Shown: positions 1-56,000 of the stretch, one piece after another
Position numbering within the stretch: position 1 is the first letter of the stretch
Layout: every line of letters starts with the position of its first letter
IMG/VR virus record: IMGVR_UViG_3300044626_000250
Span: 1 to 56,000 of that record
Strand: one strand, 5' to 3'
From: a virus
Lineage: Duplodnaviria; Caudoviricetes
DNA: 56,000 nucleotides
Notes under the pieces: generated by a model
What the model was told of the DNA's origin: nothing
What the model saw: only the letters and a program-made list of their open reading frames with translations
The model's database searches: none
Program-made: the position numbers and the translations under genes

Positions 1-2
1 GA

Positions 3-3000
3 GAGAACTTGGTTGTTTTAGCAGATATTAAATGGGAAAATTTTGAGTTTTTATCAAAAGAAGATATAGACAAGTTAAATAGTTTAAAACCTTTAGCAGA
101 AGAACTTGATAGTATAAACACTTTAAAAATTTCTTCAAAAGATAGTAGAACTGTAGCTGTAGAAAAAAGATTTGCTCAACTTACTAATGAGCTAACTAAT
201 GAACTTGTTGATATAATTGGGAAATATGTTGAACAACAATTAGGTAAAACTATTAGTAGTTCAAAACCAAGACTAGTTACTTTACAAACTCCTACATCTC
301 CAACCAAACCTTCTAATTTAGATAATGCAGAAGGAAGAAAAGTTTTAGAAGATAATATAAATGCCAAGAGACAAGAAGAATTAGATAGTTTATTTGGAAC
401 ATATACTGGTGATGAATATGCAGCTAAAGAAAAAGAAATTAATGATAAATACGATTCACTTGCAGAAAAATTAAAGGATGTTAAAGTTGCTAAGCCTGGA
501 CAATTTGTATTAGATGGAGAAACTTTAAATATACAAATTGGTAATACAGGGATGATGATTGTGTTTACAGCTGAATCAGGAGTCACTGTAGAAAATACAA
601 ATGATAAAATTAAAATCAAACCTGAGTTTGGTGATGCTGTAAAAGTTGTAGAGTTTGTAAAAGAAAAAGGTAATCTAAGTCAAGAAGATGCAATTGCTAA
701 TATTAAAAAGAGTCTTGCTAATTCTGTTGCAGAATATGAATCAACATCTAAACAATTTGAGCAATATGCTGAGGATGAATTTGAACCTTATGTAGAGCCA
801 GCGTTTGAAGAGCCAATCAATGATGCTATTGATCAAGCAAGTAAGTTAGCTGGTAAGCCTATTAGTGCTTCAGTTAAAGCTGCTATTGCTGCAAAGAGAA
901 CTGGTCGTTCTAAGAAAGCTAGACGTGAAATAATATTACAAGATTTAAAGAACTTCAAAAAAGAAGATTGGTCTAAAATAGAAAGATGGATTAAAGCTGT
1001 CCTTCCTAATATCCCTGTATATAGAGTTAAGAATGTAATCCAAGCTACCAATGGTAAACAATCTTGGGGTATGTTCCATAATGGTGCTGTTTATATATAT
1101 GAGAATGCACAAGTTGGTACAACATACCATGAGGTGTTCCATGCTATATGGAGAATGTTTACAGATGCTAAAGAGCAACAAGCTATATTTGATGAGTTTA
1201 CAAGTAGACCAGGTCAATTCTTTGATAGAACATCAGGTAAACTGGTTGACTATTCTAGAGCAACTCCAGATCAAATGGAGGAAGCTCTTGCTGAAGAGTT
1301 TAAAGATTATGTACATGAAGGAAAGAAACCATATAAACCAAAAGATAGTAGACCTTTTATTCTTAAAATGTTCTCTGATCTTGTAAACTTTATTAAAAAA
1401 TTCTTTTTAGGAGGTAAAGAATCTACATCATTAGTTGAAGAGTTATTTAAAAATATAAATCAAGGATCATACAAAGCTAGCATTCCTTTCTCAAATGAAT
1501 TATCATATGCTAATGTTGGTATTCAAGATATTGAAAACATATCTGGAGATGACAGTAGTGCATTTAGTTTAATAGATATGGGAGATGTTCAGAGAAATGA
1601 GATTCTTCAAGAAATGACATATCAAACATTATTAAACTTTATTGATACAGATGAAGATTTGTTTGACATTCCAAACATTAGTAAGTCTAAGATATATGCA
1701 AATCTTTATGGTCATATACAAGGTTTAATAAAAGAAGGAATTGATGTTGCTAAAGAACTCTTAGAAGATCCTGAATATCAAACTCCTGAATTACAACAGT
1801 CTATTATAAGCAATATAGCCAATACCACTTTGTTAATGCAACAATTTGAAGATGGTTGGGAAAGCATTGTAGACAGACATCAAGAATATCTAAGAGGATA
1901 TTCAATTACATTTGATGAGAATGATGAAATTGCTTTAACAGATGATGAGAAAAGTAAAGAAGATCCTTATGGAGATTCTACTAAAATAGATCATTTCAAA
2001 AAAGCAAATGCTGCAATTAAACTTTTACTTTCTACTATACCTATATTAGATGTAAATAGTGAAGAAGGTGATGTACTAACATCTTCTATAGGAGGTGCAA
2101 TTCTTATGCCTACAAGCCAAGCATATATTAGCGTTATGAATAATGTTCATAATTCTAATAACATAGAAGAGATGTTAGAGAAATTACGTCAAATGGCATT
2201 ATATGATCCAACATATGCTGTGTTATATGATCGTTTAACAAAGTCTTCATATAAACTTTCAGGCTTAGATCTTAGTAAAGTTAAAAGTGTACATGGTGTA
2301 AAACTAATTGATGCATTTTGGAAAACATTCAAGAAACAAAATCCTGCAGTTAAGAATGTATTTATTCTTAATAATGGAGAAATTGTAGTTGGGGATGCTA
2401 ATCTTTCCACTGCAGCAGGTCAATTGAAATCTGAATACATAAGTGCTATTGTTGTTAAAGCTAAAGAAGGAAAAGGATTCTTTACATATAATAAAGATAA
2501 AAAAGTTTATGAAGGTAACTCTGCAAAAATTAAATCATTAAGATTAGATGGTGTAGTGCAAATGGTTTCTTTCTTAAAAGAACTTGGTGTAGATTTTTCA
2601 CAAAGTGATGCATTAAAATTAAAAGATGCAGAATTAAAAATATTCAAAGAAGCTGTTTCTGGTATTAGAAACAGTATATTAAATGCAGAAGATATTGCAA
2701 ATTTCTCTAGTAAGACATTGAACATGGACAAACGTTTATTTCAAATTGGCTTATTAAAAGCTTCTGTAGACAATCCTATGTTTGATAGTACATATTTTAA
2801 TGTAGCTGGAGAACGTACACAATCTTATGTAGGTACTAATGCTGCTAGTAATCTATTCACATTCTTATCTGGATTAGAGAAATTTACAAAAGATTCTCTT
2901 GCTAATACTAATTATTCTTATTTAGGAACTGATTCTTTTGCAGAAAATTCTTCTATACTAAATAGAAAATATACTAAAGAAGGAAATGTTATTGAAGGTT

Positions 3001-6000
3001 CAGAAGATTTATTAACTGTTGGATATGTTGGAGGTACAATTAATGAAACAAATGGTAAAACTAAACCATCTTCCAAACTTAATTATAGAGAACGTCTTAT
3101 GCAAGAAATCAATCTTAATTTAAAAGGTTGGTATTTAAATCTTATTCCTGGAGATGCATCTTTAGAATGGATGATAAAAATGGGTAATCCCATTTCATCA
3201 ATTAGTTTAACTAGAGGATTTGGAGAAGTACATGATTTGTTCAAAGGTTATTTCCTATCTGAATTAAAATTAGCTAGAGAAGGTCGTCCTATAGCAAATG
3301 TAAAAGGAAGAAGCACTAATGATATGAGATTTTTTAAATCTATTCTTGGTGAGGTTCTTCATAATAATATAATCTCATCAACAGAATCAGTTGAAAAAGT
3401 TTATGAAGATAATGCTGATAAAATTAATAAAGCGTTAGATGCATTCATTGAGCAAAAGAAAGAATCATTCAAAAAAACATTAATAGACGTTAATATATTA
3501 AAGCAAAATGGTTATGGATATTCATTAGAGAATATTGATCTTCCTCAAGTGATGATTGAATCTGAACTTAACAGACATTTAAATATGTTAACTGTTAATT
3601 ATTTTGTTAGTCAGATTGAAATGCACAAGCTATTATACTCTGATCCTTATCAATATGCTGATGAATTGAAACGTATTAAAAACTTCAATTCATCTGGACA
3701 AGCTATTATGAATAGTTCACCAAAAATGAACAAGCTTTATAATAATGTTTGGAACAAAGGATTTAAAAAAGGCAGTATTGGTTATACAAATTTCACACAA
3801 GAATATTTTAAAACAGCTACACATGAAGATGTAATAGGTATAGTTGATCTACCTAACTATGAGGAATATAAAGAAACTGATGGTGGTGGAATTATGATAT
3901 TTAATGCCTATCGTAATTATAGAATTAGAGCCAGTGATTGGAACACTGCAGAAGAAGCACAGTATCGTTATGACATTGCTTGGGAGAAAAGAGATAAAAA
4001 GGTAGAATTGTCAAAAGAAGAAGAAGCTTTACTTTTAGCAGGTAATCCTCAAGTGAAGAGTGCATACACTCCTCTTAAACCTATTGTTCGTGGAAACAAA
4101 GCAAATGGTAAAAACTACAATGATGTTGTATTAGATAAGTTTGCACTTTATCCTTTGTCTTACAGATTAATGAAACAAATTAATCCAACATCAAATGCTG
4201 TATCTCTTTATGCAAAAATGCAAAAAGAAAAAATAGATTATATTGTATATAACTCATCAAGAAAAGTGGGTGCTGATCAAGCACATCCAACATATAATGC
4301 AAAAGGAGAATTTAATAATGCCCCTTATGCAAAAAGAACTATTGTAAATGTACCATTTTCTATAATGGATGTACAAACAGAAGTTCCTTCAAAAGACATT
4401 AGTTTAGTTACTAGAGGTTCTCAGGTTACTAAACTTATCACAATGGACTTCATGGATGCTGGTGTACCAGTTGATTTTGTATTACTAGATGCAGAAGGAA
4501 ATGAAAATACTAACTTCTCTGAAAGATATAGAACATGGTTTACAATGCCTGAGGAGCAGAAATTAGAAAATTCTGAATTATATCGTGAGATAAAAACTAA
4601 CCAAGATTTATTAAGTGCGTTAATGAAACAAGGTTATAACAACCTTCTTAGATCATTAGGTATTTCTAGTAAAAATGGTGAGTTTAGAATAACAAATTTT
4701 AGTGAAGCTGCTACAACTTTACGTAATGAAATTCTAAAAAGAGAAGTTAATGATAACATCAGTGATGCATTAAAAGGTTTCTTGAATGGTAAAGCTATTT
4801 TAGAAGCTACCCCTGCTTATCAACAAGTTAGAAACATTCTTTATTCTATTGCTGATAGAGAAATCATTTCTCCTAAGATGAATGGTGGTATGAAGGTGCA
4901 AGTTGCTTCTACATTATTAGAATCTGTTCGTGCACAAGAAACAGAAATCAATGGTAAAAAAGGATTTACATCTGACATTCTTAAGTTTTATGAGAAAGAT
5001 GGAAAACGTGTGTGTGAAGTTATGGTGGGTAGATGGTTTAAGTCTGATCTATCTGATGATGAGTTACTAGATTTATGGTATAAAAAAGATAAAAAAGGAA
5101 ATAGAACAGATGAATTAACAGAAGAAGGAGAAAAAGTTATGTCTGGGCTTGCATTTCGTACGCCTACTCAGAAACAAAATTCTATTGATAGTTTTGTAAT
5201 TAAACAATTTCTTCCTGTTGAATTTGGAGATTCTGTAATTGTACCTTCTGCTATTGTTGCTAAGAGTGGATCTGACTTTGATATTGATAAGTTATCAATG
5301 TATTTTAAAAATTTAAAAGTTGGTAAAGATGGTTTGCCAAGATATGTTGAATATCTAAATGATAGTAATTCTACAGTAGAAGAAAGATTTTTAAAATATG
5401 TTTCTAAAAATACCAAAGACTATAAAGATATAGTAAAAGAGTTTAAAAATTCTGAAGAGTTTATTGCAAAAGGTAAAAAGATTAATGAAAGTTTTGGAAA
5501 AGTTGACGAGCAAAGAGCTGCTTTAAAAGACATCAAGCAAGAAGTTGATAGTGTATATTCAATGGGCTATGAGTCATTTAAACAACTTCCATTAGCTATT
5601 AAACAAATATTTTGGAAACAAGAAGAAGATTTAACTGCACAAGATGTAGATGGTATACAAAAAAATATTTACTATTCTGCTATTGCTAATAATCTAATTA
5701 CAAATCTTAAGAAAAATAAAACTATTCAACTTGAACAAACTGTCAAACTTAAAGATGGAAAAACAAAAGTTGAAACTGTAACTATACCAAAAGAAGAAGC
5801 TCTTCCTTATTTACAAGAAATGGTGGCTAACTATAAAGAAATGAACATTCTTTATGGTTTGTCAGAAGAACAACAAACTAAACTTGAAGACATTTTAAGT
5901 AATGCTTTATCTATTAAAGATCTATTAAATAATAAATATAAACTTGAAGTTGCAAAAGTTATTGCAGAAGCTACAGATTTAGATAGTTTAGAGACATTCA

Positions 6001-8549
6001 GTAATAGAAACATGAATGATCAAAACACTCAAGAAGCTTTAGAGAATGCATATAATGAATCATCTCAAAGACTTGTTTCTCATCCTAAAAACTATGACAG
6101 ACTTATTCAACCTAACTCTGCAGAACAATTAAAAGTATTATCAAAGTTCATAGCTGAAAAAACTGTTGGTCAATCATTTGATTATACAGATGTTGGTAAT
6201 ATGTTAGATAGAACATTTATGTCTAGACTTAGACATGCATTTGTTTCAGGTAAATATGCTATTGGTATTGCTGCTGTGAACCAAACTAATCATTCATTAA
6301 ATCAACGTCAAGCTATATTTATTGATAGAGACAGACTTAAATATGTATCTGAGGAAGATAAGTTTTGGTTAGGAGATGCAACAGTTAAGTTTCCTGAATA
6401 TAATAAATTAGGAATTGGTAATTATATTTCTCCTATTTTATCCATGGTTAAGAATGTTGCTGGTCAAGATATATCAGATATCCTTGGACAGTTCATAGAT
6501 GGGTTTGTGGATATTTCTAAAGGTCCTTGGATTATGGAACTTGGTCTTACACCTAATGTAGCATCAACTTGGATGACATTAGTTAAGATGGGAGTACCAG
6601 TTGATACAGTGGCTTATTTTATGAACCAACCTATCATCAAAGATTATTTAAATACTATCGAGAATTCTGGATATTCATATCTATTTATAGATAGTATCAT
6701 GGATGATGTTTTGGAAAAATATACTCCTAAAGGACAAAAGATATCTCAAAAAGATTTTGAAGCTTTAAGAAACAATTTTGAAATTCCTAGTAAAGATAAT
6801 TTGAAAAATCTTGTTGGTGCTTCATCTAAAAATTTAGATGCATTTCAATTAAGACAACAACAATTAATGTTGTGGGAATTTGTTAAATATGCAAAAATGG
6901 CTGAACATATGTTCTTAGTAACACAAGGTTCTAACTTTGATACAGCTAACTTCAATGATCCTTATTTAGTATTTAAGAAAATGATGATGCTTAAAAAAGC
7001 ACAGTCAACTATTATTGGATCTGTAGATAAAGATGGTAAACCAACTTCAGCTGTAAATGCTTTATTAGAGAATTCTTTCTTAGGTGATCTTGGGTCAACT
7101 ATTTTAAATATGAGAAATGCTCTTTCTAAAATATTAATGTCTGATCAACCAGAGATTAGAAATGTTATTGAGAAAGTCCTAACGCCATACATTGATGAAT
7201 CTGATAGAGACTTTGTAAAGATTGCTCAAAAAGCAGTGAATGATCTTTTTGATTATGCTGTTTTCACTGATCAAGGATATGCAGACTTATTGAAATCTGA
7301 ATTAATTAAAGATGGTGGTACAGCTAAACAGATATATAATTTTGTTAAAGATGTTAAAGAAGATGAAGATCATCCTTTACATAACAACCATGTCATTAAT
7401 ATATTAGAATACAAGCCATCTACTAAAGAGGGTAACTATCCTAACAATTTAAAAATCAAAGGACTTGATAATAAAGTGTTTGATCAAAACACTATCATTG
7501 GTGCATTCAGAGAAATAAAAAGATATATCGAAACTGAGAAAGCTATTGGTAATACAAAATACGAATCTATATATAAAGGATTAGTAAATGTTGCTGTATT
7601 ACAGTCAGGGTTGTCTAGTTCTCCTATATCATTTACATCACTACTTCCTTATGAAGATTTTGCTGATGTATATAATCCAACACTTTCCAAGTTGGCAAGT
7701 ATTAAAAACTTAGATGATTTCTATAAGCTTGGTGTGTTCCAAAGAAACAATTGGAATAATGATACGTTTGTTCCTTCAACAAGAGCAAGATGGATTAAAG
7801 TGGATGATCCATACGATTTTGGAAATAGAGTTTCTATATACAATCCATCTATGTACTTCCTTCCTGAAGCTGTTAAAGATGCTGTTTCTAATGGAGAAAT
7901 CCCTGAAATCTTAACACAGTCTGCAAATAATTCAGATTCAAAATTTGATTATATTACATTTAATTGGGAACTTCAACAAGAGATTTTAACAAAAGAAGAA
8001 TTAGAAAAAATTAAACCTTCTGAAAGTGTATTAGATGCTGTATTTGCTAAGAAAAATGAAATGCGTAGAAAAGGAGATTACTCATATATGCAAAAAGGAT
8101 TGTTTCAAAAAGTGTATGACAGTTATGGCGTACCATTAACAACAGAAGATGCAAAAGGTAATACATATTATATATACAAAGCTATCAATGCATGGGGTGA
8201 TTCATATAGAGCTAATGAGTTTTATAATGTAGACAAACCATCTGTGTTTGATAATGGAATGGTTACTGGTGTAGCTGCAAGTAATGGTTTAATAATTGAC
8301 ATATTCAAAGGAACAAGACCAATTGTAGGAGCTGTTACAGCCAACACTGCACCATCTGCAAAAAGAAATGTTACTATAAAAGGTATCTTTAATGGATTAA
8401 ATGAGTTTACGTTAGAACAAAAATCACAAATTTTATCTAACTTTGCTATCAAGCATGGTCTTACTTCAGAACAAGCATTAAAAGATATTAATGCAGCACT
8501 TAAAACCAATCGAGCTGAAGCAATTGAGCAATTAAAAAAATGTTACTAA
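3..8549 (+). CDS. Virion-packaged DNA-dependent RNA polymerase (crAss-like), with zincin metallopeptidase domain; 5' end probably outside the window
   Basis: Over 2846 aa. Catalytic motif GSDFDIDKL (DFDID at 5274-5288) preceded by FRTPTQ. Zincin HEVFH at 1128-1142 with downstream EEALAEEF. The frame is open from position 3, so the TTG start at 9 is probably not the real start. Confidence 0.9.
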   Translation, partial: ENLVVLADIKWENFEFLSKEDIDKLNSLKPLAEELDSINTLKISSKDSRTVAVEKRFAQLTNELTNELVDIIGKYVEQQLGKTISSSKPRLVTLQTPTSPTKPSNLDNAEGRKVLEDNINAKRQEELDSLFGTYTGDEYAAKEKEINDKYDSLAEKLKDVKVAKPGQFVLDGETLNIQIGNTGMMIVFTAESGVTVENTNDKIKIKPEFGDAVKVVEFVKEKGNLSQEDAIANIKKSLANSVAEYESTSKQFEQYAEDEFEPYVEPAFEEPINDAIDQASKLAGKPISASVKAAIAAKRTGRSKKARREIILQDLKNFKKEDWSKIERWIKAVLPNIPVYRVKNVIQATNGKQSWGMFHNGAVYIYENAQVGTTYHEVFHAIWRMFTDAKEQQAIFDEFTSRPGQFFDRTSGKLVDYSRATPDQMEEALAEEFKDYVHEGKKPYKPKDSRPFILKMFSDLVNFIKKFFLGGKESTSLVEELFKNINQGSYKASIPFSNELSYANVGIQDIENISGDDSSAFSLIDMGDVQRNEILQEMTYQTLLNFIDTDEDLFDIPNISKSKIYANLYGHIQGLIKEGIDVAKELLEDPEYQTPELQQSIISNIANTTLLMQQFEDGWESIVDRHQEYLRGYSITFDENDEIALTDDEKSKEDPYGDSTKIDHFKKANAAIKLLLSTIPILDVNSEEGDVLTSSIGGAILMPTSQAYISVMNNVHNSNNIEEMLEKLRQMALYDPTYAVLYDRLTKSSYKLSGLDLSKVKSVHGVKLIDAFWKTFKKQNPAVKNVFILNNGEIVVGDANLSTAAGQLKSEYISAIVVKAKEGKGFFTYNKDKKVYEGNSAKIKSLRLDGVVQMVSFLKELGVDFSQSDALKLKDAELKIFKEAVSGIRNSILNAEDIANFSSKTLNMDKRLFQIGLLKASVDNPMFDSTYFNVAGERTQSYVGTNAASNLFTFLSGLEKFTKDSLANTNYSYLGTDSFAENSSILNRKYTKEGNVIEGSEDLLTVGYVGGTINETNGKTKPSSKLNYRERLMQEINLNLKGWYLNLIPGDASLEWMIKMGNPISSISLTRGFGEVHDLFKGYFLSELKLAREGRPIANVKGRSTNDMRFFKSILGEVLHNNIISSTESVEKVYEDNADKINKALDAFIEQKKESFKKTLIDVNILKQNGYGYSLENIDLPQVMIESELNRHLNMLTVNYFVSQIEMHKLLYSDPYQYADELKRIKNFNSSGQAIMNSSPKMNKLYNNVWNKGFKKGSIGYTNFTQEYFKTATHEDVIGIVDLPNYEEYKETDGGGIMIFNAYRNYRIRASDWNTAEEAQYRYDIAWEKRDKKVELSKEEEALLLAGNPQVKSAYTPLKPIVRGNKANGKNYNDVVLDKFALYPLSYRLMKQINPTSNAVSLYAKMQKEKIDYIVYNSSRKVGADQAHPTYNAKGEFNNAPYAKRTIVNVPFSIMDVQTEVPSKDISLVTRGSQVTKLITMDFMDAGVPVDFVLLDAEGNENTNFSERYRTWFTMPEEQKLENSELYREIKTNQDLLSALMKQGYNNLLRSLGISSKNGEFRITNFSEAATTLRNEILKREVNDNISDALKGFLNGKAILEATPAYQQVRNILYSIADREIISPKMNGGMKVQVASTLLESVRAQETEINGKKGFTSDILKFYEKDGKRVCEVMVGRWFKSDLSDDELLDLWYKKDKKGNRTDELTEEGEKVMSGLAFRTPTQKQNSIDSFVIKQFLPVEFGDSVIVPSAIVAKSGSDFDIDKLSMYFKNLKVGKDGLPRYVEYLNDSNSTVEERFLKYVSKNTKDYKDIVKEFKNSEEFIAKGKKINESFGKVDEQRAALKDIKQEVDSVYSMGYESFKQLPLAIKQIFWKQEEDLTAQDVDGIQKNIYYSAIANNLITNLKKNKTIQLEQTVKLKDGKTKVETVTIPKEEALPYLQEMVANYKEMNILYGLSEEQQTKLEDILSNALSIKDLLNNKYKLEVAKVIAEATDLDSLETFSNRNMNDQNTQEALENAYNESSQRLVSHPKNYDRLIQPNSAEQLKVLSKFIAEKTVGQSFDYTDVGNMLDRTFMSRLRHAFVSGKYAIGIAAVNQTNHSLNQRQAIFIDRDRLKYVSEEDKFWLGDATVKFPEYNKLGIGNYISPILSMVKNVAGQDISDILGQFIDGFVDISKGPWIMELGLTPNVASTWMTLVKMGVPVDTVAYFMNQPIIKDYLNTIENSGYSYLFIDSIMDDVLEKYTPKGQKISQKDFEALRNNFEIPSKDNLKNLVGASSKNLDAFQLRQQQLMLWEFVKYAKMAEHMFLVTQGSNFDTANFNDPYLVFKKMMMLKKAQSTIIGSVDKDGKPTSAVNALLENSFLGDLGSTILNMRNALSKILMSDQPEIRNVIEKVLTPYIDESDRDFVKIAQKAVNDLFDYAVFTDQGYADLLKSELIKDGGTAKQIYNFVKDVKEDEDHPLHNNHVINILEYKPSTKEGNYPNNLKIKGLDNKVFDQNTIIGAFREIKRYIETEKAIGNTKYESIYKGLVNVAVLQSGLSSSPISFTSLLPYEDFADVYNPTLSKLASIKNLDDFYKLGVFQRNNWNNDTFVPSTRARWIKVDDPYDFGNRVSIYNPSMYFLPEAVKDAVSNGEIPEILTQSANNSDSKFDYITFNWELQQEILTKEELEKIKPSESVLDAVFAKKNEMRRKGDYSYMQKGLFQKVYDSYGVPLTTEDAKGNTYYIYKAINAWGDSYRANEFYNVDKPSVFDNGMVTGVAASNGLIIDIFKGTRPIVGAVTANTAPSAKRNVTIKGIFNGLNEFTLEQKSQILSNFAIKHGLTSEQALKDINAALKTNRAEAIEQLKKCY

Positions 8550-8550
8550 T

Positions 8551-11500
8551 ATGAGTTGTGTTAATCCTAATATCCCAGAGTTTCAAGAATTAGTTAGAAA
8601 GACAGGAAACTATCTTCTAGCTGAAATAGAATATACTAAAGGTTCTCCTGTTATACAATCTAATGGTAAGATGTTGAATCTTCCTGAAGAAGCTAAACAG
8701 AAAATTTATGAGAACTATGTAAATTTAATGGGTAGAAAAAGAGAAGGTAAGGAAGAAGGTTATGATAGTTTTAATAGAATGTTTGATAATCTTCAAGTAT
8801 TTAAAACAAAAGACACTTATATATTTGGACAATGGGATGCAAAAAATAATGTGTTTCAAGGAAGACTTATGTCTTCTCCTAACATTAGACAGTTATACGA
8901 AGCGTTAGATGAGTTAGTTGGCATGGTTGATTTCATGGCATCAGTTCCCCCAGATATGGGTAGGATGCTTGAAAGAAAAGGTATGTATAAATTAAATGTA
9001 GATAAGCTATATGATTTCAAGGGAGAGAAAATGGTTAAGAATTTATATTTCTCAAACAAAGAATCAGTTAAGAAGATTTTTAAAAAAGAAGAAAGTGAAA
9101 TAACCAAATCAGATGTTATAAAATATGATAAATTTTTTAACTATCAAGAAATTCTTAGAAAGTTAAGCGATGCATTTAAAAAAGGAAACTTTGATAACAT
9201 CTATCCTATTCTTAAAGAGTTAGGAATATATGATTATAACGCATATAAGATTCTTAATAAATTTAAACAGTTAGATAAAAACTTTTCAGAAGGAGAATTG
9301 AAAAAGTTTCGTGCAATGGATCTTTACACGAAAATGGTATCAGAAGAAACTGTTACAGGTGATATAAATTATCAACTCACTTCACAAGAAAAACAAAGAT
9401 ATAAGATATATAAAGAGTATATGTCAATTATATCAGATGTTAAAGATCAAATTATTAAAAATAGTGCTTCTAATTTTATTAATATAGACAAAAGAGATCT
9501 TTTTAATAATCCAAAAATTTACAATCAATTAGATAATGAGTTAAATAAAACTCTAGCAACCTATCTATCTAAGTTTGGTATCAAAACAGAAGTGTTAAAA
9601 GATATCCAAGATAGATTTGGTATTGATTCATATGCACATTTAGATATATTAAATAAAATTATATACACTTCTGAAACTAATCAAGGAGAATATCCACAAC
9701 AAGCAGGTAAGATAATTGCTTATATGATGCAACATAATCCTCTTGTAACAGAGATTATGGCCAATATGAAAAGATCATCAATGTTTGGCAGTCGTCTAAG
9801 CAAAGAAGACATGTTTGATGCTATTGGTGATATGATTTCAGAACAATTATATAAAAAGACAAACACTGAAGTGCCCACTTCTATTTTAGAAAAAATCAAC
9901 ATGTTGATTAGACAATTCTTTTCATTTATTACACAGGTGAGAATGAATAGAATTAATAGAAACGTTGGTATAATTGCTGATAATATATTGTTACAAAATC
10001 AATCATTAATAACATTCTCTCCTTTTAAACCTGGAGCAGCTAATAAACCAGTTGTAAGAGTTAGTTTCCAAGAGGCATTAGATGGAGATGCATTCGCTAC
10101 ATCAATTGTAGATAGAATGGCTGATAAATTTATTCTTGGTGGAAGTATTTCTTTTTCTGAACAAGGTCCTGTTTGGAGACCTGATGAAAATCAAGTGCAT
10201 GATCTTGATTGGGCTTCTTCATATCCAAGACAAGATACTAAAAATATATTTGAAAGTATTTATCCAGATGGTCAAAGAATTTATATTAGAGAGATATATG
10301 ATAAAAGCACTCAAGAATGGACAGACACTTGGCTATTAGCTGAAGATGGTCATTCAATTAAAAACTTAGTGCTATCAGATGATGGTAAGAATAAAATTCT
10401 TGCTTATGACATTGTTGATAATGAAACTGGTAAAGTGGTTAGTCAATATATTCCAAAATCAGATTCTCATACAGGAGATGTAGTTGCTAAACCTATCGAT
10501 ATTTTTTCTAGTGATAATATTAATAAAGAACAATTTCCTACACAAGATTTTATTACTTCTTCAGGAACAACAGTTAAACTTGGAAACTGGAGATCTTCGT
10601 TTGAAGCTAAACTTAGATATGGTAGATTAAAAGATCTTTGGGATTATAATAGATTCATTCCTGAAGAAAACATATATCAAGGAGAACCTTCTGAAGGTAA
10701 TTTTCAGTTGGAAGGAATGCCTATGTCAGCAGCTTCTGAAGAAACACTTACAAAGGTGAGAGCTCTTATTGAAAAAATGGGAGTTAGTATGAAGTCTCTT
10801 GTTGAATATGCTAAAACTTCTAAGCTAAATTTAGATGGTGTAAATGCTGTTGCTGATATGATTCATGGAATCATTGCTGTAGCTGAAGGAAAAGAAGCTG
10901 TATCTCTTACAGAAGAGATGGTGCACATTGCTACAGCTATATTAGAATTAAAGAATCCTAAGATGATTACAGAAATGATTGCAAAGATTGATCGTTTCAA
11001 AATATATAACATTACATTAAATGCATATAAAACTAATCGTGACTATCAACTTCCTAATGGTAAACCAGACATTCGTAAGATAAAGAAAGAAGCTGTTGAT
11101 AAATTAATTGCAGAATTAATTGTTAATCAAGGAAGAGATGTTGCTCAATATCCAGAACTTCTTGAACAAGAGAACATAAACTTTGTTCAACGTATATGGA
11201 ATAAAGTGTTAGATTGGTTTAGAGGAATGTACAAGGCTAATAATGTTGATATATTCAAACAAACTTCAGATATTATAATCAATGATGGATTCGAAGGAGA
11301 TTATAGAGATATTCAAAATAAACAAATTTATTTTCAATATAGTGATGCTCAAAAAAATGCACAAGCATTATTATTAAAAACTCAAGACGATTTAAAGAAA
11401 GTTGAAGTTAAAGAAAAAATAGATCCTTTATTTATGGATACTGAAGAAGCTAGTAACTTTTATGAAATACAAAATGCTAATGGTGTTTGGGAAAGAGTTG

Positions 11501-14500
11501 AAAAAAGGGTTACTGATCGTGTTAAATCTTGGTATCGTCAAAGATTTGGAAACAAAACTTTCAGCAAGGAAGAGCAAGCATTCAATGAGTTTAAAAGAAA
11601 GTTTGGTGTAAAAGCACATGGTTGGTTTGAAGATATTCATCAGAGATATTTTGAATCTGATGGTACAAGAAAGATTTCAATTGGTCAACGTAATGTAGCT
11701 CTTGAGAAAACAGAAGAGGACATGTACGTTCAATTGGAAGAATATTTTACTGATCTTGTTAAGAAGTTTTCTGAAAATGGAAAAAATCCTCTTGTATTTT
11801 CTGAGGTAAAAGTATATGATCCAAAAGAAAAAGAAGCTGGAACGCTTGACTTAGTTATTATTGATGAAACAGGTAAAGCTAACATTTTTGACTGGAAGTT
11901 TATGAGCGTTAGTCAAAATTCAGATGACGTTGCTTGGTACAAACAAGGTGCATATAATATACAGCTTGGTAGATATAAAGAAATTCTTCGTAACAATTAT
12001 GGTATAAAAGAATTTGGAATGAATAGAGCAATTCCTATCATAATGGAAATAAAAAGTCCAATGACAAAATCAGCTACTGCTGAACCTTATGTTGCTGGTA
12101 TAGCAATTGGTTCTGTAGATACATCAAAAATCAAAGAACTAAAACTTATTCCTATATCAGAAGAAACAGAAAGTACAGGTTTTGATACATTAGATAAACT
12201 TATAAAAGATTTAAATGCTGTATATAGACAAATTGGTAAACAAGATGTAAATAATGAGGAGGAAAAAGAATTTAAATCAAAAAGATTAAATACAATTAAA
12301 GCTGCTATTAGAGCTGCTCAAGGATCATTAAACATTAGCCCATTGATCGAAGTGATTCGAGAAATGAAACTTAGTGGACAAATGATCATTGATGATTATA
12401 ATACAACCTATCTAAATCGTCCTGCTACAGAAAATGATCTTACTAATAAAGAGCTTTCTAAATTTTCTGATGAAATGAGAGAATACTTAGCAATGGCAGA
12501 AATTTTTGGTAGAGTGGATGATCGTATAAGAGATCTTATTTATAACTCTGAAATGGAAACTGCTGCTACTACATCAGAACAAAAAGCTGCTGTTAAAATT
12601 AGAAAAGAACTTTTAGATAGTATTGTAGAGGAAGCTAGTGAAATTAGAGACAGTAGAGAAACGATTAAGGAAATCTCTGGTAAATTTGCTGATAAATTTA
12701 TTGGACAAAGAAATCTTGTAGCTGGACTTCTTAATCCTGAAGCAGTGCTAAAAGGGTTAGGATCTTTTTTTAATGGTATTTCTGATCTTCCATTAGCATC
12801 ACTTAAGATTTTATATAAGCTTGTAAATAACTCTAAAGCTAATGCATCTAGGATTGCTAAAGAGGAAGTTGATGAATTGATGGAAATTAGAAAACGTCTT
12901 GTTGATAGAGGAGGAGATGTAAGATCTTTAATTAAACAAATTTATCAAAAAGATGATAACAATAAATGGGTTAATAAACTTATTTATAAATATAGTAAAG
13001 AGTTTTATGACGCTGTTGATCAAAATGCTCAATCTGAATTTAGAAGTAAGTCTTGGTTAGAAAATAACATTGATGTAGATGCTTACATGGAAGAAGCCAT
13101 TCAAAAAATGAATGAAAACATTAGTTATTATGAACGAAGATATTCTGAACATCCTGATGTATTAGAACAAATAGTTTATGAAGAAAAGTTAAAATGGGAC
13201 TTAACTGATGAAAACTTTAATGGTTGGAATAATTATATTATAAAAAGACATCCATTACAAAAATGGACATCTGAAGAATATATAGAGCTATCAAAAGATA
13301 AGGATTTATTAGAACTTTATGAATTCATCTCTCGTATAAATGATAAAGCAAAAGGTGTTGGATATATAGAAAATAAATTAGCTTCTACATTTCTACCTTT
13401 TGTTAGAAAATCTATGGCTGAAAGTCTTGCATGGGATGCCAGTCTTTCTGTTCTAACTTCTTTAGGAGATGGTTTAACTGTTAGAGCTGAAGATGTTGGA
13501 TTAGGTTCAATTAATGAACTTACAAAAGAATTAGAGCATTCTATTCCTAAATATTATACACATGATTTTAGTAGAGCTGAAGATGGTACAAATGACTACA
13601 GTGATGTAAGTGAGGACCTTTTCAAAAATATGATTATGTATATTAATCATATGGAAAAATATTCAATGCTATCTGAAATTGAAGGACAGTTACAACTTGT
13701 TAAAACTATTGAAGCTGGAAAAGATCATTTGAATACAAGTTTATTTGGAGATATTATCATTAAAGATGGTAAGCCAGATGAAGTGGCAGGAAACAAAGAA
13801 AACACACAAATGTTTGAGGATTTTATGCGTGGTGTATTCTATGAGCAAAAATATCCTTTGTCAGATTCAGACACTCCTTTAAATATAAATCTTAAAAATT
13901 TTATTAAAAAAGGAATTAATAGAGTGGCTGGTAGAGAGGTATATACTGTTGAAGAAAATCCTAGTGCTATTTCCTTAGTTAAATCTATTGATGCATTGAA
14001 TAGAGGGTTTCAATTAAAAACTCTTGGGTTTGAAGTGTTATCTGGAGCTGTAAATGCATTTGGTGCTAACATTCAAATTGCTACACAAGCTGGTAACTAT
14101 TTTAAAGCTAGAGAAGTTTTAGTTAATGAAGGTAAATTGATTGGGAATAAGTTTAAAAATGATGATGAAAGAAATATGTTTGTTCAATTAGTTGATGCAT
14201 TCATGCCTTTGAAAGATGATCCTAGTTATGAGAAACTAAAAAAAGCTGGACTTACAAAACTTACACAAGGAAGCTTTTCTGATTTCTTAATGATGTTTAT
14301 GAGAAATCCTGAGCAACATATTGAAAAATCAGTATTCCTCACTCTATTACAAAACACAATGGTTATTGATGGTAAGCTTGTTAATATTAGAGAGTATGTA
14401 AAAAATAAATATAAAGATAGATATACATCAGCAGAAGTTTACAAATCTACATCTGATATAATGGATAAGGAAATAGAGGAACTTAAAAAAACAAAATCTA

Positions 14501-15462
14501 TTGATGTTATTAAAAAACTAGAAGATGGTAAATTAGTTATTCCTGGATTTGATCTTAATGATTTTAATGAATTACAAAGATTAACAAACCTAACTAGAAC
14601 TATTTCTAGAAATGCTACAGGGGGAATGGCAGATTCTGATATGAATAGAGCTTCTATGAACATTTGGTTAAAGTCAATGCTCGTATTTAAGGGATGGATT
14701 CCTAAACTTTTAAAGACACGTTTTGCTCAATTCGCTGAAACATCTGATGATTTCTCAACTTCAATTAATGAGGATGGATTAACTCTTGGACAAAAATATG
14801 ATATTGGTCGTATTAGATTATTTGGTCATGTTTTAGGAGATGGTATCATTGCAGGAGTTAGAAATATAAATAATATCATTGCTTTAAATGATGCAGGGTT
14901 GGAACGATTAGATAAAATGTATGAAGATTTTTCTAAAAGTTATGAGAAACGTACAGGTAAAGTTTTACAGATGGATAAAGCTGATTTTATTGATTTAATG
15001 AGAAACAATTTACGTAATCAAATTAAAGAGTTAGCAATACTAATGAGTTTATTTGGTGCATATTTAGCATTAGGACTTATGGCTCCAGACGATGATGATG
15101 ATAAGGCAGCTAAGAACTTTTATCGTTTTTCACAAAGAACTATAGATAAATTTGTTGGAGAGCTTTCCTTCTTCTACAATCCTGTTGAGTTTCAAAAACT
15201 ACTTAGTGGAAGTGCATTCCCTGCATTGGGACTTTTCTCAGACATTGAAAGATTTACAAGTCATTTCTTTATGGAAACTACAGGTTTAGATTTGTCAGAC
15301 ACTGATCTTACAGTAGAAGAAGTAGAAAAGAAAGCACAGCCAGTTAAATATCTATCTAAAATGTTCCCAATCACAAAATCAATGATAACATATATGGCAC
15401 TTTTTGATGCTGATTTTGCTAAGGAATACGATGTTACAATACAAAGAAGTAATAATAGATAG
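8551..15462 (+). CDS. Giant multidomain virion/ejection-type protein: two degenerate zincin-like domains, putative nucleotidyltransferase domain, PD-(D/E)xK nuclease-like domain
   Basis: 2303 aa, directly after the RNAP as in crAss-like genomes. Motifs: FILGGS...HDLDW, SLTEEMVHIAT, and EVKVYD..AGTLDLVIID..NIFDWKF. Hydrophobic helix near the C-terminus. Confidence 0.7.
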   Translation: MSCVNPNIPEFQELVRKTGNYLLAEIEYTKGSPVIQSNGKMLNLPEEAKQKIYENYVNLMGRKREGKEEGYDSFNRMFDNLQVFKTKDTYIFGQWDAKNNVFQGRLMSSPNIRQLYEALDELVGMVDFMASVPPDMGRMLERKGMYKLNVDKLYDFKGEKMVKNLYFSNKESVKKIFKKEESEITKSDVIKYDKFFNYQEILRKLSDAFKKGNFDNIYPILKELGIYDYNAYKILNKFKQLDKNFSEGELKKFRAMDLYTKMVSEETVTGDINYQLTSQEKQRYKIYKEYMSIISDVKDQIIKNSASNFINIDKRDLFNNPKIYNQLDNELNKTLATYLSKFGIKTEVLKDIQDRFGIDSYAHLDILNKIIYTSETNQGEYPQQAGKIIAYMMQHNPLVTEIMANMKRSSMFGSRLSKEDMFDAIGDMISEQLYKKTNTEVPTSILEKINMLIRQFFSFITQVRMNRINRNVGIIADNILLQNQSLITFSPFKPGAANKPVVRVSFQEALDGDAFATSIVDRMADKFILGGSISFSEQGPVWRPDENQVHDLDWASSYPRQDTKNIFESIYPDGQRIYIREIYDKSTQEWTDTWLLAEDGHSIKNLVLSDDGKNKILAYDIVDNETGKVVSQYIPKSDSHTGDVVAKPIDIFSSDNINKEQFPTQDFITSSGTTVKLGNWRSSFEAKLRYGRLKDLWDYNRFIPEENIYQGEPSEGNFQLEGMPMSAASEETLTKVRALIEKMGVSMKSLVEYAKTSKLNLDGVNAVADMIHGIIAVAEGKEAVSLTEEMVHIATAILELKNPKMITEMIAKIDRFKIYNITLNAYKTNRDYQLPNGKPDIRKIKKEAVDKLIAELIVNQGRDVAQYPELLEQENINFVQRIWNKVLDWFRGMYKANNVDIFKQTSDIIINDGFEGDYRDIQNKQIYFQYSDAQKNAQALLLKTQDDLKKVEVKEKIDPLFMDTEEASNFYEIQNANGVWERVEKRVTDRVKSWYRQRFGNKTFSKEEQAFNEFKRKFGVKAHGWFEDIHQRYFESDGTRKISIGQRNVALEKTEEDMYVQLEEYFTDLVKKFSENGKNPLVFSEVKVYDPKEKEAGTLDLVIIDETGKANIFDWKFMSVSQNSDDVAWYKQGAYNIQLGRYKEILRNNYGIKEFGMNRAIPIIMEIKSPMTKSATAEPYVAGIAIGSVDTSKIKELKLIPISEETESTGFDTLDKLIKDLNAVYRQIGKQDVNNEEEKEFKSKRLNTIKAAIRAAQGSLNISPLIEVIREMKLSGQMIIDDYNTTYLNRPATENDLTNKELSKFSDEMREYLAMAEIFGRVDDRIRDLIYNSEMETAATTSEQKAAVKIRKELLDSIVEEASEIRDSRETIKEISGKFADKFIGQRNLVAGLLNPEAVLKGLGSFFNGISDLPLASLKILYKLVNNSKANASRIAKEEVDELMEIRKRLVDRGGDVRSLIKQIYQKDDNNKWVNKLIYKYSKEFYDAVDQNAQSEFRSKSWLENNIDVDAYMEEAIQKMNENISYYERRYSEHPDVLEQIVYEEKLKWDLTDENFNGWNNYIIKRHPLQKWTSEEYIELSKDKDLLELYEFISRINDKAKGVGYIENKLASTFLPFVRKSMAESLAWDASLSVLTSLGDGLTVRAEDVGLGSINELTKELEHSIPKYYTHDFSRAEDGTNDYSDVSEDLFKNMIMYINHMEKYSMLSEIEGQLQLVKTIEAGKDHLNTSLFGDIIIKDGKPDEVAGNKENTQMFEDFMRGVFYEQKYPLSDSDTPLNINLKNFIKKGINRVAGREVYTVEENPSAISLVKSIDALNRGFQLKTLGFEVLSGAVNAFGANIQIATQAGNYFKAREVLVNEGKLIGNKFKNDDERNMFVQLVDAFMPLKDDPSYEKLKKAGLTKLTQGSFSDFLMMFMRNPEQHIEKSVFLTLLQNTMVIDGKLVNIREYVKNKYKDRYTSAEVYKSTSDIMDKEIEELKKTKSIDVIKKLEDGKLVIPGFDLNDFNELQRLTNLTRTISRNATGGMADSDMNRASMNIWLKSMLVFKGWIPKLLKTRFAQFAETSDDFSTSINEDGLTLGQKYDIGRIRLFGHVLGDGIIAGVRNINNIIALNDAGLERLDKMYEDFSKSYEKRTGKVLQMDKADFIDLMRNNLRNQIKELAILMSLFGAYLALGLMAPDDDDDKAAKNFYRFSQRTIDKFVGELSFFYNPVEFQKLLSGSAFPALGLFSDIERFTSHFFMETTGLDLSDTDLTVEEVEKKAQPVKYLSKMFPITKSMITYMALFDADFAKEYDVTIQRSNNR

Positions 15463-15549
15463 TAATGCTATATTATGGGCAAAACTTTAAATATCATGGA
15501 AAATAATAGTGCAGAAATGTCTATTTTTGCTTATACTAAAAATAATAAA

Positions 15550-15987
15550 ATGAAAGCATTCTTCCTGAACGTGTTAGCAGGTCTAACATTGTTCTTTGCC
15601 CCTATTACTGGACTAATTGTAGTAGTTGGACTTGTAATTATATTTGATACATTCACAGGAATTTATAAATCTGTGAGGTTAAAAGGTTGGTGTTCTATTC
15701 GTAGTAGAAAACTTTCTCAAATAATTAGCAAACTAGTTCTTTACGAACTATCAGTTTTAGTATTATTTCCAATAGATAAATTTTTATTAAATGAATTCTT
15801 TTTAAGTTTTGTTTCAATTCAATTCTTTGCTACAAAACTTGTATGCATATTCCTTATTCTTGTAGAAGTTACGTCTATTAAAGAAAATATAGAAGAAGCA
15901 TTAAATATTGATATATTAAAAGCTGTTAAACGTTTTCTTAGTAGAGCAAAAGAATTTTCTAACGATGTTGATGATATAAAAAATTAA
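15550..15987 (+). CDS. Holin
   Basis: Three hydrophobic helices, DTFTG and EVTSIKEN motifs of phage-holin-4-like proteins, charged C-terminus, located in the lysis cassette. ATG at 15550 has an A-rich leader and is preferred over 15475. Confidence 0.8.
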   Translation: MKAFFLNVLAGLTLFFAPITGLIVVVGLVIIFDTFTGIYKSVRLKGWCSIRSRKLSQIISKLVLYELSVLVLFPIDKFLLNEFFLSFVSIQFFATKLVCIFLILVEVTSIKENIEEALNIDILKAVKRFLSRAKEFSNDVDDIKN

Positions 15988-15988
15988 T

Positions 15989-16603
15989 ATGAAACTTGAT
16001 TTAAAATATATAGTTATTGGTGTTCTTGTAGTTATCATTATATTAATGAGAAACTGTGAATCTACAGTTGTTCCTAAAGAACCAGTTGTTATAACAAAGT
16101 ATGATACTATATGGAAAAAAACACACGACACTATTACAAAAGAAGTGAAGGTTGTTAAAATACAATATGTTAAACCAGAGGGTCCTGAGTACACTCCAGG
16201 AGAACACATAGATACTTGTAGAGCAAGATTCAATTACTTATTGAAACAACACATTGCAAGAAGAACTTACACAGATACAATTAAACTAGACAGTCTTGGA
16301 ACTATAACAATAATTGACACTGTATGGTTGAACAAACTTAAAAACAGAACTTATATTAATAATTACAAGATACCTCTTGTCACCAAGACAATTACAATTA
16401 TAAAGCAACCAGATCCCAAAAGACAGTTATATATAGGAGGTAACTTGTTTGGTGACAGGAGAACCCTACAATCGTTTACTCCTGGTGTTTTATATAAAGA
16501 CAAGAAAGATAGAATCTTCCAAGCTAATGTTGGTGTAAACTTTGATGGTACATTAATATTTGGTGTTGGTACATATTGGAAAATCAACCTAAACAAAAAA
16601 TAA
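15989..16603 (+). CDS. Putative spanin-like membrane/lipoprotein
   Basis: N-terminal hydrophobic helix ending LMRNC; C-terminal amphipathic beta-strands ending GVGTYWKI; lies between holin and endolysin. Confidence 0.5.
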   Translation: MKLDLKYIVIGVLVVIIILMRNCESTVVPKEPVVITKYDTIWKKTHDTITKEVKVVKIQYVKPEGPEYTPGEHIDTCRARFNYLLKQHIARRTYTDTIKLDSLGTITIIDTVWLNKLKNRTYINNYKIPLVTKTITIIKQPDPKRQLYIGGNLFGDRRTLQSFTPGVLYKDKKDRIFQANVGVNFDGTLIFGVGTYWKINLNKK

Positions 16604-16609
16604 TAACCA

Positions 16610-17026
16610 ATGGTAACAAGTGCACAATGTTTAAAAAAATATGGTGATCCTACTAAAGAGTCTAATATGACTCTATGGGATGTACCAACTGAATTGGAAG
16701 TGGGAGTTATACCAAAAAGACTTTATTGTAATAAAGATATGGTCGCACCTCTTACACAAGCATTTAAAAATCTTATAGCAACAGGTTTTGTAAAAGAACT
16801 AAAAACTTGGGATGGATGCTTTAATATAAGAAAGAAGAGAGGATTAACTAGTATGTCATTACACTCATGGGGAATTGCCATAGATGTTAATGCTGCATGG
16901 AATGGACTTGGTAAAACACCAGTGTTATCTGCAGGATTTGTAAAATGTTTTACAGATGCAGGTTTTGATTGGGGAGGTACATGGACACGTAAAGATGGAA
17001 TGCATTTCCAATTAAATAAAATATAA
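16610..17026 (+). CDS. Endolysin, M15 family peptidase
   Basis: R...SLHSWGIAIDVN and WGGTW..KDGMHFQL zinc-ligand motifs. Confidence 0.9.
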   Translation: MVTSAQCLKKYGDPTKESNMTLWDVPTELEVGVIPKRLYCNKDMVAPLTQAFKNLIATGFVKELKTWDGCFNIRKKRGLTSMSLHSWGIAIDVNAAWNGLGKTPVLSAGFVKCFTDAGFDWGGTWTRKDGMHFQLNKI

Positions 17027-17163
17027 TGGCAAAGATAACCAACACAGTAGTAAAATTAGAAACACCAAAGATTAATAGACCAGGTGTACATGCTAAATCA
17101 CAAACATCAAACTTAAAAAGCTCTAAGAATTACAAGAAGCTTTATAGAGGACAAGGTAAGTAA
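17026..17163 (+). CDS. Small basic protein (45 aa)
   Basis: Not in the ORF track; read manually as MAKITNTVV...YKKLYRGQGK. TAATG stop/start overlaps at both ends. Confidence 0.7.
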   Translation: MAKITNTVVKLETPKINRPGVHAKSQTSNLKSSKNYKKLYRGQGK

Positions 17164-17312
17164 TGGAATGGCAATTAGAAATAGGGTTTCATTGGCCACA
17201 TGATAGACTAGCTTTAGGTTGGGAGATCATGCATGCTGATGAAAAATATAATTTTGACACATATATTTTATATGTTGGAATTATGACAATAACATTAGAT
17301 GTATGGAAGTAA
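17163..17312 (+). CDS. Small hypothetical protein (49 aa)
   Basis: Read manually: MEWQLEIGFHWPHDRLALGWE...; coupled to the previous gene by TAATG. Confidence 0.65.
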   Translation: MEWQLEIGFHWPHDRLALGWEIMHADEKYNFDTYILYVGIMTITLDVWK

Positions 17313-17605
17313 TTTATCAGGGAAATGTAGCAACAGATTGTAGTACAAAAATAACTTGTACCACTACGTCATTGACTATAACTAACATTATTATCAACAA
17401 CCTTGATTCAAATTATGTATTCAACATGAATAGATTTATGTCAGGTCCTGGTATTCATAAGATTCCTATATATGAATTATCGTTAAACGCAGGAGATTCT
17501 ATACAAGATACACAATCCTATATTCTTTTTAAAGGTGATTATATACAACTCATTTCTGATGTAGCTGGAACAACTTATTACATTAGAGCAACACAAGAAA
17601 CATAA
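17303..17605 (+). CDS. Hypothetical small beta-rich virion protein
   Basis: 100 aa, translationally coupled to the fibre gene. Confidence 0.6.
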   Translation: MEVIYQGNVATDCSTKITCTTTSLTITNIIINNLDSNYVFNMNRFMSGPGIHKIPIYELSLNAGDSIQDTQSYILFKGDYIQLISDVAGTTYYIRATQET

Positions 17606-18951
17606 TGTATGAGTTTATAGATAAGAATGGAAACATCTCAGCTAACTCTGCCAAACTTGTTGTAATAGACAAGTATGGAAAAGTAAAAGAAGTTGGTGGT
17701 GGGGGTGGAGGAGGTTCTCCAACAGGCCCTGCAGGAGGTGATTTATCTGGAACCTATCCCAATCCATCTGTTGTATGGGCTAATGGACAAACAACTTATG
17801 ATCTTGTTTACTATCCTTTGTCAAGTAACCCAGCTGGTTATTTAACAGGAATAACATCTTCAGATGTAACAACAGCTCTTGGATATACACCAGTAACAAA
17901 CGCTAGGACACTAACTATTAATGGAACTACGTATGATTTAACTGCAGATAGAAGTTGGACTATATCTGCAGGCTCAGGAACAGTAACATCTGTTGGATTA
18001 ACTATGCCTTCAGCTTTTAGTGTTACAAATAGTCCAATTACATCAAGTGGTGATATAGCTGTAACAGGTGCAGGATTGGTTTCACAATATGTTAGAGGTG
18101 ATGGAACATTAGCTAATTTCCCAAATTCAACAGGAGGTGGTTCATCAGTTAATTATTATCTTAATGGTTCAGTTTCTCAAGGCACATTTGGTGGAACTAC
18201 TTATTATCAAATGAGTAAAACACCTATACTTGGGGCAGGTACTAACTTTACAAGAACAAATGGAGCAGGCGATGGATATATAGCATCTTTTATAACTGAT
18301 GCAGGAGATCCTAGTCAATTAAATATTCCAGGAGGTAATTGGAATGTAGAATTTTATTTTAACGCAAGTAGTGGAGGTGGTTCACCTAGTTTTTATGCTG
18401 AGCTTTATAAGGTGAGTGTAACAAATGTTTTTACGCTTATTGCAAGTGATTCACTTAATCCTGAAGGTATTACAAATGGTACAACTGTTGACCAATACTT
18501 CACTTCAATTCCTGTGCCTCAAACTACATTACTTGTAACTGATAGGTTAGCTGTTAGAATATTTGTAAATACAGGGGGTAGAACTATTACACTGCACACT
18601 GAAAATGGTAATTTATCAGAAGTCTTAACAACATTTACAACAGGCTTAACTGCATTAAATGGATTAACAGATCAAGTACAATTTTTTGATGTTGGAACAG
18701 GAGCTACAAATTTTAATATATCATCAAGTGGTGATACACATACATTTAATCTATTATTTAATATAAGAAGAAATGCAAATAATTCTTCTAATAATAATAT
18801 AAATTATTGTGGATATGCTCCAGATGGTTCTGCTGAATCAGCAACTGTATGGACTATTACAAGACTAACTATATCAGCAAGTGGAGCAATCACAGTAGGA
18901 ACTGCTACAAACGTAGCTTGGACAGATAGAGAAACAACAATATATACATAA
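17605..18951 (+). CDS. Tail fibre-like protein
   Basis: G/T/S-rich. Modules common in phage fibres: GPAGGDLSGTYPNP, SNPAGYLT, DVTTALGYTP, TINGTTYDL, GTVTSV, QYVRGDGTL. Confidence 0.75.
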   Translation: MYEFIDKNGNISANSAKLVVIDKYGKVKEVGGGGGGGSPTGPAGGDLSGTYPNPSVVWANGQTTYDLVYYPLSSNPAGYLTGITSSDVTTALGYTPVTNARTLTINGTTYDLTADRSWTISAGSGTVTSVGLTMPSAFSVTNSPITSSGDIAVTGAGLVSQYVRGDGTLANFPNSTGGGSSVNYYLNGSVSQGTFGGTTYYQMSKTPILGAGTNFTRTNGAGDGYIASFITDAGDPSQLNIPGGNWNVEFYFNASSGGGSPSFYAELYKVSVTNVFTLIASDSLNPEGITNGTTVDQYFTSIPVPQTTLLVTDRLAVRIFVNTGGRTITLHTENGNLSEVLTTFTTGLTALNGLTDQVQFFDVGTGATNFNISSSGDTHTFNLLFNIRRNANNSSNNNINYCGYAPDGSAESATVWTITRLTISASGAITVGTATNVAWTDRETTIYT

Positions 18952-18956
18952 AAATT

Positions 18957-19247
18957 ATGCCAATTACAAGTAATAATCCAATAGAAGTAGATGGAAATGT
19001 TTACCCATATTTTATGGTTAATTTAGCAATATCACCATTAGTTAAACCAACTGATATAGGTGGTAGCGTAGCTATGAAATTAACACCTTATAGAGTTTTA
19101 GAAGATGGAAGTTCAGTAAGTTTACCTGACAATTCTATTCCTATAACATATATGGATGTTTTTGAGAGTGGAGATTCTGCTGCAACAACAGCTACAATTA
19201 CTATTATGGGAGCATTGCAACAGTTTATAATTGATAAAGGTATTTAA
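18957..19247 (+). CDS. Hypothetical protein (possible fibre chaperone)
   Basis: 96 aa between two fibre/spike genes; function inferred from context only. Confidence 0.55.
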   Translation: MPITSNNPIEVDGNVYPYFMVNLAISPLVKPTDIGGSVAMKLTPYRVLEDGSSVSLPDNSIPITYMDVFESGDSAATTATITIMGALQQFIIDKGI

Positions 19248-19249
19248 TT

Positions 19250-20530
19250 ATGGCAGTAAGATTTGCAGTGGCATCTGGTAATTGGAGTAACACAGCTATT
19301 TGGAATGGTGGAACATTACCAACAAGTGCAGATGATGTGTATGCTAATACATTTACTGTTACTATTGATGGTACGTTCACTGTATTATCAGTTAGAAACA
19401 CAGCATTAGCTTCTCCAGTAATTACAGTGGGTGGTCAGTTTATATATGCAAACAATGGTAATCTAACTTGTACTGCAGCAATTCCTTTTTATTCTGGAGT
19501 ATTATCTTTGGCAGTTATTGAAATGACATTAACTGCTGGTAATATAGCCACATTTAATGGAAGTAGTTTGAGTACTTCAAGTACAGCACTTACAGCTACT
19601 GGTTCAATAGGTTTAAGATTATCAGGAACAGGAACATTTAATATAAATGGCAATTTTACAACTGACCTTGGAGGTGGTTCAGGAAATAATAATAAAAATA
19701 TGATTAACGCTACAGCTGCTGGAATAGTTAATGTTGTAGGAACTTTAATTAATAATAATGGTAATGTATCTAATAATGCTATTATAACTATTTCTAATAA
19801 TGCTACTGTAAATTGTACAGGTAATGTATTTTCAAATACAAACACTGGTACATCTGGTGGTTCAGCAATATTTATTTCAACAGGAACATTAAATGTTACT
19901 GGAAATTTATTATCATCAAATTCAATAACAGTATTTACAACAGGAGGAGCAGTTAATATAATTGGTAATGTTACAGGAGGAACTAGTCAACCAGCTATTT
20001 TTAATAATAATACAGCAGCTGTTATTTCTGTTACTGGAATAATAACTTCTGGAACAGGAGCACCAGCAATATATTCTTCCTTTGCTTTAACAAGTGCATA
20101 TTCTGCTGGTACTTTTGTAAAGGTGTCAGGTAACGTAGTTAATTCAACTAATATAATGGCTATTGTAGCACCAAGAGTAACAATAGACACAAACACATCA
20201 AGTTGGTTGTTTCAAATATCAACAGGTGGTAATAGAACTTTATATGCAGCAGGTGTTGCTTTAGGTAATCCTGCAATTACAGATGTTAGACTTGGAACTA
20301 TTTATGGGGCATCAGGTGAACTTACAGGAACATTAATTGTACCATCTCCTTCTAATGTATTACAAGGTGTTGGAACAGATGCTACAGTGGGAACATTGTT
20401 AATGACACCAGCAGACTTTTGGAATTATTTAATTTCAAGTGGTTTCACTGCTAATAGTATTGGTGATAGATTACAGAACGCAAGCACTGTTGCTACAACT
20501 GGTGGACAAATAGCAAGTTATAATATATAA
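19250..20530 (+). CDS. Beta-helix-like spike/adhesin protein
   Basis: Starts SGNWSNTAIWNGGTLPTSADDV; has repeated (L/V)N(V/I)xGN(V/L) beta-solenoid turns; almost no charged residues. Confidence 0.7.
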   Translation: MAVRFAVASGNWSNTAIWNGGTLPTSADDVYANTFTVTIDGTFTVLSVRNTALASPVITVGGQFIYANNGNLTCTAAIPFYSGVLSLAVIEMTLTAGNIATFNGSSLSTSSTALTATGSIGLRLSGTGTFNINGNFTTDLGGGSGNNNKNMINATAAGIVNVVGTLINNNGNVSNNAIITISNNATVNCTGNVFSNTNTGTSGGSAIFISTGTLNVTGNLLSSNSITVFTTGGAVNIIGNVTGGTSQPAIFNNNTAAVISVTGIITSGTGAPAIYSSFALTSAYSAGTFVKVSGNVVNSTNIMAIVAPRVTIDTNTSSWLFQISTGGNRTLYAAGVALGNPAITDVRLGTIYGASGELTGTLIVPSPSNVLQGVGTDATVGTLLMTPADFWNYLISSGFTANSIGDRLQNASTVATTGGQIASYNI

Positions 20531-20548
20531 ATATAAAAATAAATTAAT

Positions 20549-20556
20549 TACATTTG
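20549..20556 (+). promoter_or_regulatory. Bacteroidota-type -7 promoter element TACATTTG
   Basis: Exact match to TAnnTTTG in the intergenic gap, 18 nt before ATG 20575. Confidence 0.6.
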
Positions 20557-20574
20557 TAACTAAAATAAAAAATT

Positions 20575-20922
20575 ATGAGTACATTTATAACCTTATTGAA
20601 AACTATGTCAACTTTCTTTACAAGTTTTCAACAAATATTCTTTAAAGACTTCATTAAAGAACGCAGATACCTACATTTCTTTTTATCAATAGCTATTGTA
20701 TTAGCTTCTTTTATATTTGCATACAATTTTATGAACTTTGATGGTGGACCTTTTTGGGTTTACGTAGTAATAGGATGGTTTCAAGGATATGCTATTAACT
20801 GGGTAAGAGAATGGTATTACAATTACAAATCTAAATATGAAATACCATTTGATTATTTAGATGTATATGCAGGAGCATATGGAGGAATAATAGCATCAAT
20901 AATTTATTTAATAATAATATAA
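20575..20922 (+). CDS. Small integral membrane protein
   Basis: Three hydrophobic segments; LHF...REWY...DVYAGAYGG pattern. Confidence 0.65.
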   Translation: MSTFITLLKTMSTFFTSFQQIFFKDFIKERRYLHFFLSIAIVLASFIFAYNFMNFDGGPFWVYVVIGWFQGYAINWVREWYYNYKSKYEIPFDYLDVYAGAYGGIIASIIYLIII

Positions 20923-20934
20923 AAATATATAGAA

Positions 20935-21651
20935 ATGGCAATACCATCAAGAGGAATAGGCTGGAGTACAGAAGATAACCTGTTATGGCAGATATCTAAA
21001 CAACTAGAGCAACTTACTAATGTTACAGCTAAGGGTTGTACAACCACTACAAGCACAAGTAGTAGCACAACCACCACAACAACCACCTTACCTGTTTATC
21101 AAGTGTATACAGCTTTATTAACACAAACAGGAGCTAGTACGCCAAATGCAGTTGGAGATCTTCCATTATTACCTGGTACTACTTATGAAATTATTGACAA
21201 TGATGGTGGTACAGCTGATTTTACAAATGTAGGTGCTCCTAACAATAATGTAGGAACATTTTTTGTTGCTACAGGAACAACACCAACTAGTTGGGGAGAT
21301 AATTTATTAGGTCAATTACAATATGATTCAGGGGCTCCAACAGTAATAGTGTTAGAGAACACTATTGGTAATATTTATTTTACATATAGAGATCCAGGTC
21401 AATATAAATGTTGGTCTGATAATTTATTTACACAAGATAAAACAACTGTTTTTATAAGTGATACAGTTAATACTAAATCAATTTCAGATCCTTTACAAAT
21501 GAGAGTGTTATGTTCTATTGATACAGGTCAACAACCAGGTTATTTAAATATATTCACAGGAACAGTGGCTCCATCTTATGAAGATGGTATAATAACTAAT
21601 GATGGTAACTTACAGTTTTATGTAACATTTGAAATCAGAGTTTATAACTAA
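20935..21651 (+). CDS. Modular protein: MAIPSR anchor + Cys + Thr/Ser tract + YxVY...EIRVY domain
   Basis: MAIPSRGIG..NLLWQISKQLE; CTTTTSTSSSTTTTTTT; C-terminal domain shared with 24339-24782. Confidence 0.8.
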   Translation: MAIPSRGIGWSTEDNLLWQISKQLEQLTNVTAKGCTTTTSTSSSTTTTTTTLPVYQVYTALLTQTGASTPNAVGDLPLLPGTTYEIIDNDGGTADFTNVGAPNNNVGTFFVATGTTPTSWGDNLLGQLQYDSGAPTVIVLENTIGNIYFTYRDPGQYKCWSDNLFTQDKTTVFISDTVNTKSISDPLQMRVLCSIDTGQQPGYLNIFTGTVAPSYEDGIITNDGNLQFYVTFEIRVYN

Positions 21652-21666
21652 TAATATAAAAGAAAA

Positions 21667-21834
21667 ATGGCTATACCTAGTAGACAAATTGGACAAAGCA
21701 CACAAGCTAATTTACTTTGGCAGATATCTAAGCAGTTAGAACGTCTAATCTGTGTAGCAGCTTGTGGATGTTCTACAACCACGACAACAACAACTATAGA
21801 ACCTACAACCACTACGACCACAACAGTATCATAA
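21667..21834 (+). CDS. Short paralog: MAIPSR anchor + poly-Thr tail (55 aa)
   Basis: Not in the ORF track; read manually as MAIPSRQIGQSTQANLLWQISKQLERLICVAACGCSTTTTTTTIEPTTTTTTTVS. Confidence 0.85.
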   Translation: MAIPSRQIGQSTQANLLWQISKQLERLICVAACGCSTTTTTTTIEPTTTTTTTVS

Positions 21835-21859
21835 ATAATCATATTAAACCAACTACATT

Positions 21860-22876
21860 ATGAAAGAATTGAAATTTATCCAGGCTTGTCCTAGTGACAT
21901 TTATTACACATGGCAAGTAAATTTATGGATGGAGAGTCTTAAAGAAATAGGACACTCTGACAAAGCAATCAATCTAATCTTTACACCTAAAGGAAGAGAG
22001 AATAGAGATAAGTGGAAACAGATAGAAGATCTATATCCAGAAGCAGAGTTTCATTATTATGAAGATGAGGATAATTTGAATAGATTAATTAGTATATACA
22101 TTCCTGTATTAAGACCATATGTTTTATGGAGACATTTTAAATTACATCCAGAACTAAGTGATTGTGCTATATTCTATTGTGATTCAGACATTCTTTTCAT
22201 GAAAGATTTCAATGTGGATCAGTTTTTGGAAGATGATGTAAACTACTTATCAGATACAAACAGTTATATCAATGCTAAGTATTTTGATAGTAAGATCAAT
22301 CAAGTGCTACCAGAGAAACTGGAAGAGTATAAAACTAGAGATGTTCTTGCTGAAATAGCAAGTGTTGTTGGAATAAGCAGAGAAATAGCTGAAGCTAATA
22401 ATGATCATTCAGGAGGAGCTCAATATCTATTAAAGAATGTAGATAGTGACTTCTGGAGTAAGGTGATGAATGATTGTATTCTTATAAGAACCTATTTACA
22501 ACAAGTGAATAGAGAATTCTTTAAAGATGAGAACAGTGGATTCCAAAGTTGGTGTGCAGATATGTGGGCTGTTCTTTGGAACATCTGGTTAAGAAATCAA
22601 GAAACTAAAGTGGTGAAAGAACTAGCATTTGCTTGGGCAACAGATCCACTTATTAAATTAGATACGCACACCATCTTTCATAATGCAGGCATAGTGTCTG
22701 AAACAGGAAATGGTTATCCAGCTTTTTATAAAGGTAAATATCACATGGGAACAGATCCAACAAAAGATCCTAACCTAGATATGATTCTTGAGAATGAACA
22801 ATCAAAAAAATATTGCACGTGGTTCTATGCAAGTAAACTAAATGAACTAAAACAAAAATATAAACTTAATTATTAA
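21860..22876 (+). CDS. GT-A fold glycosyltransferase resembling peptidyl O-glycosyltransferases (GT95 HPAT / GT96 SERGT-like)
   Basis: YYTWQ, YIPVLRPY, DxD motif in FYCDSDILF, GGAQY, WCADMW and FHNAG, in the order expected for these families (comparison from memory). Confidence 0.7.
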   Translation: MKELKFIQACPSDIYYTWQVNLWMESLKEIGHSDKAINLIFTPKGRENRDKWKQIEDLYPEAEFHYYEDEDNLNRLISIYIPVLRPYVLWRHFKLHPELSDCAIFYCDSDILFMKDFNVDQFLEDDVNYLSDTNSYINAKYFDSKINQVLPEKLEEYKTRDVLAEIASVVGISREIAEANNDHSGGAQYLLKNVDSDFWSKVMNDCILIRTYLQQVNREFFKDENSGFQSWCADMWAVLWNIWLRNQETKVVKELAFAWATDPLIKLDTHTIFHNAGIVSETGNGYPAFYKGKYHMGTDPTKDPNLDMILENEQSKKYCTWFYASKLNELKQKYKLNY

Positions 22877-22881
22877 ATAAA

Positions 22882-23670
22882 ATGACACCAAACAAACGTG
22901 ACTTAAAAGCGTATTCTCGCTTTGATGGAACTGGTAGAATCGTACCAGGAAGCACTGTGCTTAGACGTAACAAACCTAAAGTGGGTAATTGGAAAGAAGT
23001 GCAGGCATATGAATGTTGTTCACCTTCTCTAAACACTTCATATAGATGCTGTATAGCAATACAAGCTGTTGCAGATAGTGATAGTGGATTGTATGGTTTT
23101 ACATTACAAACTAGAAATAATGGAGGACCTAATTTAACAGGAAGTATTCAATGGACATCTACAGCAAGTGAGAGTTTTTCTCTTGTTGCTGATGGAAGTA
23201 ATTATGATTTTGAATATGATTTGGAAGGTGTAATTCCTCACACTGTGTATCTATGTATAGATAATGCTTCTCAGATTCAAGATTTTGAAATTGGATTTGG
23301 TCCTGGTAATTCTGTAGCAATAAGCAATCTTTATCAACTAGAAGGCATTAATGAATGGGATGGTGATGATATGGAATTCAATTCTTTAGATTTTACAGGC
23401 ATCACTACAATAACACGTCTATATAACGATAATACAGGATTAGTACATATAAACATTACAGGTTGTGTAAACTTGGAGGAGGTTGAGATAGAGGGTAATG
23501 CTTTAACAGAAGCTTCTGTAGATCATGTTCTTATTACACTTGATGACAATGGTCTTACCAATGGTTATGTTGATATTAGTGGAGGAACTAATTCTACACC
23601 ATCTGCTCTAGGTTTAGCAGCTGAAGCAAGTCTTATATTAAAAGGTTGGGACGTATTTATTAACCCTTAA
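22882..23670 (+). CDS. Modular protein: RFDG...ECC anchor + acidic domain with LRR-like repeats
   Basis: LKAYSRFDGTGRIVPGS..KPKVGNWKEVQAYECC; C-terminal SLDFTGITTITRLY / HINITGCVNLEEVEIEGNALT. Confidence 0.75.
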   Translation: MTPNKRDLKAYSRFDGTGRIVPGSTVLRRNKPKVGNWKEVQAYECCSPSLNTSYRCCIAIQAVADSDSGLYGFTLQTRNNGGPNLTGSIQWTSTASESFSLVADGSNYDFEYDLEGVIPHTVYLCIDNASQIQDFEIGFGPGNSVAISNLYQLEGINEWDGDDMEFNSLDFTGITTITRLYNDNTGLVHINITGCVNLEEVEIEGNALTEASVDHVLITLDDNGLTNGYVDISGGTNSTPSALGLAAEASLILKGWDVFINP

Positions 23671-23682
23671 AATTTAAATATC

Positions 23683-23823
23683 ATGTCAATAAAAAAAGTA
23701 ACCCCAGAAGAACAAGCAATTAGAAATGCTCAAGATAAAACAGTTTCTGATTATATAAAAGAAGGCAAGACTCTTGAAGAAGCTAGAGCTCTTGTTTTAG
23801 CTAACAAACAAACAACTAATTAA
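23683..23823 (+). CDS. Small hypothetical protein (46 aa)
   Basis: Read manually: MSIKKVTPEEQAIRNAQDK...; fills the intergenic gap. Confidence 0.6.
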   Translation: MSIKKVTPEEQAIRNAQDKTVSDYIKEGKTLEEARALVLANKQTTN

Positions 23824-23824
23824 A

Positions 23825-24091
23825 ATGGCAACTAATAACAGACCTCTGAAAGCATATGTTAGATTCGATGGATCTGGCAGAATTGTTGCTGGAAGTTTGA
23901 TTCTTAGAAAGAACAAACCTAAGGTGGGTAAGTGGAAAGAAATACAAGCATATGAGTGCTGTTTTCTTACTACAACCACCACAACAACTGTTGCTCCTAC
24001 TACTACTAGTACAACAACTGTAGCACCTACAACAACAACTAGTACTACAGCTGGACCTACAACAACTACTACAACAACTCCAGCACCTTAA
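23825..24091 (+). CDS. RFDG...ECC anchor + mucin-like Thr/Pro repeat tail
   Basis: Paralogous N-terminus followed by four 10-aa Thr-rich repeats. Confidence 0.85.
   Translation: MATNNRPLKAYVRFDGSGRIVAGSLILRKNKPKVGKWKEIQAYECCFLTTTTTTTVAPTTTSTTTVAPTTTTSTTAGPTTTTTTTPAP
23969..24088 (+). repeat. 4 x 30-nt degenerate coding tandem repeat
   Basis: Encodes TTTTTTTVAP TTTSTTTVAP TTTTSTTAGP TTTTTTTPAP; Thr codons vary synonymously (ACT/ACA/ACC). Confidence 0.9.
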
Positions 24092-24096
24092 TTATC

Positions 24097-24318
24097 ATGG
24101 CAAGAAGTAATAACAATAACAAGCTTAAAGCTTTTGTACGTTTTGATGGAACAGGACGTATTATACCAAGTAGTTTAATTGTACAAGCATTTAAACCTGC
24201 TGTAGGTAACTATGTAGAGATAGATGCTAAAGAGTGTTGTAATTATGTTCCAGGTATTCTTCTTTTAGAAGATGGAGGATCATTGCTACAGGAAGATAAT
24301 GGAGAAATTTTACTTTAA
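24097..24318 (+). CDS. RFDG...ECC anchor + LLxED repeat tail
   Basis: LKAFVRFDGTGRIIPSS...AKECC followed by LLLEDGGSLLQEDNGEILL. Confidence 0.8.
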   Translation: MARSNNNNKLKAFVRFDGTGRIIPSSLIVQAFKPAVGNYVEIDAKECCNYVPGILLLEDGGSLLQEDNGEILL

Positions 24319-24338
24319 CAATATTAAAAATAACAAAA

Positions 24339-24782
24339 ATGGCAAATAAAAAAATAAGTCAGCTTACAGCAGCTGCAGCCTTAACAGGAACAGAATTACT
24401 ACCAATTGTACAAGGTGGTGAAACAGTACAAACAACAGCACAAGACATTGCTGATCTTGGTGGAGGTGGATTACTATACAAAGTGTATTCAGCTAGAGTT
24501 GAAATGAGTGATGGTAGTGCTACTGTTTTTGAAAATACATTAGGAGTTACAATTACATGGACATCAACAAGTGGTCAAATAAGCACAGGAACAGTTGGTG
24601 GACTTATTGGTCAAAATAATGTTTATGTTCAAGTTAGTAGTCGTACAACTACTAGTTCTCCTAAGATTGTAAGTGGAGAATTTAATCCTACTCCATGGAA
24701 TGTAATGGTAAAACAAACAGATAATGCAGGAGTTGCAGATAGCACTCAGTCTATATTTATAGAAATTCGTGTATATCCATAA
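24339..24782 (+). CDS. Virion fibre/decoration-like protein
   Basis: MANKKISQL..LTGTELLPIVQ N-terminal module seen in phage fibre proteins; YKVYSA...FENTLG...IEIRVY domain shared with 20935-21651. Confidence 0.7.
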   Translation: MANKKISQLTAAAALTGTELLPIVQGGETVQTTAQDIADLGGGGLLYKVYSARVEMSDGSATVFENTLGVTITWTSTSGQISTGTVGGLIGQNNVYVQVSSRTTTSSPKIVSGEFNPTPWNVMVKQTDNAGVADSTQSIFIEIRVYP

Positions 24783-24795
24783 CATAAAAAACAAA

Positions 24796-25209
24796 ATGGC
24801 ACTAAAATCCCTATTTCCAGATGACATGATGAAATCATCATCTGAAGGCTTAACGTTAGAAAGCATAGCTGCCAAGCTTACTTACTTCCATGAGCAATTA
24901 CATCTGCTACATTGGCAAACAACATCATATGCTCAACACCAAGCTCTTGGTGGATTATATGATTATGTTCATGACTTCAAAGATGGATTGGTTGAAAAGA
25001 TTATGGGATATACAGGTAAAAGACCTAGTCCATATAAAATAGAACCATTAATAAATTGCACAGGAGAGCAGTGCGTTAGTAATCTTTTATCTTTTGCATC
25101 AGCTTTAAAGATGTATGGTGAGAAGAATGGTTATCATGATGTATGTAATCTAGCAGATTCATTATCAGGAGAAGCAGCTAAAACTAAATACCTATTAACA
25201 TTGTCATAA
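24796..25209 (+). CDS. Ferritin/Dps-like protein (DUF5856-like)
   Basis: QLHLLHWQTTSYAQHQALGGLYD...DGLVE and terminal KTKYLLTL. ATG 24796 preferred over 24769. Confidence 0.8.
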   Translation: MALKSLFPDDMMKSSSEGLTLESIAAKLTYFHEQLHLLHWQTTSYAQHQALGGLYDYVHDFKDGLVEKIMGYTGKRPSPYKIEPLINCTGEQCVSNLLSFASALKMYGEKNGYHDVCNLADSLSGEAAKTKYLLTLS

Positions 25210-25496
25210 TGGAGATAAACAGAAAACATTTTCCTAAGGTGATGCAAGATAATGATGAAGTTTTTCTTGCACACTTGGAAGGTGTTATCTCTTCTGTTGA
25301 TGAACTCTGTAGTCTGGAGATAACAAAAAATCCTGACAGCTATAGATTCAGAATAGCAGCTAGTCATCCAATGTACAACAATATGCTTATAGAAGAAATT
25401 CTTAAATTTTGCAATATGTTTAAAATAAGAATAGATATGAGCAAGAGTATTAAAACATCAAGTGTTATAACATTTGAAATAAATTTAGAGAGTTAA
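25209..25496 (+). CDS. Hypothetical protein
   Basis: 95 aa, TAATG-coupled to the previous gene. Confidence 0.65.
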   Translation: MEINRKHFPKVMQDNDEVFLAHLEGVISSVDELCSLEITKNPDSYRFRIAASHPMYNNMLIEEILKFCNMFKIRIDMSKSIKTSSVITFEINLES

Positions 25497-25516
25497 AATA
25501 TTATTTTATATATTTA
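25485..25516 (+). promoter_or_regulatory. Bacteroidota-type promoter TTAG-N20-TATATTTA
   Basis: Near-consensus -33/-7 elements with a 20-nt spacer, upstream of 25544. Confidence 0.55.
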
Positions 25517-25543
25517 CAATTAATTTTAAAACCAAATTACATT

Positions 25544-25783
25544 ATGGCACAGTATGATCCTAACAAGAGATACACTTGGCAACCAGAAGACAAATTCGAA
25601 TTCAATGGAAGAGAATTTGGTCTAATTCTTAATTCTTTAAGAGCTATTCTTAATACAGAAGAAGCTGCAAAGATTTTATTAGCTCAACAAGCTAATGCTG
25701 CTATTGAGGGAGTTATGGCAAAAAATGTTGAATTAGACATTGTTAAAGAAGCAATGGAAGAGGTTTCTTCTAAAGATCTTTAA
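25544..25783 (+). CDS. Hypothetical protein
   Basis: 79-aa ORF with an A-rich leader. Confidence 0.65.
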   Translation: MAQYDPNKRYTWQPEDKFEFNGREFGLILNSLRAILNTEEAAKILLAQQANAAIEGVMAKNVELDIVKEAMEEVSSKDL

Positions 25784-25840
25784 AAAACAGTTCTGGTTGG
25801 GTGATTAAGAACCAGATGTAGATAATATAAGCACTTCTCT

Positions 25841-26056
25841 ATGAGAATATATGAACCAAAAAATAGAATAGATGTTATAACACCTAGGGGAGAAGGTATC
25901 ATCTGGTTAGTGACTGATTATGGTCATGAGACAGATACCATCTATACAATTATAATTAATTCAACAGGTGAGATGTGGCAATACACTCACAAAGATATAA
26001 TAGTTAAACCCAATATAACATTTAAACGCTATGATGACAACAAATCCAACAGGTAA
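25841..26056 (+). CDS. Hypothetical protein
   Basis: 71 aa; TPRGEG..WLVTDYG. Confidence 0.6.
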   Translation: MRIYEPKNRIDVITPRGEGIIWLVTDYGHETDTIYTIIINSTGEMWQYTHKDIIVKPNITFKRYDDNKSNR

Positions 26057-26981
26057 ATCTGTTAAAAAAACTCCTGTTAAGAAAACTTCAACAGTTAAAA
26101 AAACTCCATCCACTAAAAAATTAGGCAATACTTCTCTTATACCTGGTATGGGTATGACTACTGTATCAGGATATGAAAATATGAGTGCTAAAAAAGGTGT
26201 TTCTATTAAGAAAGCACAAGATGGTACTCTTCAACCTATGGGTGAAAATTCTCGTAAAGTTGGTGAACGTAAATATGTTTCTGAAGATGGAAATTATAAA
26301 ATGAAATTTAAAGGAAAGGATGCTGATGGTTCTACTAGTGCTGTCCAAAGAAGAACATTAAAAGGGTTTTTAAAAGGAGCACCTAAAGCTGCTGGTAAAA
26401 TGAAAATGAAAAATGGTGGAGCAACTTTAAGACAAGCTCCAAAATCAACAATGGAAAAAATCTCTAGTACAAAACTAAAAGATGTTCCAGAAAAAGCAGT
26501 TAATGTTGCTAAAAAATTCATTAAATCAGGAAAAGATAAAGTTAGAAACACTATTAATAAAGTAAAAAATACTACTGTAGGAGAAGCTGCTGAAAATGCT
26601 GTAGAATTATTTACTGGATATAATCCTAATAGAAAACCTATTAAAAAAGCAGACAAAGTATTATCTGCTATGGCTAAGAGAAATGGTGGTAAAGTGGGTA
26701 AAATGAGAAATGGTGGTTCTGTTAAAAATATTTCTGCTGGACCTTCTAAAAAATCTCCTACTGCTTCTAAAGTAGATCCTAAAGGAGCATATACAAAAGT
26801 ACAAGAACGTACACTTGGAAATATGAAAATGGGTGGTTCTTTAAAGAAACCTTCTGATGATCAAAAAGGTTTAAAAGCACTTCCTACACCTGTTAGAAAT
26901 AAAATGGGCTATCAAAAAAATGGTGGTGCTACTAAAATGATGAAATCAGGTGGTAAAATGAAAAAAGGCAAAAGCTGTTAA
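26031..26981 (+). CDS. Lys-rich basic protein with repeated (M/A)-(K/R/Q)-x-G(G) motifs
   Basis: KKAQDG, KMKNGG, AKRNGG, KMRNGG, NMKMGG, YQKNGG, MMKSGG. Confidence 0.75.
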   Translation: MMTTNPTGKSVKKTPVKKTSTVKKTPSTKKLGNTSLIPGMGMTTVSGYENMSAKKGVSIKKAQDGTLQPMGENSRKVGERKYVSEDGNYKMKFKGKDADGSTSAVQRRTLKGFLKGAPKAAGKMKMKNGGATLRQAPKSTMEKISSTKLKDVPEKAVNVAKKFIKSGKDKVRNTINKVKNTTVGEAAENAVELFTGYNPNRKPIKKADKVLSAMAKRNGGKVGKMRNGGSVKNISAGPSKKSPTASKVDPKGAYTKVQERTLGNMKMGGSLKKPSDDQKGLKALPTPVRNKMGYQKNGGATKMMKSGGKMKKGKSC

Positions 26982-26984
26982 GCC

Positions 26985-27248
26985 ATGGCTACAGCTAAAA
27001 AGATTAGTTGCTTGGAAGGATATGCTAAAAAAGGCACAAAGAAAAAAGGCAATAAGACAGTGAACAACTGTGTTAAAATCACGCCTAAAGCTAAAGATGG
27101 TAAATGGATACAAAAAGCTACAGCCTCTATTAAACGTAGAGGAACTGAAGGCAAATGTACACCTATCACTAAACCTGGTTGTACTGGTAGAGCTAAAGCT
27201 CTTGCAAAAACTTTCAAAAAAATTGCTAAATCTAATAAAAAGAAATAA
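26985..27248 (+). CDS. Small Lys-rich basic protein
   Basis: KAKDGKWIQKA...GRAKALAKTFKK. Confidence 0.75.
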   Translation: MATAKKISCLEGYAKKGTKKKGNKTVNNCVKITPKAKDGKWIQKATASIKRRGTEGKCTPITKPGCTGRAKALAKTFKKIAKSNKKK

Positions 27249-27742
27249 TGGCTAAAATAACAAAAGTTCCTAATGGTCCTCTTATTAAGAAGAAAGGCCC
27301 TTTTAAAGGAAGTACGTTAAAGACTGGTGGTCCTGTTAAAAAAGCACAGAATGGTGTCTCCACCACTACAAAACCTAATTATAGTAATATGAAAACTACT
27401 AAAAAAAGTTTTTTTAAGGATAAGGAATACACTCCAACAGCTATAGATAGTTCATATTACAGACAAGGTTTTGATATGGCAACAAAAGGAAAATCTTCTA
27501 TACCTGCTTATGATATGAAAACTACACAAGGTTTACGTGGATACGAAGAAGCTACTAAGAGAGGTTTAAATCCAAAGAAAAAACCTAAAGCTAAGACTGG
27601 TGCAATGATTAAACGTGCTGATGGTTCATATTCAAAACGTGGATTATGGGATAACATAAGAGCTAATAAAGGATCTGGAAAGAAACCTACAAAGCAAATG
27701 CTTGTACAAGAACGTAAAATAAAAGCTAAATCTAAGAAATAA
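27248..27742 (+). CDS. Lys-rich basic protein
   Basis: LKTGG, KKAQNG, KAKTG motifs; C-terminal RGLWDNIRANKGSGKKP. Confidence 0.75.
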   Translation: MAKITKVPNGPLIKKKGPFKGSTLKTGGPVKKAQNGVSTTTKPNYSNMKTTKKSFFKDKEYTPTAIDSSYYRQGFDMATKGKSSIPAYDMKTTQGLRGYEEATKRGLNPKKKPKAKTGAMIKRADGSYSKRGLWDNIRANKGSGKKPTKQMLVQERKIKAKSKK

Positions 27743-28380
27743 TGCCTACATTTATTAAAACTGGTTTTTGGGAAAATAGAACTCTTCCAAAACAAGGATA
27801 CAAAGGAGAATTAAATCTTGATTATTTTGTATCCACACTAATACCTGCTGTTACATATGCAGAAGTGATTTCAGCATTAGGTTATACACCTGAAGATAAG
27901 TCTATGAGTGCTTATTCAATGCGAGTGAATAATACAAATGCCACTGCAAATGCTACTCAAACAACGTATAGAAGTCCTGGAATTCAGACATACACTGGTT
28001 CTATAGCTTGGACTGGAACAACTGCTCCAAGTGGAGCAACAAATCATTCTTATAATTGGACACAAATAGGAAATTTGGTCACTTTAAACATTACACTAAA
28101 ATATGCAGTAGCTGGATCTGCATTAACTATAGCTCTTATAGATTTACCATCTGATTGTCCAAGTCCTATTAGACCAAGTGGATTAACTTCTGCTGCTGAA
28201 AAATTGTATATTGGATCTGGAAGATTTAGTGTAAGTACTACAGCCCAATCATCTACACCATTTACAGAAGCAAGTATTAGAAATAATAGTACAGTTACTG
28301 GTTTTCAAGTTTTTATGCAGAATGCAGCTGCTTTGGGAGTTACATTAGCACAAGTTACAATACAATACTATACATCATGA
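27742..28380 (+). CDS. Short fibre-like protein
   Basis: EVISALGYTP linker; YNWTQIGNLVTL...LPS.P C-terminal beta-domain typical of fibre tips. Confidence 0.65.
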   Translation: MPTFIKTGFWENRTLPKQGYKGELNLDYFVSTLIPAVTYAEVISALGYTPEDKSMSAYSMRVNNTNATANATQTTYRSPGIQTYTGSIAWTGTTAPSGATNHSYNWTQIGNLVTLNITLKYAVAGSALTIALIDLPSDCPSPIRPSGLTSAAEKLYIGSGRFSVSTTAQSSTPFTEASIRNNSTVTGFQVFMQNAAALGVTLAQVTIQYYTS

Positions 28381-28541
28381 GACATATAAAACAAAAAGTA
28401 GAAACACCATACATAGTGGTGTTGGCAGAAGAACCATTAGAACAACATCTTTCTATAACAACCTTTCCAGATCTTTTTGAAATTGTAGATAATGAACTAC
28501 CACAAATAGTAGAGTATCTAAATTTTCAAAATGGAAACTAA
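28377..28541 (+). CDS. Small hypothetical protein (54 aa)
   Basis: Read manually: MRHIKQKVETPYIVVLAEEPLEQHLSI...; ATGA overlap with the fibre gene. Confidence 0.6.
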   Translation: MRHIKQKVETPYIVVLAEEPLEQHLSITTFPDLFEIVDNELPQIVEYLNFQNGN

Positions 28542-28556
28542 TATCATAAAATAGTT

Positions 28557-28835
28557 ATGGCAACACCAGCATGGCAAAGAAAAGAAGGAAAGAATCCTTC
28601 TGGAGGACTAAATGCTAAAGGCGTAGCTTCATATAGAAAAGCTAATCCTGGAAGCAAACTTAAAACAGCTGTTACAACAAAACCTTCTAAGCTTAAAGCT
28701 GGAAGCAAGGCTGCAGGAAGACGTAAGTCATTTTGTAGTAGAATGTCAGGTATGAAGAAGAAACTCACATCTGCTAAGACAGCAAATGACCCAAACTCAA
28801 GAATCAATAAAAGCTTGAGAAAATGGAACTGTTAA
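28557..28835 (+). CDS. Basic phage protein (DUF6321-like)
   Basis: AWQRKEGKNPSGGLNAKG...RRKSFCSRMSGM...SRINKSLRKWNC. Confidence 0.75.
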   Translation: MATPAWQRKEGKNPSGGLNAKGVASYRKANPGSKLKTAVTTKPSKLKAGSKAAGRRKSFCSRMSGMKKKLTSAKTANDPNSRINKSLRKWNC

Positions 28836-28901
28836 TAACAAACTAAATAACTTCTTTGGTTATTTACAAAAAGCAATATCAACAATATAATAATGTAAAT
28901 T

Positions 28902-29996
28902 ATGGCAACAACAAAAAAACCTGTTAAAAAAATGCAAGGAGGTGGTACAACAAAAAAACCTATTGTACTTCGACCTGATTATAGAAATTTACAACTAGCT
29001 AGATCTTATAATAATGCAAAAGTAGGAAATAAACTTAATACTCCTGCTACTAAACAAGACAGTACTAATTATAAAATAGGATTTATAAGAGGTGTAAAAG
29101 GATGGAAACCTTCTGCAGATAGATTAAAATATGAAGGAGAAGGTGAATACCAAAAAATGGGTAGATGGGAAGGACAAAATATGAAAAAAGAAGCTCTTTC
29201 AAAAAAGAAAACTAGTGGTAAAACAACCAAAGCTAAAAATGGTACATCATTAGGTATGAAATCTGTTAAAGCTGGATTTGATAAAAATCCTGGTGTAACT
29301 AGAGCTGATATTATTACAGCTGCTACAAAGAAAGCTAAATCTGGTACAAAAGTTAAGAAAGCTGGACTAGGAGATAGTATAAAAGGACTTTTTAGTAATG
29401 GTGGAGCAGGTAAAATGTTAGGAGGATTTGCATTAGGTAGTATGTTAGGTGGTCGTGCTAAATCTGGCTCTACTGTAAAGAAAGCACAAATGGGAAGTTT
29501 TGTAACAAATGAGTTTGCTGCAAAGAATAGAGCTTTTCCAGCTAATCCTAAACCTAAATCTACTTCTAATACAAAATTGTTAGATAGTTCAATAAAAAAA
29601 GGTAAAGCTATAAATGCTTTCCAAGGTAAAAAGGGAATGGTTGCTAAATCTGGTACATCTGTTAAAAAAGCTCAGAATGGTTGGTATAGATATAATGGTA
29701 GACTTGTAAATGATGATGTAAGTATTTCACGTATGCACAAAGTTGTAAAAGCAAATAGTCCTAAAAGTAATAAAGGTTTAAAACCTATAAAATCATCTAA
29801 TGAAAATATAATTCATGGAGGAGGTTCCCCTTCATTTTCATATAAAAGATATGAATATAAAAAACCTGTAACAAACCATGCTGATAGTTTAAAAGCTTAT
29901 AATTCTACTAAATTACTAGATAAAGAATCTGATAGATATTCTTCAGGTTATAGATCTGGTGGGTCAGTAAAAAAATGCAAATATGGCTGCAAGTAA
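28902..29996 (+). CDS. Lys-rich basic protein with repeated A-(K/Q)-x-G motifs
   Basis: KKMQGG, KAKNG, KAKSG, RAKSG, KKAQMG, VAKSG, KKAQNG, YRSGG, KKCKYG. Confidence 0.75.
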   Translation: MATTKKPVKKMQGGGTTKKPIVLRPDYRNLQLARSYNNAKVGNKLNTPATKQDSTNYKIGFIRGVKGWKPSADRLKYEGEGEYQKMGRWEGQNMKKEALSKKKTSGKTTKAKNGTSLGMKSVKAGFDKNPGVTRADIITAATKKAKSGTKVKKAGLGDSIKGLFSNGGAGKMLGGFALGSMLGGRAKSGSTVKKAQMGSFVTNEFAAKNRAFPANPKPKSTSNTKLLDSSIKKGKAINAFQGKKGMVAKSGTSVKKAQNGWYRYNGRLVNDDVSISRMHKVVKANSPKSNKGLKPIKSSNENIIHGGGSPSFSYKRYEYKKPVTNHADSLKAYNSTKLLDKESDRYSSGYRSGGSVKKCKYGCK

Positions 29997-30159
29997 ATCA
30001 ATGACAGCTGGTAAAGCTAAGAAGAGTGGAGCACCAAGAATGGCCCCAAAGGTTGCTATCCCTAGCAAAAAGAATCCTATGTGGATGAAAGAATCTGATA
30101 CAAAATCACAACGTAAATCTCCTATGCTTCCTATGAAGCAAAAAAGATTATCAAAATAA
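29983..30159 (+). CDS. Small basic Met/Lys/Pro-rich protein (58 aa)
   Basis: Read manually: MAASKSMTAGKAKKSGAPRMAPKV...MKQKRLSK. Confidence 0.65.
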   Translation: MAASKSMTAGKAKKSGAPRMAPKVAIPSKKNPMWMKESDTKSQRKSPMLPMKQKRLSK

Positions 30160-30196
30160 TATTCTTTGTTTTTCTTTTCTTTTTTTTTTTCTAAAG

Positions 30197-30229
30197 AAAA
30201 AGCCCCTCTTTAAATAGAAGGGCTTTTTT
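30197..30229. terminator. Bidirectional intrinsic terminator
   Basis: AAAAAGCCCCTCT-TTAAAT-AGAAGGGCTTTTTT hairpin, with A and T tails, at the convergence of the two gene blocks. Confidence 0.85.
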
Positions 30230-30232
30230 GAT

Positions 30233-30901
30233 TTATTTATTTATTGTTAAGTCAAAGAAGTTACCAAAACTCTCTAATCTAGAAACATCTATTTTCTTAT
30301 GTTTTAAAAAAGGAATCACGCTATCATAGAATGATTGTTTATCTTCTTTCCACCCTGGATGAAATGATATATGCATAGGTACATTTAGATCCCATAAAGT
30401 TTTATCTTTTAATAGTTCTGTTTCATGACCTTCTACATCTATTTTAATCACTGATATATCTTGTTCAGATAGATTGTACTTATCAAGAATATCTTTTATA
30501 GAAACACATTTACATTTTATCACATTGGTTTTACATGAATCTCGTGTGATGCTTTGTCCAAGCACATCACATCCTATTTCTATTTCAGGATGTATAGACA
30601 CAGCAGCATTATTTAAATGAATGTTCTCAATTTTGTTCAGCTCTATGTTCTGTTTAAACTCATCGTGAGCTATTCCATCTGGTTCAAAACAAATACATTG
30701 TTTAGAAAACTGAGATGCTACTAATGATATAGGTCCAATCCAAGATCCTATATCAATAAATGTTTTATCTTTATCAAGACGAGGAATGATAAAATCAAAT
30801 GTAGAGTTTTCCCAACCTTCATAGTGATCTGACCAAAACTTTGAGTTTAATTCAGTGTCTACAACATTAAAACTCTTTCCAAATTTTTTTACTGTATTCA
30901 T
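30233..30901 (-). CDS. FkbM-family SAM-dependent methyltransferase
   Basis: FIDIGSWIG, CFEPD, IKIDVEGHE. Confidence 0.9.
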   Translation of the reverse strand: MNTVKKFGKSFNVVDTELNSKFWSDHYEGWENSTFDFIIPRLDKDKTFIDIGSWIGPISLVASQFSKQCICFEPDGIAHDEFKQNIELNKIENIHLNNAAVSIHPEIEIGCDVLGQSITRDSCKTNVIKCKCVSIKDILDKYNLSEQDISVIKIDVEGHETELLKDKTLWDLNVPMHISFHPGWKEDKQSFYDSVIPFLKHKKIDVSRLESFGNFFDLTINK

Positions 30902-31515
30902 AATTGTTGTTTTAATTTACTTCCCCAAGATGAAACACCTGAAGCATGCTCTAGATAGTATCTCCATTCTTCTGGTATCTCATTCAAGTACCAAGGAATA
31001 TGTTTAATACAATAAGGTTTATCTAATCTGATAGCACTATATGTAAATGGTGAGTTAGGTGGATATAGTGCAAATGTAGTGTCTATATCAGCAATCCAAC
31101 CATGCTCGTTTTTATTAACCCAAAACTTACTTTCCCAGTCTATTATATTCTGTCTAAGAGGTGTCTCAGGAAGATTTAGGTCTAGAGAGAAGCCAACCTT
31201 TGTATTGTCTTTTGCAATGTTTAACATTACATCTAACCAATCATCTGGAACTCCTTCATAAGAACAATCTGAATCAGCTATTATAAAATAGTCTTTCAGA
31301 TGTTCTTTTAAATCATTTCCCCATACACTATGAGGACCTCCATTTGTTTTAGCATATACAACTTCAACAGGGCACGTTTTATAATATTCCAATAATGGTG
31401 GATATGTAGATTGCTGATCATATATAATCACATCTATTCTACTTTCTTTAGATAGGAAGTCTACTGTTTCTTTGAGTGTAGATAGAAGATTTCTATTTAC
31501 GATTATTGCTTTCAC
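30898..31515 (-). CDS. GT-A (GT2-like) glycosyltransferase
   Basis: IIYDQQSTYPPL, FIIADSD (DxD), IDTTFALY, HIPWY. Confidence 0.8.
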   Translation of the reverse strand: MKAIIVNRNLLSTLKETVDFLSKESRIDVIIYDQQSTYPPLLEYYKTCPVEVVYAKTNGGPHSVWGNDLKEHLKDYFIIADSDCSYEGVPDDWLDVMLNIAKDNTKVGFSLDLNLPETPLRQNIIDWESKFWVNKNEHGWIADIDTTFALYPPNSPFTYSAIRLDKPYCIKHIPWYLNEIPEEWRYYLEHASGVSSWGSKLKQQL

Positions 31516-32257
31516 TAATAAAATCTTTTAGCATTTGTGCATAGTCTTTGTTCCAATGAGGAACTAACTGAATATGTCCTGTACGTATAATACCTTTTTT
31601 TCTTAAAGCTTCAATGTATTCACTGTGTCTCTGTATGATGTTAGGTCTATCTGCAGTGTCTGTACCTTGTCCAGATTGATGATAACCACGACCACCCCAC
31701 ATGTAAAACCAAGAAGCTTCTGATTCAGGCATTGTTACATCAATAACATGTTGTCTTCCTAGAGCATGTATCTTATTAACTAATGTCATATCTCCACCAG
31801 CATTCTGAATAGGACTCTTACCTATTTGTTCCCAAACTTTTTTGCTATATACAATACCAGAATTACCAAGTCCCATTATTTTTGTTATACGAGGTTCATT
31901 ATAGAATACACCTGTGGCCCAATGAATAATGTTTGTATCTTCTTTCCAATGTTTTGCAATGTTAGATAGATGATTGCTTAACGCTACATCATCATCGTCC
32001 CATACAGCAATAAGTTCTCCAGAACATTGTTCTATTGCATAGTTTTCTTTATCCCCAATTGTAGGGAATGTTTCATCCATATTAAATATCTTTATCTCTG
32101 GATGATCGTACACTAACTTTTGAAGAGGGTAGTCATTAACTATGATTAGTTCTTTCTTACCTGGATACTCTTGTATGAGGAAGCTTTGTATTGCTTCCTC
32201 AAGAGTATCTACTCTTCCATAAGTGATGCATTTGCAACTGATGAAAGGATATTCCAT
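31493..32257 (-). CDS. GT2 family glycosyltransferase
   Basis: ITYGR, QEYPG..ELIIVND, IAVWDDDD. Start at MEYPF (32257) preferred over 32281. Confidence 0.85.
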   Translation of the reverse strand: MEYPFISCKCITYGRVDTLEEAIQSFLIQEYPGKKELIIVNDYPLQKLVYDHPEIKIFNMDETFPTIGDKENYAIEQCSGELIAVWDDDDVALSNHLSNIAKHWKEDTNIIHWATGVFYNEPRITKIMGLGNSGIVYSKKVWEQIGKSPIQNAGGDMTLVNKIHALGRQHVIDVTMPESEASWFYMWGGRGYHQSGQGTDTADRPNIIQRHSEYIEALRKKGIIRTGHIQLVPHWNKDYAQMLKDFISESNNRK

Positions 32258-32258
32258 A

Positions 32259-32540
32259 TTACCATTTATATATAACATCAAAAGGAGAAACTAACATAAC
32301 TGTTTCTTCTTCTGATAAAGGGATTAAAGGGGCCCTTTGTAATATTGATGGATCTACTAACACAACATCTCCTTTTTTAAGGACTGTCACTGTATCACCT
32401 ACACTATGAACAGTTAGTTTGTTCATTTTCTTTAGCATTTCTTTTTCTAAAGCTTCTTTTGTGTTTTCGTCTACAATAAGTTTGCTTTCTTCTTTCTTAG
32501 GTAGTTCTAAGAATATTCTGTTTCCAATTAAATTTCCCAT
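32259..32540 (-). CDS. groES: GroES-like co-chaperonin
   Basis: LIGNRIFLE...VHSVGDTV..LKKGDVVLV; 93 aa. Confidence 0.75.
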   Translation of the reverse strand: MGNLIGNRIFLELPKKEESKLIVDENTKEALEKEMLKKMNKLTVHSVGDTVTVLKKGDVVLVDPSILQRAPLIPLSEEETVMLVSPFDVIYKW

Positions 32541-32818
32541 TAGTCTTTGTGTTCTGTTAGTTTATAAAATCTTTCAGCATCTTCTTTGTTAAGATAGATT
32601 TCTGATTGAACGTTTTCTGTAACTCTTTTAAGTCTAGTTACTTTGTTGGTTTTAGGATTGATTTCTGGAACTTCTTTAGTTTGTTCATGAAGATCATCTA
32701 ATAAGACAATTGTCTCTCCTGATTCAATAGATACAGTTCTAATAACCATATCAATGTTAAAAGAGTCTCTAAACTCTTTGTCTTCTACTTTTCTTGTGTA
32801 AAAAAATTGGTTTCTCAT
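32540..32818 (-). CDS. Hypothetical protein
   Basis: 92-aa ORF coupled to groES. Confidence 0.65.
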   Translation of the reverse strand: MRNQFFYTRKVEDKEFRDSFNIDMVIRTVSIESGETIVLLDDLHEQTKEVPEINPKTNKVTRLKRVTENVQSEIYLNKEDAERFYKLTEHKD

Positions 32819-32830
32819 ATATAATATTAA

Positions 32831-33013
32831 TTAAACGCTTACTACTAATATCCAACATAAATCAATAGAAGGAGGAAAAGTTTCTCCTCTTGTTAAAGCG
32901 ATATAGTCTTTACCACTTCTATATAATCCACTAACGTTGGCTTTCTTTCCTGTACGTCCTACTGTTGCTTCACTATTCATTTCCAATAGTGATAATAAAA
33001 TTTTCTTAATCAT
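32831..33013 (-). CDS. YjzC-like small protein
   Basis: TGKKANVSGLY...IALTRGETFPP...WILV pattern. Confidence 0.6.
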   Translation of the reverse strand: MIKKILLSLLEMNSEATVGRTGKKANVSGLYRSGKDYIALTRGETFPPSIDLCWILVVSV

Positions 33014-33026
33014 GATATTTGTTTTT

Positions 33027-33674
33027 TTAGTTATACTCTAAGTCTAATATTTTACCTACTAAGTCACTTCTGTGATTAGCTTTAAGTTTAATCCATTCTA
33101 TTCCCTCTATCTTTTTTGAGAGTTCTATAGCATAAGACAGTCCAGTGTATGATTCCTTTATGTCTTTCTGCTCGTTATCACCATTGATGATGATTTTACC
33201 TGTCTTACCAAGTCTTGTTAAAATTGCAAGCATTTCAGCTTTAGTTAGATTCTGTGCTTCTTCTACAACAAGAACATCGTCAACTGTTTTACCTCTTACA
33301 AATTGTACAGGGAGTGCTTTGATTTTTTGATTTTTGATAAGTTCTTCGATCTTCACCTTATCATAACATCTAATAAGGTTTTCTTGGAAAGCTTCTAAAT
33401 ATGGATCGAATTTTTCTTTAAGGTCTCCAGGAAGAAAACCCATGGAAGTTCCCACTTCAACTGAAGCTCTAGTAACCAATATATGATTACATTGCTTCTT
33501 CATTAAGAAATCTAAAGCAACCTGTGCACACACTAAAGACTTACCACTTCCTGCTCTACCAGTTACAATTACAATCTGATTGTCTATTATAAGTTGCTTA
33601 GCAAGCTTTTGTTCTTCATTAAGAGTGAGGTTGTATTTAATCTCGCTCTTTCTTTCTCTGTTAGGCTCCTTCAT
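33027..33674 (-). CDS. phoH: PhoH-like ATPase
   Basis: GRAGSGKS, GFLPGDL.EK.DPY, FVRGKT, EEAQN, GD..QKD, HRS.LV. Confidence 0.92.
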   Translation of the reverse strand: MKEPNRERKSEIKYNLTLNEEQKLAKQLIIDNQIVIVTGRAGSGKSLVCAQVALDFLMKKQCNHILVTRASVEVGTSMGFLPGDLKEKFDPYLEAFQENLIRCYDKVKIEELIKNQKIKALPVQFVRGKTVDDVLVVEEAQNLTKAEMLAILTRLGKTGKIIINGDNEQKDIKESYTGLSYAIELSKKIEGIEWIKLKANHRSDLVGKILDLEYN

Positions 33675-34089
33675 ATTTATTTTTTAAATATTCTATCCTT
33701 TCTTTTACAATGTCATCATAATGACCTCTTGTCTTTTTATCATGACATAATAAACAAAGATACATAATATTTTCTTTCTCAAAAGCAAGGTGAGGATATT
33801 TTGACTTTTCTAGTACATGATCAAACATATACGTGAGAGGATCATGACCTAAAAACACTTTACAAACTTCACAATTGTGCTGCTTGTTCTCTTTCCAATA
33901 ACGCATAAAGAACTGCTTCATCTCAGATGGTTGTTGGTTATGTCCATCATTATGGACAAAATTTGACTTTTTGCTGGAAATAACAGACATTTTACTAGTT
34001 AAACCCTTACCAGATGATAAGGGTTTTCTAGGTTTACATTTAAAACAATATTCAGAATTTGCATTCTTTCCACATGTTTTACATTTCAT
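33661..34089 (-). CDS. HNH endonuclease-like protein
   Basis: CEVC...FDHVLEKS..P...ENIMYLCLLCH; extra N-terminal CxxC...CxxC. Confidence 0.7.
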   Translation of the reverse strand: MKCKTCGKNANSEYCFKCKPRKPLSSGKGLTSKMSVISSKKSNFVHNDGHNQQPSEMKQFFMRYWKENKQHNCEVCKVFLGHDPLTYMFDHVLEKSKYPHLAFEKENIMYLCLLCHDKKTRGHYDDIVKERIEYLKNKYEGA

Positions 34090-34508
34090 TATGTACGTGA
34101 TTGATTTGTTATAGCAAAATCAACATGACTAGTAATAGTTCTAAAGCCCATAGGTGTTTGTTCTAATATATCTCTTTCTTTTTCAAGATTCCTATTAAGA
34201 GCATTCTCCTCTGTAAACTTCTCTGGATAACGAGCTTCTAGTTTAGCAATGTTTGTATCAAGAATTTCTCTTAAGTCCCAACCATTCATGTTACATAAGT
34301 TAGCAATATACCACATAATATCTCCTATCTCTTCTTTGATGTTTACAAAGTCTAATGGTTTCTTATATGCAATTGTTTTCTTATATACATCAGCTATCTC
34401 TGCAGCTTCTGTTTGCATACCTAACACCATGTGAAGATCATCTAGTATTGCACCATCTATCTTAACACATGTACGTGCTGCTTTCTGTTGATAATCATTA
34501 ATATTCAT
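34089..34508 (-). CDS. MazG-like NTP pyrophosphohydrolase
   Basis: EAAEIAD..KK, KEEIGDIMWY, NIAKLEARYP. Confidence 0.9.
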   Translation of the reverse strand: MNINDYQQKAARTCVKIDGAILDDLHMVLGMQTEAAEIADVYKKTIAYKKPLDFVNIKEEIGDIMWYIANLCNMNGWDLREILDTNIAKLEARYPEKFTEENALNRNLEKERDILEQTPMGFRTITSHVDFAITNQSRT

Positions 34509-35550
34509 TTTCTATATCTTTAATTATTAATTCTACAATTTCTTGTGGTTCTGGTTCTGAAAATTCTGTTTCTTCTTCACATTCCTCAACACCTTTTAGT
34601 TTGTTTATCACTTTAGCTTCTAGCTCTAATAGTTCTTCAAAGTTTTCTTCAAGATAGTCTTTCATCTTTTCCATTCCTTGAAACTTCTCTTCCTTATATG
34701 TGAACCATGCTCCTCCTTTTTTAACAAAGTCAAACTCTACAGCATAGTCAATAATTTCTCCAAGCTTATCAAATCCATGGCCCCAAACAATGTTAATCTT
34801 AGCTTGACCAAATGGAGAAGCTAACTTGTTCTTGATTACATCAACAGTTGTTTTGTTAAGCTCATTGATCTTGTCATTGATTTTCCACACTTTCCATCTA
34901 ACGTCAGCATAATACTTAATAGCTTTACCTCCTGTAGTGGTTGTAGGCTCACCCATAGAACCAATTGCATCTCTTAGTTGAGAAATGATAAATAATGTAC
35001 AATGGTGTATATCTAACATACCTTTTACCTTCATACAAAACTTACTATTGATTCTAGCTTGAAGACCAATTGTAGCATCTCCCATCTCACCTTGTAACAC
35101 TGCTTTTGGTGTAGCAGCTGATTGACTGTCTATAACTATACAAGAAGTTATATCTTTCTCAATAAGAGCCAAGATCATATCGTATCCTTCTTCTTGTGTT
35201 TCTGGTTGATATATAAGTAGTTTATCTATATCAACACCTAATGCTCTTGCATACTTTTTGTCAAATGAATGCTCGTAGTCAAACAGTGCTGCTCTTTTTT
35301 CTGGAAAAGCTTTTTGATATTCTGCAATCTGATGTAACACAATTGTAGATTTACCACTACTCTCTGGACCAAACACTTCTATAATCTTTCCAAGCGCAGT
35401 ACCACCTGTGCCCATAGCTTCGTTTAATTGTAAAGAACCTGTATTTACAATTGTTAATTCAGTAGGAGAAACTCTCTCCATACCATACTTTTTTTCTAAT
35501 TCAGCAAGTACTAAATCAATACCTTGCTTTTCTTCTTTCTTTTTTGCCAT
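34498..35550 (-). CDS. recA: RecA recombinase
   Basis: GPESSGKST, DYEH, IVIDS, GLQAR, TTGGKAIKYYA, KNKLASPF. Confidence 0.95.
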   Translation of the reverse strand: MAKKKEEKQGIDLVLAELEKKYGMERVSPTELTIVNTGSLQLNEAMGTGGTALGKIIEVFGPESSGKSTIVLHQIAEYQKAFPEKRAALFDYEHSFDKKYARALGVDIDKLLIYQPETQEEGYDMILALIEKDITSCIVIDSQSAATPKAVLQGEMGDATIGLQARINSKFCMKVKGMLDIHHCTLFIISQLRDAIGSMGEPTTTTGGKAIKYYADVRWKVWKINDKINELNKTTVDVIKNKLASPFGQAKINIVWGHGFDKLGEIIDYAVEFDFVKKGGAWFTYKEEKFQGMEKMKDYLEENFEELLELEAKVINKLKGVEECEEETEFSEPEPQEIVELIIKDIENEY

Positions 35551-35574
35551 TGTTTAATTGTTTTAATTATTGTT

Positions 35575-35606
35575 TAAAGATAGTAATTTTTTTAATTATT
35601 TCCTAA
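35575..35606 (-). promoter_or_regulatory. Promoter TTAG-N20-TATCTTTA upstream of recA
   Basis: Near-consensus Bacteroidota -33/-7 elements. Confidence 0.55.
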
Positions 35607-35675
35607 CCTTTTGTGGTAGGATAGACCCCATAATTTAGGGTTTATGTTTCTATGATTTGTAATATTTTTAGAGAT

Positions 35676-35703
35676 AAAAAACCCCAGAAGAATACCTCTG
35701 GGG
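35676..35703 (-). terminator. Intrinsic terminator
   Basis: CCCCAGA...TCTGGGG stem followed by a U-run on the - strand. Confidence 0.7.
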
Positions 35704-35732
35704 AATTTTAAACAACAAAAAAATAGAAAAGC

Positions 35733-35903
35733 TTATTCTTGTTCTATGGCATCTTTGCCATATGGACAATTGATGCAATTATTATTGCAGCATTTGCCTT
35801 GTTCTGTTAAATATTTTGAAGTGAATACAACCCTACCATCTTCTAAATAGTAGTCTACACCCTCTATATAATCTCTATCTGCCATAATATCTATGATTTT
35901 CAT
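35733..35903 (-). CDS. DUF5522-like Cys-rich small protein
   Basis: Read manually: ...DYYLEDGRVVFTSKYLTEQGKCCNNNCINCPY; alternative start at 35885. Confidence 0.75.
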   Translation of the reverse strand: MKIIDIMADRDYIEGVDYYLEDGRVVFTSKYLTEQGKCCNNNCINCPYGKDAIEQE

Positions 35904-35907
35904 AATG

Positions 35908-36081
35908 CTAATATACAGAATTTTTTCTATTCATTGAAGACTCAATAACAATTTCTCCCTTTTTAAATAAATATTCAACACTGGTGATATTTAAATCAAA
36001 CATCTGTGAGATTTCTAAAGCTGTTAATGTAGGGAATCTTTCTTTATATTCAAATATTAAAAGTTTAGTTTTAATTTTCAT
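35908..36081 (-). CDS. Small protein, possible HTH (57 aa)
   Basis: Read manually: MKIKTKLLIFEYKERFPTLTALEISQMFDLNITSVEYL... Confidence 0.55.
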   Translation of the reverse strand: MKIKTKLLIFEYKERFPTLTALEISQMFDLNITSVEYLFKKGEIVIESSMNRKNSVY

Positions 36082-36322
36082 TATTTCTAAGTTGCTTTAA
36101 TATCGTACTTTCATCTTCATACACATATCTATACTTATGATCTTTATATTCATCTAGTATAAAAGCATTATCGTATTTAGTAAGTCTTCTAAAGAATATA
36201 CTTTTATCATTGTTTGTCTCAACAGCTAGAATCAATCTGCTATCATCATATCCACAAACTACACCTGAATAATTAGGATGAGTTACTACTGTGTCTTTAT
36301 ATTGATCAAATAACCTGCGCAT
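36071..36322 (-). CDS. Hypothetical protein
   Basis: 83-aa ORF in a tightly packed operon. Confidence 0.6.
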   Translation of the reverse strand: MRRLFDQYKDTVVTHPNYSGVVCGYDDSRLILAVETNNDKSIFFRRLTKYDNAFILDEYKDHKYRYVYEDESTILKQLRNNEN

Positions 36323-36623
36323 CTTCTATAATTTTTAGTCTACGTTCTATTTCATACTCCACTTTCAAAATGAAATTAATCTTTTCTTCAAGCTCTTGAC
36401 TAAGAATTCTACCAGCAAATGGTAAAAGCATTTCAAGATTGGTATAAACTTTAGCAAGCCCAAACTTTGTATAGATTTGAGAATATTTAAATCCAGGTAT
36501 TTGTACAAGATCTGTAAACACTTCATCTACATAATGTAACACTGCAGGAATTTCAAATGTCATTCCAATCTGATCTTCTTCTAAATACGCTTTGTATTTT
36601 TCATTAAATTCTGTTGATTTCAT
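36306..36623 (-). CDS. Hypothetical protein
   Basis: 105 aa; FKYSQIYTKFG. Confidence 0.65.
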   Translation of the reverse strand: MKSTEFNEKYKAYLEEDQIGMTFEIPAVLHYVDEVFTDLVQIPGFKYSQIYTKFGLAKVYTNLEMLLPFAGRILSQELEEKINFILKVEYEIERRLKIIEDAQVI

Positions 36624-36637
36624 AATATTTATTTTTT

Positions 36638-36676
36638 AGGGAGACAAATGTAATTCATCTCCCTGATTATTCCTAA
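36638..36676 (-). promoter_or_regulatory. Promoter TTAG-N20-TACATTTG overlapping a hairpin
   Basis: The -7 element (36645-36652) lies in the loop of the AGGGAGA/TCTCCCT inverted repeat (36638-36664). Confidence 0.6.
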
Positions 36677-37065
36677 TTTTCTTCTAATGCTGGTAAATCA
36701 ATTGGTTTTAGTCTTTCTTCTAAAAGATCAAATGCATTTTCTATAGCAGCAATTTCACAGTTTTTTCTATATGTATATCCAACTGTAGATTTGTTTTCAT
36801 TAATAGTCCACCAAAATCCATTTGATTCATCTAACAATGTACCTATATAGATATTATTTTCATCAAATACATCAAATAATGTTCTTGGTTGTACATCTAT
36901 TAATGTAGCAAGTCTTTCGTTTGTTACACCTTCCTGCTTCATCATCTCTTTGAATTCTTCAGGAACAGCTTCATCTGCAAAAGATGCTACCATTTGATTA
37001 AAGAACCAAGTTCTTATCACCTCTGTTGTAAGAGGATGCTTTTCTAATAGTTCACTTGTTTTCAT
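36673..37065 (-). CDS. Hypothetical protein
   Basis: 130-aa ORF. Confidence 0.65.
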   Translation of the reverse strand: MKTSELLEKHPLTTEVIRTWFFNQMVASFADEAVPEEFKEMMKQEGVTNERLATLIDVQPRTLFDVFDENNIYIGTLLDESNGFWWTINENKSTVGYTYRKNCEIAAIENAFDLLEERLKPIDLPALEEN

Positions 37066-37262
37066 AAATTTATTTCTTTAGTTAGTTCTATATATGCTTT
37101 TGACCACCAATCTCTTTCAAAATCATATTCTGAAAGAAGATTAATATCTCTAGTAGCATTATATTTAATTTCGTACATAAGACTTACAATTTCACAGAAC
37201 GTGGCTGTCTTCTCCATACTGAATTCATTTAAGATTTTATTTAATATATCTTCGTTATACAT
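37062..37262 (-). CDS. Hypothetical protein
   Basis: 66-aa ORF overlapping both neighbours. Confidence 0.6.
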   Translation of the reverse strand: MYNEDILNKILNEFSMEKTATFCEIVSLMYEIKYNATRDINLLSEYDFERDWWSKAYIELTKEINL

Positions 37263-37806
37263 ATTCTTTTATTTTATTAATATTTAATATTTCATTTTCT
37301 TCATCCCAACCTTTCCAAACTTCTTGATCTTCATCAAATTTTACATTGAGTCTTTCTTCCCAATATTCACGTAAATCTGATGTTTTATTAAATATACGCC
37401 ATTGCATACTTAATTCATCTCTACGTAATCCATTAACTTCAATTCTTTTTATTTTCTGAAATTGTTCTTTGAATTCATTTGAAGTTTTTGAATACTTTCC
37501 TTCTTTGATTAATTGAAAATCTTTCTTAAATTTTGGATTAAGTTTATAAACTAAAACTACTAAACCATCTTCGTAATCATAGTCATCGATGAGGGTATCA
37601 GTCCTTTCATATTCTCCATCTAAAAATTCTCTAAATGCATCTATGTTGATTGGCTTAAAAAGAACATATATACAATCTTCATATTGTATTTCTTTTTGTA
37701 AATCTTTAACAAACGCATTTATATACCCATGATATTTAAATCCTTCATTGGGCACTTTTAATGTGGGAACCATAAAAAAACTTGTTATGTTCTTTTTTAT
37801 ATCCAT
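37255..37806 (-). CDS. Hypothetical protein
   Basis: 183 aa; LIKEGKYSK; coupled to the exonuclease gene. Confidence 0.7.
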   Translation of the reverse strand: MDIKKNITSFFMVPTLKVPNEGFKYHGYINAFVKDLQKEIQYEDCIYVLFKPINIDAFREFLDGEYERTDTLIDDYDYEDGLVVLVYKLNPKFKKDFQLIKEGKYSKTSNEFKEQFQKIKRIEVNGLRRDELSMQWRIFNKTSDLREYWEERLNVKFDEDQEVWKGWDEENEILNINKIKEYV

Positions 37807-38864
37807 TACATTCCTTTAATGTTAACTACACCATTTGATTCATAATTCTTTCTGCTCATATTCCAAACATTATTTTCTGTAGCCCATTTAAGATCTTCTA
37901 TGATTTGTTTAACACCTGGATAGGTTCTACCCTTGTGTTCAAATCCAAGATAACACTCTTCCATGTCCTCATCAGATAATGTATATATTAATGGATTCAT
38001 ATAATTTGTGCTGTCACAAACTAAAAACTGTATGTTTTCTACATGATATCCATATAACTCACTCTGCTTATCGCCCATGGTTAGCATCAAAATTGCTCTA
38101 TAATAAAGAAATGCTTGAATATAAGCTCTTCTGTAAAGATAATACTCTTCATAGAAATTTTCAACAGTCCAAGTACATTTTAAATCAATTGGTGTAATCT
38201 TTTTTTCTTCATGATCGATTATCACCTTGTCTAGCATGCTTTTAAACAAATGACCATCCACTGAAAAGCCTTCAATCTTTAACTGATTCAGCACTGTATA
38301 GCGAGGACTATCTACCTGATTAACTATATGACTAGTAACAGAATTGATTTTTAGTTCTTCTACAATCTTCTCAGCCCAGCTAATGTCAGCAACAGTCACA
38401 ACAGTTAGATTTTTACTTCTAACAGTTTTGATTTCATTGTAATACACTTCAGCATCACTTCCAATAAACTTACCTAGTACAGCTTCATATTTAAGCTTAT
38501 ATCCACTTTCTACATAAGCATCTCTAGAGATTTCTTCAAAGGTCCTACTTACATTACCTTGATCATCTGTAGCCATTATTGTGAATCTATATAATGCTTC
38601 AACAAAATCTAGCATCATAGCTGTTGGTGGATTAGCACATGCAGATAGATAAAACTTGTCATCAAACTCTTCTGGTTCTAATAACAAGCAATCAACAATC
38701 TTACCCATATTAATAGCTTGATTCTCTTTTTCTTGTACATCTTCACCAAGAATATATTTTCTATAATATTTCTTTCTATCAAGACTAAAGTCTTTTAGTG
38801 AACTTGAGCTATCAATCATCTTAGCTCTATAATTTGCTTCTGTTTTCGTTTTTCCTGTTATCAT
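37806..38864 (-). CDS. PD-(D/E)xK exonuclease (RecE/ExoVIII-like)
   Basis: SSSSLK, GKIVDCLL, FKSMLDKVIID...PIDLKCT, YIQAFLY. Confidence 0.85.
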   Translation of the reverse strand: MITGKTKTEANYRAKMIDSSSSLKDFSLDRKKYYRKYILGEDVQEKENQAINMGKIVDCLLLEPEEFDDKFYLSACANPPTAMMLDFVEALYRFTIMATDDQGNVSRTFEEISRDAYVESGYKLKYEAVLGKFIGSDAEVYYNEIKTVRSKNLTVVTVADISWAEKIVEELKINSVTSHIVNQVDSPRYTVLNQLKIEGFSVDGHLFKSMLDKVIIDHEEKKITPIDLKCTWTVENFYEEYYLYRRAYIQAFLYYRAILMLTMGDKQSELYGYHVENIQFLVCDSTNYMNPLIYTLSDEDMEECYLGFEHKGRTYPGVKQIIEDLKWATENNVWNMSRKNYESNGVVNIKGM

Positions 38865-39088
38865 AATGTCTGTTTAAATGCTTCTATAATTTGAGGATAG
38901 AGTGCTCTCACCTCTCTTGGTACTCTAGAGAAAAACCATCTTACTTCGCACTCGTATTCTTCTCCATTTGTATCTAGTCCTTGTGGATGCACCAACCAGA
39001 AATAATGTTTCTTGTCTCTATGCTCTACAAAACCTTCACGCCAAACTTCTTGGAAGCTTGGTTCTTTGTTAATTTCTATTCTACTCAT
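38861..39088 (-). CDS. Hypothetical protein
   Basis: 75-aa ORF with ATGA overlap. Confidence 0.6.
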   Translation of the reverse strand: MSRIEINKEPSFQEVWREGFVEHRDKKHYFWLVHPQGLDTNGEEYECEVRWFFSRVPREVRALYPQIIEAFKQTL

Positions 39089-39333
39089 AGCTCTACTTCA
39101 TCAGGAACCCAATCATACCCATATAATTTATAGTCTTTGCCTCCAGGAAATTGACTTGTATAAGTTCTATCTGAAACATAAACTAATTTACTAGTTAACT
39201 CTTCATATGAAAGAGTCATCATATCTCCTTGATATGTCACTTCCATTTTGTCTTTATCAGCTATGCATTTACGCACATCATAATCCTTTAATCTTGCTTG
39301 ACCACTAGGTAAAGTTGTTACATTTTTTCTCAT
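39085..39333 (-). CDS. Hypothetical protein
   Basis: Start at MRKNV (ATGA overlap with the upstream gene) preferred over 39387. Confidence 0.6.
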   Translation of the reverse strand: MRKNVTTLPSGQARLKDYDVRKCIADKDKMEVTYQGDMMTLSYEELTSKLVYVSDRTYTSQFPGGKDYKLYGYDWVPDEVEL

Positions 39334-39521
39334 TTCTTTTCTAATTGAATTATACATCTTTTTAAATAATTTGCCATGTCTAAACATTCCTCATAAGAAT
39401 GTTGTAACCAGCCTTTCAGATCTATGTCTGTTCTTTCAAGTGTTGTATTGTATTTATCAATACCTCTTTTACTTCTTTCTAATAAATCAGCTCTTACAGC
39501 TTCTACAACTTTGTCTGTCAT
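39330..39521 (-). CDS. Small helical protein, MazG-like half domain
   Basis: RSKRGIDKYNTTL...WLQHSYEECLDMANY. Confidence 0.65.
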   Translation of the reverse strand: MTDKVVEAVRADLLERSKRGIDKYNTTLERTDIDLKGWLQHSYEECLDMANYLKRCIIQLEKK

Positions 39522-39919
39522 ATTTTTTTCTTTTTAGATTGTTTTTCTAATTGTGTTTTTGCATTGTGACAGGTTTCACAAAGACATTGTAAATTATCTT
39601 GTTCACAGAACAGTCTCTCTACAAATGATGGAAGATCATTAGCACAAGTAAGTGTTCCTGCTGGTTTTATATGATCTATATTAACTAGCTTCTCAGCAAA
39701 CCAACCCTTACATTTGTTACATTGATATTCAAACTTTTGTCTTTTATTAATTCCTTTATAAGGCCTTCTTGCTGCCATTTTGCAATCTGTTATTGGCTTC
39801 CACCATCTACTCTTTTGTCTAAGACCACTTCTAATGAATGACCAGAATGCACTTTCACTCATTGTTCCTCCATTTCTTGTCTTTTCAACCCTAGACTTTT
39901 TTATCACTTTCTTTGCCAT
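39518..39919 (-). CDS. HNH endonuclease
   Basis: YQCNKC...IDHIKP...NLQCLCETCHNAKT; start MAKKV preferred over 39946. Confidence 0.85.
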   Translation of the reverse strand: MAKKVIKKSRVEKTRNGGTMSESAFWSFIRSGLRQKSRWWKPITDCKMAARRPYKGINKRQKFEYQCNKCKGWFAEKLVNIDHIKPAGTLTCANDLPSFVERLFCEQDNLQCLCETCHNAKTQLEKQSKKKKI

Positions 39920-39935
39920 AATTGTTTTAATTAAA

Positions 39936-39970
39936 ATTCGTCCCAAATTTAATCAAAAAATGGGACGAAT
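39936..39970 (-). promoter_or_regulatory. 10-bp inverted repeat enclosing a TAAATTTG -7 element
   Basis: ATTCGTCCCA-N15-TGGGACGAAT; CAAATTTA at 39944-39951. Confidence 0.55.
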
Positions 39971-39981
39971 AATTAATTTAG

Positions 39982-41544
39982 TTAGTCAATTGTAACAATA
40001 CGATTGCTAATTTCAGATTTCATTTCTTCTAATGAACCAACAATCTTTCTCAATTCTTCAGAAGATAATGTTGGAAGATTAAATTCATGTTTACTAGCTT
40101 CTACAGTGAAACCTTCTTTAGCTTTTTCTGTTAGAGATTCCAATTCGCGAATTGCGTATTGCTCATCTAGCTGTAAGAAATCAAAGCTTCTGTCATTCAT
40201 AATCTGATCTGCTTCTTCAACAGTAGTTAGCATGAATGGAAGATATTCCCAACATCTACCTTTCTCTGTACCAATACCTACCACCTTCATAGGATTATGA
40301 AGAGTCATAACAGTGGTATCACCACAAAGAACATAAGGAGCTGTATAACCTGCAAAGTGTAATCCTGCTGTAGCACAATCTTGTGTAGACCAGTTACAAT
40401 CTTCTTTAGGCATGTTCACCACTTGACCAATTCTGATGTCAAATGTTTTAGTCCAGTTGTCAGTGAATCTATTCTCTTCTCTATTAGGAAGATCTAGATA
40501 AAGCTCTGTTAAGCTACCTATTCTTTGACCATGATCTACAGGCCATTCTTCAGTGTTAGTATATTCTTCTACTTCTCCTGTACCATCACATGTTTCACAA
40601 TCTATCCAACCTTCTGATTCATCATCATAATCAAAACAATCATTATCCCATCCACCTTCACCTAAACAATCAGGACATGTAGTTGTTGTATGAGTTTCTG
40701 TTCTAGTTAGTTTATCAGCATGTACAAGTTTGTATTCTCCATCTTCTAAGAAGATTGTATAATCATCTGGATTCTTCTTCCATACAGCTTTCACCTTGTT
40801 ATAAGCATTGCTCACAAAATATACAAGCTCTGGAGAACCATGTAATGTTACAACGTTACGAAGAGCTACAAAGAATCCTTGTTTAGTGATTTTGAAACTG
40901 TTCTCACTTAAGAATCTATACAATTCATTAGCAACCTCAGCTCTAGGATTCAAACAACACCACATAAAGAATCTCTTAAGAGATATATACTCTTCATCTT
41001 CATTCAATGTTTCTTCAAATGATTTATGATCTGCAGGTAAACTTCCAATTCTATCTACCACCTCAATAAACTTCTCAACAAGTAATTGAGGCATGCTTCT
41101 AGATGTTCCTGCTAGATATACAGAACTTCCTTTTACATCAAAATCAGGAAGATCTGCAAGTAGTTTAATTCCTTTCTTCAAGGCTTGCATCTTTTTCACA
41201 TCAGCTTCGTGTGCTATTCTTTCTTCAGACACTTTAGCTGTTGATATAACAGTGAGCATGTCATCAAATGATTTAGCATTAAGTATTGCATAATAGTCTT
41301 CTTCTGTAGCTTCTGACTTACTCAATACATTACCATTACTTGTAACAACAGTGAGAGTGTCATTTACCAATCTAAGTTTTTTGTACAGAGGCTTTCCTGA
41401 TCTATCTTCAGTGTTAAAATCTTCTCCATCATACTCATCATCTTGGTATTTAATTAAACTTTCTAGCTTACTAGCTACTACTTTCTCAATTGCTCTTTCT
41501 GCAGAGTTTTTGAACCATTCTAAGGACATAAATTTGTTTTTCAT
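39982..41544 (-). CDS. RIIB-like protein with an inserted CxxCxGxG zinc finger
   Basis: CLNP, LYRFL....FKITKQGFFVALRNV, IGQVVNMP, CATAGLH, NPMKVV, GRCWEY; follows RIIA. Confidence 0.8.
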   Translation of the reverse strand: MKNKFMSLEWFKNSAERAIEKVVASKLESLIKYQDDEYDGEDFNTEDRSGKPLYKKLRLVNDTLTVVTSNGNVLSKSEATEEDYYAILNAKSFDDMLTVISTAKVSEERIAHEADVKKMQALKKGIKLLADLPDFDVKGSSVYLAGTSRSMPQLLVEKFIEVVDRIGSLPADHKSFEETLNEDEEYISLKRFFMWCCLNPRAEVANELYRFLSENSFKITKQGFFVALRNVVTLHGSPELVYFVSNAYNKVKAVWKKNPDDYTIFLEDGEYKLVHADKLTRTETHTTTTCPDCLGEGGWDNDCFDYDDESEGWIDCETCDGTGEVEEYTNTEEWPVDHGQRIGSLTELYLDLPNREENRFTDNWTKTFDIRIGQVVNMPKEDCNWSTQDCATAGLHFAGYTAPYVLCGDTTVMTLHNPMKVVGIGTEKGRCWEYLPFMLTTVEEADQIMNDRSFDFLQLDEQYAIRELESLTEKAKEGFTVEASKHEFNLPTLSSEELRKIVGSLEEMKSEISNRIVTID

Positions 41545-41571
41545 TTTTCTATTTATTTAATTGTTAATATG

Positions 41572-41612
41572 TTAAGTTACAAAAAAACAGGGAGACTACC
41601 AAATCTCCCTGT
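41572..41612 (-). terminator. Intrinsic terminator overlapping a TTTG-N20-TAACTTAA promoter-like element
   Basis: ACAGGGAGA/TCTCCCTGT stem with a T-run on the - strand; TTTG sits in the loop. Confidence 0.65.
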
Positions 41613-41618
41613 GTTAAA

Positions 41619-43931
41619 TTAATTTGCCAATTCATCGATTAGCTCTTCTGTTATAGGAGATGCAATCTCCTCATCAAGTTTTAAGTTATATCTATTAAGA
41701 TCTACTTTGAATTTGTAATATTTCATAAGATCTACAATAGAATTAATAACTTCAGTGTTACTAGCATAACCTCCTGTATAAGCCATTAAGGCATTTAAGA
41801 AAGGAAGCTTTTCAAATACATCTTTCATTTCATTATATAAATGATAGATTTCGTGATCAAATAAGTTGTGCTCTTCAGCAACAGTCAACATTGCTGCAAA
41901 CACGTCAGGACTAGAATGTGTATAATGTTTGTATTGATATTTATACAATGCATCTAGTTTATCATGCAAACTCGTACAAACACCATTTAGTTTATTCATA
42001 TTGTTGAAAGTGTTTTTGTATTTGTTTATAAGATTGTAAATCAAATGAGCTGTAACTATTCTCTTAAATGTTTTAGTTTTTCCTTCCATAAATTTGTCAT
42101 AAGTAATTAAATTGTGAATCTCTAAGTCTTTTAGTATGTTCATCTCTCTAGATGAGAAAGTCATGATCTTGAATTTTTGTTTTGCCATGATTTCATACAA
42201 TGGATCTAGTTTTAGATAGTCATCGTGATGAGCATATACAATCAGGTTTGGTTCTCTAGGAACTTCATTCAATTTCTTAGTGACAGGAACAAATTTACAT
42301 TTTCTACCATCGTTGTATCTCTCTAGATCTACACCTATCTTACCTACAATTTCTCCTTGTAATTTAATAATACGTTTACCATTATCATCTACTCTTGAAG
42401 TTGACATTCCTTTAGTTCTTACAGTCTTACGAGCATCAAGCCAAGATTTAGGAATAACAATTTCATCAAGGTTCTTCATTTTACTAATGAACATCTGTTG
42501 AATAGATTGAAACTCTTGTATTCTTTGTCTCCACTGAGTCTTTGGATGTAAACCAAGTTGAAGAATTTCAAAATACGTATTCATTCCTGTAGAAGATCTG
42601 TCTCCTAGTTGGTACGTTTCTTTCTTCTTAACAAAACTATATGTAGGACTTCCCCAAGATTTTGTATTAAGAGTTTCTCTCATATATATACGCTTGTTTG
42701 TTCCAAGAACTCCTGTATACAAATAACATTTTTCATCAGCATTAGAAGTTGTAACCTTTCTATTCCAATAGTTCTTAGCTTCTTTCATCTTATCTCTTTC
42801 TAGAAAATACATAACTTCGTATTCTCCAAAAATATAATCTCTATGTTTATGTAAAAGCTTTAGGTCAAGAAGTTCAATTCCATCAACCTTTGGCTCTTTA
42901 ATTTTCAACACAGAGAATTTCAAAAGATTCTCTATTTCCCAGTCACCATTGCCAATAATCTTAACTGTTTTAGTATAATTAGAATAATAATCAAATACAG
43001 TTTTGATATCTACAGAACTTGTGATTGAATCATTGTATTTTTCAATCATATAATCTGCAAGCTTTGCTATTTTATCAAGAATGATTTGTTTTGATTCTTG
43101 TGTATAACGTAAAGACTCTCTGTTAGGAGTTGGAAACAATCCATCAGTTAAAGAAAACTTAAGACCAATAGGAATGTTTATTCTATCTATACCAAGTTTA
43201 ATGAAATCTATAGGATAGTAGACATTATCTAGACAGATGTGTAATTGTGTTTCTTTAGATAGTTCTGAAAATTGGAATATATCATTTCTATGAATTAGGA
43301 AATCATTATTGATTCCATCTACATTGAAATAAACATTCTCAAAATAAGCAAGCTGCTCATTTATCTTATTTATAAAATCACTTCTATCCTGCCATTTAAC
43401 AGGAACAATAACTTTAACACCATTGTTCTCTGTTGTTGATTGTTCATATAATAGATCAATTGTATTTACATCTTCTCCTTCATACATCATATACTTACGC
43501 TCAACACCATTCTTTCTACATACAAAATAGAAACTAGAAGTGTAGGCAAGAGGGGCCTTGAAACCAAGACCCATCATACCTAATTCTGTGTTACTATCTC
43601 TCTTAGTAGACTTACCATATTTACTGATGATGTTCTTTACATCTTCAGCATCTAGACCAATACCAAAATCTTCAACAGAAAACTCATAGTTATCACTATC
43701 GTTTCTACTAAATGATACTACTATGGGTTTATCCACTCCAACTCTTCTATGACTATCTAGAGCATTACTTGCGCATTCTCTAATAGTTGAGCCTATTGAA
43801 TCTGAATATAGATTCTTACTTAACATCTGCATCAATATTTGTGCAGAATCTAAGTCTAGTGACATTCCAATTGAATCTTGTGATTCTCCTTGTTGTAATA
43901 CGTGTGCTTCTTTTTGTTTTTCTAAAATCAT
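41619..43931 (-). CDS. RIIA-like protein with N-terminal GHKL ATPase domain
   Basis: NLYSD..STIRECASNALDSH, EDFGIGL, YGKSTK, GLGFKAP, PNRESL. Confidence 0.88.
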   Translation of the reverse strand: MILEKQKEAHVLQQGESQDSIGMSLDLDSAQILMQMLSKNLYSDSIGSTIRECASNALDSHRRVGVDKPIVVSFSRNDSDNYEFSVEDFGIGLDAEDVKNIISKYGKSTKRDSNTELGMMGLGFKAPLAYTSSFYFVCRKNGVERKYMMYEGEDVNTIDLLYEQSTTENNGVKVIVPVKWQDRSDFINKINEQLAYFENVYFNVDGINNDFLIHRNDIFQFSELSKETQLHICLDNVYYPIDFIKLGIDRINIPIGLKFSLTDGLFPTPNRESLRYTQESKQIILDKIAKLADYMIEKYNDSITSSVDIKTVFDYYSNYTKTVKIIGNGDWEIENLLKFSVLKIKEPKVDGIELLDLKLLHKHRDYIFGEYEVMYFLERDKMKEAKNYWNRKVTTSNADEKCYLYTGVLGTNKRIYMRETLNTKSWGSPTYSFVKKKETYQLGDRSSTGMNTYFEILQLGLHPKTQWRQRIQEFQSIQQMFISKMKNLDEIVIPKSWLDARKTVRTKGMSTSRVDDNGKRIIKLQGEIVGKIGVDLERYNDGRKCKFVPVTKKLNEVPREPNLIVYAHHDDYLKLDPLYEIMAKQKFKIMTFSSREMNILKDLEIHNLITYDKFMEGKTKTFKRIVTAHLIYNLINKYKNTFNNMNKLNGVCTSLHDKLDALYKYQYKHYTHSSPDVFAAMLTVAEEHNLFDHEIYHLYNEMKDVFEKLPFLNALMAYTGGYASNTEVINSIVDLMKYYKFKVDLNRYNLKLDEEIASPITEELIDELAN

Positions 43932-43948
43932 TGTTCTAAGTTTTAAAA

Positions 43949-44191
43949 TTAATCTACTATTCCTCCTTTATAATAATTCTCAATTGTATTATGTACAGGA
44001 ATAAATTCCTTATAATATCTATTTGCCACTTCTTTATCTACAAAAGAATAATGACATCCATTACAATACTTCAAGCTATTGTTAAGATCATAAAATTTAA
44101 CAAAAGATTCTTCTGTATCTGGCCAATCTTCTGTTCTAATTAGTTTTGATTCTGCTCCTCTATAAGCTGCATTCCAATATTCTATTTTCAT
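43949..44191 (-). CDS. Hypothetical protein
   Basis: 80-aa ORF. Confidence 0.6.
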   Translation of the reverse strand: MKIEYWNAAYRGAESKLIRTEDWPDTEESFVKFYDLNNSLKYCNGCHYSFVDKEVANRYYKEFIPVHNTIENYYKGGIVD

Positions 44192-44203
44192 TGTTCTAAA
44201 TAT

Positions 44204-44482
44204 TTAATTGTTATTTTCTCTTTTTACTAAAAATATATCTCTACCTCCTAAGTATTGATACATTGCATCATTGTGTTTTGTAACATCTTGTTCAAAAATT
44301 CTACTTTTCCATGTCCAAGTACCATTACCTCTTATGTCTCTTCTAAGACTCACTTTAAATGTTGCTCCATCTTTTTTAGAAGGGAGTCTTAACACTTTTA
44401 AGTATTTTAAATCACTATTTGCTGAGATGATTATTTCATCTCCAACTTCTACTTCACTAACTCGTATTAATCTATTTTCCAT
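44204..44482 (-). CDS. Hypothetical SH3/KOW-like protein, paralog of 44482-44823
   Basis: MENR..VSEVEVGDEII...KYLKVL. Confidence 0.65.
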   Translation of the reverse strand: MENRLIRVSEVEVGDEIIISANSDLKYLKVLRLPSKKDGATFKVSLRRDIRGNGTWTWKSRIFEQDVTKHNDAMYQYLGGRDIFLVKRENNN

Positions 44483-44823
44483 TATATTTCTCTTTTAACT
44501 AACCATAATTTTTTAAAATTCAAATCAAATCTCTCAACAGGACTATTTTCTTCAGGAGCTTTAATGTTATATTCCTTAACATCATATGTATATGGAACAA
44601 TACCTTTTACCTTATGGTCATATTTAGTTCCTTGTTTAGAGGTGACATCTACATTCACTTTACATCTTACAGATACATATCTATCTACTCCTGTTCTCCA
44701 TGTCCATCCCACTTTACTCTTTCTAGGAGTTTCTAACACCTTTAAGTATTTACCTTGTTGTGTTAATGTTAGAATTTCATCTCCTGGTTGTAATTCTTCA
44801 ATTGTAATTTCTCTATTTTCCAT
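44482..44823 (-). CDS. Hypothetical SH3/KOW-like protein, paralog of 44204-44482
   Basis: MENR..IEELQPGDEIL...KYLKVL. Confidence 0.65.
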   Translation of the reverse strand: MENREITIEELQPGDEILTLTQQGKYLKVLETPRKSKVGWTWRTGVDRYVSVRCKVNVDVTSKQGTKYDHKVKGIVPYTYDVKEYNIKAPEENSPVERFDLNFKKLWLVKREI

Positions 44824-44835
44824 TGTTTTTAATTG

Positions 44836-45552
44836 TTAAAAGGGCATACCATCTAGCCACGCAATTGTTTCATTGTGGTTTTCCCATATTATTTTATTTA
44901 CTTTTCCAAATGTTCCTTCTGTATCCCAATCCATTCCTCTATAACTTGCAGAAGCTGGATGACTGACAATAAATTGCCATGTAAAAGGAGCACAATACTT
45001 CTTATACTTAGCTGCTTCTTTACCAAAATAAACTGTTGGAACATTTGTTTCATTAATTACATTTTCATATAAATATTTAATGAATGGTTCCCAGACATCT
45101 AAATGACTGCCTGCTTTGTTTATTTCTGTTGTAAGAGCTGCATTAAGCATAAGCACTCCTTGATTAGCTAGATATTGCACATCTGGATTTCTCCACCAAT
45201 CAAGGTTTAACCCATTAAACAATTCTGTTTCTATTCCATAATAGAATTGATCTAATGTTGGTTGTAGTTTTCCTGTTATAGAACAGCCCATTAATAGGCC
45301 ATCAGCTACAGGACTTCCATTGTAGGTAGTGTGATAGGGACATAATCCCATAAGAACAACTTTAAGTTCATCTAGAGGAGTTTCTTTGAAACATCTCCAA
45401 ACAAGTGAAGAAAGAGGGGCAATAGTTTTACCCCTCTTACTGTCAAACTTTAAGCGTTCATATATTTTATCACAATCTTCACTTTCTATGAATGGCCTGA
45501 GTTTCTCATGCCAGCTTTCATGAATCTTGTCTTCAAAACTAGTCCACTTCAT
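44836..45552 (-). CDS. ung: Family-1 uracil-DNA glycosylase-like protein with atypical catalytic motif
   Basis: LKVVLMGLCPYH, ADGL, QGVLMLNAALT, GSH..W, SHPAS. Confidence 0.85.
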   Translation of the reverse strand: MKWTSFEDKIHESWHEKLRPFIESEDCDKIYERLKFDSKRGKTIAPLSSLVWRCFKETPLDELKVVLMGLCPYHTTYNGSPVADGLLMGCSITGKLQPTLDQFYYGIETELFNGLNLDWWRNPDVQYLANQGVLMLNAALTTEINKAGSHLDVWEPFIKYLYENVINETNVPTVYFGKEAAKYKKYCAPFTWQFIVSHPASASYRGMDWDTEGTFGKVNKIIWENHNETIAWLDGMPF

Positions 45553-45718
45553 CTTCTATTAATTGTCTAATTGATTCTTTACATAATTCTATTTCGTGAT
45601 CAGGTGATCCTCCTTCTTCTATTTCATCATGACATAAAGAAACATAGTCCCATATTTCACTAAACTTATCTGGGTGAGAATTCTTGAATCCTCTAGCCCA
45701 TTGTACTAACTCTTCCAT
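45539..45718 (-). CDS. Small acidic hypothetical protein (59 aa)
   Basis: Read manually: MEELVQWARGFK...EIEEGGSPDHEIELC...; TAATG coupling. Confidence 0.7.
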   Translation of the reverse strand: MEELVQWARGFKNSHPDKFSEIWDYVSLCHDEIEEGGSPDHEIELCKESIRQLIEDEVD

Positions 45719-46494
45719 TATACAGGGAATAATTCTAATTGATTAGCAACAGGAAGAGGAAGAATCATTTCTTGTTTCTTACTAACAATGCCAGAAGCTT
45801 GAACAAAGAAACTATGAGCATCTATATGATTATTCATCCATAAGCTTGGGTGAACTTCTTTCATACTAAATGTTGTAAACTGGTAAAGCTCCCATAAACT
45901 ATTAGCTGCACCATAATCATGTGTTGGTTTTTCTAATTCTCTTTTGATTATGTTCATCTGTGTAGATTCAATGAATTGTTCTTCAATAATCATACGACCA
46001 ATTAGTTCAGCTTGAGCTCTTCTATCTAATTCAATAGTTTTCATAACTTCTCTTTCAGCTTGCATATTTTGAAAAGCTTCTCCTGCTCTTTTTATATACT
46101 CTGTAATAGCTTGTGGTGTAAATGTTTGGATTTCTCCTTGGTGTTTCTTTTTGAAAGCACCATAATCACCTGACACACATCCATTCTCACATATAAATAT
46201 CTTAGTTCCAATAGCAAACTTTAATGATAAGCTCTTATCATATGAATTCTGCCAACCAATTTGCAATTGCATTTCTGAATCAGCTACATTTCTAATAGCA
46301 AATTTACCATTAGCAACATTACCATTTCTTGCAGATGAATACAGTTCTGTTTGTAATTCAAAACCTGCTTGATGAATACTCTCTAGTGTAAGATCCATCA
46401 GTTGTGCATGACTCACTGGTTTGTAAGTTCGTGTTTGTTCAGGAAGTTCTGCAGCTAGCAACATTCCTTTTGTTGTTCCATAAGTTGTTTCCAT
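45718..46494 (-). CDS. DUF932/DUF945-like protein
   Basis: YKPVSH, NSYDKS, IFICENG, KKKH, SLWELY. Confidence 0.7.
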   Translation of the reverse strand: METTYGTTKGMLLAAELPEQTRTYKPVSHAQLMDLTLESIHQAGFELQTELYSSARNGNVANGKFAIRNVADSEMQLQIGWQNSYDKSLSLKFAIGTKIFICENGCVSGDYGAFKKKHQGEIQTFTPQAITEYIKRAGEAFQNMQAEREVMKTIELDRRAQAELIGRMIIEEQFIESTQMNIIKRELEKPTHDYGAANSLWELYQFTTFSMKEVHPSLWMNNHIDAHSFFVQASGIVSKKQEMILPLPVANQLELFPV

Positions 46495-46498
46495 TGTT

Positions 46499-46678
46499 TT
46501 ATTGTTTTAAATCCATTTTTCTATTAAAAAATCTACTAAGAATGCCTTCAAGGTTTTCTATACTAATACATTCAGCTTCATCATTGTATGTAGTTAATAA
46601 CCATTCAACATTTTCTTTAATCTGTTCTTCAAGAAGATCTAATTTTTCTTCTTCTTCTAAATCATTGTAATCTCTCAT
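46499..46678 (-). CDS. Small acidic hypothetical protein (59 aa)
   Basis: Read manually: MRDYNDLEEEEKLDLLEEQIKENVEWL...; ATGA overlap with primase. Confidence 0.65.
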   Translation of the reverse strand: MRDYNDLEEEEKLDLLEEQIKENVEWLLTTYNDEAECISIENLEGILSRFFNRKMDLKQ

Positions 46679-47676
46679 AATAATTTTTTCTTTTTTAATA
46701 CTTGTTCTAGTTTATTCATTCCATAATCTTTTGCAAGGTCTGCAAAGTCTTTAATACCATCTGATAGATAGGTCCTAGGTACATTTATATATTCAAAACC
46801 AAATAGTTTTGTTATCTCCTGAGAGTTCTTTACACCTGTGGGATCAGAATCAAATGCTAATATTTGTCTTGGAGAATGTGCTTTAAATAGTTCTACATTT
46901 TCCTGAGAGAAGCATGATATTCCTTCATTCTGTACTGCTGTGCAGTTTGGATATAGTTTCTTCATCACCATGTAATCCTTTTTACTTTTATTAATGATTA
47001 GTGGTGTGTCTGAAGGACTAATGTTTCCATCTATAGCTGTAATAGGAACATTATTAGGAACCCATTTCCATTTAGCTTCGACAAATGGTCTATATATCTT
47101 CCAATGGCCATCATATAGATAACCAAATCTAAGATCAGAATCTTTAAGAGAAAACTTCTGTTTGTTTAGATAAACTTCTTTAATAGCATATACATTGTTA
47201 TCTTTTAGATCTTGTATGTCCTGATGATATAGATTCCAATATGCTAGTTCATCATTGTTAAACTTTCTGGTTACCACTTGTATTAATGAATATCTCTTAC
47301 CAATCTCTTCAGGTTGTTTGTATGACTGTGTAATCACCTTGTAATCACCAACCACTCCTGTGGATATACCAAGACCAAAATCTCTATCAATCATCTTTAG
47401 GACATCAGGAAAACTTGATACGTTATATAGCATCTGTACAAAATTGAAGCAGTTACCTCTTTTGTTTGCATCAGCAAAATCTATAAAACTCACATTACCA
47501 TGTTTTGTACCTATAATAAAAGAAGGATTGTCATCTTTTCTAAAAGGACTATTAGTAGCTACATTCAACTTCCAATTCTTATTACCCATATAAAACCTAA
47601 ATATATCATATTCTGATATCTTACTAAGAATAGATTCTGTACTTAATTTTTCTTTTCTTTTTCCTTGTATAGCCAT
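46675..47676 (-). CDS. DNA primase (crAss-type TOPRIM)
   Basis: SPFRKDDNPSF, FIDFA, KIYRP, KSKKD, AFDSDPTG, KDFAD. Confidence 0.85.
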   Translation of the reverse strand: MAIQGKRKEKLSTESILSKISEYDIFRFYMGNKNWKLNVATNSPFRKDDNPSFIIGTKHGNVSFIDFADANKRGNCFNFVQMLYNVSSFPDVLKMIDRDFGLGISTGVVGDYKVITQSYKQPEEIGKRYSLIQVVTRKFNNDELAYWNLYHQDIQDLKDNNVYAIKEVYLNKQKFSLKDSDLRFGYLYDGHWKIYRPFVEAKWKWVPNNVPITAIDGNISPSDTPLIINKSKKDYMVMKKLYPNCTAVQNEGISCFSQENVELFKAHSPRQILAFDSDPTGVKNSQEITKLFGFEYINVPRTYLSDGIKDFADLAKDYGMNKLEQVLKKKKLL

Positions 47677-47686
47677 AATATAAATT

Positions 47687-47713
47687 AAAAACCCTCTACA
47701 TTTCTGCAGAGGG
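47687..47713 (-). terminator. Intrinsic terminator
   Basis: CCCTCT/AGAGGG stem followed by a T-run on the - strand. Confidence 0.65.
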
Positions 47714-47735
47714 CTTCTATTAATAATTAATTCAA

Positions 47736-48602
47736 TTAATAATCATCACCATCTTCTGAAATGAATTTGTCTGATGCAACCAAGTTGTCATCTGGATTAT
47801 AATCTTGAATGTCTTTGAATGTGTAATAGTCTTTACAACCATATTCACCAATCACATTAACAACAAATCTTTCGTGTGGTTTTAAATCTTTAGATTTCTT
47901 GTTAGTCAATTGTTTTAACACATCTTTGTTAGAATAGTCAATCAATCTAAAATTCTTTAAAGAATATGCAGGGAAGAAAGCTTTATTGTATACACCTTGG
48001 TATTCTTTAGACTCTCCATCTTTCTCTTTAACTATTACAATAGCCAAAGCTCCAACATTACCACACCATTCTCCACCAATTTGATCTTTCAAATCTTTAA
48101 CATTACCCTTCATTAGTTTCTTCCAATCAAGTTGTAATGTTGTATCAGCATGGCGATAGTCAAGTTCACTCAACCATCCACGAATGAAGTTGTAAAGATC
48201 TTCTTCACCAACATATGCCTGACGATAATCTCTTGTAGTAAACCACTCTGGTAAATTACTAGGATCATCTGCCCAAGAACATGTACCAATTTCATTGATA
48301 TATTGTTGCTTTGTACCATCTTTGTTTTCTCTCTCTTTATTCTCTAAGAAGAAAGACACTTTAAACTTATCTTGATTCTTAACTTCTTCAAGCCAAAAAT
48401 CTATTCTAAGCACTGTATTACCATCTCTTTCATTGAGATATTCTGCAGCTTTAGAATCTTCTTTAATATCCATACCTAGAACATCTTTAAATTGTTCAAT
48501 GGTTGGATTAATGGCTATCACTTTAGCCTCAAATAATCCTACTTTCTTTCCAAAGTCAGTTGACAATGTACTTTCTCTTTTACTTCCTCCAATTGCGCTC
48601 AT
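47736..48602 (-). CDS. Putative single-stranded DNA-binding protein
   Basis: VIAINPT, RIDFWL; acidic C-terminal tail ending in an aromatic residue (EDGDDY); lies between the AAA ATPase and primase. Confidence 0.55.
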   Translation of the reverse strand: MSAIGGSKRESTLSTDFGKKVGLFEAKVIAINPTIEQFKDVLGMDIKEDSKAAEYLNERDGNTVLRIDFWLEEVKNQDKFKVSFFLENKERENKDGTKQQYINEIGTCSWADDPSNLPEWFTTRDYRQAYVGEEDLYNFIRGWLSELDYRHADTTLQLDWKKLMKGNVKDLKDQIGGEWCGNVGALAIVIVKEKDGESKEYQGVYNKAFFPAYSLKNFRLIDYSNKDVLKQLTNKKSKDLKPHERFVVNVIGEYGCKDYYTFKDIQDYNPDDNLVASDKFISEDGDDY

Positions 48603-48617
48603 TTTTGTTTATTTAAT

Positions 48618-49289
48618 TTAGTTATAATATTCTCTTATTGTGTTAGACACTTCTTGTAAATTATTTGGTATTTTCAATTCACTAAACATTCCATCAGGAG
48701 ATTTAGCAGGGAACTTCTTGTAACGATTTGTTACAAAGTTATAATCAATAGTCCCATCTTTCTTTTCTTCTACATTAGTATATAATACCACTGTAAAAAG
48801 TCCTTCAAGATTAATTTGGTTATCAATAAGTTTACCTGCAGTTTTGATCTTATACCCTACAATCTCTCCACCATCTTCAATAGATTCAGGGTGAGTGAAA
48901 TAGTATATGATAAGATCATCTCTTAATTGTCTAGCAGTTCTAACAAGGTCCACCATATCTTTAGCCATTAAGCTAAATTTAGTAAAACCTGTCTCAGTTG
49001 CTTTTGCCACCATATTGAATCCCATAATGTAATTACTGTCTTCGATAATGATTTGCTTAATGTGAGGAGCTTTTTCTGAGATTGTTTTTAGCAATCTAGA
49101 GATTTCATTTGCATCATCTGCCTCTTTGTAATTCTTGCTGTCTACGTTGTACAACTTCTCGCTTCCTTTAAATGGAAGCTCTTTTTTCGCTACGTTAATA
49201 ATGTACGTTTCCTTTGGGTCTAAATGCTTGATGCTAGTTGATTTTCCAGTACCAGTCTGCCCTACAATTCCAATTAGTTTTGAACTCAT
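48618..49289 (-). CDS. AAA_24 / Sak4-like P-loop ATPase
   Basis: GQTGTGKST, IIIED, KTAGKLID, EGLFT, AKSP. Confidence 0.85.
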   Translation of the reverse strand: MSSKLIGIVGQTGTGKSTSIKHLDPKETYIINVAKKELPFKGSEKLYNVDSKNYKEADDANEISRLLKTISEKAPHIKQIIIEDSNYIMGFNMVAKATETGFTKFSLMAKDMVDLVRTARQLRDDLIIYYFTHPESIEDGGEIVGYKIKTAGKLIDNQINLEGLFTVVLYTNVEEKKDGTIDYNFVTNRYKKFPAKSPDGMFSELKIPNNLQEVSNTIREYYN

Positions 49290-49321
49290 TTTAATTTATT
49301 TAATTAGTGTTTTTAAAGATA

Positions 49322-49353
49322 TAAATATACGTATAATTTTTTTAATTATCAAA
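49322..49353 (-). promoter_or_regulatory. Promoter TTTG-N20-TATATTTA
   Basis: Near-consensus Bacteroidota elements upstream of the AAA ATPase. Confidence 0.65.
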
Positions 49354-50422
49354 CGTATTTAATCTTATTCTCGTCAAAGAATTCAAGAGCTTTTTTCAAC
49401 CATTTAAGCTCAACAGGTTCATTAGTGCTAATGATGTATATGTGAGCTTTCTTATCTGGCGTATTATATTCAAATGCCATACATCTGTTTATCTTCTGCG
49501 CAAGATTCTCTGCATTACTATCAAAATAGTTTATTATCACTCTGTTAAGAGGTTTGTATGTGACACCTGTGTTACCAATCTTCACAACAGCCATATGATT
49601 TCCTTTACCTTCAGCAAAATCAGCAAACATTTGTTTCTCGCTGGATTTACTGTGATAAGAAGGTATCCCTAAACTGTCTGAAACCTTGGTAGTTCCACAG
49701 AACACCAACACTCTCTCATCTTTATGTTTAGCCAAAAGTGCCTTTGTAGCATTTGTTTTGGCTAGGGATGATTGTATAATACGCATTCTAGCAAGACGCA
49801 TAAACATTGTGTCACTACGAGTTGCCATCATTTTGTTAATCACCCAGCTCACATTGTCAAACTGTTTCTTCTCAGTCTTTTTCTTTCCTTTAAAGTCAAG
49901 CAATGTCTTGTCATCTAAAGGAACTCTAATCACTGTGATTTCATAGTCTACAATTACACCTTCTTCAATAGCTTTTTCAATTGGATAGTGAGCTATAACA
50001 TGAATGTCAAGCTCTTTTTCTAAATTGATTTCACTATCTATAGAAAGTGTACCAGTTAGCCCTAATATCTGTTTGTTATTAGCAAATAGCTCTTTACAAA
50101 CTTCTATCTGGGCCTCACTCAAGAGATGTATCTCATCTATTATAACAACATCATACTCTTGGTCAATATACTTCTTCAAAGAAAGGTGAGTTGTGTAAGT
50201 TACCCTACTCGTATCATAATCTCTTTCTTCAAAGTCATTTTGCCAAGACTCTTTGATTTTATTATCTGGATAAGCAATCAAGATGTTTGGATTGTCTAGC
50301 TCTTCAAGAATATTAATGGTAGTTCTACATTTCCCAAATCTTGGACATAGATTAAGAATACCATGTTTCTCTTTGAGCCATACATCAGCAAACTCTTTCT
50401 GTCTTTTATCTCTTAGTGTCAT
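49349..50422 (-). CDS. Superfamily 2 helicase (divergent)
   Basis: CPRFGKC, IIDEIH, LGLTGT, QKINR. Confidence 0.8.
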   Translation of the reverse strand: MTLRDKRQKEFADVWLKEKHGILNLCPRFGKCRTTINILEELDNPNILIAYPDNKIKESWQNDFEERDYDTSRVTYTTHLSLKKYIDQEYDVVIIDEIHLLSEAQIEVCKELFANNKQILGLTGTLSIDSEINLEKELDIHVIAHYPIEKAIEEGVIVDYEITVIRVPLDDKTLLDFKGKKKTEKKQFDNVSWVINKMMATRSDTMFMRLARMRIIQSSLAKTNATKALLAKHKDERVLVFCGTTKVSDSLGIPSYHSKSSEKQMFADFAEGKGNHMAVVKIGNTGVTYKPLNRVIINYFDSNAENLAQKINRCMAFEYNTPDKKAHIYIISTNEPVELKWLKKALEFFDENKIKYV

Positions 50423-50507
50423 TTATTTGCTTTATCTATTAAGTAATACCATAACCAAATTACCTTTGGTCTTATGAATTCATAAGCTGCCCACATTAAA
50501 AAATATT

Positions 50508-51569
50508 TCATTCTCTTAGGAAATAAGTTTTGTTAATCACTGATTCATAATCAGCATCTGTTATATCTTTCTTCTTAGGAAGCTCTTTGAACATACCCAC
50601 TTGGCCCATAAAGCCAAGACCAATACGTACATCGTCTTCACCATAACTATTCTTGATTAGTCTTAAGCTTCTGAAGTATTTAGCACCATAGTCATCTTTT
50701 AACTTATCAAGATTATATCCTGATGGATCTGCCACTTTATATCTCATAGGATCAAAGAGAGCAAGAACAACATCAGAATCATTCTGTGTTTGTGAACTGT
50801 CTGCAAAATCCTCTAGTTGAGGTTCTACATCACCATTCTTAATCCTTATAGGATTAGATATATCTCTATTGAACTGACTAACAACTACAGGTGTATATCC
50901 AAAGAAGTCTCTGGCATATCTTAGTTCATCAGACATTTTATCAATAGCTTGTTTCTTTGTTGGTTGATCTTTTGTTAGTTTTAATAAACCAATATGATCA
51001 ATAACAACAATTGTAACAACATTTGGGTCATCAGGAACATAAACCTTGTTATATTCATCCAATTCTTCAATGTGTCCATTTTTTAGAGCATGTGTTCTTA
51101 GATTCTTTGCTATTCCAATAGGATTATCTGGTCCATCAATGATTGTAATAACATCATTCATAGCATCAATGTAATCTTTCTGTAATAGAAACAGATCATG
51201 TTCATCACTTGTCATCTTATCAGTCCAACCAAGAAGTTTACCAACAGGAAGTATTATTCCCTGATCAGTAAATATTCTTCTGCTCACCCACTTAGCCATT
51301 TTGTATGTTCTACTACGTTCCATTGAATGGTATATAATCTTAAGTTTAACCTTTGGGTTTTTTTGATTTATATACCAATCAAATGGATTAAGAACAAATG
51401 CATCATCAATGAATGAAGTTTTACCTGAACCTGTTAGACCACCTACGAGATAATACATGCTCTTCCTAAGACCAACATACCTATTAAGTCTGTTAAATCC
51501 CATAGGAATACCATCATTATCTCCAGATAGTCCTTTCTCTACTTCTTGTTTTAATATGTCAAAACTCAT
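50508..51569 (-). CDS. dnaB: DnaB-like replicative helicase
   Basis: GLTGSGKTS, SME, IDHIGL, SQFNR, LIKNSYG. Start MSFDIL preferred over 51581. Confidence 0.9.
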   Translation of the reverse strand: MSFDILKQEVEKGLSGDNDGIPMGFNRLNRYVGLRKSMYYLVGGLTGSGKTSFIDDAFVLNPFDWYINQKNPKVKLKIIYHSMERSRTYKMAKWVSRRIFTDQGIILPVGKLLGWTDKMTSDEHDLFLLQKDYIDAMNDVITIIDGPDNPIGIAKNLRTHALKNGHIEELDEYNKVYVPDDPNVVTIVVIDHIGLLKLTKDQPTKKQAIDKMSDELRYARDFFGYTPVVVSQFNRDISNPIRIKNGDVEPQLEDFADSSQTQNDSDVVLALFDPMRYKVADPSGYNLDKLKDDYGAKYFRSLRLIKNSYGEDDVRIGLGFMGQVGMFKELPKKKDITDADYESVINKTYFLRE

Positions 51570-51685
51570 TGTTTTATACAATTTGCTATTGTAAATAATA
51601 TTAAAATTATTATACCCATGAAAATAACAATTTTAGTTGCTGTTTTCACAACATAATCAAATTCTTTTTTGTCTTGTGGTGTCAT
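51566..51685 (-). CDS. Small membrane protein (39 aa)
   Basis: Read manually: MTPQDKKEFDYVVKTATKIVIFMGIIILILFTIANCIKQ; ATGA overlaps at both ends. Confidence 0.6.
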   Translation of the reverse strand: MTPQDKKEFDYVVKTATKIVIFMGIIILILFTIANCIKQ

Positions 51686-51897
51686 AGTTTTTCTATTTCT
51701 TGTTGAACTTCTGAATAAAATTTAACTTGCTTATTATTTACGCCATATAGATTATGATGACTTCTTAATATCTCATCAACTGCTATTAATGCACATTGTT
51801 TTAATTGGTTATCAAATACAATAGGATTCATAAAATCTTTATTTAATAAATCATCATACTTGCTGTATAATTCATTTGCTTTTTCTTCTGGTGTCAT
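51682..51897 (-). CDS. Hypothetical phage protein
   Basis: MTPEEKANEL...KQCALIAVDEIL...EVQQEIEKL. Confidence 0.7.
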   Translation of the reverse strand: MTPEEKANELYSKYDDLLNKDFMNPIVFDNQLKQCALIAVDEILRSHHNLYGVNNKQVKFYSEVQQEIEKL

Positions 51898-52373
51898 AAG
51901 TTTACTTGTATTTTACGTGTTTCACATCCCATTTTGTGTATTCCACCTGCTTGATTACAATAGGCACACTTCTCTGTGATGATCTTGTACCCAGTGTCAA
52001 TACGCTTAAAGTCTTTCACTACATAATTCTTGAATCCAAAGCTGTCCATTGGCATACCTCTAGTAATATAAGGACCACCAGATGGATCAATCATATCAAT
52101 CTCATCAGTCAGTGTGTCAACCATACTTACATACTTATACCCTAACCTATATTCTTTTATATCTGGATCATATTCATGAACAGCTTTCTTAAATTCCTCT
52201 AATGGCATTGGTGTTTGTACCTCACTACAATATTCTTCATATGCTCTTGTGTAATCATTAGGCATACCAATTCTGCAAAAATCAAAATTACCTTCCCATA
52301 GTATATCATGGTTTTCATCTCTTGTAAATTTGAATTCATCACCATATCTGTTTTTATATGTCTGTGCTTCCAT
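51894..52373 (-). CDS. Hypothetical protein
   Basis: KNRYGD...IDPSGGPYI; C-terminal CxxC..H..C. Confidence 0.7.
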   Translation of the reverse strand: MEAQTYKNRYGDEFKFTRDENHDILWEGNFDFCRIGMPNDYTRAYEEYCSEVQTPMPLEEFKKAVHEYDPDIKEYRLGYKYVSMVDTLTDEIDMIDPSGGPYITRGMPMDSFGFKNYVVKDFKRIDTGYKIITEKCAYCNQAGGIHKMGCETRKIQVNL

Positions 52374-52980
52374 TTGGTTTTTGTGTTTCTTTAATAGTTA
52401 TACCTTCGTTAATTAGTTCTATAAATGGTTCATAGCTTCTTTGATTTAAATATGTTAAGCTATTCTGCATATATGTTAGTTTATTTGTGGATTGTGATAT
52501 AGATGCTTCTTTCTTTTGAAGAACATCAAATTTAAGAGCTTCTATCAATTGAGAAGATGTATATTCTCCTTCTAGAAGTATTTTGTCATATTTCAGCCTA
52601 CATTCATCTTTATTCTGTCTAAGGGTTCTACTTCCTGAGAAGCTTTTACCATTATGTGTGAATGTATCTGTACCTGGATAGGTTAGCCACCAATCATTAA
52701 ACTCTGTTGTAGCAGGTTTTTGTTTTACAATTTTCTTTTCTTCTTTGCTATCAATAAATGATAACAGTTCTTTTCCCAATAATGTAATCTTTTCATCATG
52801 CTCACTTATCAAGCCTTTACGAATTAAACCAGACAACAAAGCAGCAATTTTCATACTCCCATCACATAATGGTTGAATGTCAATTTGCTGCTCAATAAGT
52901 TTTAATAGGAATATGTGATCTAAGCTATAGGATTTCTTGATTAGTTCTTCGAAGTGCCAAGGGCTCAGATTTAGTTTCAT
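52354..52980 (-). CDS. Putative replication initiator / winged-helix protein
   Basis: LIRKGLI...ITLLGKE; FNDWWLTYP; YMQNSLTYLNQ; upstream of DnaB. Confidence 0.55.
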   Translation of the reverse strand: MKLNLSPWHFEELIKKSYSLDHIFLLKLIEQQIDIQPLCDGSMKIAALLSGLIRKGLISEHDEKITLLGKELLSFIDSKEEKKIVKQKPATTEFNDWWLTYPGTDTFTHNGKSFSGSRTLRQNKDECRLKYDKILLEGEYTSSQLIEALKFDVLQKKEASISQSTNKLTYMQNSLTYLNQRSYEPFIELINEGITIKETQKPNGSTDI

Positions 52981-53158
52981 GTAGGTTTGGTATTAATTGT
53001 ACTTGTATTAATGCAGGAAGTCGTTTGTTTCTTTCTTGTTCTTCCCATAGTTGCCATTCATATTCTTCTTCAGCATGTCTGTGTAACATTGTTAAATAAT
53101 GTCTGTCACTCTCTAATTGCCAATTGAATAGATCTTCAAAGTTAATGCTTTCTCCCAT
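52925..53158 (-). CDS. Hypothetical protein
   Basis: 77-aa ORF. Confidence 0.5.
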   Translation of the reverse strand: MGESINFEDLFNWQLESDRHYLTMLHRHAEEEYEWQLWEEQERNKRLPALIQVQLIPNLHETKSEPLALRRTNQEIL

Positions 53159-53168
53159 AATTTTAAAT

Positions 53169-53387
53169 TTATTTTTTATATTTCTCTAATAGTTCTAAGT
53201 CCTCTATATAAGGAATTTGATATTTTTCTTTGATTAATATTATATCAGAAAGAATGTCTACAATATCTCTTTTGTGTCCACGTCTTATATCAATATTGTT
53301 TGTTCTTTCAAGTTCTTCAAGATACATATATACCTTTAGATACTTAGGTTGTATCACCTCATTGCAAATTGCTGTTTTTAAGTTCAT
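53169..53387 (-). CDS. Hypothetical protein
   Basis: 72-aa ORF. Confidence 0.55.
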   Translation of the reverse strand: MNLKTAICNEVIQPKYLKVYMYLEELERTNNIDIRRGHKRDIVDILSDIILIKEKYQIPYIEDLELLEKYKK

Positions 53388-53391
53388 AATA

Positions 53392-53652
53392 TTAATTTTT
53401 TATACGAAGACCAAGGGCAAGATTAAAAGAATCAAACCTTTTCTCTCCATTAACTTTATTGCATTTAAATGTTTTTCTTATGAGTTTAACAGCATAGAGT
53501 TTAAACTCTGCAAATTGCTCTCTTGTCATAGTGATATTAAAATACCACTTGTCATCATTAAATGTGTCCATCATTGTTTTACCAACCATGGCTAGCTCAT
53601 ATTCAACAAGATGTCTCATAATGTTATCTCTTGTTATTTTAACTTTTTCCAT
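53392..53652 (-). CDS. Hypothetical protein
   Basis: 86-aa ORF directly after PolB. Confidence 0.65.
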   Translation of the reverse strand: MEKVKITRDNIMRHLVEYELAMVGKTMMDTFNDDKWYFNITMTREQFAEFKLYAVKLIRKTFKCNKVNGEKRFDSFNLALGLRIKN

Positions 53653-53654
53653 TA

Positions 53655-55613
53655 TTAAAATAAATTTAATTGATTAGGGATTACTACTACATTACGTTTC
53701 TTACCTTCTGTTAGCACTTTATTAATTATTCTATTAGCTTTTTCAATATAATAGTCATAATTAATACCTTCTACTTTAGTTTTGCTAGGTAGATAGTTAC
53801 AAACTGTTGCCATCCACTCTCCTGCTTCCACTTGACTGATCTTTGCAGCATTAGTTTGACACTCTTCGTTCTTCACTTTAAGAAGCTTTACACCCTCTTC
53901 AGATATATAATATCTAATTAGTTTGTTATACATCTCTGTTTCTCCTGTTTGTCTATTAATACCTTCATAATGAAAGTCTCTTGTAGCTTTCTGTCTTAGA
54001 CAAAAATCATAAATATTTTTATGATTTCGTATAGTAGTGCTAACAGGAGTACCATCAACAAAATATTGTTCAAGAGCAATAGGGACCACCCTGGCACTCT
54101 TGTTCTTGTGTAATTCAAAGTCAGTAAGGAAATCACCTTTTTTCTTAATCTCTCCATCTGTTTTAATTGCTAAATAATCATTAACTGTACTAAATATAAT
54201 TTTAGAATAATCTGTACGTTCAAGTTCATACTTTGTGACATCACACCACCAATCATTAATCTCAAACATCTTATCAATTAATCCTTTCTTAATTCTAATT
54301 GTTACACCATCTGTATTAGCTGATATAACATTAATACCTGCTAACTCATATGCTTCAATAAGCATCATTAAACTTAATTCACCAGTGATTGTTGTAAACA
54401 TAGTTAGTTGTCTGTCATATATCCAAGATTGTACATCTGATGATTTACCATATACAGAATTAACAGCAAGCTTTAGAGCTCCAACAATTCCTTTTATCTT
54501 CTTATCAGTCTTGGCCAGAGGTTTTAGTTCAAGTCTTTTGTCAAACATTGTTTTATAACCTCTAAGAAACTCTTTTCCTAAATGTGCAGGATAACGTCCA
54601 TTATTGATAATAATAGCAGGATAGTAAGAACTTACGTCCCAATCAATGATTTCATATTCATCATCAGCCTCAAATATCTTAGGACCATTAACACTATGAA
54701 GACCACCCTTGGCAAATGTATATGTGTTTCCATAGAATTTTATTTCTTCCATGAAATCATCAGTCATTCCCATAGTCATCTTTCTTGTTCTTTCAAAGAA
54801 TTCATTTAGCTCAGGAGTAACAAATGTTACATAAGAAGCAATACAATTTTTAACAGCTATTGTTTTTCTAAAGAACCCTTTACGTGGTAATTCATTATAT
54901 TCAATACCCTTTTCTTGTATATAAAACTTCTTAATCATCTCATCACCAATCTTACTGTCAGAATAGTTCATACATTGAATACCAAACTCAGCTTCTATAT
55001 TTTGTCTCAGCTCAATTTGGTTGTTTCCTTTATATAATGGATGATCAGTCTTTCCTATTGTTATTTTATAGAATTCATATGTAGCCATTACATCATTCTT
55101 GCAATAAGTTCTGGTGATGTGTCTGTCTGTTGGTGTCATATCCACCTTTGTATGATGAACAGGCATTTCCTCAATGTTCTCATAGTCCATCTCAAACTCA
55201 AGTCTCTTTAGACTCACCATACGATTCTTATTATCGTAATGATTTATCTTAAACAAATCAATTTGTCTTAGAGATAGGTTTTGTTCTTTGAATTCAGGGA
55301 ACACATCATAATTAGCATCATGAATAACATCAGCAGCATTCTGTGCAATCTTAGCACATATTTCTAATGCAGGAAGATCATGCCATCTGTCGTAAGTTCT
55401 TAAGATCCATTCAACCACTTGGCTGTCAAATCTTATATTGTTATACCCAACCCAATAATGATCATTGTGTTCATCACAGAAATTAATAAATGCATCTATT
55501 TCATTTTTACTCTTACTAATTTCAAATTCATAATAAACATCAGTTTGTGGATTGTATATACCCACAAAGAACATTTCTAATAAGGTTTCTATGTCATAGA
55601 TTAATACATTCAT
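53655..55613 (-). CDS. DNA polymerase family B with 3'-5' exonuclease
   Basis: YDIET, GYNNIRFD, YCKNDV, DWDVSSYYP, KLAVNSVYGK, ANTDG. Confidence 0.95.
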   Translation of the reverse strand: MNVLIYDIETLLEMFFVGIYNPQTDVYYEFEISKSKNEIDAFINFCDEHNDHYWVGYNNIRFDSQVVEWILRTYDRWHDLPALEICAKIAQNAADVIHDANYDVFPEFKEQNLSLRQIDLFKINHYDNKNRMVSLKRLEFEMDYENIEEMPVHHTKVDMTPTDRHITRTYCKNDVMATYEFYKITIGKTDHPLYKGNNQIELRQNIEAEFGIQCMNYSDSKIGDEMIKKFYIQEKGIEYNELPRKGFFRKTIAVKNCIASYVTFVTPELNEFFERTRKMTMGMTDDFMEEIKFYGNTYTFAKGGLHSVNGPKIFEADDEYEIIDWDVSSYYPAIIINNGRYPAHLGKEFLRGYKTMFDKRLELKPLAKTDKKIKGIVGALKLAVNSVYGKSSDVQSWIYDRQLTMFTTITGELSLMMLIEAYELAGINVISANTDGVTIRIKKGLIDKMFEINDWWCDVTKYELERTDYSKIIFSTVNDYLAIKTDGEIKKKGDFLTDFELHKNKSARVVPIALEQYFVDGTPVSTTIRNHKNIYDFCLRQKATRDFHYEGINRQTGETEMYNKLIRYYISEEGVKLLKVKNEECQTNAAKISQVEAGEWMATVCNYLPSKTKVEGINYDYYIEKANRIINKVLTEGKKRNVVVIPNQLNLF

Positions 55614-55915
55614 TATAATAATGGTTTTTTAGTTGCTATTTCATATACAGAATTAAACAATGGATCTGTATTAATAATCTTTAACAATATCAATAAGTGG
55701 TCTGCGTCAACATAATTAAGGTTTTCATAATTAAGTTTTGTTACAATATTTAAACCATCTCCAAAATCTTCAATGATTAATGCTGGTTTATCATGTAAGT
55801 GCTCACTCCAAGTTTCTACAGCAGCATAATACAATGTGTGTATTTTCTTTTTACCTTCTTCTTTGCAATCATATTCATATTCATATTGATTGTCAATAAA
55901 TATTTGGTTTTTCAT
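55613..55915 (-). CDS. Hypothetical protein
   Basis: 100 aa, TAATG-coupled to PolB. Confidence 0.65.
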   Translation of the reverse strand: MKNQIFIDNQYEYEYDCKEEGKKKIHTLYYAAVETWSEHLHDKPALIIEDFGDGLNIVTKLNYENLNYVDADHLLILLKIINTDPLFNSVYEIATKKPLL

Positions 55916-55934
55916 TTATTTTGTTATTTAATTA

Positions 55935-55942
55935 CAAATATA
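55935..55942 (-). promoter_or_regulatory. -7 promoter element TATATTTG
   Basis: Exact TAnnTTTG 19 nt upstream of ATG 55915. Confidence 0.6.
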
Positions 55943-56000
55943 ATAATTATTTTAATTATTCTTCATCGTCTGTCAAAAGTCTAATTACAACTTTTTGATC

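Follow-up and report, generated by a model that had tools for sequence, protein, structure and literature searches.

A soluble GT-A-type glycosyltransferase encoded beside poly-threonine proteins in tailed phages may glycosylate virion proteins

Results

A predicted glycosyltransferase gene flanked by poly-threonine ORFs

The preliminary description of this DNA had placed an enzyme gene at 21860-22876 of the window (by which we mean the whole 56 kb stretch of DNA that was analyzed), and the ORF listing and translation bear out these coordinates exactly; the gene is the single ORF there and starts with ATG. Poly-Thr runs occur in 3 of the 374 six-frame ORFs (at least 40 aa) of the window, and all three flank the glycosyltransferase gene within ~1 kb (Table 1). 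The runs are encoded by mixed codons (ACA/ACC/ACG/ACT), and the 55-aa ORF stops 25 nt upstream of the glycosyltransferase start. The N-terminal module of the 238-aa protein is also found in ORFs of 47-558 aa at related loci. The 262-aa protein directly downstream of the enzyme gene has the N-terminal module of the ORF at 23825-24091 and therefore belongs to the same modular set; its sole match was a weak one to phrog_34853, whose function is unknown. PHROGs offered no function for the poly-Thr proteins of the window, a tblastn search of phages with the 238-aa neighbor returned one marginal match, and about five near-full-length homologues of the candidate acceptor poly-Thr protein were found. 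In a scan for promoters and terminators, no signal above shuffles set the genes apart.

Table 1. The glycosyltransferase gene and its neighbors in the window
Feature	Position	Strand	Description
Candidate acceptor, 238 aa	20935..21651	+	~35-aa conserved N-terminal module, 16-residue Thr/Ser run, ~185-aa C-terminal domain
Candidate acceptor, 55 aa	21667..21834	+	N-terminal module of the 20935..21651 type, then two Thr7 runs
Glycosyltransferase gene	21860..22876	+	338 aa, predicted GT-A fold, DxD D108/D110, invariant H274 and K291, phrog_4417 by sequence
262-aa protein, directly downstream of the glycosyltransferase	22882..23670	+	Second-type N-terminal module, without poly-Thr run
Candidate acceptor, 88 aa	23825..24091	+	Second N-terminal module type (ends ECC), four Thr-rich runs split by VAP/AGP
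73-aa protein	24097..24318	+	Second-type N-terminal module (third copy), no poly-Thr run

A large, mainly viral family conserved around four motifs

Four motifs had been singled out in the protein, and all were found: YYTWQVNLWMESL (residues 15-27), YIPVLRPYVL (residues 80-89), CDSDILF (residues 107-113), and SWCADMW (residues 230-236). In a family alignment of the query and 92 representatives at 31-51% identity (93 sequences), the motifs fall on the most conserved blocks, whose consensus reads YFxWQ, YIPxxRP, FYxDSDIxF, and QSWCADMWAxLWN, and by this coincidence they are beyond chance. The residues Y80, D108, D110, Y136, Q229, F257, H274, and K291 are invariant in the 93 sequences.

Judged by its sequence, the glycosyltransferase is a member of phrog_4417 (function unknown), which it matches over full length (E 2.2e-54; residues 4-320 on profile positions 1-286 of 293). 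The family is mainly viral and without earlier characterization, and it is large, with 2660 of 3407 candidates matching at E<=1e-3 and 767 clusters at 50% identity under the same threshold, including 253 at E<=1e-30. With the glycosyltransferase as query, the NCBIfam search gave no match and the Pfam search gave zero matches at E<=10; none of the 120 relatives listed in the last profile search (16-row alignment) has a Pfam label, and no paper about PF23452, DUF7164, or phrog_4417 came up in a literature search. Some relatives are fused to other domains; in the 44 fused relatives scanned, the partners were GT2 (5), GT7C (3), and GT6 (2), and further GT29, GT25, GT32-like, GT61, methyltransferase, and radical SAM domains.

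A modeled GT-A fold with distant kinship to GT8

The AF2 model of the enzyme (pLDDT 97.3, pTM 0.94) has a GT-A fold in which strand 103-107 leads into D108-S-D110, and on this model the protein is a GT-A fold nucleotide-sugar enzyme with a DxD motif and the invariant H274. The model opens with strand 4-11 and closes with helix 319-334, without a hydrophobic terminal segment; because a beta-strand is present already at residue 4, there is no membrane anchor. A Foldseek search against the PDB returned 249 matches at E<=1e-3, of which the best 50 belong to the GT-A class, most of them to GT8 and GT24. Glycogenin ranked at the top (E 4.2e-7, TM 0.46/0.59), followed by the UGGT catalytic domain, WbbM, and XXYLT1. 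PDB searches by sequence, with the single protein and with the profile, gave chance-level matches only.

We also compared the family alignment with eight bacterial PF01501 (GT8) proteins by hhalign, which returned a probability of 82% (E 1e-5) over 190 columns and aligned DxD to DxD and NSGG to NSG; the match spans the N-terminal two thirds and leaves the C-terminal third uncovered. As an HMM, PF01501 had no match on the glycosyltransferase at E<=10, and it is absent from the first 25 of the 35 Pfam families matched by the 93 members. Given an alignment over the N-terminal two thirds and the TM scores of glycogenin, we place the enzyme, on sequence and model comparison, as a distant relative of GT8 and not as a member. 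The modeled GT-A fold, the DxD motif, the Foldseek ranking, and the GT8 profile comparison back the earlier assignment of the protein as a nucleotide-sugar glycosyltransferase.

Comparison with the plant families GT95 and GT96

The preliminary description had gone further and, from the order of the motifs, had likened the enzyme to the plant families GT95 (HPAT, hydroxyproline O-arabinosyltransferases) and GT96 (SGT1, peptidyl-serine alpha-galactosyltransferase), of which it would, if the likeness holds, be a viral branch. The motif order cannot carry that reading, because the consensus of the bacterial GT8 alignment (D.NY, Y.RL, D.D, NSG, DQD..N, H..G.KPW) has the identical order, which is thus not diagnostic of GT95/96. 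The HPAT profile (PF23452; Pfam cut-off 23.9 bits) had no match on the glycosyltransferase at E<=10 and stayed below the cut-off in all 147 family members scanned (93 aligned, 44 fused, and 10 bacterial), so that the family claim fails by the description's own test, a significant HPAT/SGT profile match. Weak PF23452 matches at E<=10 were seen in 3 of the 93 relatives (best E 0.012), with none among the 44 fused forms at E<=0.01 and none among the 10 bacterial homologues at E<=10. The PF23452 label is carried by none of the 277 database relatives listed (120+120+37; precomputed Pfam). SGT1 is a protein of ~800 aa, and a search for longer relatives with the family profile returned 37 fused relatives and no plant protein.

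Searches of genomes that carry the family found no PF23452 match over the cut-off (the window, 0/1; phage records, 0/4; viral records, 0/50; bacterial genomes, 0/50), nor did a search of 401 genomes of one phylum, and these negatives are weak since 14 control genomes likewise gave no PF23452 match. The 50 bacterial genomes yielded nine PF23452 noise matches below the cut-off (best E 0.015), most with stop codons. PF23452 is the only recurring family among the weak Pfam matches (first 25 of 35 families, 93 members), and it is the commonest label of the language-model neighbors in the ESM-Atlas, where 11 of the 30 nearest clusters, and 21 of 30 when named clusters alone are counted, carry it on 10-58% of their members; we treat this recurrence as a lead only. 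On structure, where a peptide acceptor had been set against a GT8-type role in extending glycans, the description is not refuted: glycogenin, the closest match, itself is a protein-glucosylating GT8 enzyme that acts on a protein hydroxyl.

Poly-threonine proteins beside the enzyme gene in other loci

The enzyme gene is repeatedly and tightly coupled in genomes with proteins that carry Thr runs. Among close relatives a poly-Thr ORF is present in 79 of 80 IMG/VR loci, and in a second subfamily (~300 aa) in 59 of 80, with the other 21 loci lacking one in the stored stretch. Poly-Thr was found in 61/137 flanking neighbors of the close relatives versus 35/885 other ORFs (Fisher p 5e-35) and in 47/71 upstream neighbors in the second subfamily versus 16/502 other ORFs (Fisher p 4e-37); both p-values overstate independence because the loci within each set are mutually related. 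In bacterial genomes, a Thr-rich neighbor is found at 22 of 31 stand-alone loci (9 are without a poly-Thr neighbor) versus 4 of 49 fused-form loci. The fused forms on Chitinophaga, Sphingobacterium, and Pedobacter chromosomes are thus mostly without Thr-rich neighbors (45/49), indicating that the family is not restricted to a role on virion tags.

The converse association, from poly-Thr to enzyme, is weak. Among 58 IMG/VR stretches with an ORF of at least seven consecutive Thr, the enzyme was found in 5 stored stretches; it was found in 2 of 39 further whole records with poly-Thr, and in 0 of 5 among records at least 90% complete. Since most poly-Thr stretches show no enzyme, poly-Thr tracts exist without this enzyme too. 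When the enzyme was modeled in complex with the 88-aa poly-Thr protein (residues 40-88), in a run without controls, the score was 0.02 against a mark of 0.32, which speaks neither for nor against their pairing. Genomic context lends strong backing to the proposal, made in the preliminary description, of a Thr-rich peptide acceptor such as the neighboring poly-Thr/VAP tract. A literature search found no paper that connects poly-Thr tails to glycosyltransferases of phages.

Tags on head and tail proteins of isolated phages

We turned to isolated phages of Enterococcus, Lactococcus, Lactobacillus, Lacticaseibacillus, Staphylococcus, Clostridium, Arcanobacterium, and Chryseobacterium, in which 14 of 15 loci pass an automated Thr-rich criterion; the fifteenth, LP65, has TETQ-type Thr-rich tails on two upstream ORFs. 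In most cases the carrier of the Thr-rich stretch is the major head protein, the major tail protein, or the immediate upstream protein. Across whole genomes, poly-Thr is confined to the head and tail proteins in phiFL1A (2/310 ORFs) and R9.1 (2/494 ORFs), and in 1706 (3/378 ORFs) the third protein is a holin. The tagged major head proteins span phrog_10, phrog_544, and phrog_29, and the tagged major tail proteins span phrog_88, phrog_238, and phrog_1407. Head and tail tags end alike within one phage (HHD in 1706, SHV in R9.1, TSK in iLp84). An identical short tag on unrelated head and tail proteins, with nothing after it, argues for a portable recognition tag and not a linker.

In unrelated siphophages the enzyme gene is part of the head-tail structural operon and immediately follows a head or tail gene. 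In a small comparison, orthologous tail proteins were tagged in 2/2 phages with the enzyme and 0/5 without it (p 0.048), and a search of whole records for the enzyme matched 0/5 where it is absent and 5/5 where it is present. Five small enzyme-bearing phages were searched for GT2, GT1/4, and GT8, the three families covered, and gave no such gene while control searches matched.

Discussion

We think it probable, from the genomic association that points to the acceptor, that the enzyme O-glycosylates proteins in the cytoplasm and that its targets are the poly-Thr tags of virion proteins. It would be a soluble, metal-dependent GT-A glycosyltransferase that, late in infection, attaches a sugar from a nucleotide sugar to the Thr hydroxyls of the runs in the host cytoplasm, with a retaining outcome by analogy with GT8. 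The Thr runs would be linkers or tails of small modular proteins beside the gene in the lineage of the window; in Bacillota siphophages they would sit as tags at the C-termini of the major head and major tail proteins, and the resulting virion would be clad in mucin-like glycans. Where it is the sole recognizable glycosyltransferase of a genome, the enzyme would be the initiating one; it could instead extend a glycan begun by a host enzyme. In the fused forms, GT2, GT6, GT7, GT29, and methyltransferase domains may extend or decorate the glycan. Shielding, stability, and adhesion are candidate benefits. The pairing with Thr-run coat, tail, and fiber proteins, seen in many unrelated phages, suggests, by analogy, that phages may sugar-coat their particles as animals make mucins.

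Three other readings have to be weighed against a glycosyltransferase of poly-Thr tags. The enzyme might truly belong to the plant HPAT/SGT1 clade (GT95/GT96, PF23452) as its viral member, sharing both its ancestry and its peptide O-glycosylation chemistry. GT95 is predicted to be GT-A-like (PMC8476585), and PMC8012813 describes GT95 and GT96 as acting on peptide hydroxyls and plant arabinosyltransferases as type II membrane proteins. The recurrence of PF23452 among the weak Pfam matches and in the nearest Atlas clusters fits such an origin. We nonetheless consider it unlikely, since PF23452 reached its cut-off in no family member and labeled no listed relative, the longer relatives include no plant protein, GT8 has the same motif order, and no Golgi membrane anchor was found in the sequence or AF2 model of the phage enzyme; the genome searches, weak as their silent controls make them, likewise found nothing above the cut-off.

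A GT8-like glycan extender, or a modifier of the host surface or of DNA (teichoic acid, polysaccharide, superinfection exclusion, base glycosylation) to which the poly-Thr adjacency is incidental, would be in keeping with WbbM and XXYLT1 among the nearest solved folds, with the Bacteroidota fused forms that mostly lack Thr-rich neighbors, and with the known action of phage glycosyltransferases on DNA and host serotype (PMC12619734). Such a role seems very improbable to us against the position of the gene right after a head or tail gene in the operons of unrelated siphophages, the tagging of orthologous tail proteins only where the enzyme is present, the enrichment of poly-Thr in upstream neighbors, and the lack of a membrane segment. 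Just as slight, in our judgment, is the chance that the poly-Thr stretches serve simply as flexible linkers or tails, any glycosylation of them being the work of other or host enzymes, and that the enzyme acts at a different site on virion proteins. The 51 of 58 poly-Thr stretches without sign of the enzyme, and the glycosylated Che8 proteins considered below, which have no poly-Thr, would agree with this, but the same tag, a Thr run with identical last residues, on unrelated head and tail proteins of 1706, R9.1, and iLp84 argues against it.

If glycosylation of poly-Thr tags by this enzyme is true, virions would be glycosylated by an enzyme family different from that of mycobacteriophages, with a simple, recognizable acceptor tag, both in phages of Enterococcus, Staphylococcus, Lactococcus, Lactobacillus, and Clostridium and in uncultured phages abundant in aquatic habitats. 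The large family phrog_4417 would gain a function, and the puzzling poly-Thr tails of head and tail proteins would have an explanation. A sequence rule would then predict glycosylated virions, which bears on therapy (stability, mucus adherence, immune recognition), and the compact pair of tag and enzyme could be of use in glyco-engineering. In its widest form, poly-Thr tag and soluble glycosyltransferase may be a widespread, undescribed system that clothes capsids, tail tubes, and fiber linkers in mucin-like O-glycans in tailed phages of Bacillota, Bacteroidota, Actinomycetota, and aquatic hosts, and the plant GT95/GT96 enzymes, with which extensin glycosylation begins, may also have their prokaryotic or viral sister in this family, which would give the glycosylation of peptide hydroxyls in repetitive wall proteins a deep phage or bacterial root; that both parts hold together we regard as quite unlikely.

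The closest analogy in animals is mucin-type O-glycosylation, in which polypeptide GalNAc-transferases (GT27), of GT-A fold, initiate dense O-glycans on Thr/Pro-rich tandem tracts. Among the best 50 of the 249 PDB matches, the phage enzyme showed no match to GT27, in sequence or in fold; unlike the animal enzymes it is without a lectin domain and would be cytoplasmic rather than in the Golgi. With GT8 (glycogenin, PF01501) and the GT24 domain of UGGT it has the GT-A fold and the motif order in common. It exceeds GT8 by ~80 residues and has additional helices (139-179 and 196-244), and its C-terminal H and K stand 17 residues apart where GT8 has an H..G.KPW block instead. As in GT95 and SGT1, the predicted activity is the addition of the first sugar to a repetitive, proline-containing, hydroxyl-rich peptide; the phage enzyme differs in being soluble and without a Golgi anchor, in its predicted acceptor (Thr, whereas in plants L-arabinofuranose goes to Hyp and galactose to Ser of extensin-type peptides), and in belonging to a viral or bacterial family.

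In the literature found, mycobacteriophages are the only phages whose own enzymes have been shown to glycosylate the virion, with Che8 gp108-110 and Corndog gp38 as examples (Freeman et al. 2023, as cited in PMC12363180 and PMC12619734). This glycosylation shields the particles from antibodies according to PMC12363180, and the glycans are located at C-termini according to PMC12619734. Compared by hhalign, Che8 gp108, gp109, and gp110 gave probabilities of 0.6%, 0.15%, and 0.07%, with no detectable sequence relation to the enzyme described here, and a tblastn search with the glycosyltransferase returned no Mycobacterium phage among 77 records. The two systems differ in layout as well: the glycosylated capsid and tail proteins of Che8 end in ...TGS and ...DGS, without a poly-Thr tail, and its glycosyltransferase genes lie at the far right genome end, outside the structural operon. 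What Che8 and Corndog have in common with the system proposed here, according to these sources, is that phage-encoded glycosyltransferases modify capsid and tail-tube subunits at their C-termini, as an optional, lineage-specific trait.

The gene and its protein family

The open reading frame on which the preliminary description was built, 21860-22876 on the plus strand, was present with an ATG start and 338 residues, and we refer to its product as the enzyme. The four motif strings read from it were located at residues 15-27, 80-89, 107-113, and 230-236. In A1, an alignment of the enzyme with 92 representatives (93 rows), these strings form the conserved core of the family and are not chance resemblances; the consensus reads YFxWQ, YIPxxRP, FYxDSDIxF, QSWCADMWAxLWN, and then HNAG, and Y80, D108, D110, Y136, Q229, F257, H274, and K291 are invariant. 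Scans of the enzyme gave no match in Pfam at E<=10 and nothing of note in NCBIfam, and a full-length match (E 2e-54) assigned it to phrog_4417, a family of unknown function. Of 3407 candidates in a database search, 2660 proteins matched at E<=1e-3; those listed, 120 in number, were 70-89% identical and unnamed or 'hypothetical'. An exhaustive search yielded 767 matching clusters at 50% identity. Homologues with 22-34% identity occurred in 77 isolated-phage records, six of them named only 'Bacteriophage sp.', with Lactobacillus, Enterococcus, Staphylococcus, Lactococcus, Clostridium, Lacticaseibacillus, Levilactobacillus, Chryseobacterium, and Arcanobacterium as hosts. The window (a 56-kb IMG/VR virus record with a completeness estimate of 49%) has a G+C content of ~31%, and its coding strand changes over near 30 kb.

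The enzyme resembles GT8 glycosyltransferases

The AlphaFold2 model of the enzyme, built from A1, was very confident (mean pLDDT 97.3, pTM 0.94). It opens with a strand at residues 4-11, and therefore has no signal peptide or membrane anchor, and its DxD directly follows strand 103-107, as in GT-A glycosyltransferases. Foldseek comparison of the model with the PDB gave 249 matches at E<=1e-3, led by glycogenin (GT8; best E 4.2e-7, TM 0.46 and 0.59 when scaled to query and target, respectively) and followed by the GT24 catalytic domain of UGGT, WbbM, XXYLT1, and a yeast mannosyltransferase. Among viral models, a family member from an uncultured phage (TM 0.81/0.86) and Orf49 of Lactobacillus phage LP65 (TM 0.72) were followed by giant-virus GT8-like proteins at TM 0.5 or less. 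At the sequence level, eight bacterial proteins of PF01501 (Pfam GT8) were aligned and compared with A1 by hhalign, which gave a probability of 82% and an E of 1e-5 over 190 columns, placing DxD on DxD and NSGG on NSG. The GT-A fold, the conserved DxD, His, and Lys, the distant GT8 relation, and the lack of a membrane anchor are what these analyses show. We conclude that the enzyme is almost certainly a GT-A glycosyltransferase and that its family stands among the GT-A enzymes as a distant relative of GT8.

The preliminary description had drawn a parallel between these motifs, in their order, and those of the plant GT95/GT96 enzymes. The motifs themselves stand, but their order does not mark GT95/GT96: the consensus of the eight PF01501 proteins has the same order as the phage family, which is therefore a property of the wider GT-A group. 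A special kinship with the plant enzymes now appears unlikely, and the suggested family membership fails by Pfam, since the HPAT model PF23452 (307 positions, cut-off 23.9 bits) never reached its cut-off. It did not match the enzyme itself; the 93 A1 members gave three weak matches (best E 0.012, under the cut-off), 44 fused forms gave none at E<=0.01, and 10 bacterial homologues gave none at E<=10. PF23452 was also absent from the precomputed Pfam annotation of the 277 database relatives listed. Whole-record searches with PF23452 were empty or noise and are weak negatives, as control genomes never matched either. Against this, PF23452 was the sole family to recur in weak matches of A1 members, the others among the 25 of 35 families listed falling on one member each, and in the ESM Atlas it sat on 10-58% of members in 11 of the 30 nearest clusters and in 21 of the 30 nearest named clusters, with DUF7164 on six of these. 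We treat these weak matches and labels as leads rather than tests of a possible relation. A section of PMC8012813 states that GT95 and GT96 are related and that the arabinosyltransferases are type II membrane proteins of the Golgi, and a section of PMC8476585 describes the GT95 fold as predicted to be GT-A-like and that of GT96 as possibly novel.

All poly-Thr ORFs in the window flank the gene

We scanned ORFs of at least 40 aa in all six frames for runs of at least five Thr/Ser including at least four Thr. Just 3 of 374 ORFs carried such a run, and all three flank the gene. Genomic context, here and in related loci, backs the earlier idea of a Thr-rich peptide acceptor. The Thr codons within the runs are mixed, and the runs are therefore kept at the protein level.

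Poly-Thr ORFs and other features of the window
Feature	Position	Strand	Basis or remark
Poly-Thr ORF	20935-21651	+	Six-frame run scan
Poly-Thr ORF	21667-21834	+	Run scan; ends 25 nt before the enzyme start codon
Poly-Thr ORF	23825-24091	+	Six-frame run scan
Very large ORF	3-8549	+	2848 aa; open at the 5' end of the window
Very large ORF	8551-15462	+	2303 aa; adjacent to the preceding ORF
Small endolysin-like protein	16610-17026	+	phrog_17001, E 5e-9
Dps-like 'starvation-inducible regulator' family	24769-25209	+	phrog_858, E 3e-13
rIIA-like protein	41619-43931	-	770 aa; N-terminal ~40% resembles actinophage rIIA-like proteins (33-36% identity)

The first two poly-Thr ORFs share an N-terminal module of ~35 residues (starting MAIPSR), which in related loci heads ORFs of 47 to 558 aa, often as several paralogues per locus, and is usually followed by a poly-Thr run and then a variable C-terminal part; the arrangement resembles a plug-in system from which virion appendages could be varied. 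Another N-terminal module, ~45 residues long and with ECC at its end, is common to 22882-23670, 23825-24091, and 24097-24318, and only the middle one runs on into poly-Thr. By eye, 20935-21651 and 24339-24782 have like C-terminal ends (EIRVY[NP]) and different N termini, which suggests domain shuffling. The two very large ORFs lie upstream of the structural and fibre-like cluster.

The coupling recurs across phages

Close relatives of the enzyme (65-94% identity) at 80 IMG/VR loci had a poly-Thr ORF in 79, in almost every case on the strand of the gene and no more than about 1 kb away; the run fell on 61 of 137 flanking ORFs (two per gene) versus 35 of 885 other same-strand ORFs, counting ORFs of at least 80 aa with identical copies removed. 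A second subfamily of ~300 aa, searched with the 16-row alignment A3, had a poly-Thr ORF in 59 of 80 loci, 57 of them within 1.5 kb, and none within the stretch examined in 21. Here the ORF that ends immediately before the gene carried the run in 47 of 71 loci, the downstream ORF did so in 1 of 71, and 16 of 502 other ORFs had one; loci within the sets are related to each other, so that run counts are not independent and p-values overstate independence. Among isolated phages, 14 of 15 loci satisfied an automated Thr-rich criterion (8 of 9 by a strict rule; a broader rule added SAC12B, the ninth, and also took in 5 of 6 further loci). The fifteenth, LP65, carries Thr-rich TETQ-type tails on both upstream ORFs, one of which has the annotation of a structural protein detected by mass spectrometry. 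In the 6 of the first 9 loci whose enzyme motif the script recognized, the upstream neighbour bore a run in 3 of 6 cases and other ORFs in 6 of 61. The gene lies in late structural operons, coupled with Thr-run proteins.

The strongest argument for the function proposed below is that the coupling recurs with unrelated families of head and tail proteins and in unrelated hosts. In siphophages, the tags sit at the very C terminus of the major head and major tail proteins, with the enzyme gene directly after one of the tagged genes. Whole-genome run scans picked out 2 of 310 ORFs in phiFL1A and 2 of 494 in R9.1, in both cases the head and tail proteins, and 3 of 378 in the first 50 kb of Lactococcus phage 1706 (a head protein fusion, a tail protein, and a holin). 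By PHROG scan, the tagged major head proteins fall into three families (phrog_10, 544, and 29), as do the tagged major tail proteins (phrog_88, 238, and 1407). The phiFL1A tail protein has homologues in 76 phage records, of which seven were inspected: both from enzyme-bearing phages (phiFL1A and R3.3) end in a Thr run, and all five from phages without the enzyme (two Streptococcus prophages, phiJL-1, ATCC8014, and SPP1) lack one. Whole-record searches found the enzyme in 0 of these five, with 5 of 5 positive controls recovered. Five small enzyme-bearing phages had no GT2, GT1/4, or GT8 gene, in a search that matched control genomes.

Head and tail tags of one phage share their last residues (HHD in 1706, SHV in R9.1, TSK in iLp84), which hints that tag-coding DNA was copied within the genome or that the C-terminal end is recognized. 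These endings (HHD, SHV, TSK, and SHA) differ between phages, in a set that includes the Lacticaseibacillus genomes L242 and L251. The annotated holin of 1706 (orf3, L172 964-1365), with a Thr7 run near its C terminus, was the only poly-Thr ORF found in those 50 kb outside the head and tail proteins. The major tail or capsid gene of Staphylococcus, Arcanobacterium, and Enterococcus phages and of iLp84 (L086, L087, L088, L175, L176, and L178) is closely followed, or overlapped at its end, by a short ORF with many Thr runs, which could be a frameshift extension of the tail or capsid protein. One ORF at L134 (3012-4979), with similar ones at L149 and L163, starts with a major-tail-protein domain (phrog_1407, the first ~207 residues), runs on into a Thr/Ser tract several hundred residues long, and closes with a C-terminal domain. 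The product resembles a tail tube subunit extended by a very long mucin-like arm.

Poly-Thr tracts and enzyme relatives outside the coupling

The converse association was addressed by scanning IMG/VR for nine ACN codons, which gave at least 118 stretches. Among the 80 listed, 58 had an ORF with seven or more consecutive Thr, and the enzyme was present in just 5 of these 58, always directly downstream of the Thr ORF. Whole-record searches (39 searchable, from 50 of the other 53) found it elsewhere in 2, and it was missing from all 5 of the records whose completeness was 90% or more. A poly-Thr tract thus does not predict the enzyme, and such tracts are a wider feature than the enzyme; where the enzyme is absent, other enzymes may act on them, or they may not be glycosylated.

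In 44 fused relatives, Pfam partners were GT2 (in five), GT7C (three), GT6 (two), and GT29, GT25, GT32-like, and GT61 (one each), together with methyltransferases and a radical-SAM/SPASM domain; a separate search for longer relatives gave similar partners. The added glycosyltransferase domains are in keeping with an enzyme that helps to build a glycan. In Bacteroidota, fused forms of 450-775 aa are common, on Chitinophaga, Sphingobacterium, Pedobacter, and Mucilaginibacter chromosomes. A Thr-rich neighbour was present at 22 of 31 loci of stand-alone forms in bacterial genomes, most of which are prophage-like (in Bacillota) or on phage-like contigs. The fused forms from Chitinophaga, Sphingobacterium, Pedobacter, and relatives had one in just 4 of 49, and because 45 of 49 lacked it, the family probably has a second, cellular role.

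Proposed function and relation to known systems

The reading we favor, and consider rather likely, is that of a predicted cytoplasmic glycosyltransferase placing the first sugar on Thr runs of virion proteins. The enzyme would bind a nucleotide sugar via a DxD-held metal and move the first sugar to threonines of exposed, unstructured runs, probably with retention by analogy with GT8, in the cytoplasm before or during assembly. Host enzymes or fused domains might extend the glycan, and the capsid, tail tube, or fibre linkers would in this way gain a hydrophilic coat. The finding is of more interest for its genomic context than for the proposed plant kinship.

In our literature search, no paper dealt with PF23452, DUF7164, or phrog_4417, none tied poly-Thr tails to phage glycosyltransferases, and we found no description of the enzyme family, its poly-Thr tag, or its host range. 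Virion glycosylation as a kind of system is known. Mycobacteriophage virion glycans are placed at C termini in a section of PMC12619734 (citing Freeman et al.), and a section of PMC12363180 (citing Freeman et al.) states that virion glycosylation shields particles from antibodies. No Mycobacterium phage is among the 77 homologue-bearing records. Unlike the tagged phages described here, Che8 has capsid and tail proteins with no terminal Thr run, their last residues being TGS and DGS, and its three glycosyltransferases showed no relation to A1 (hhalign probabilities 0.6%, 0.15%, and 0.07%).
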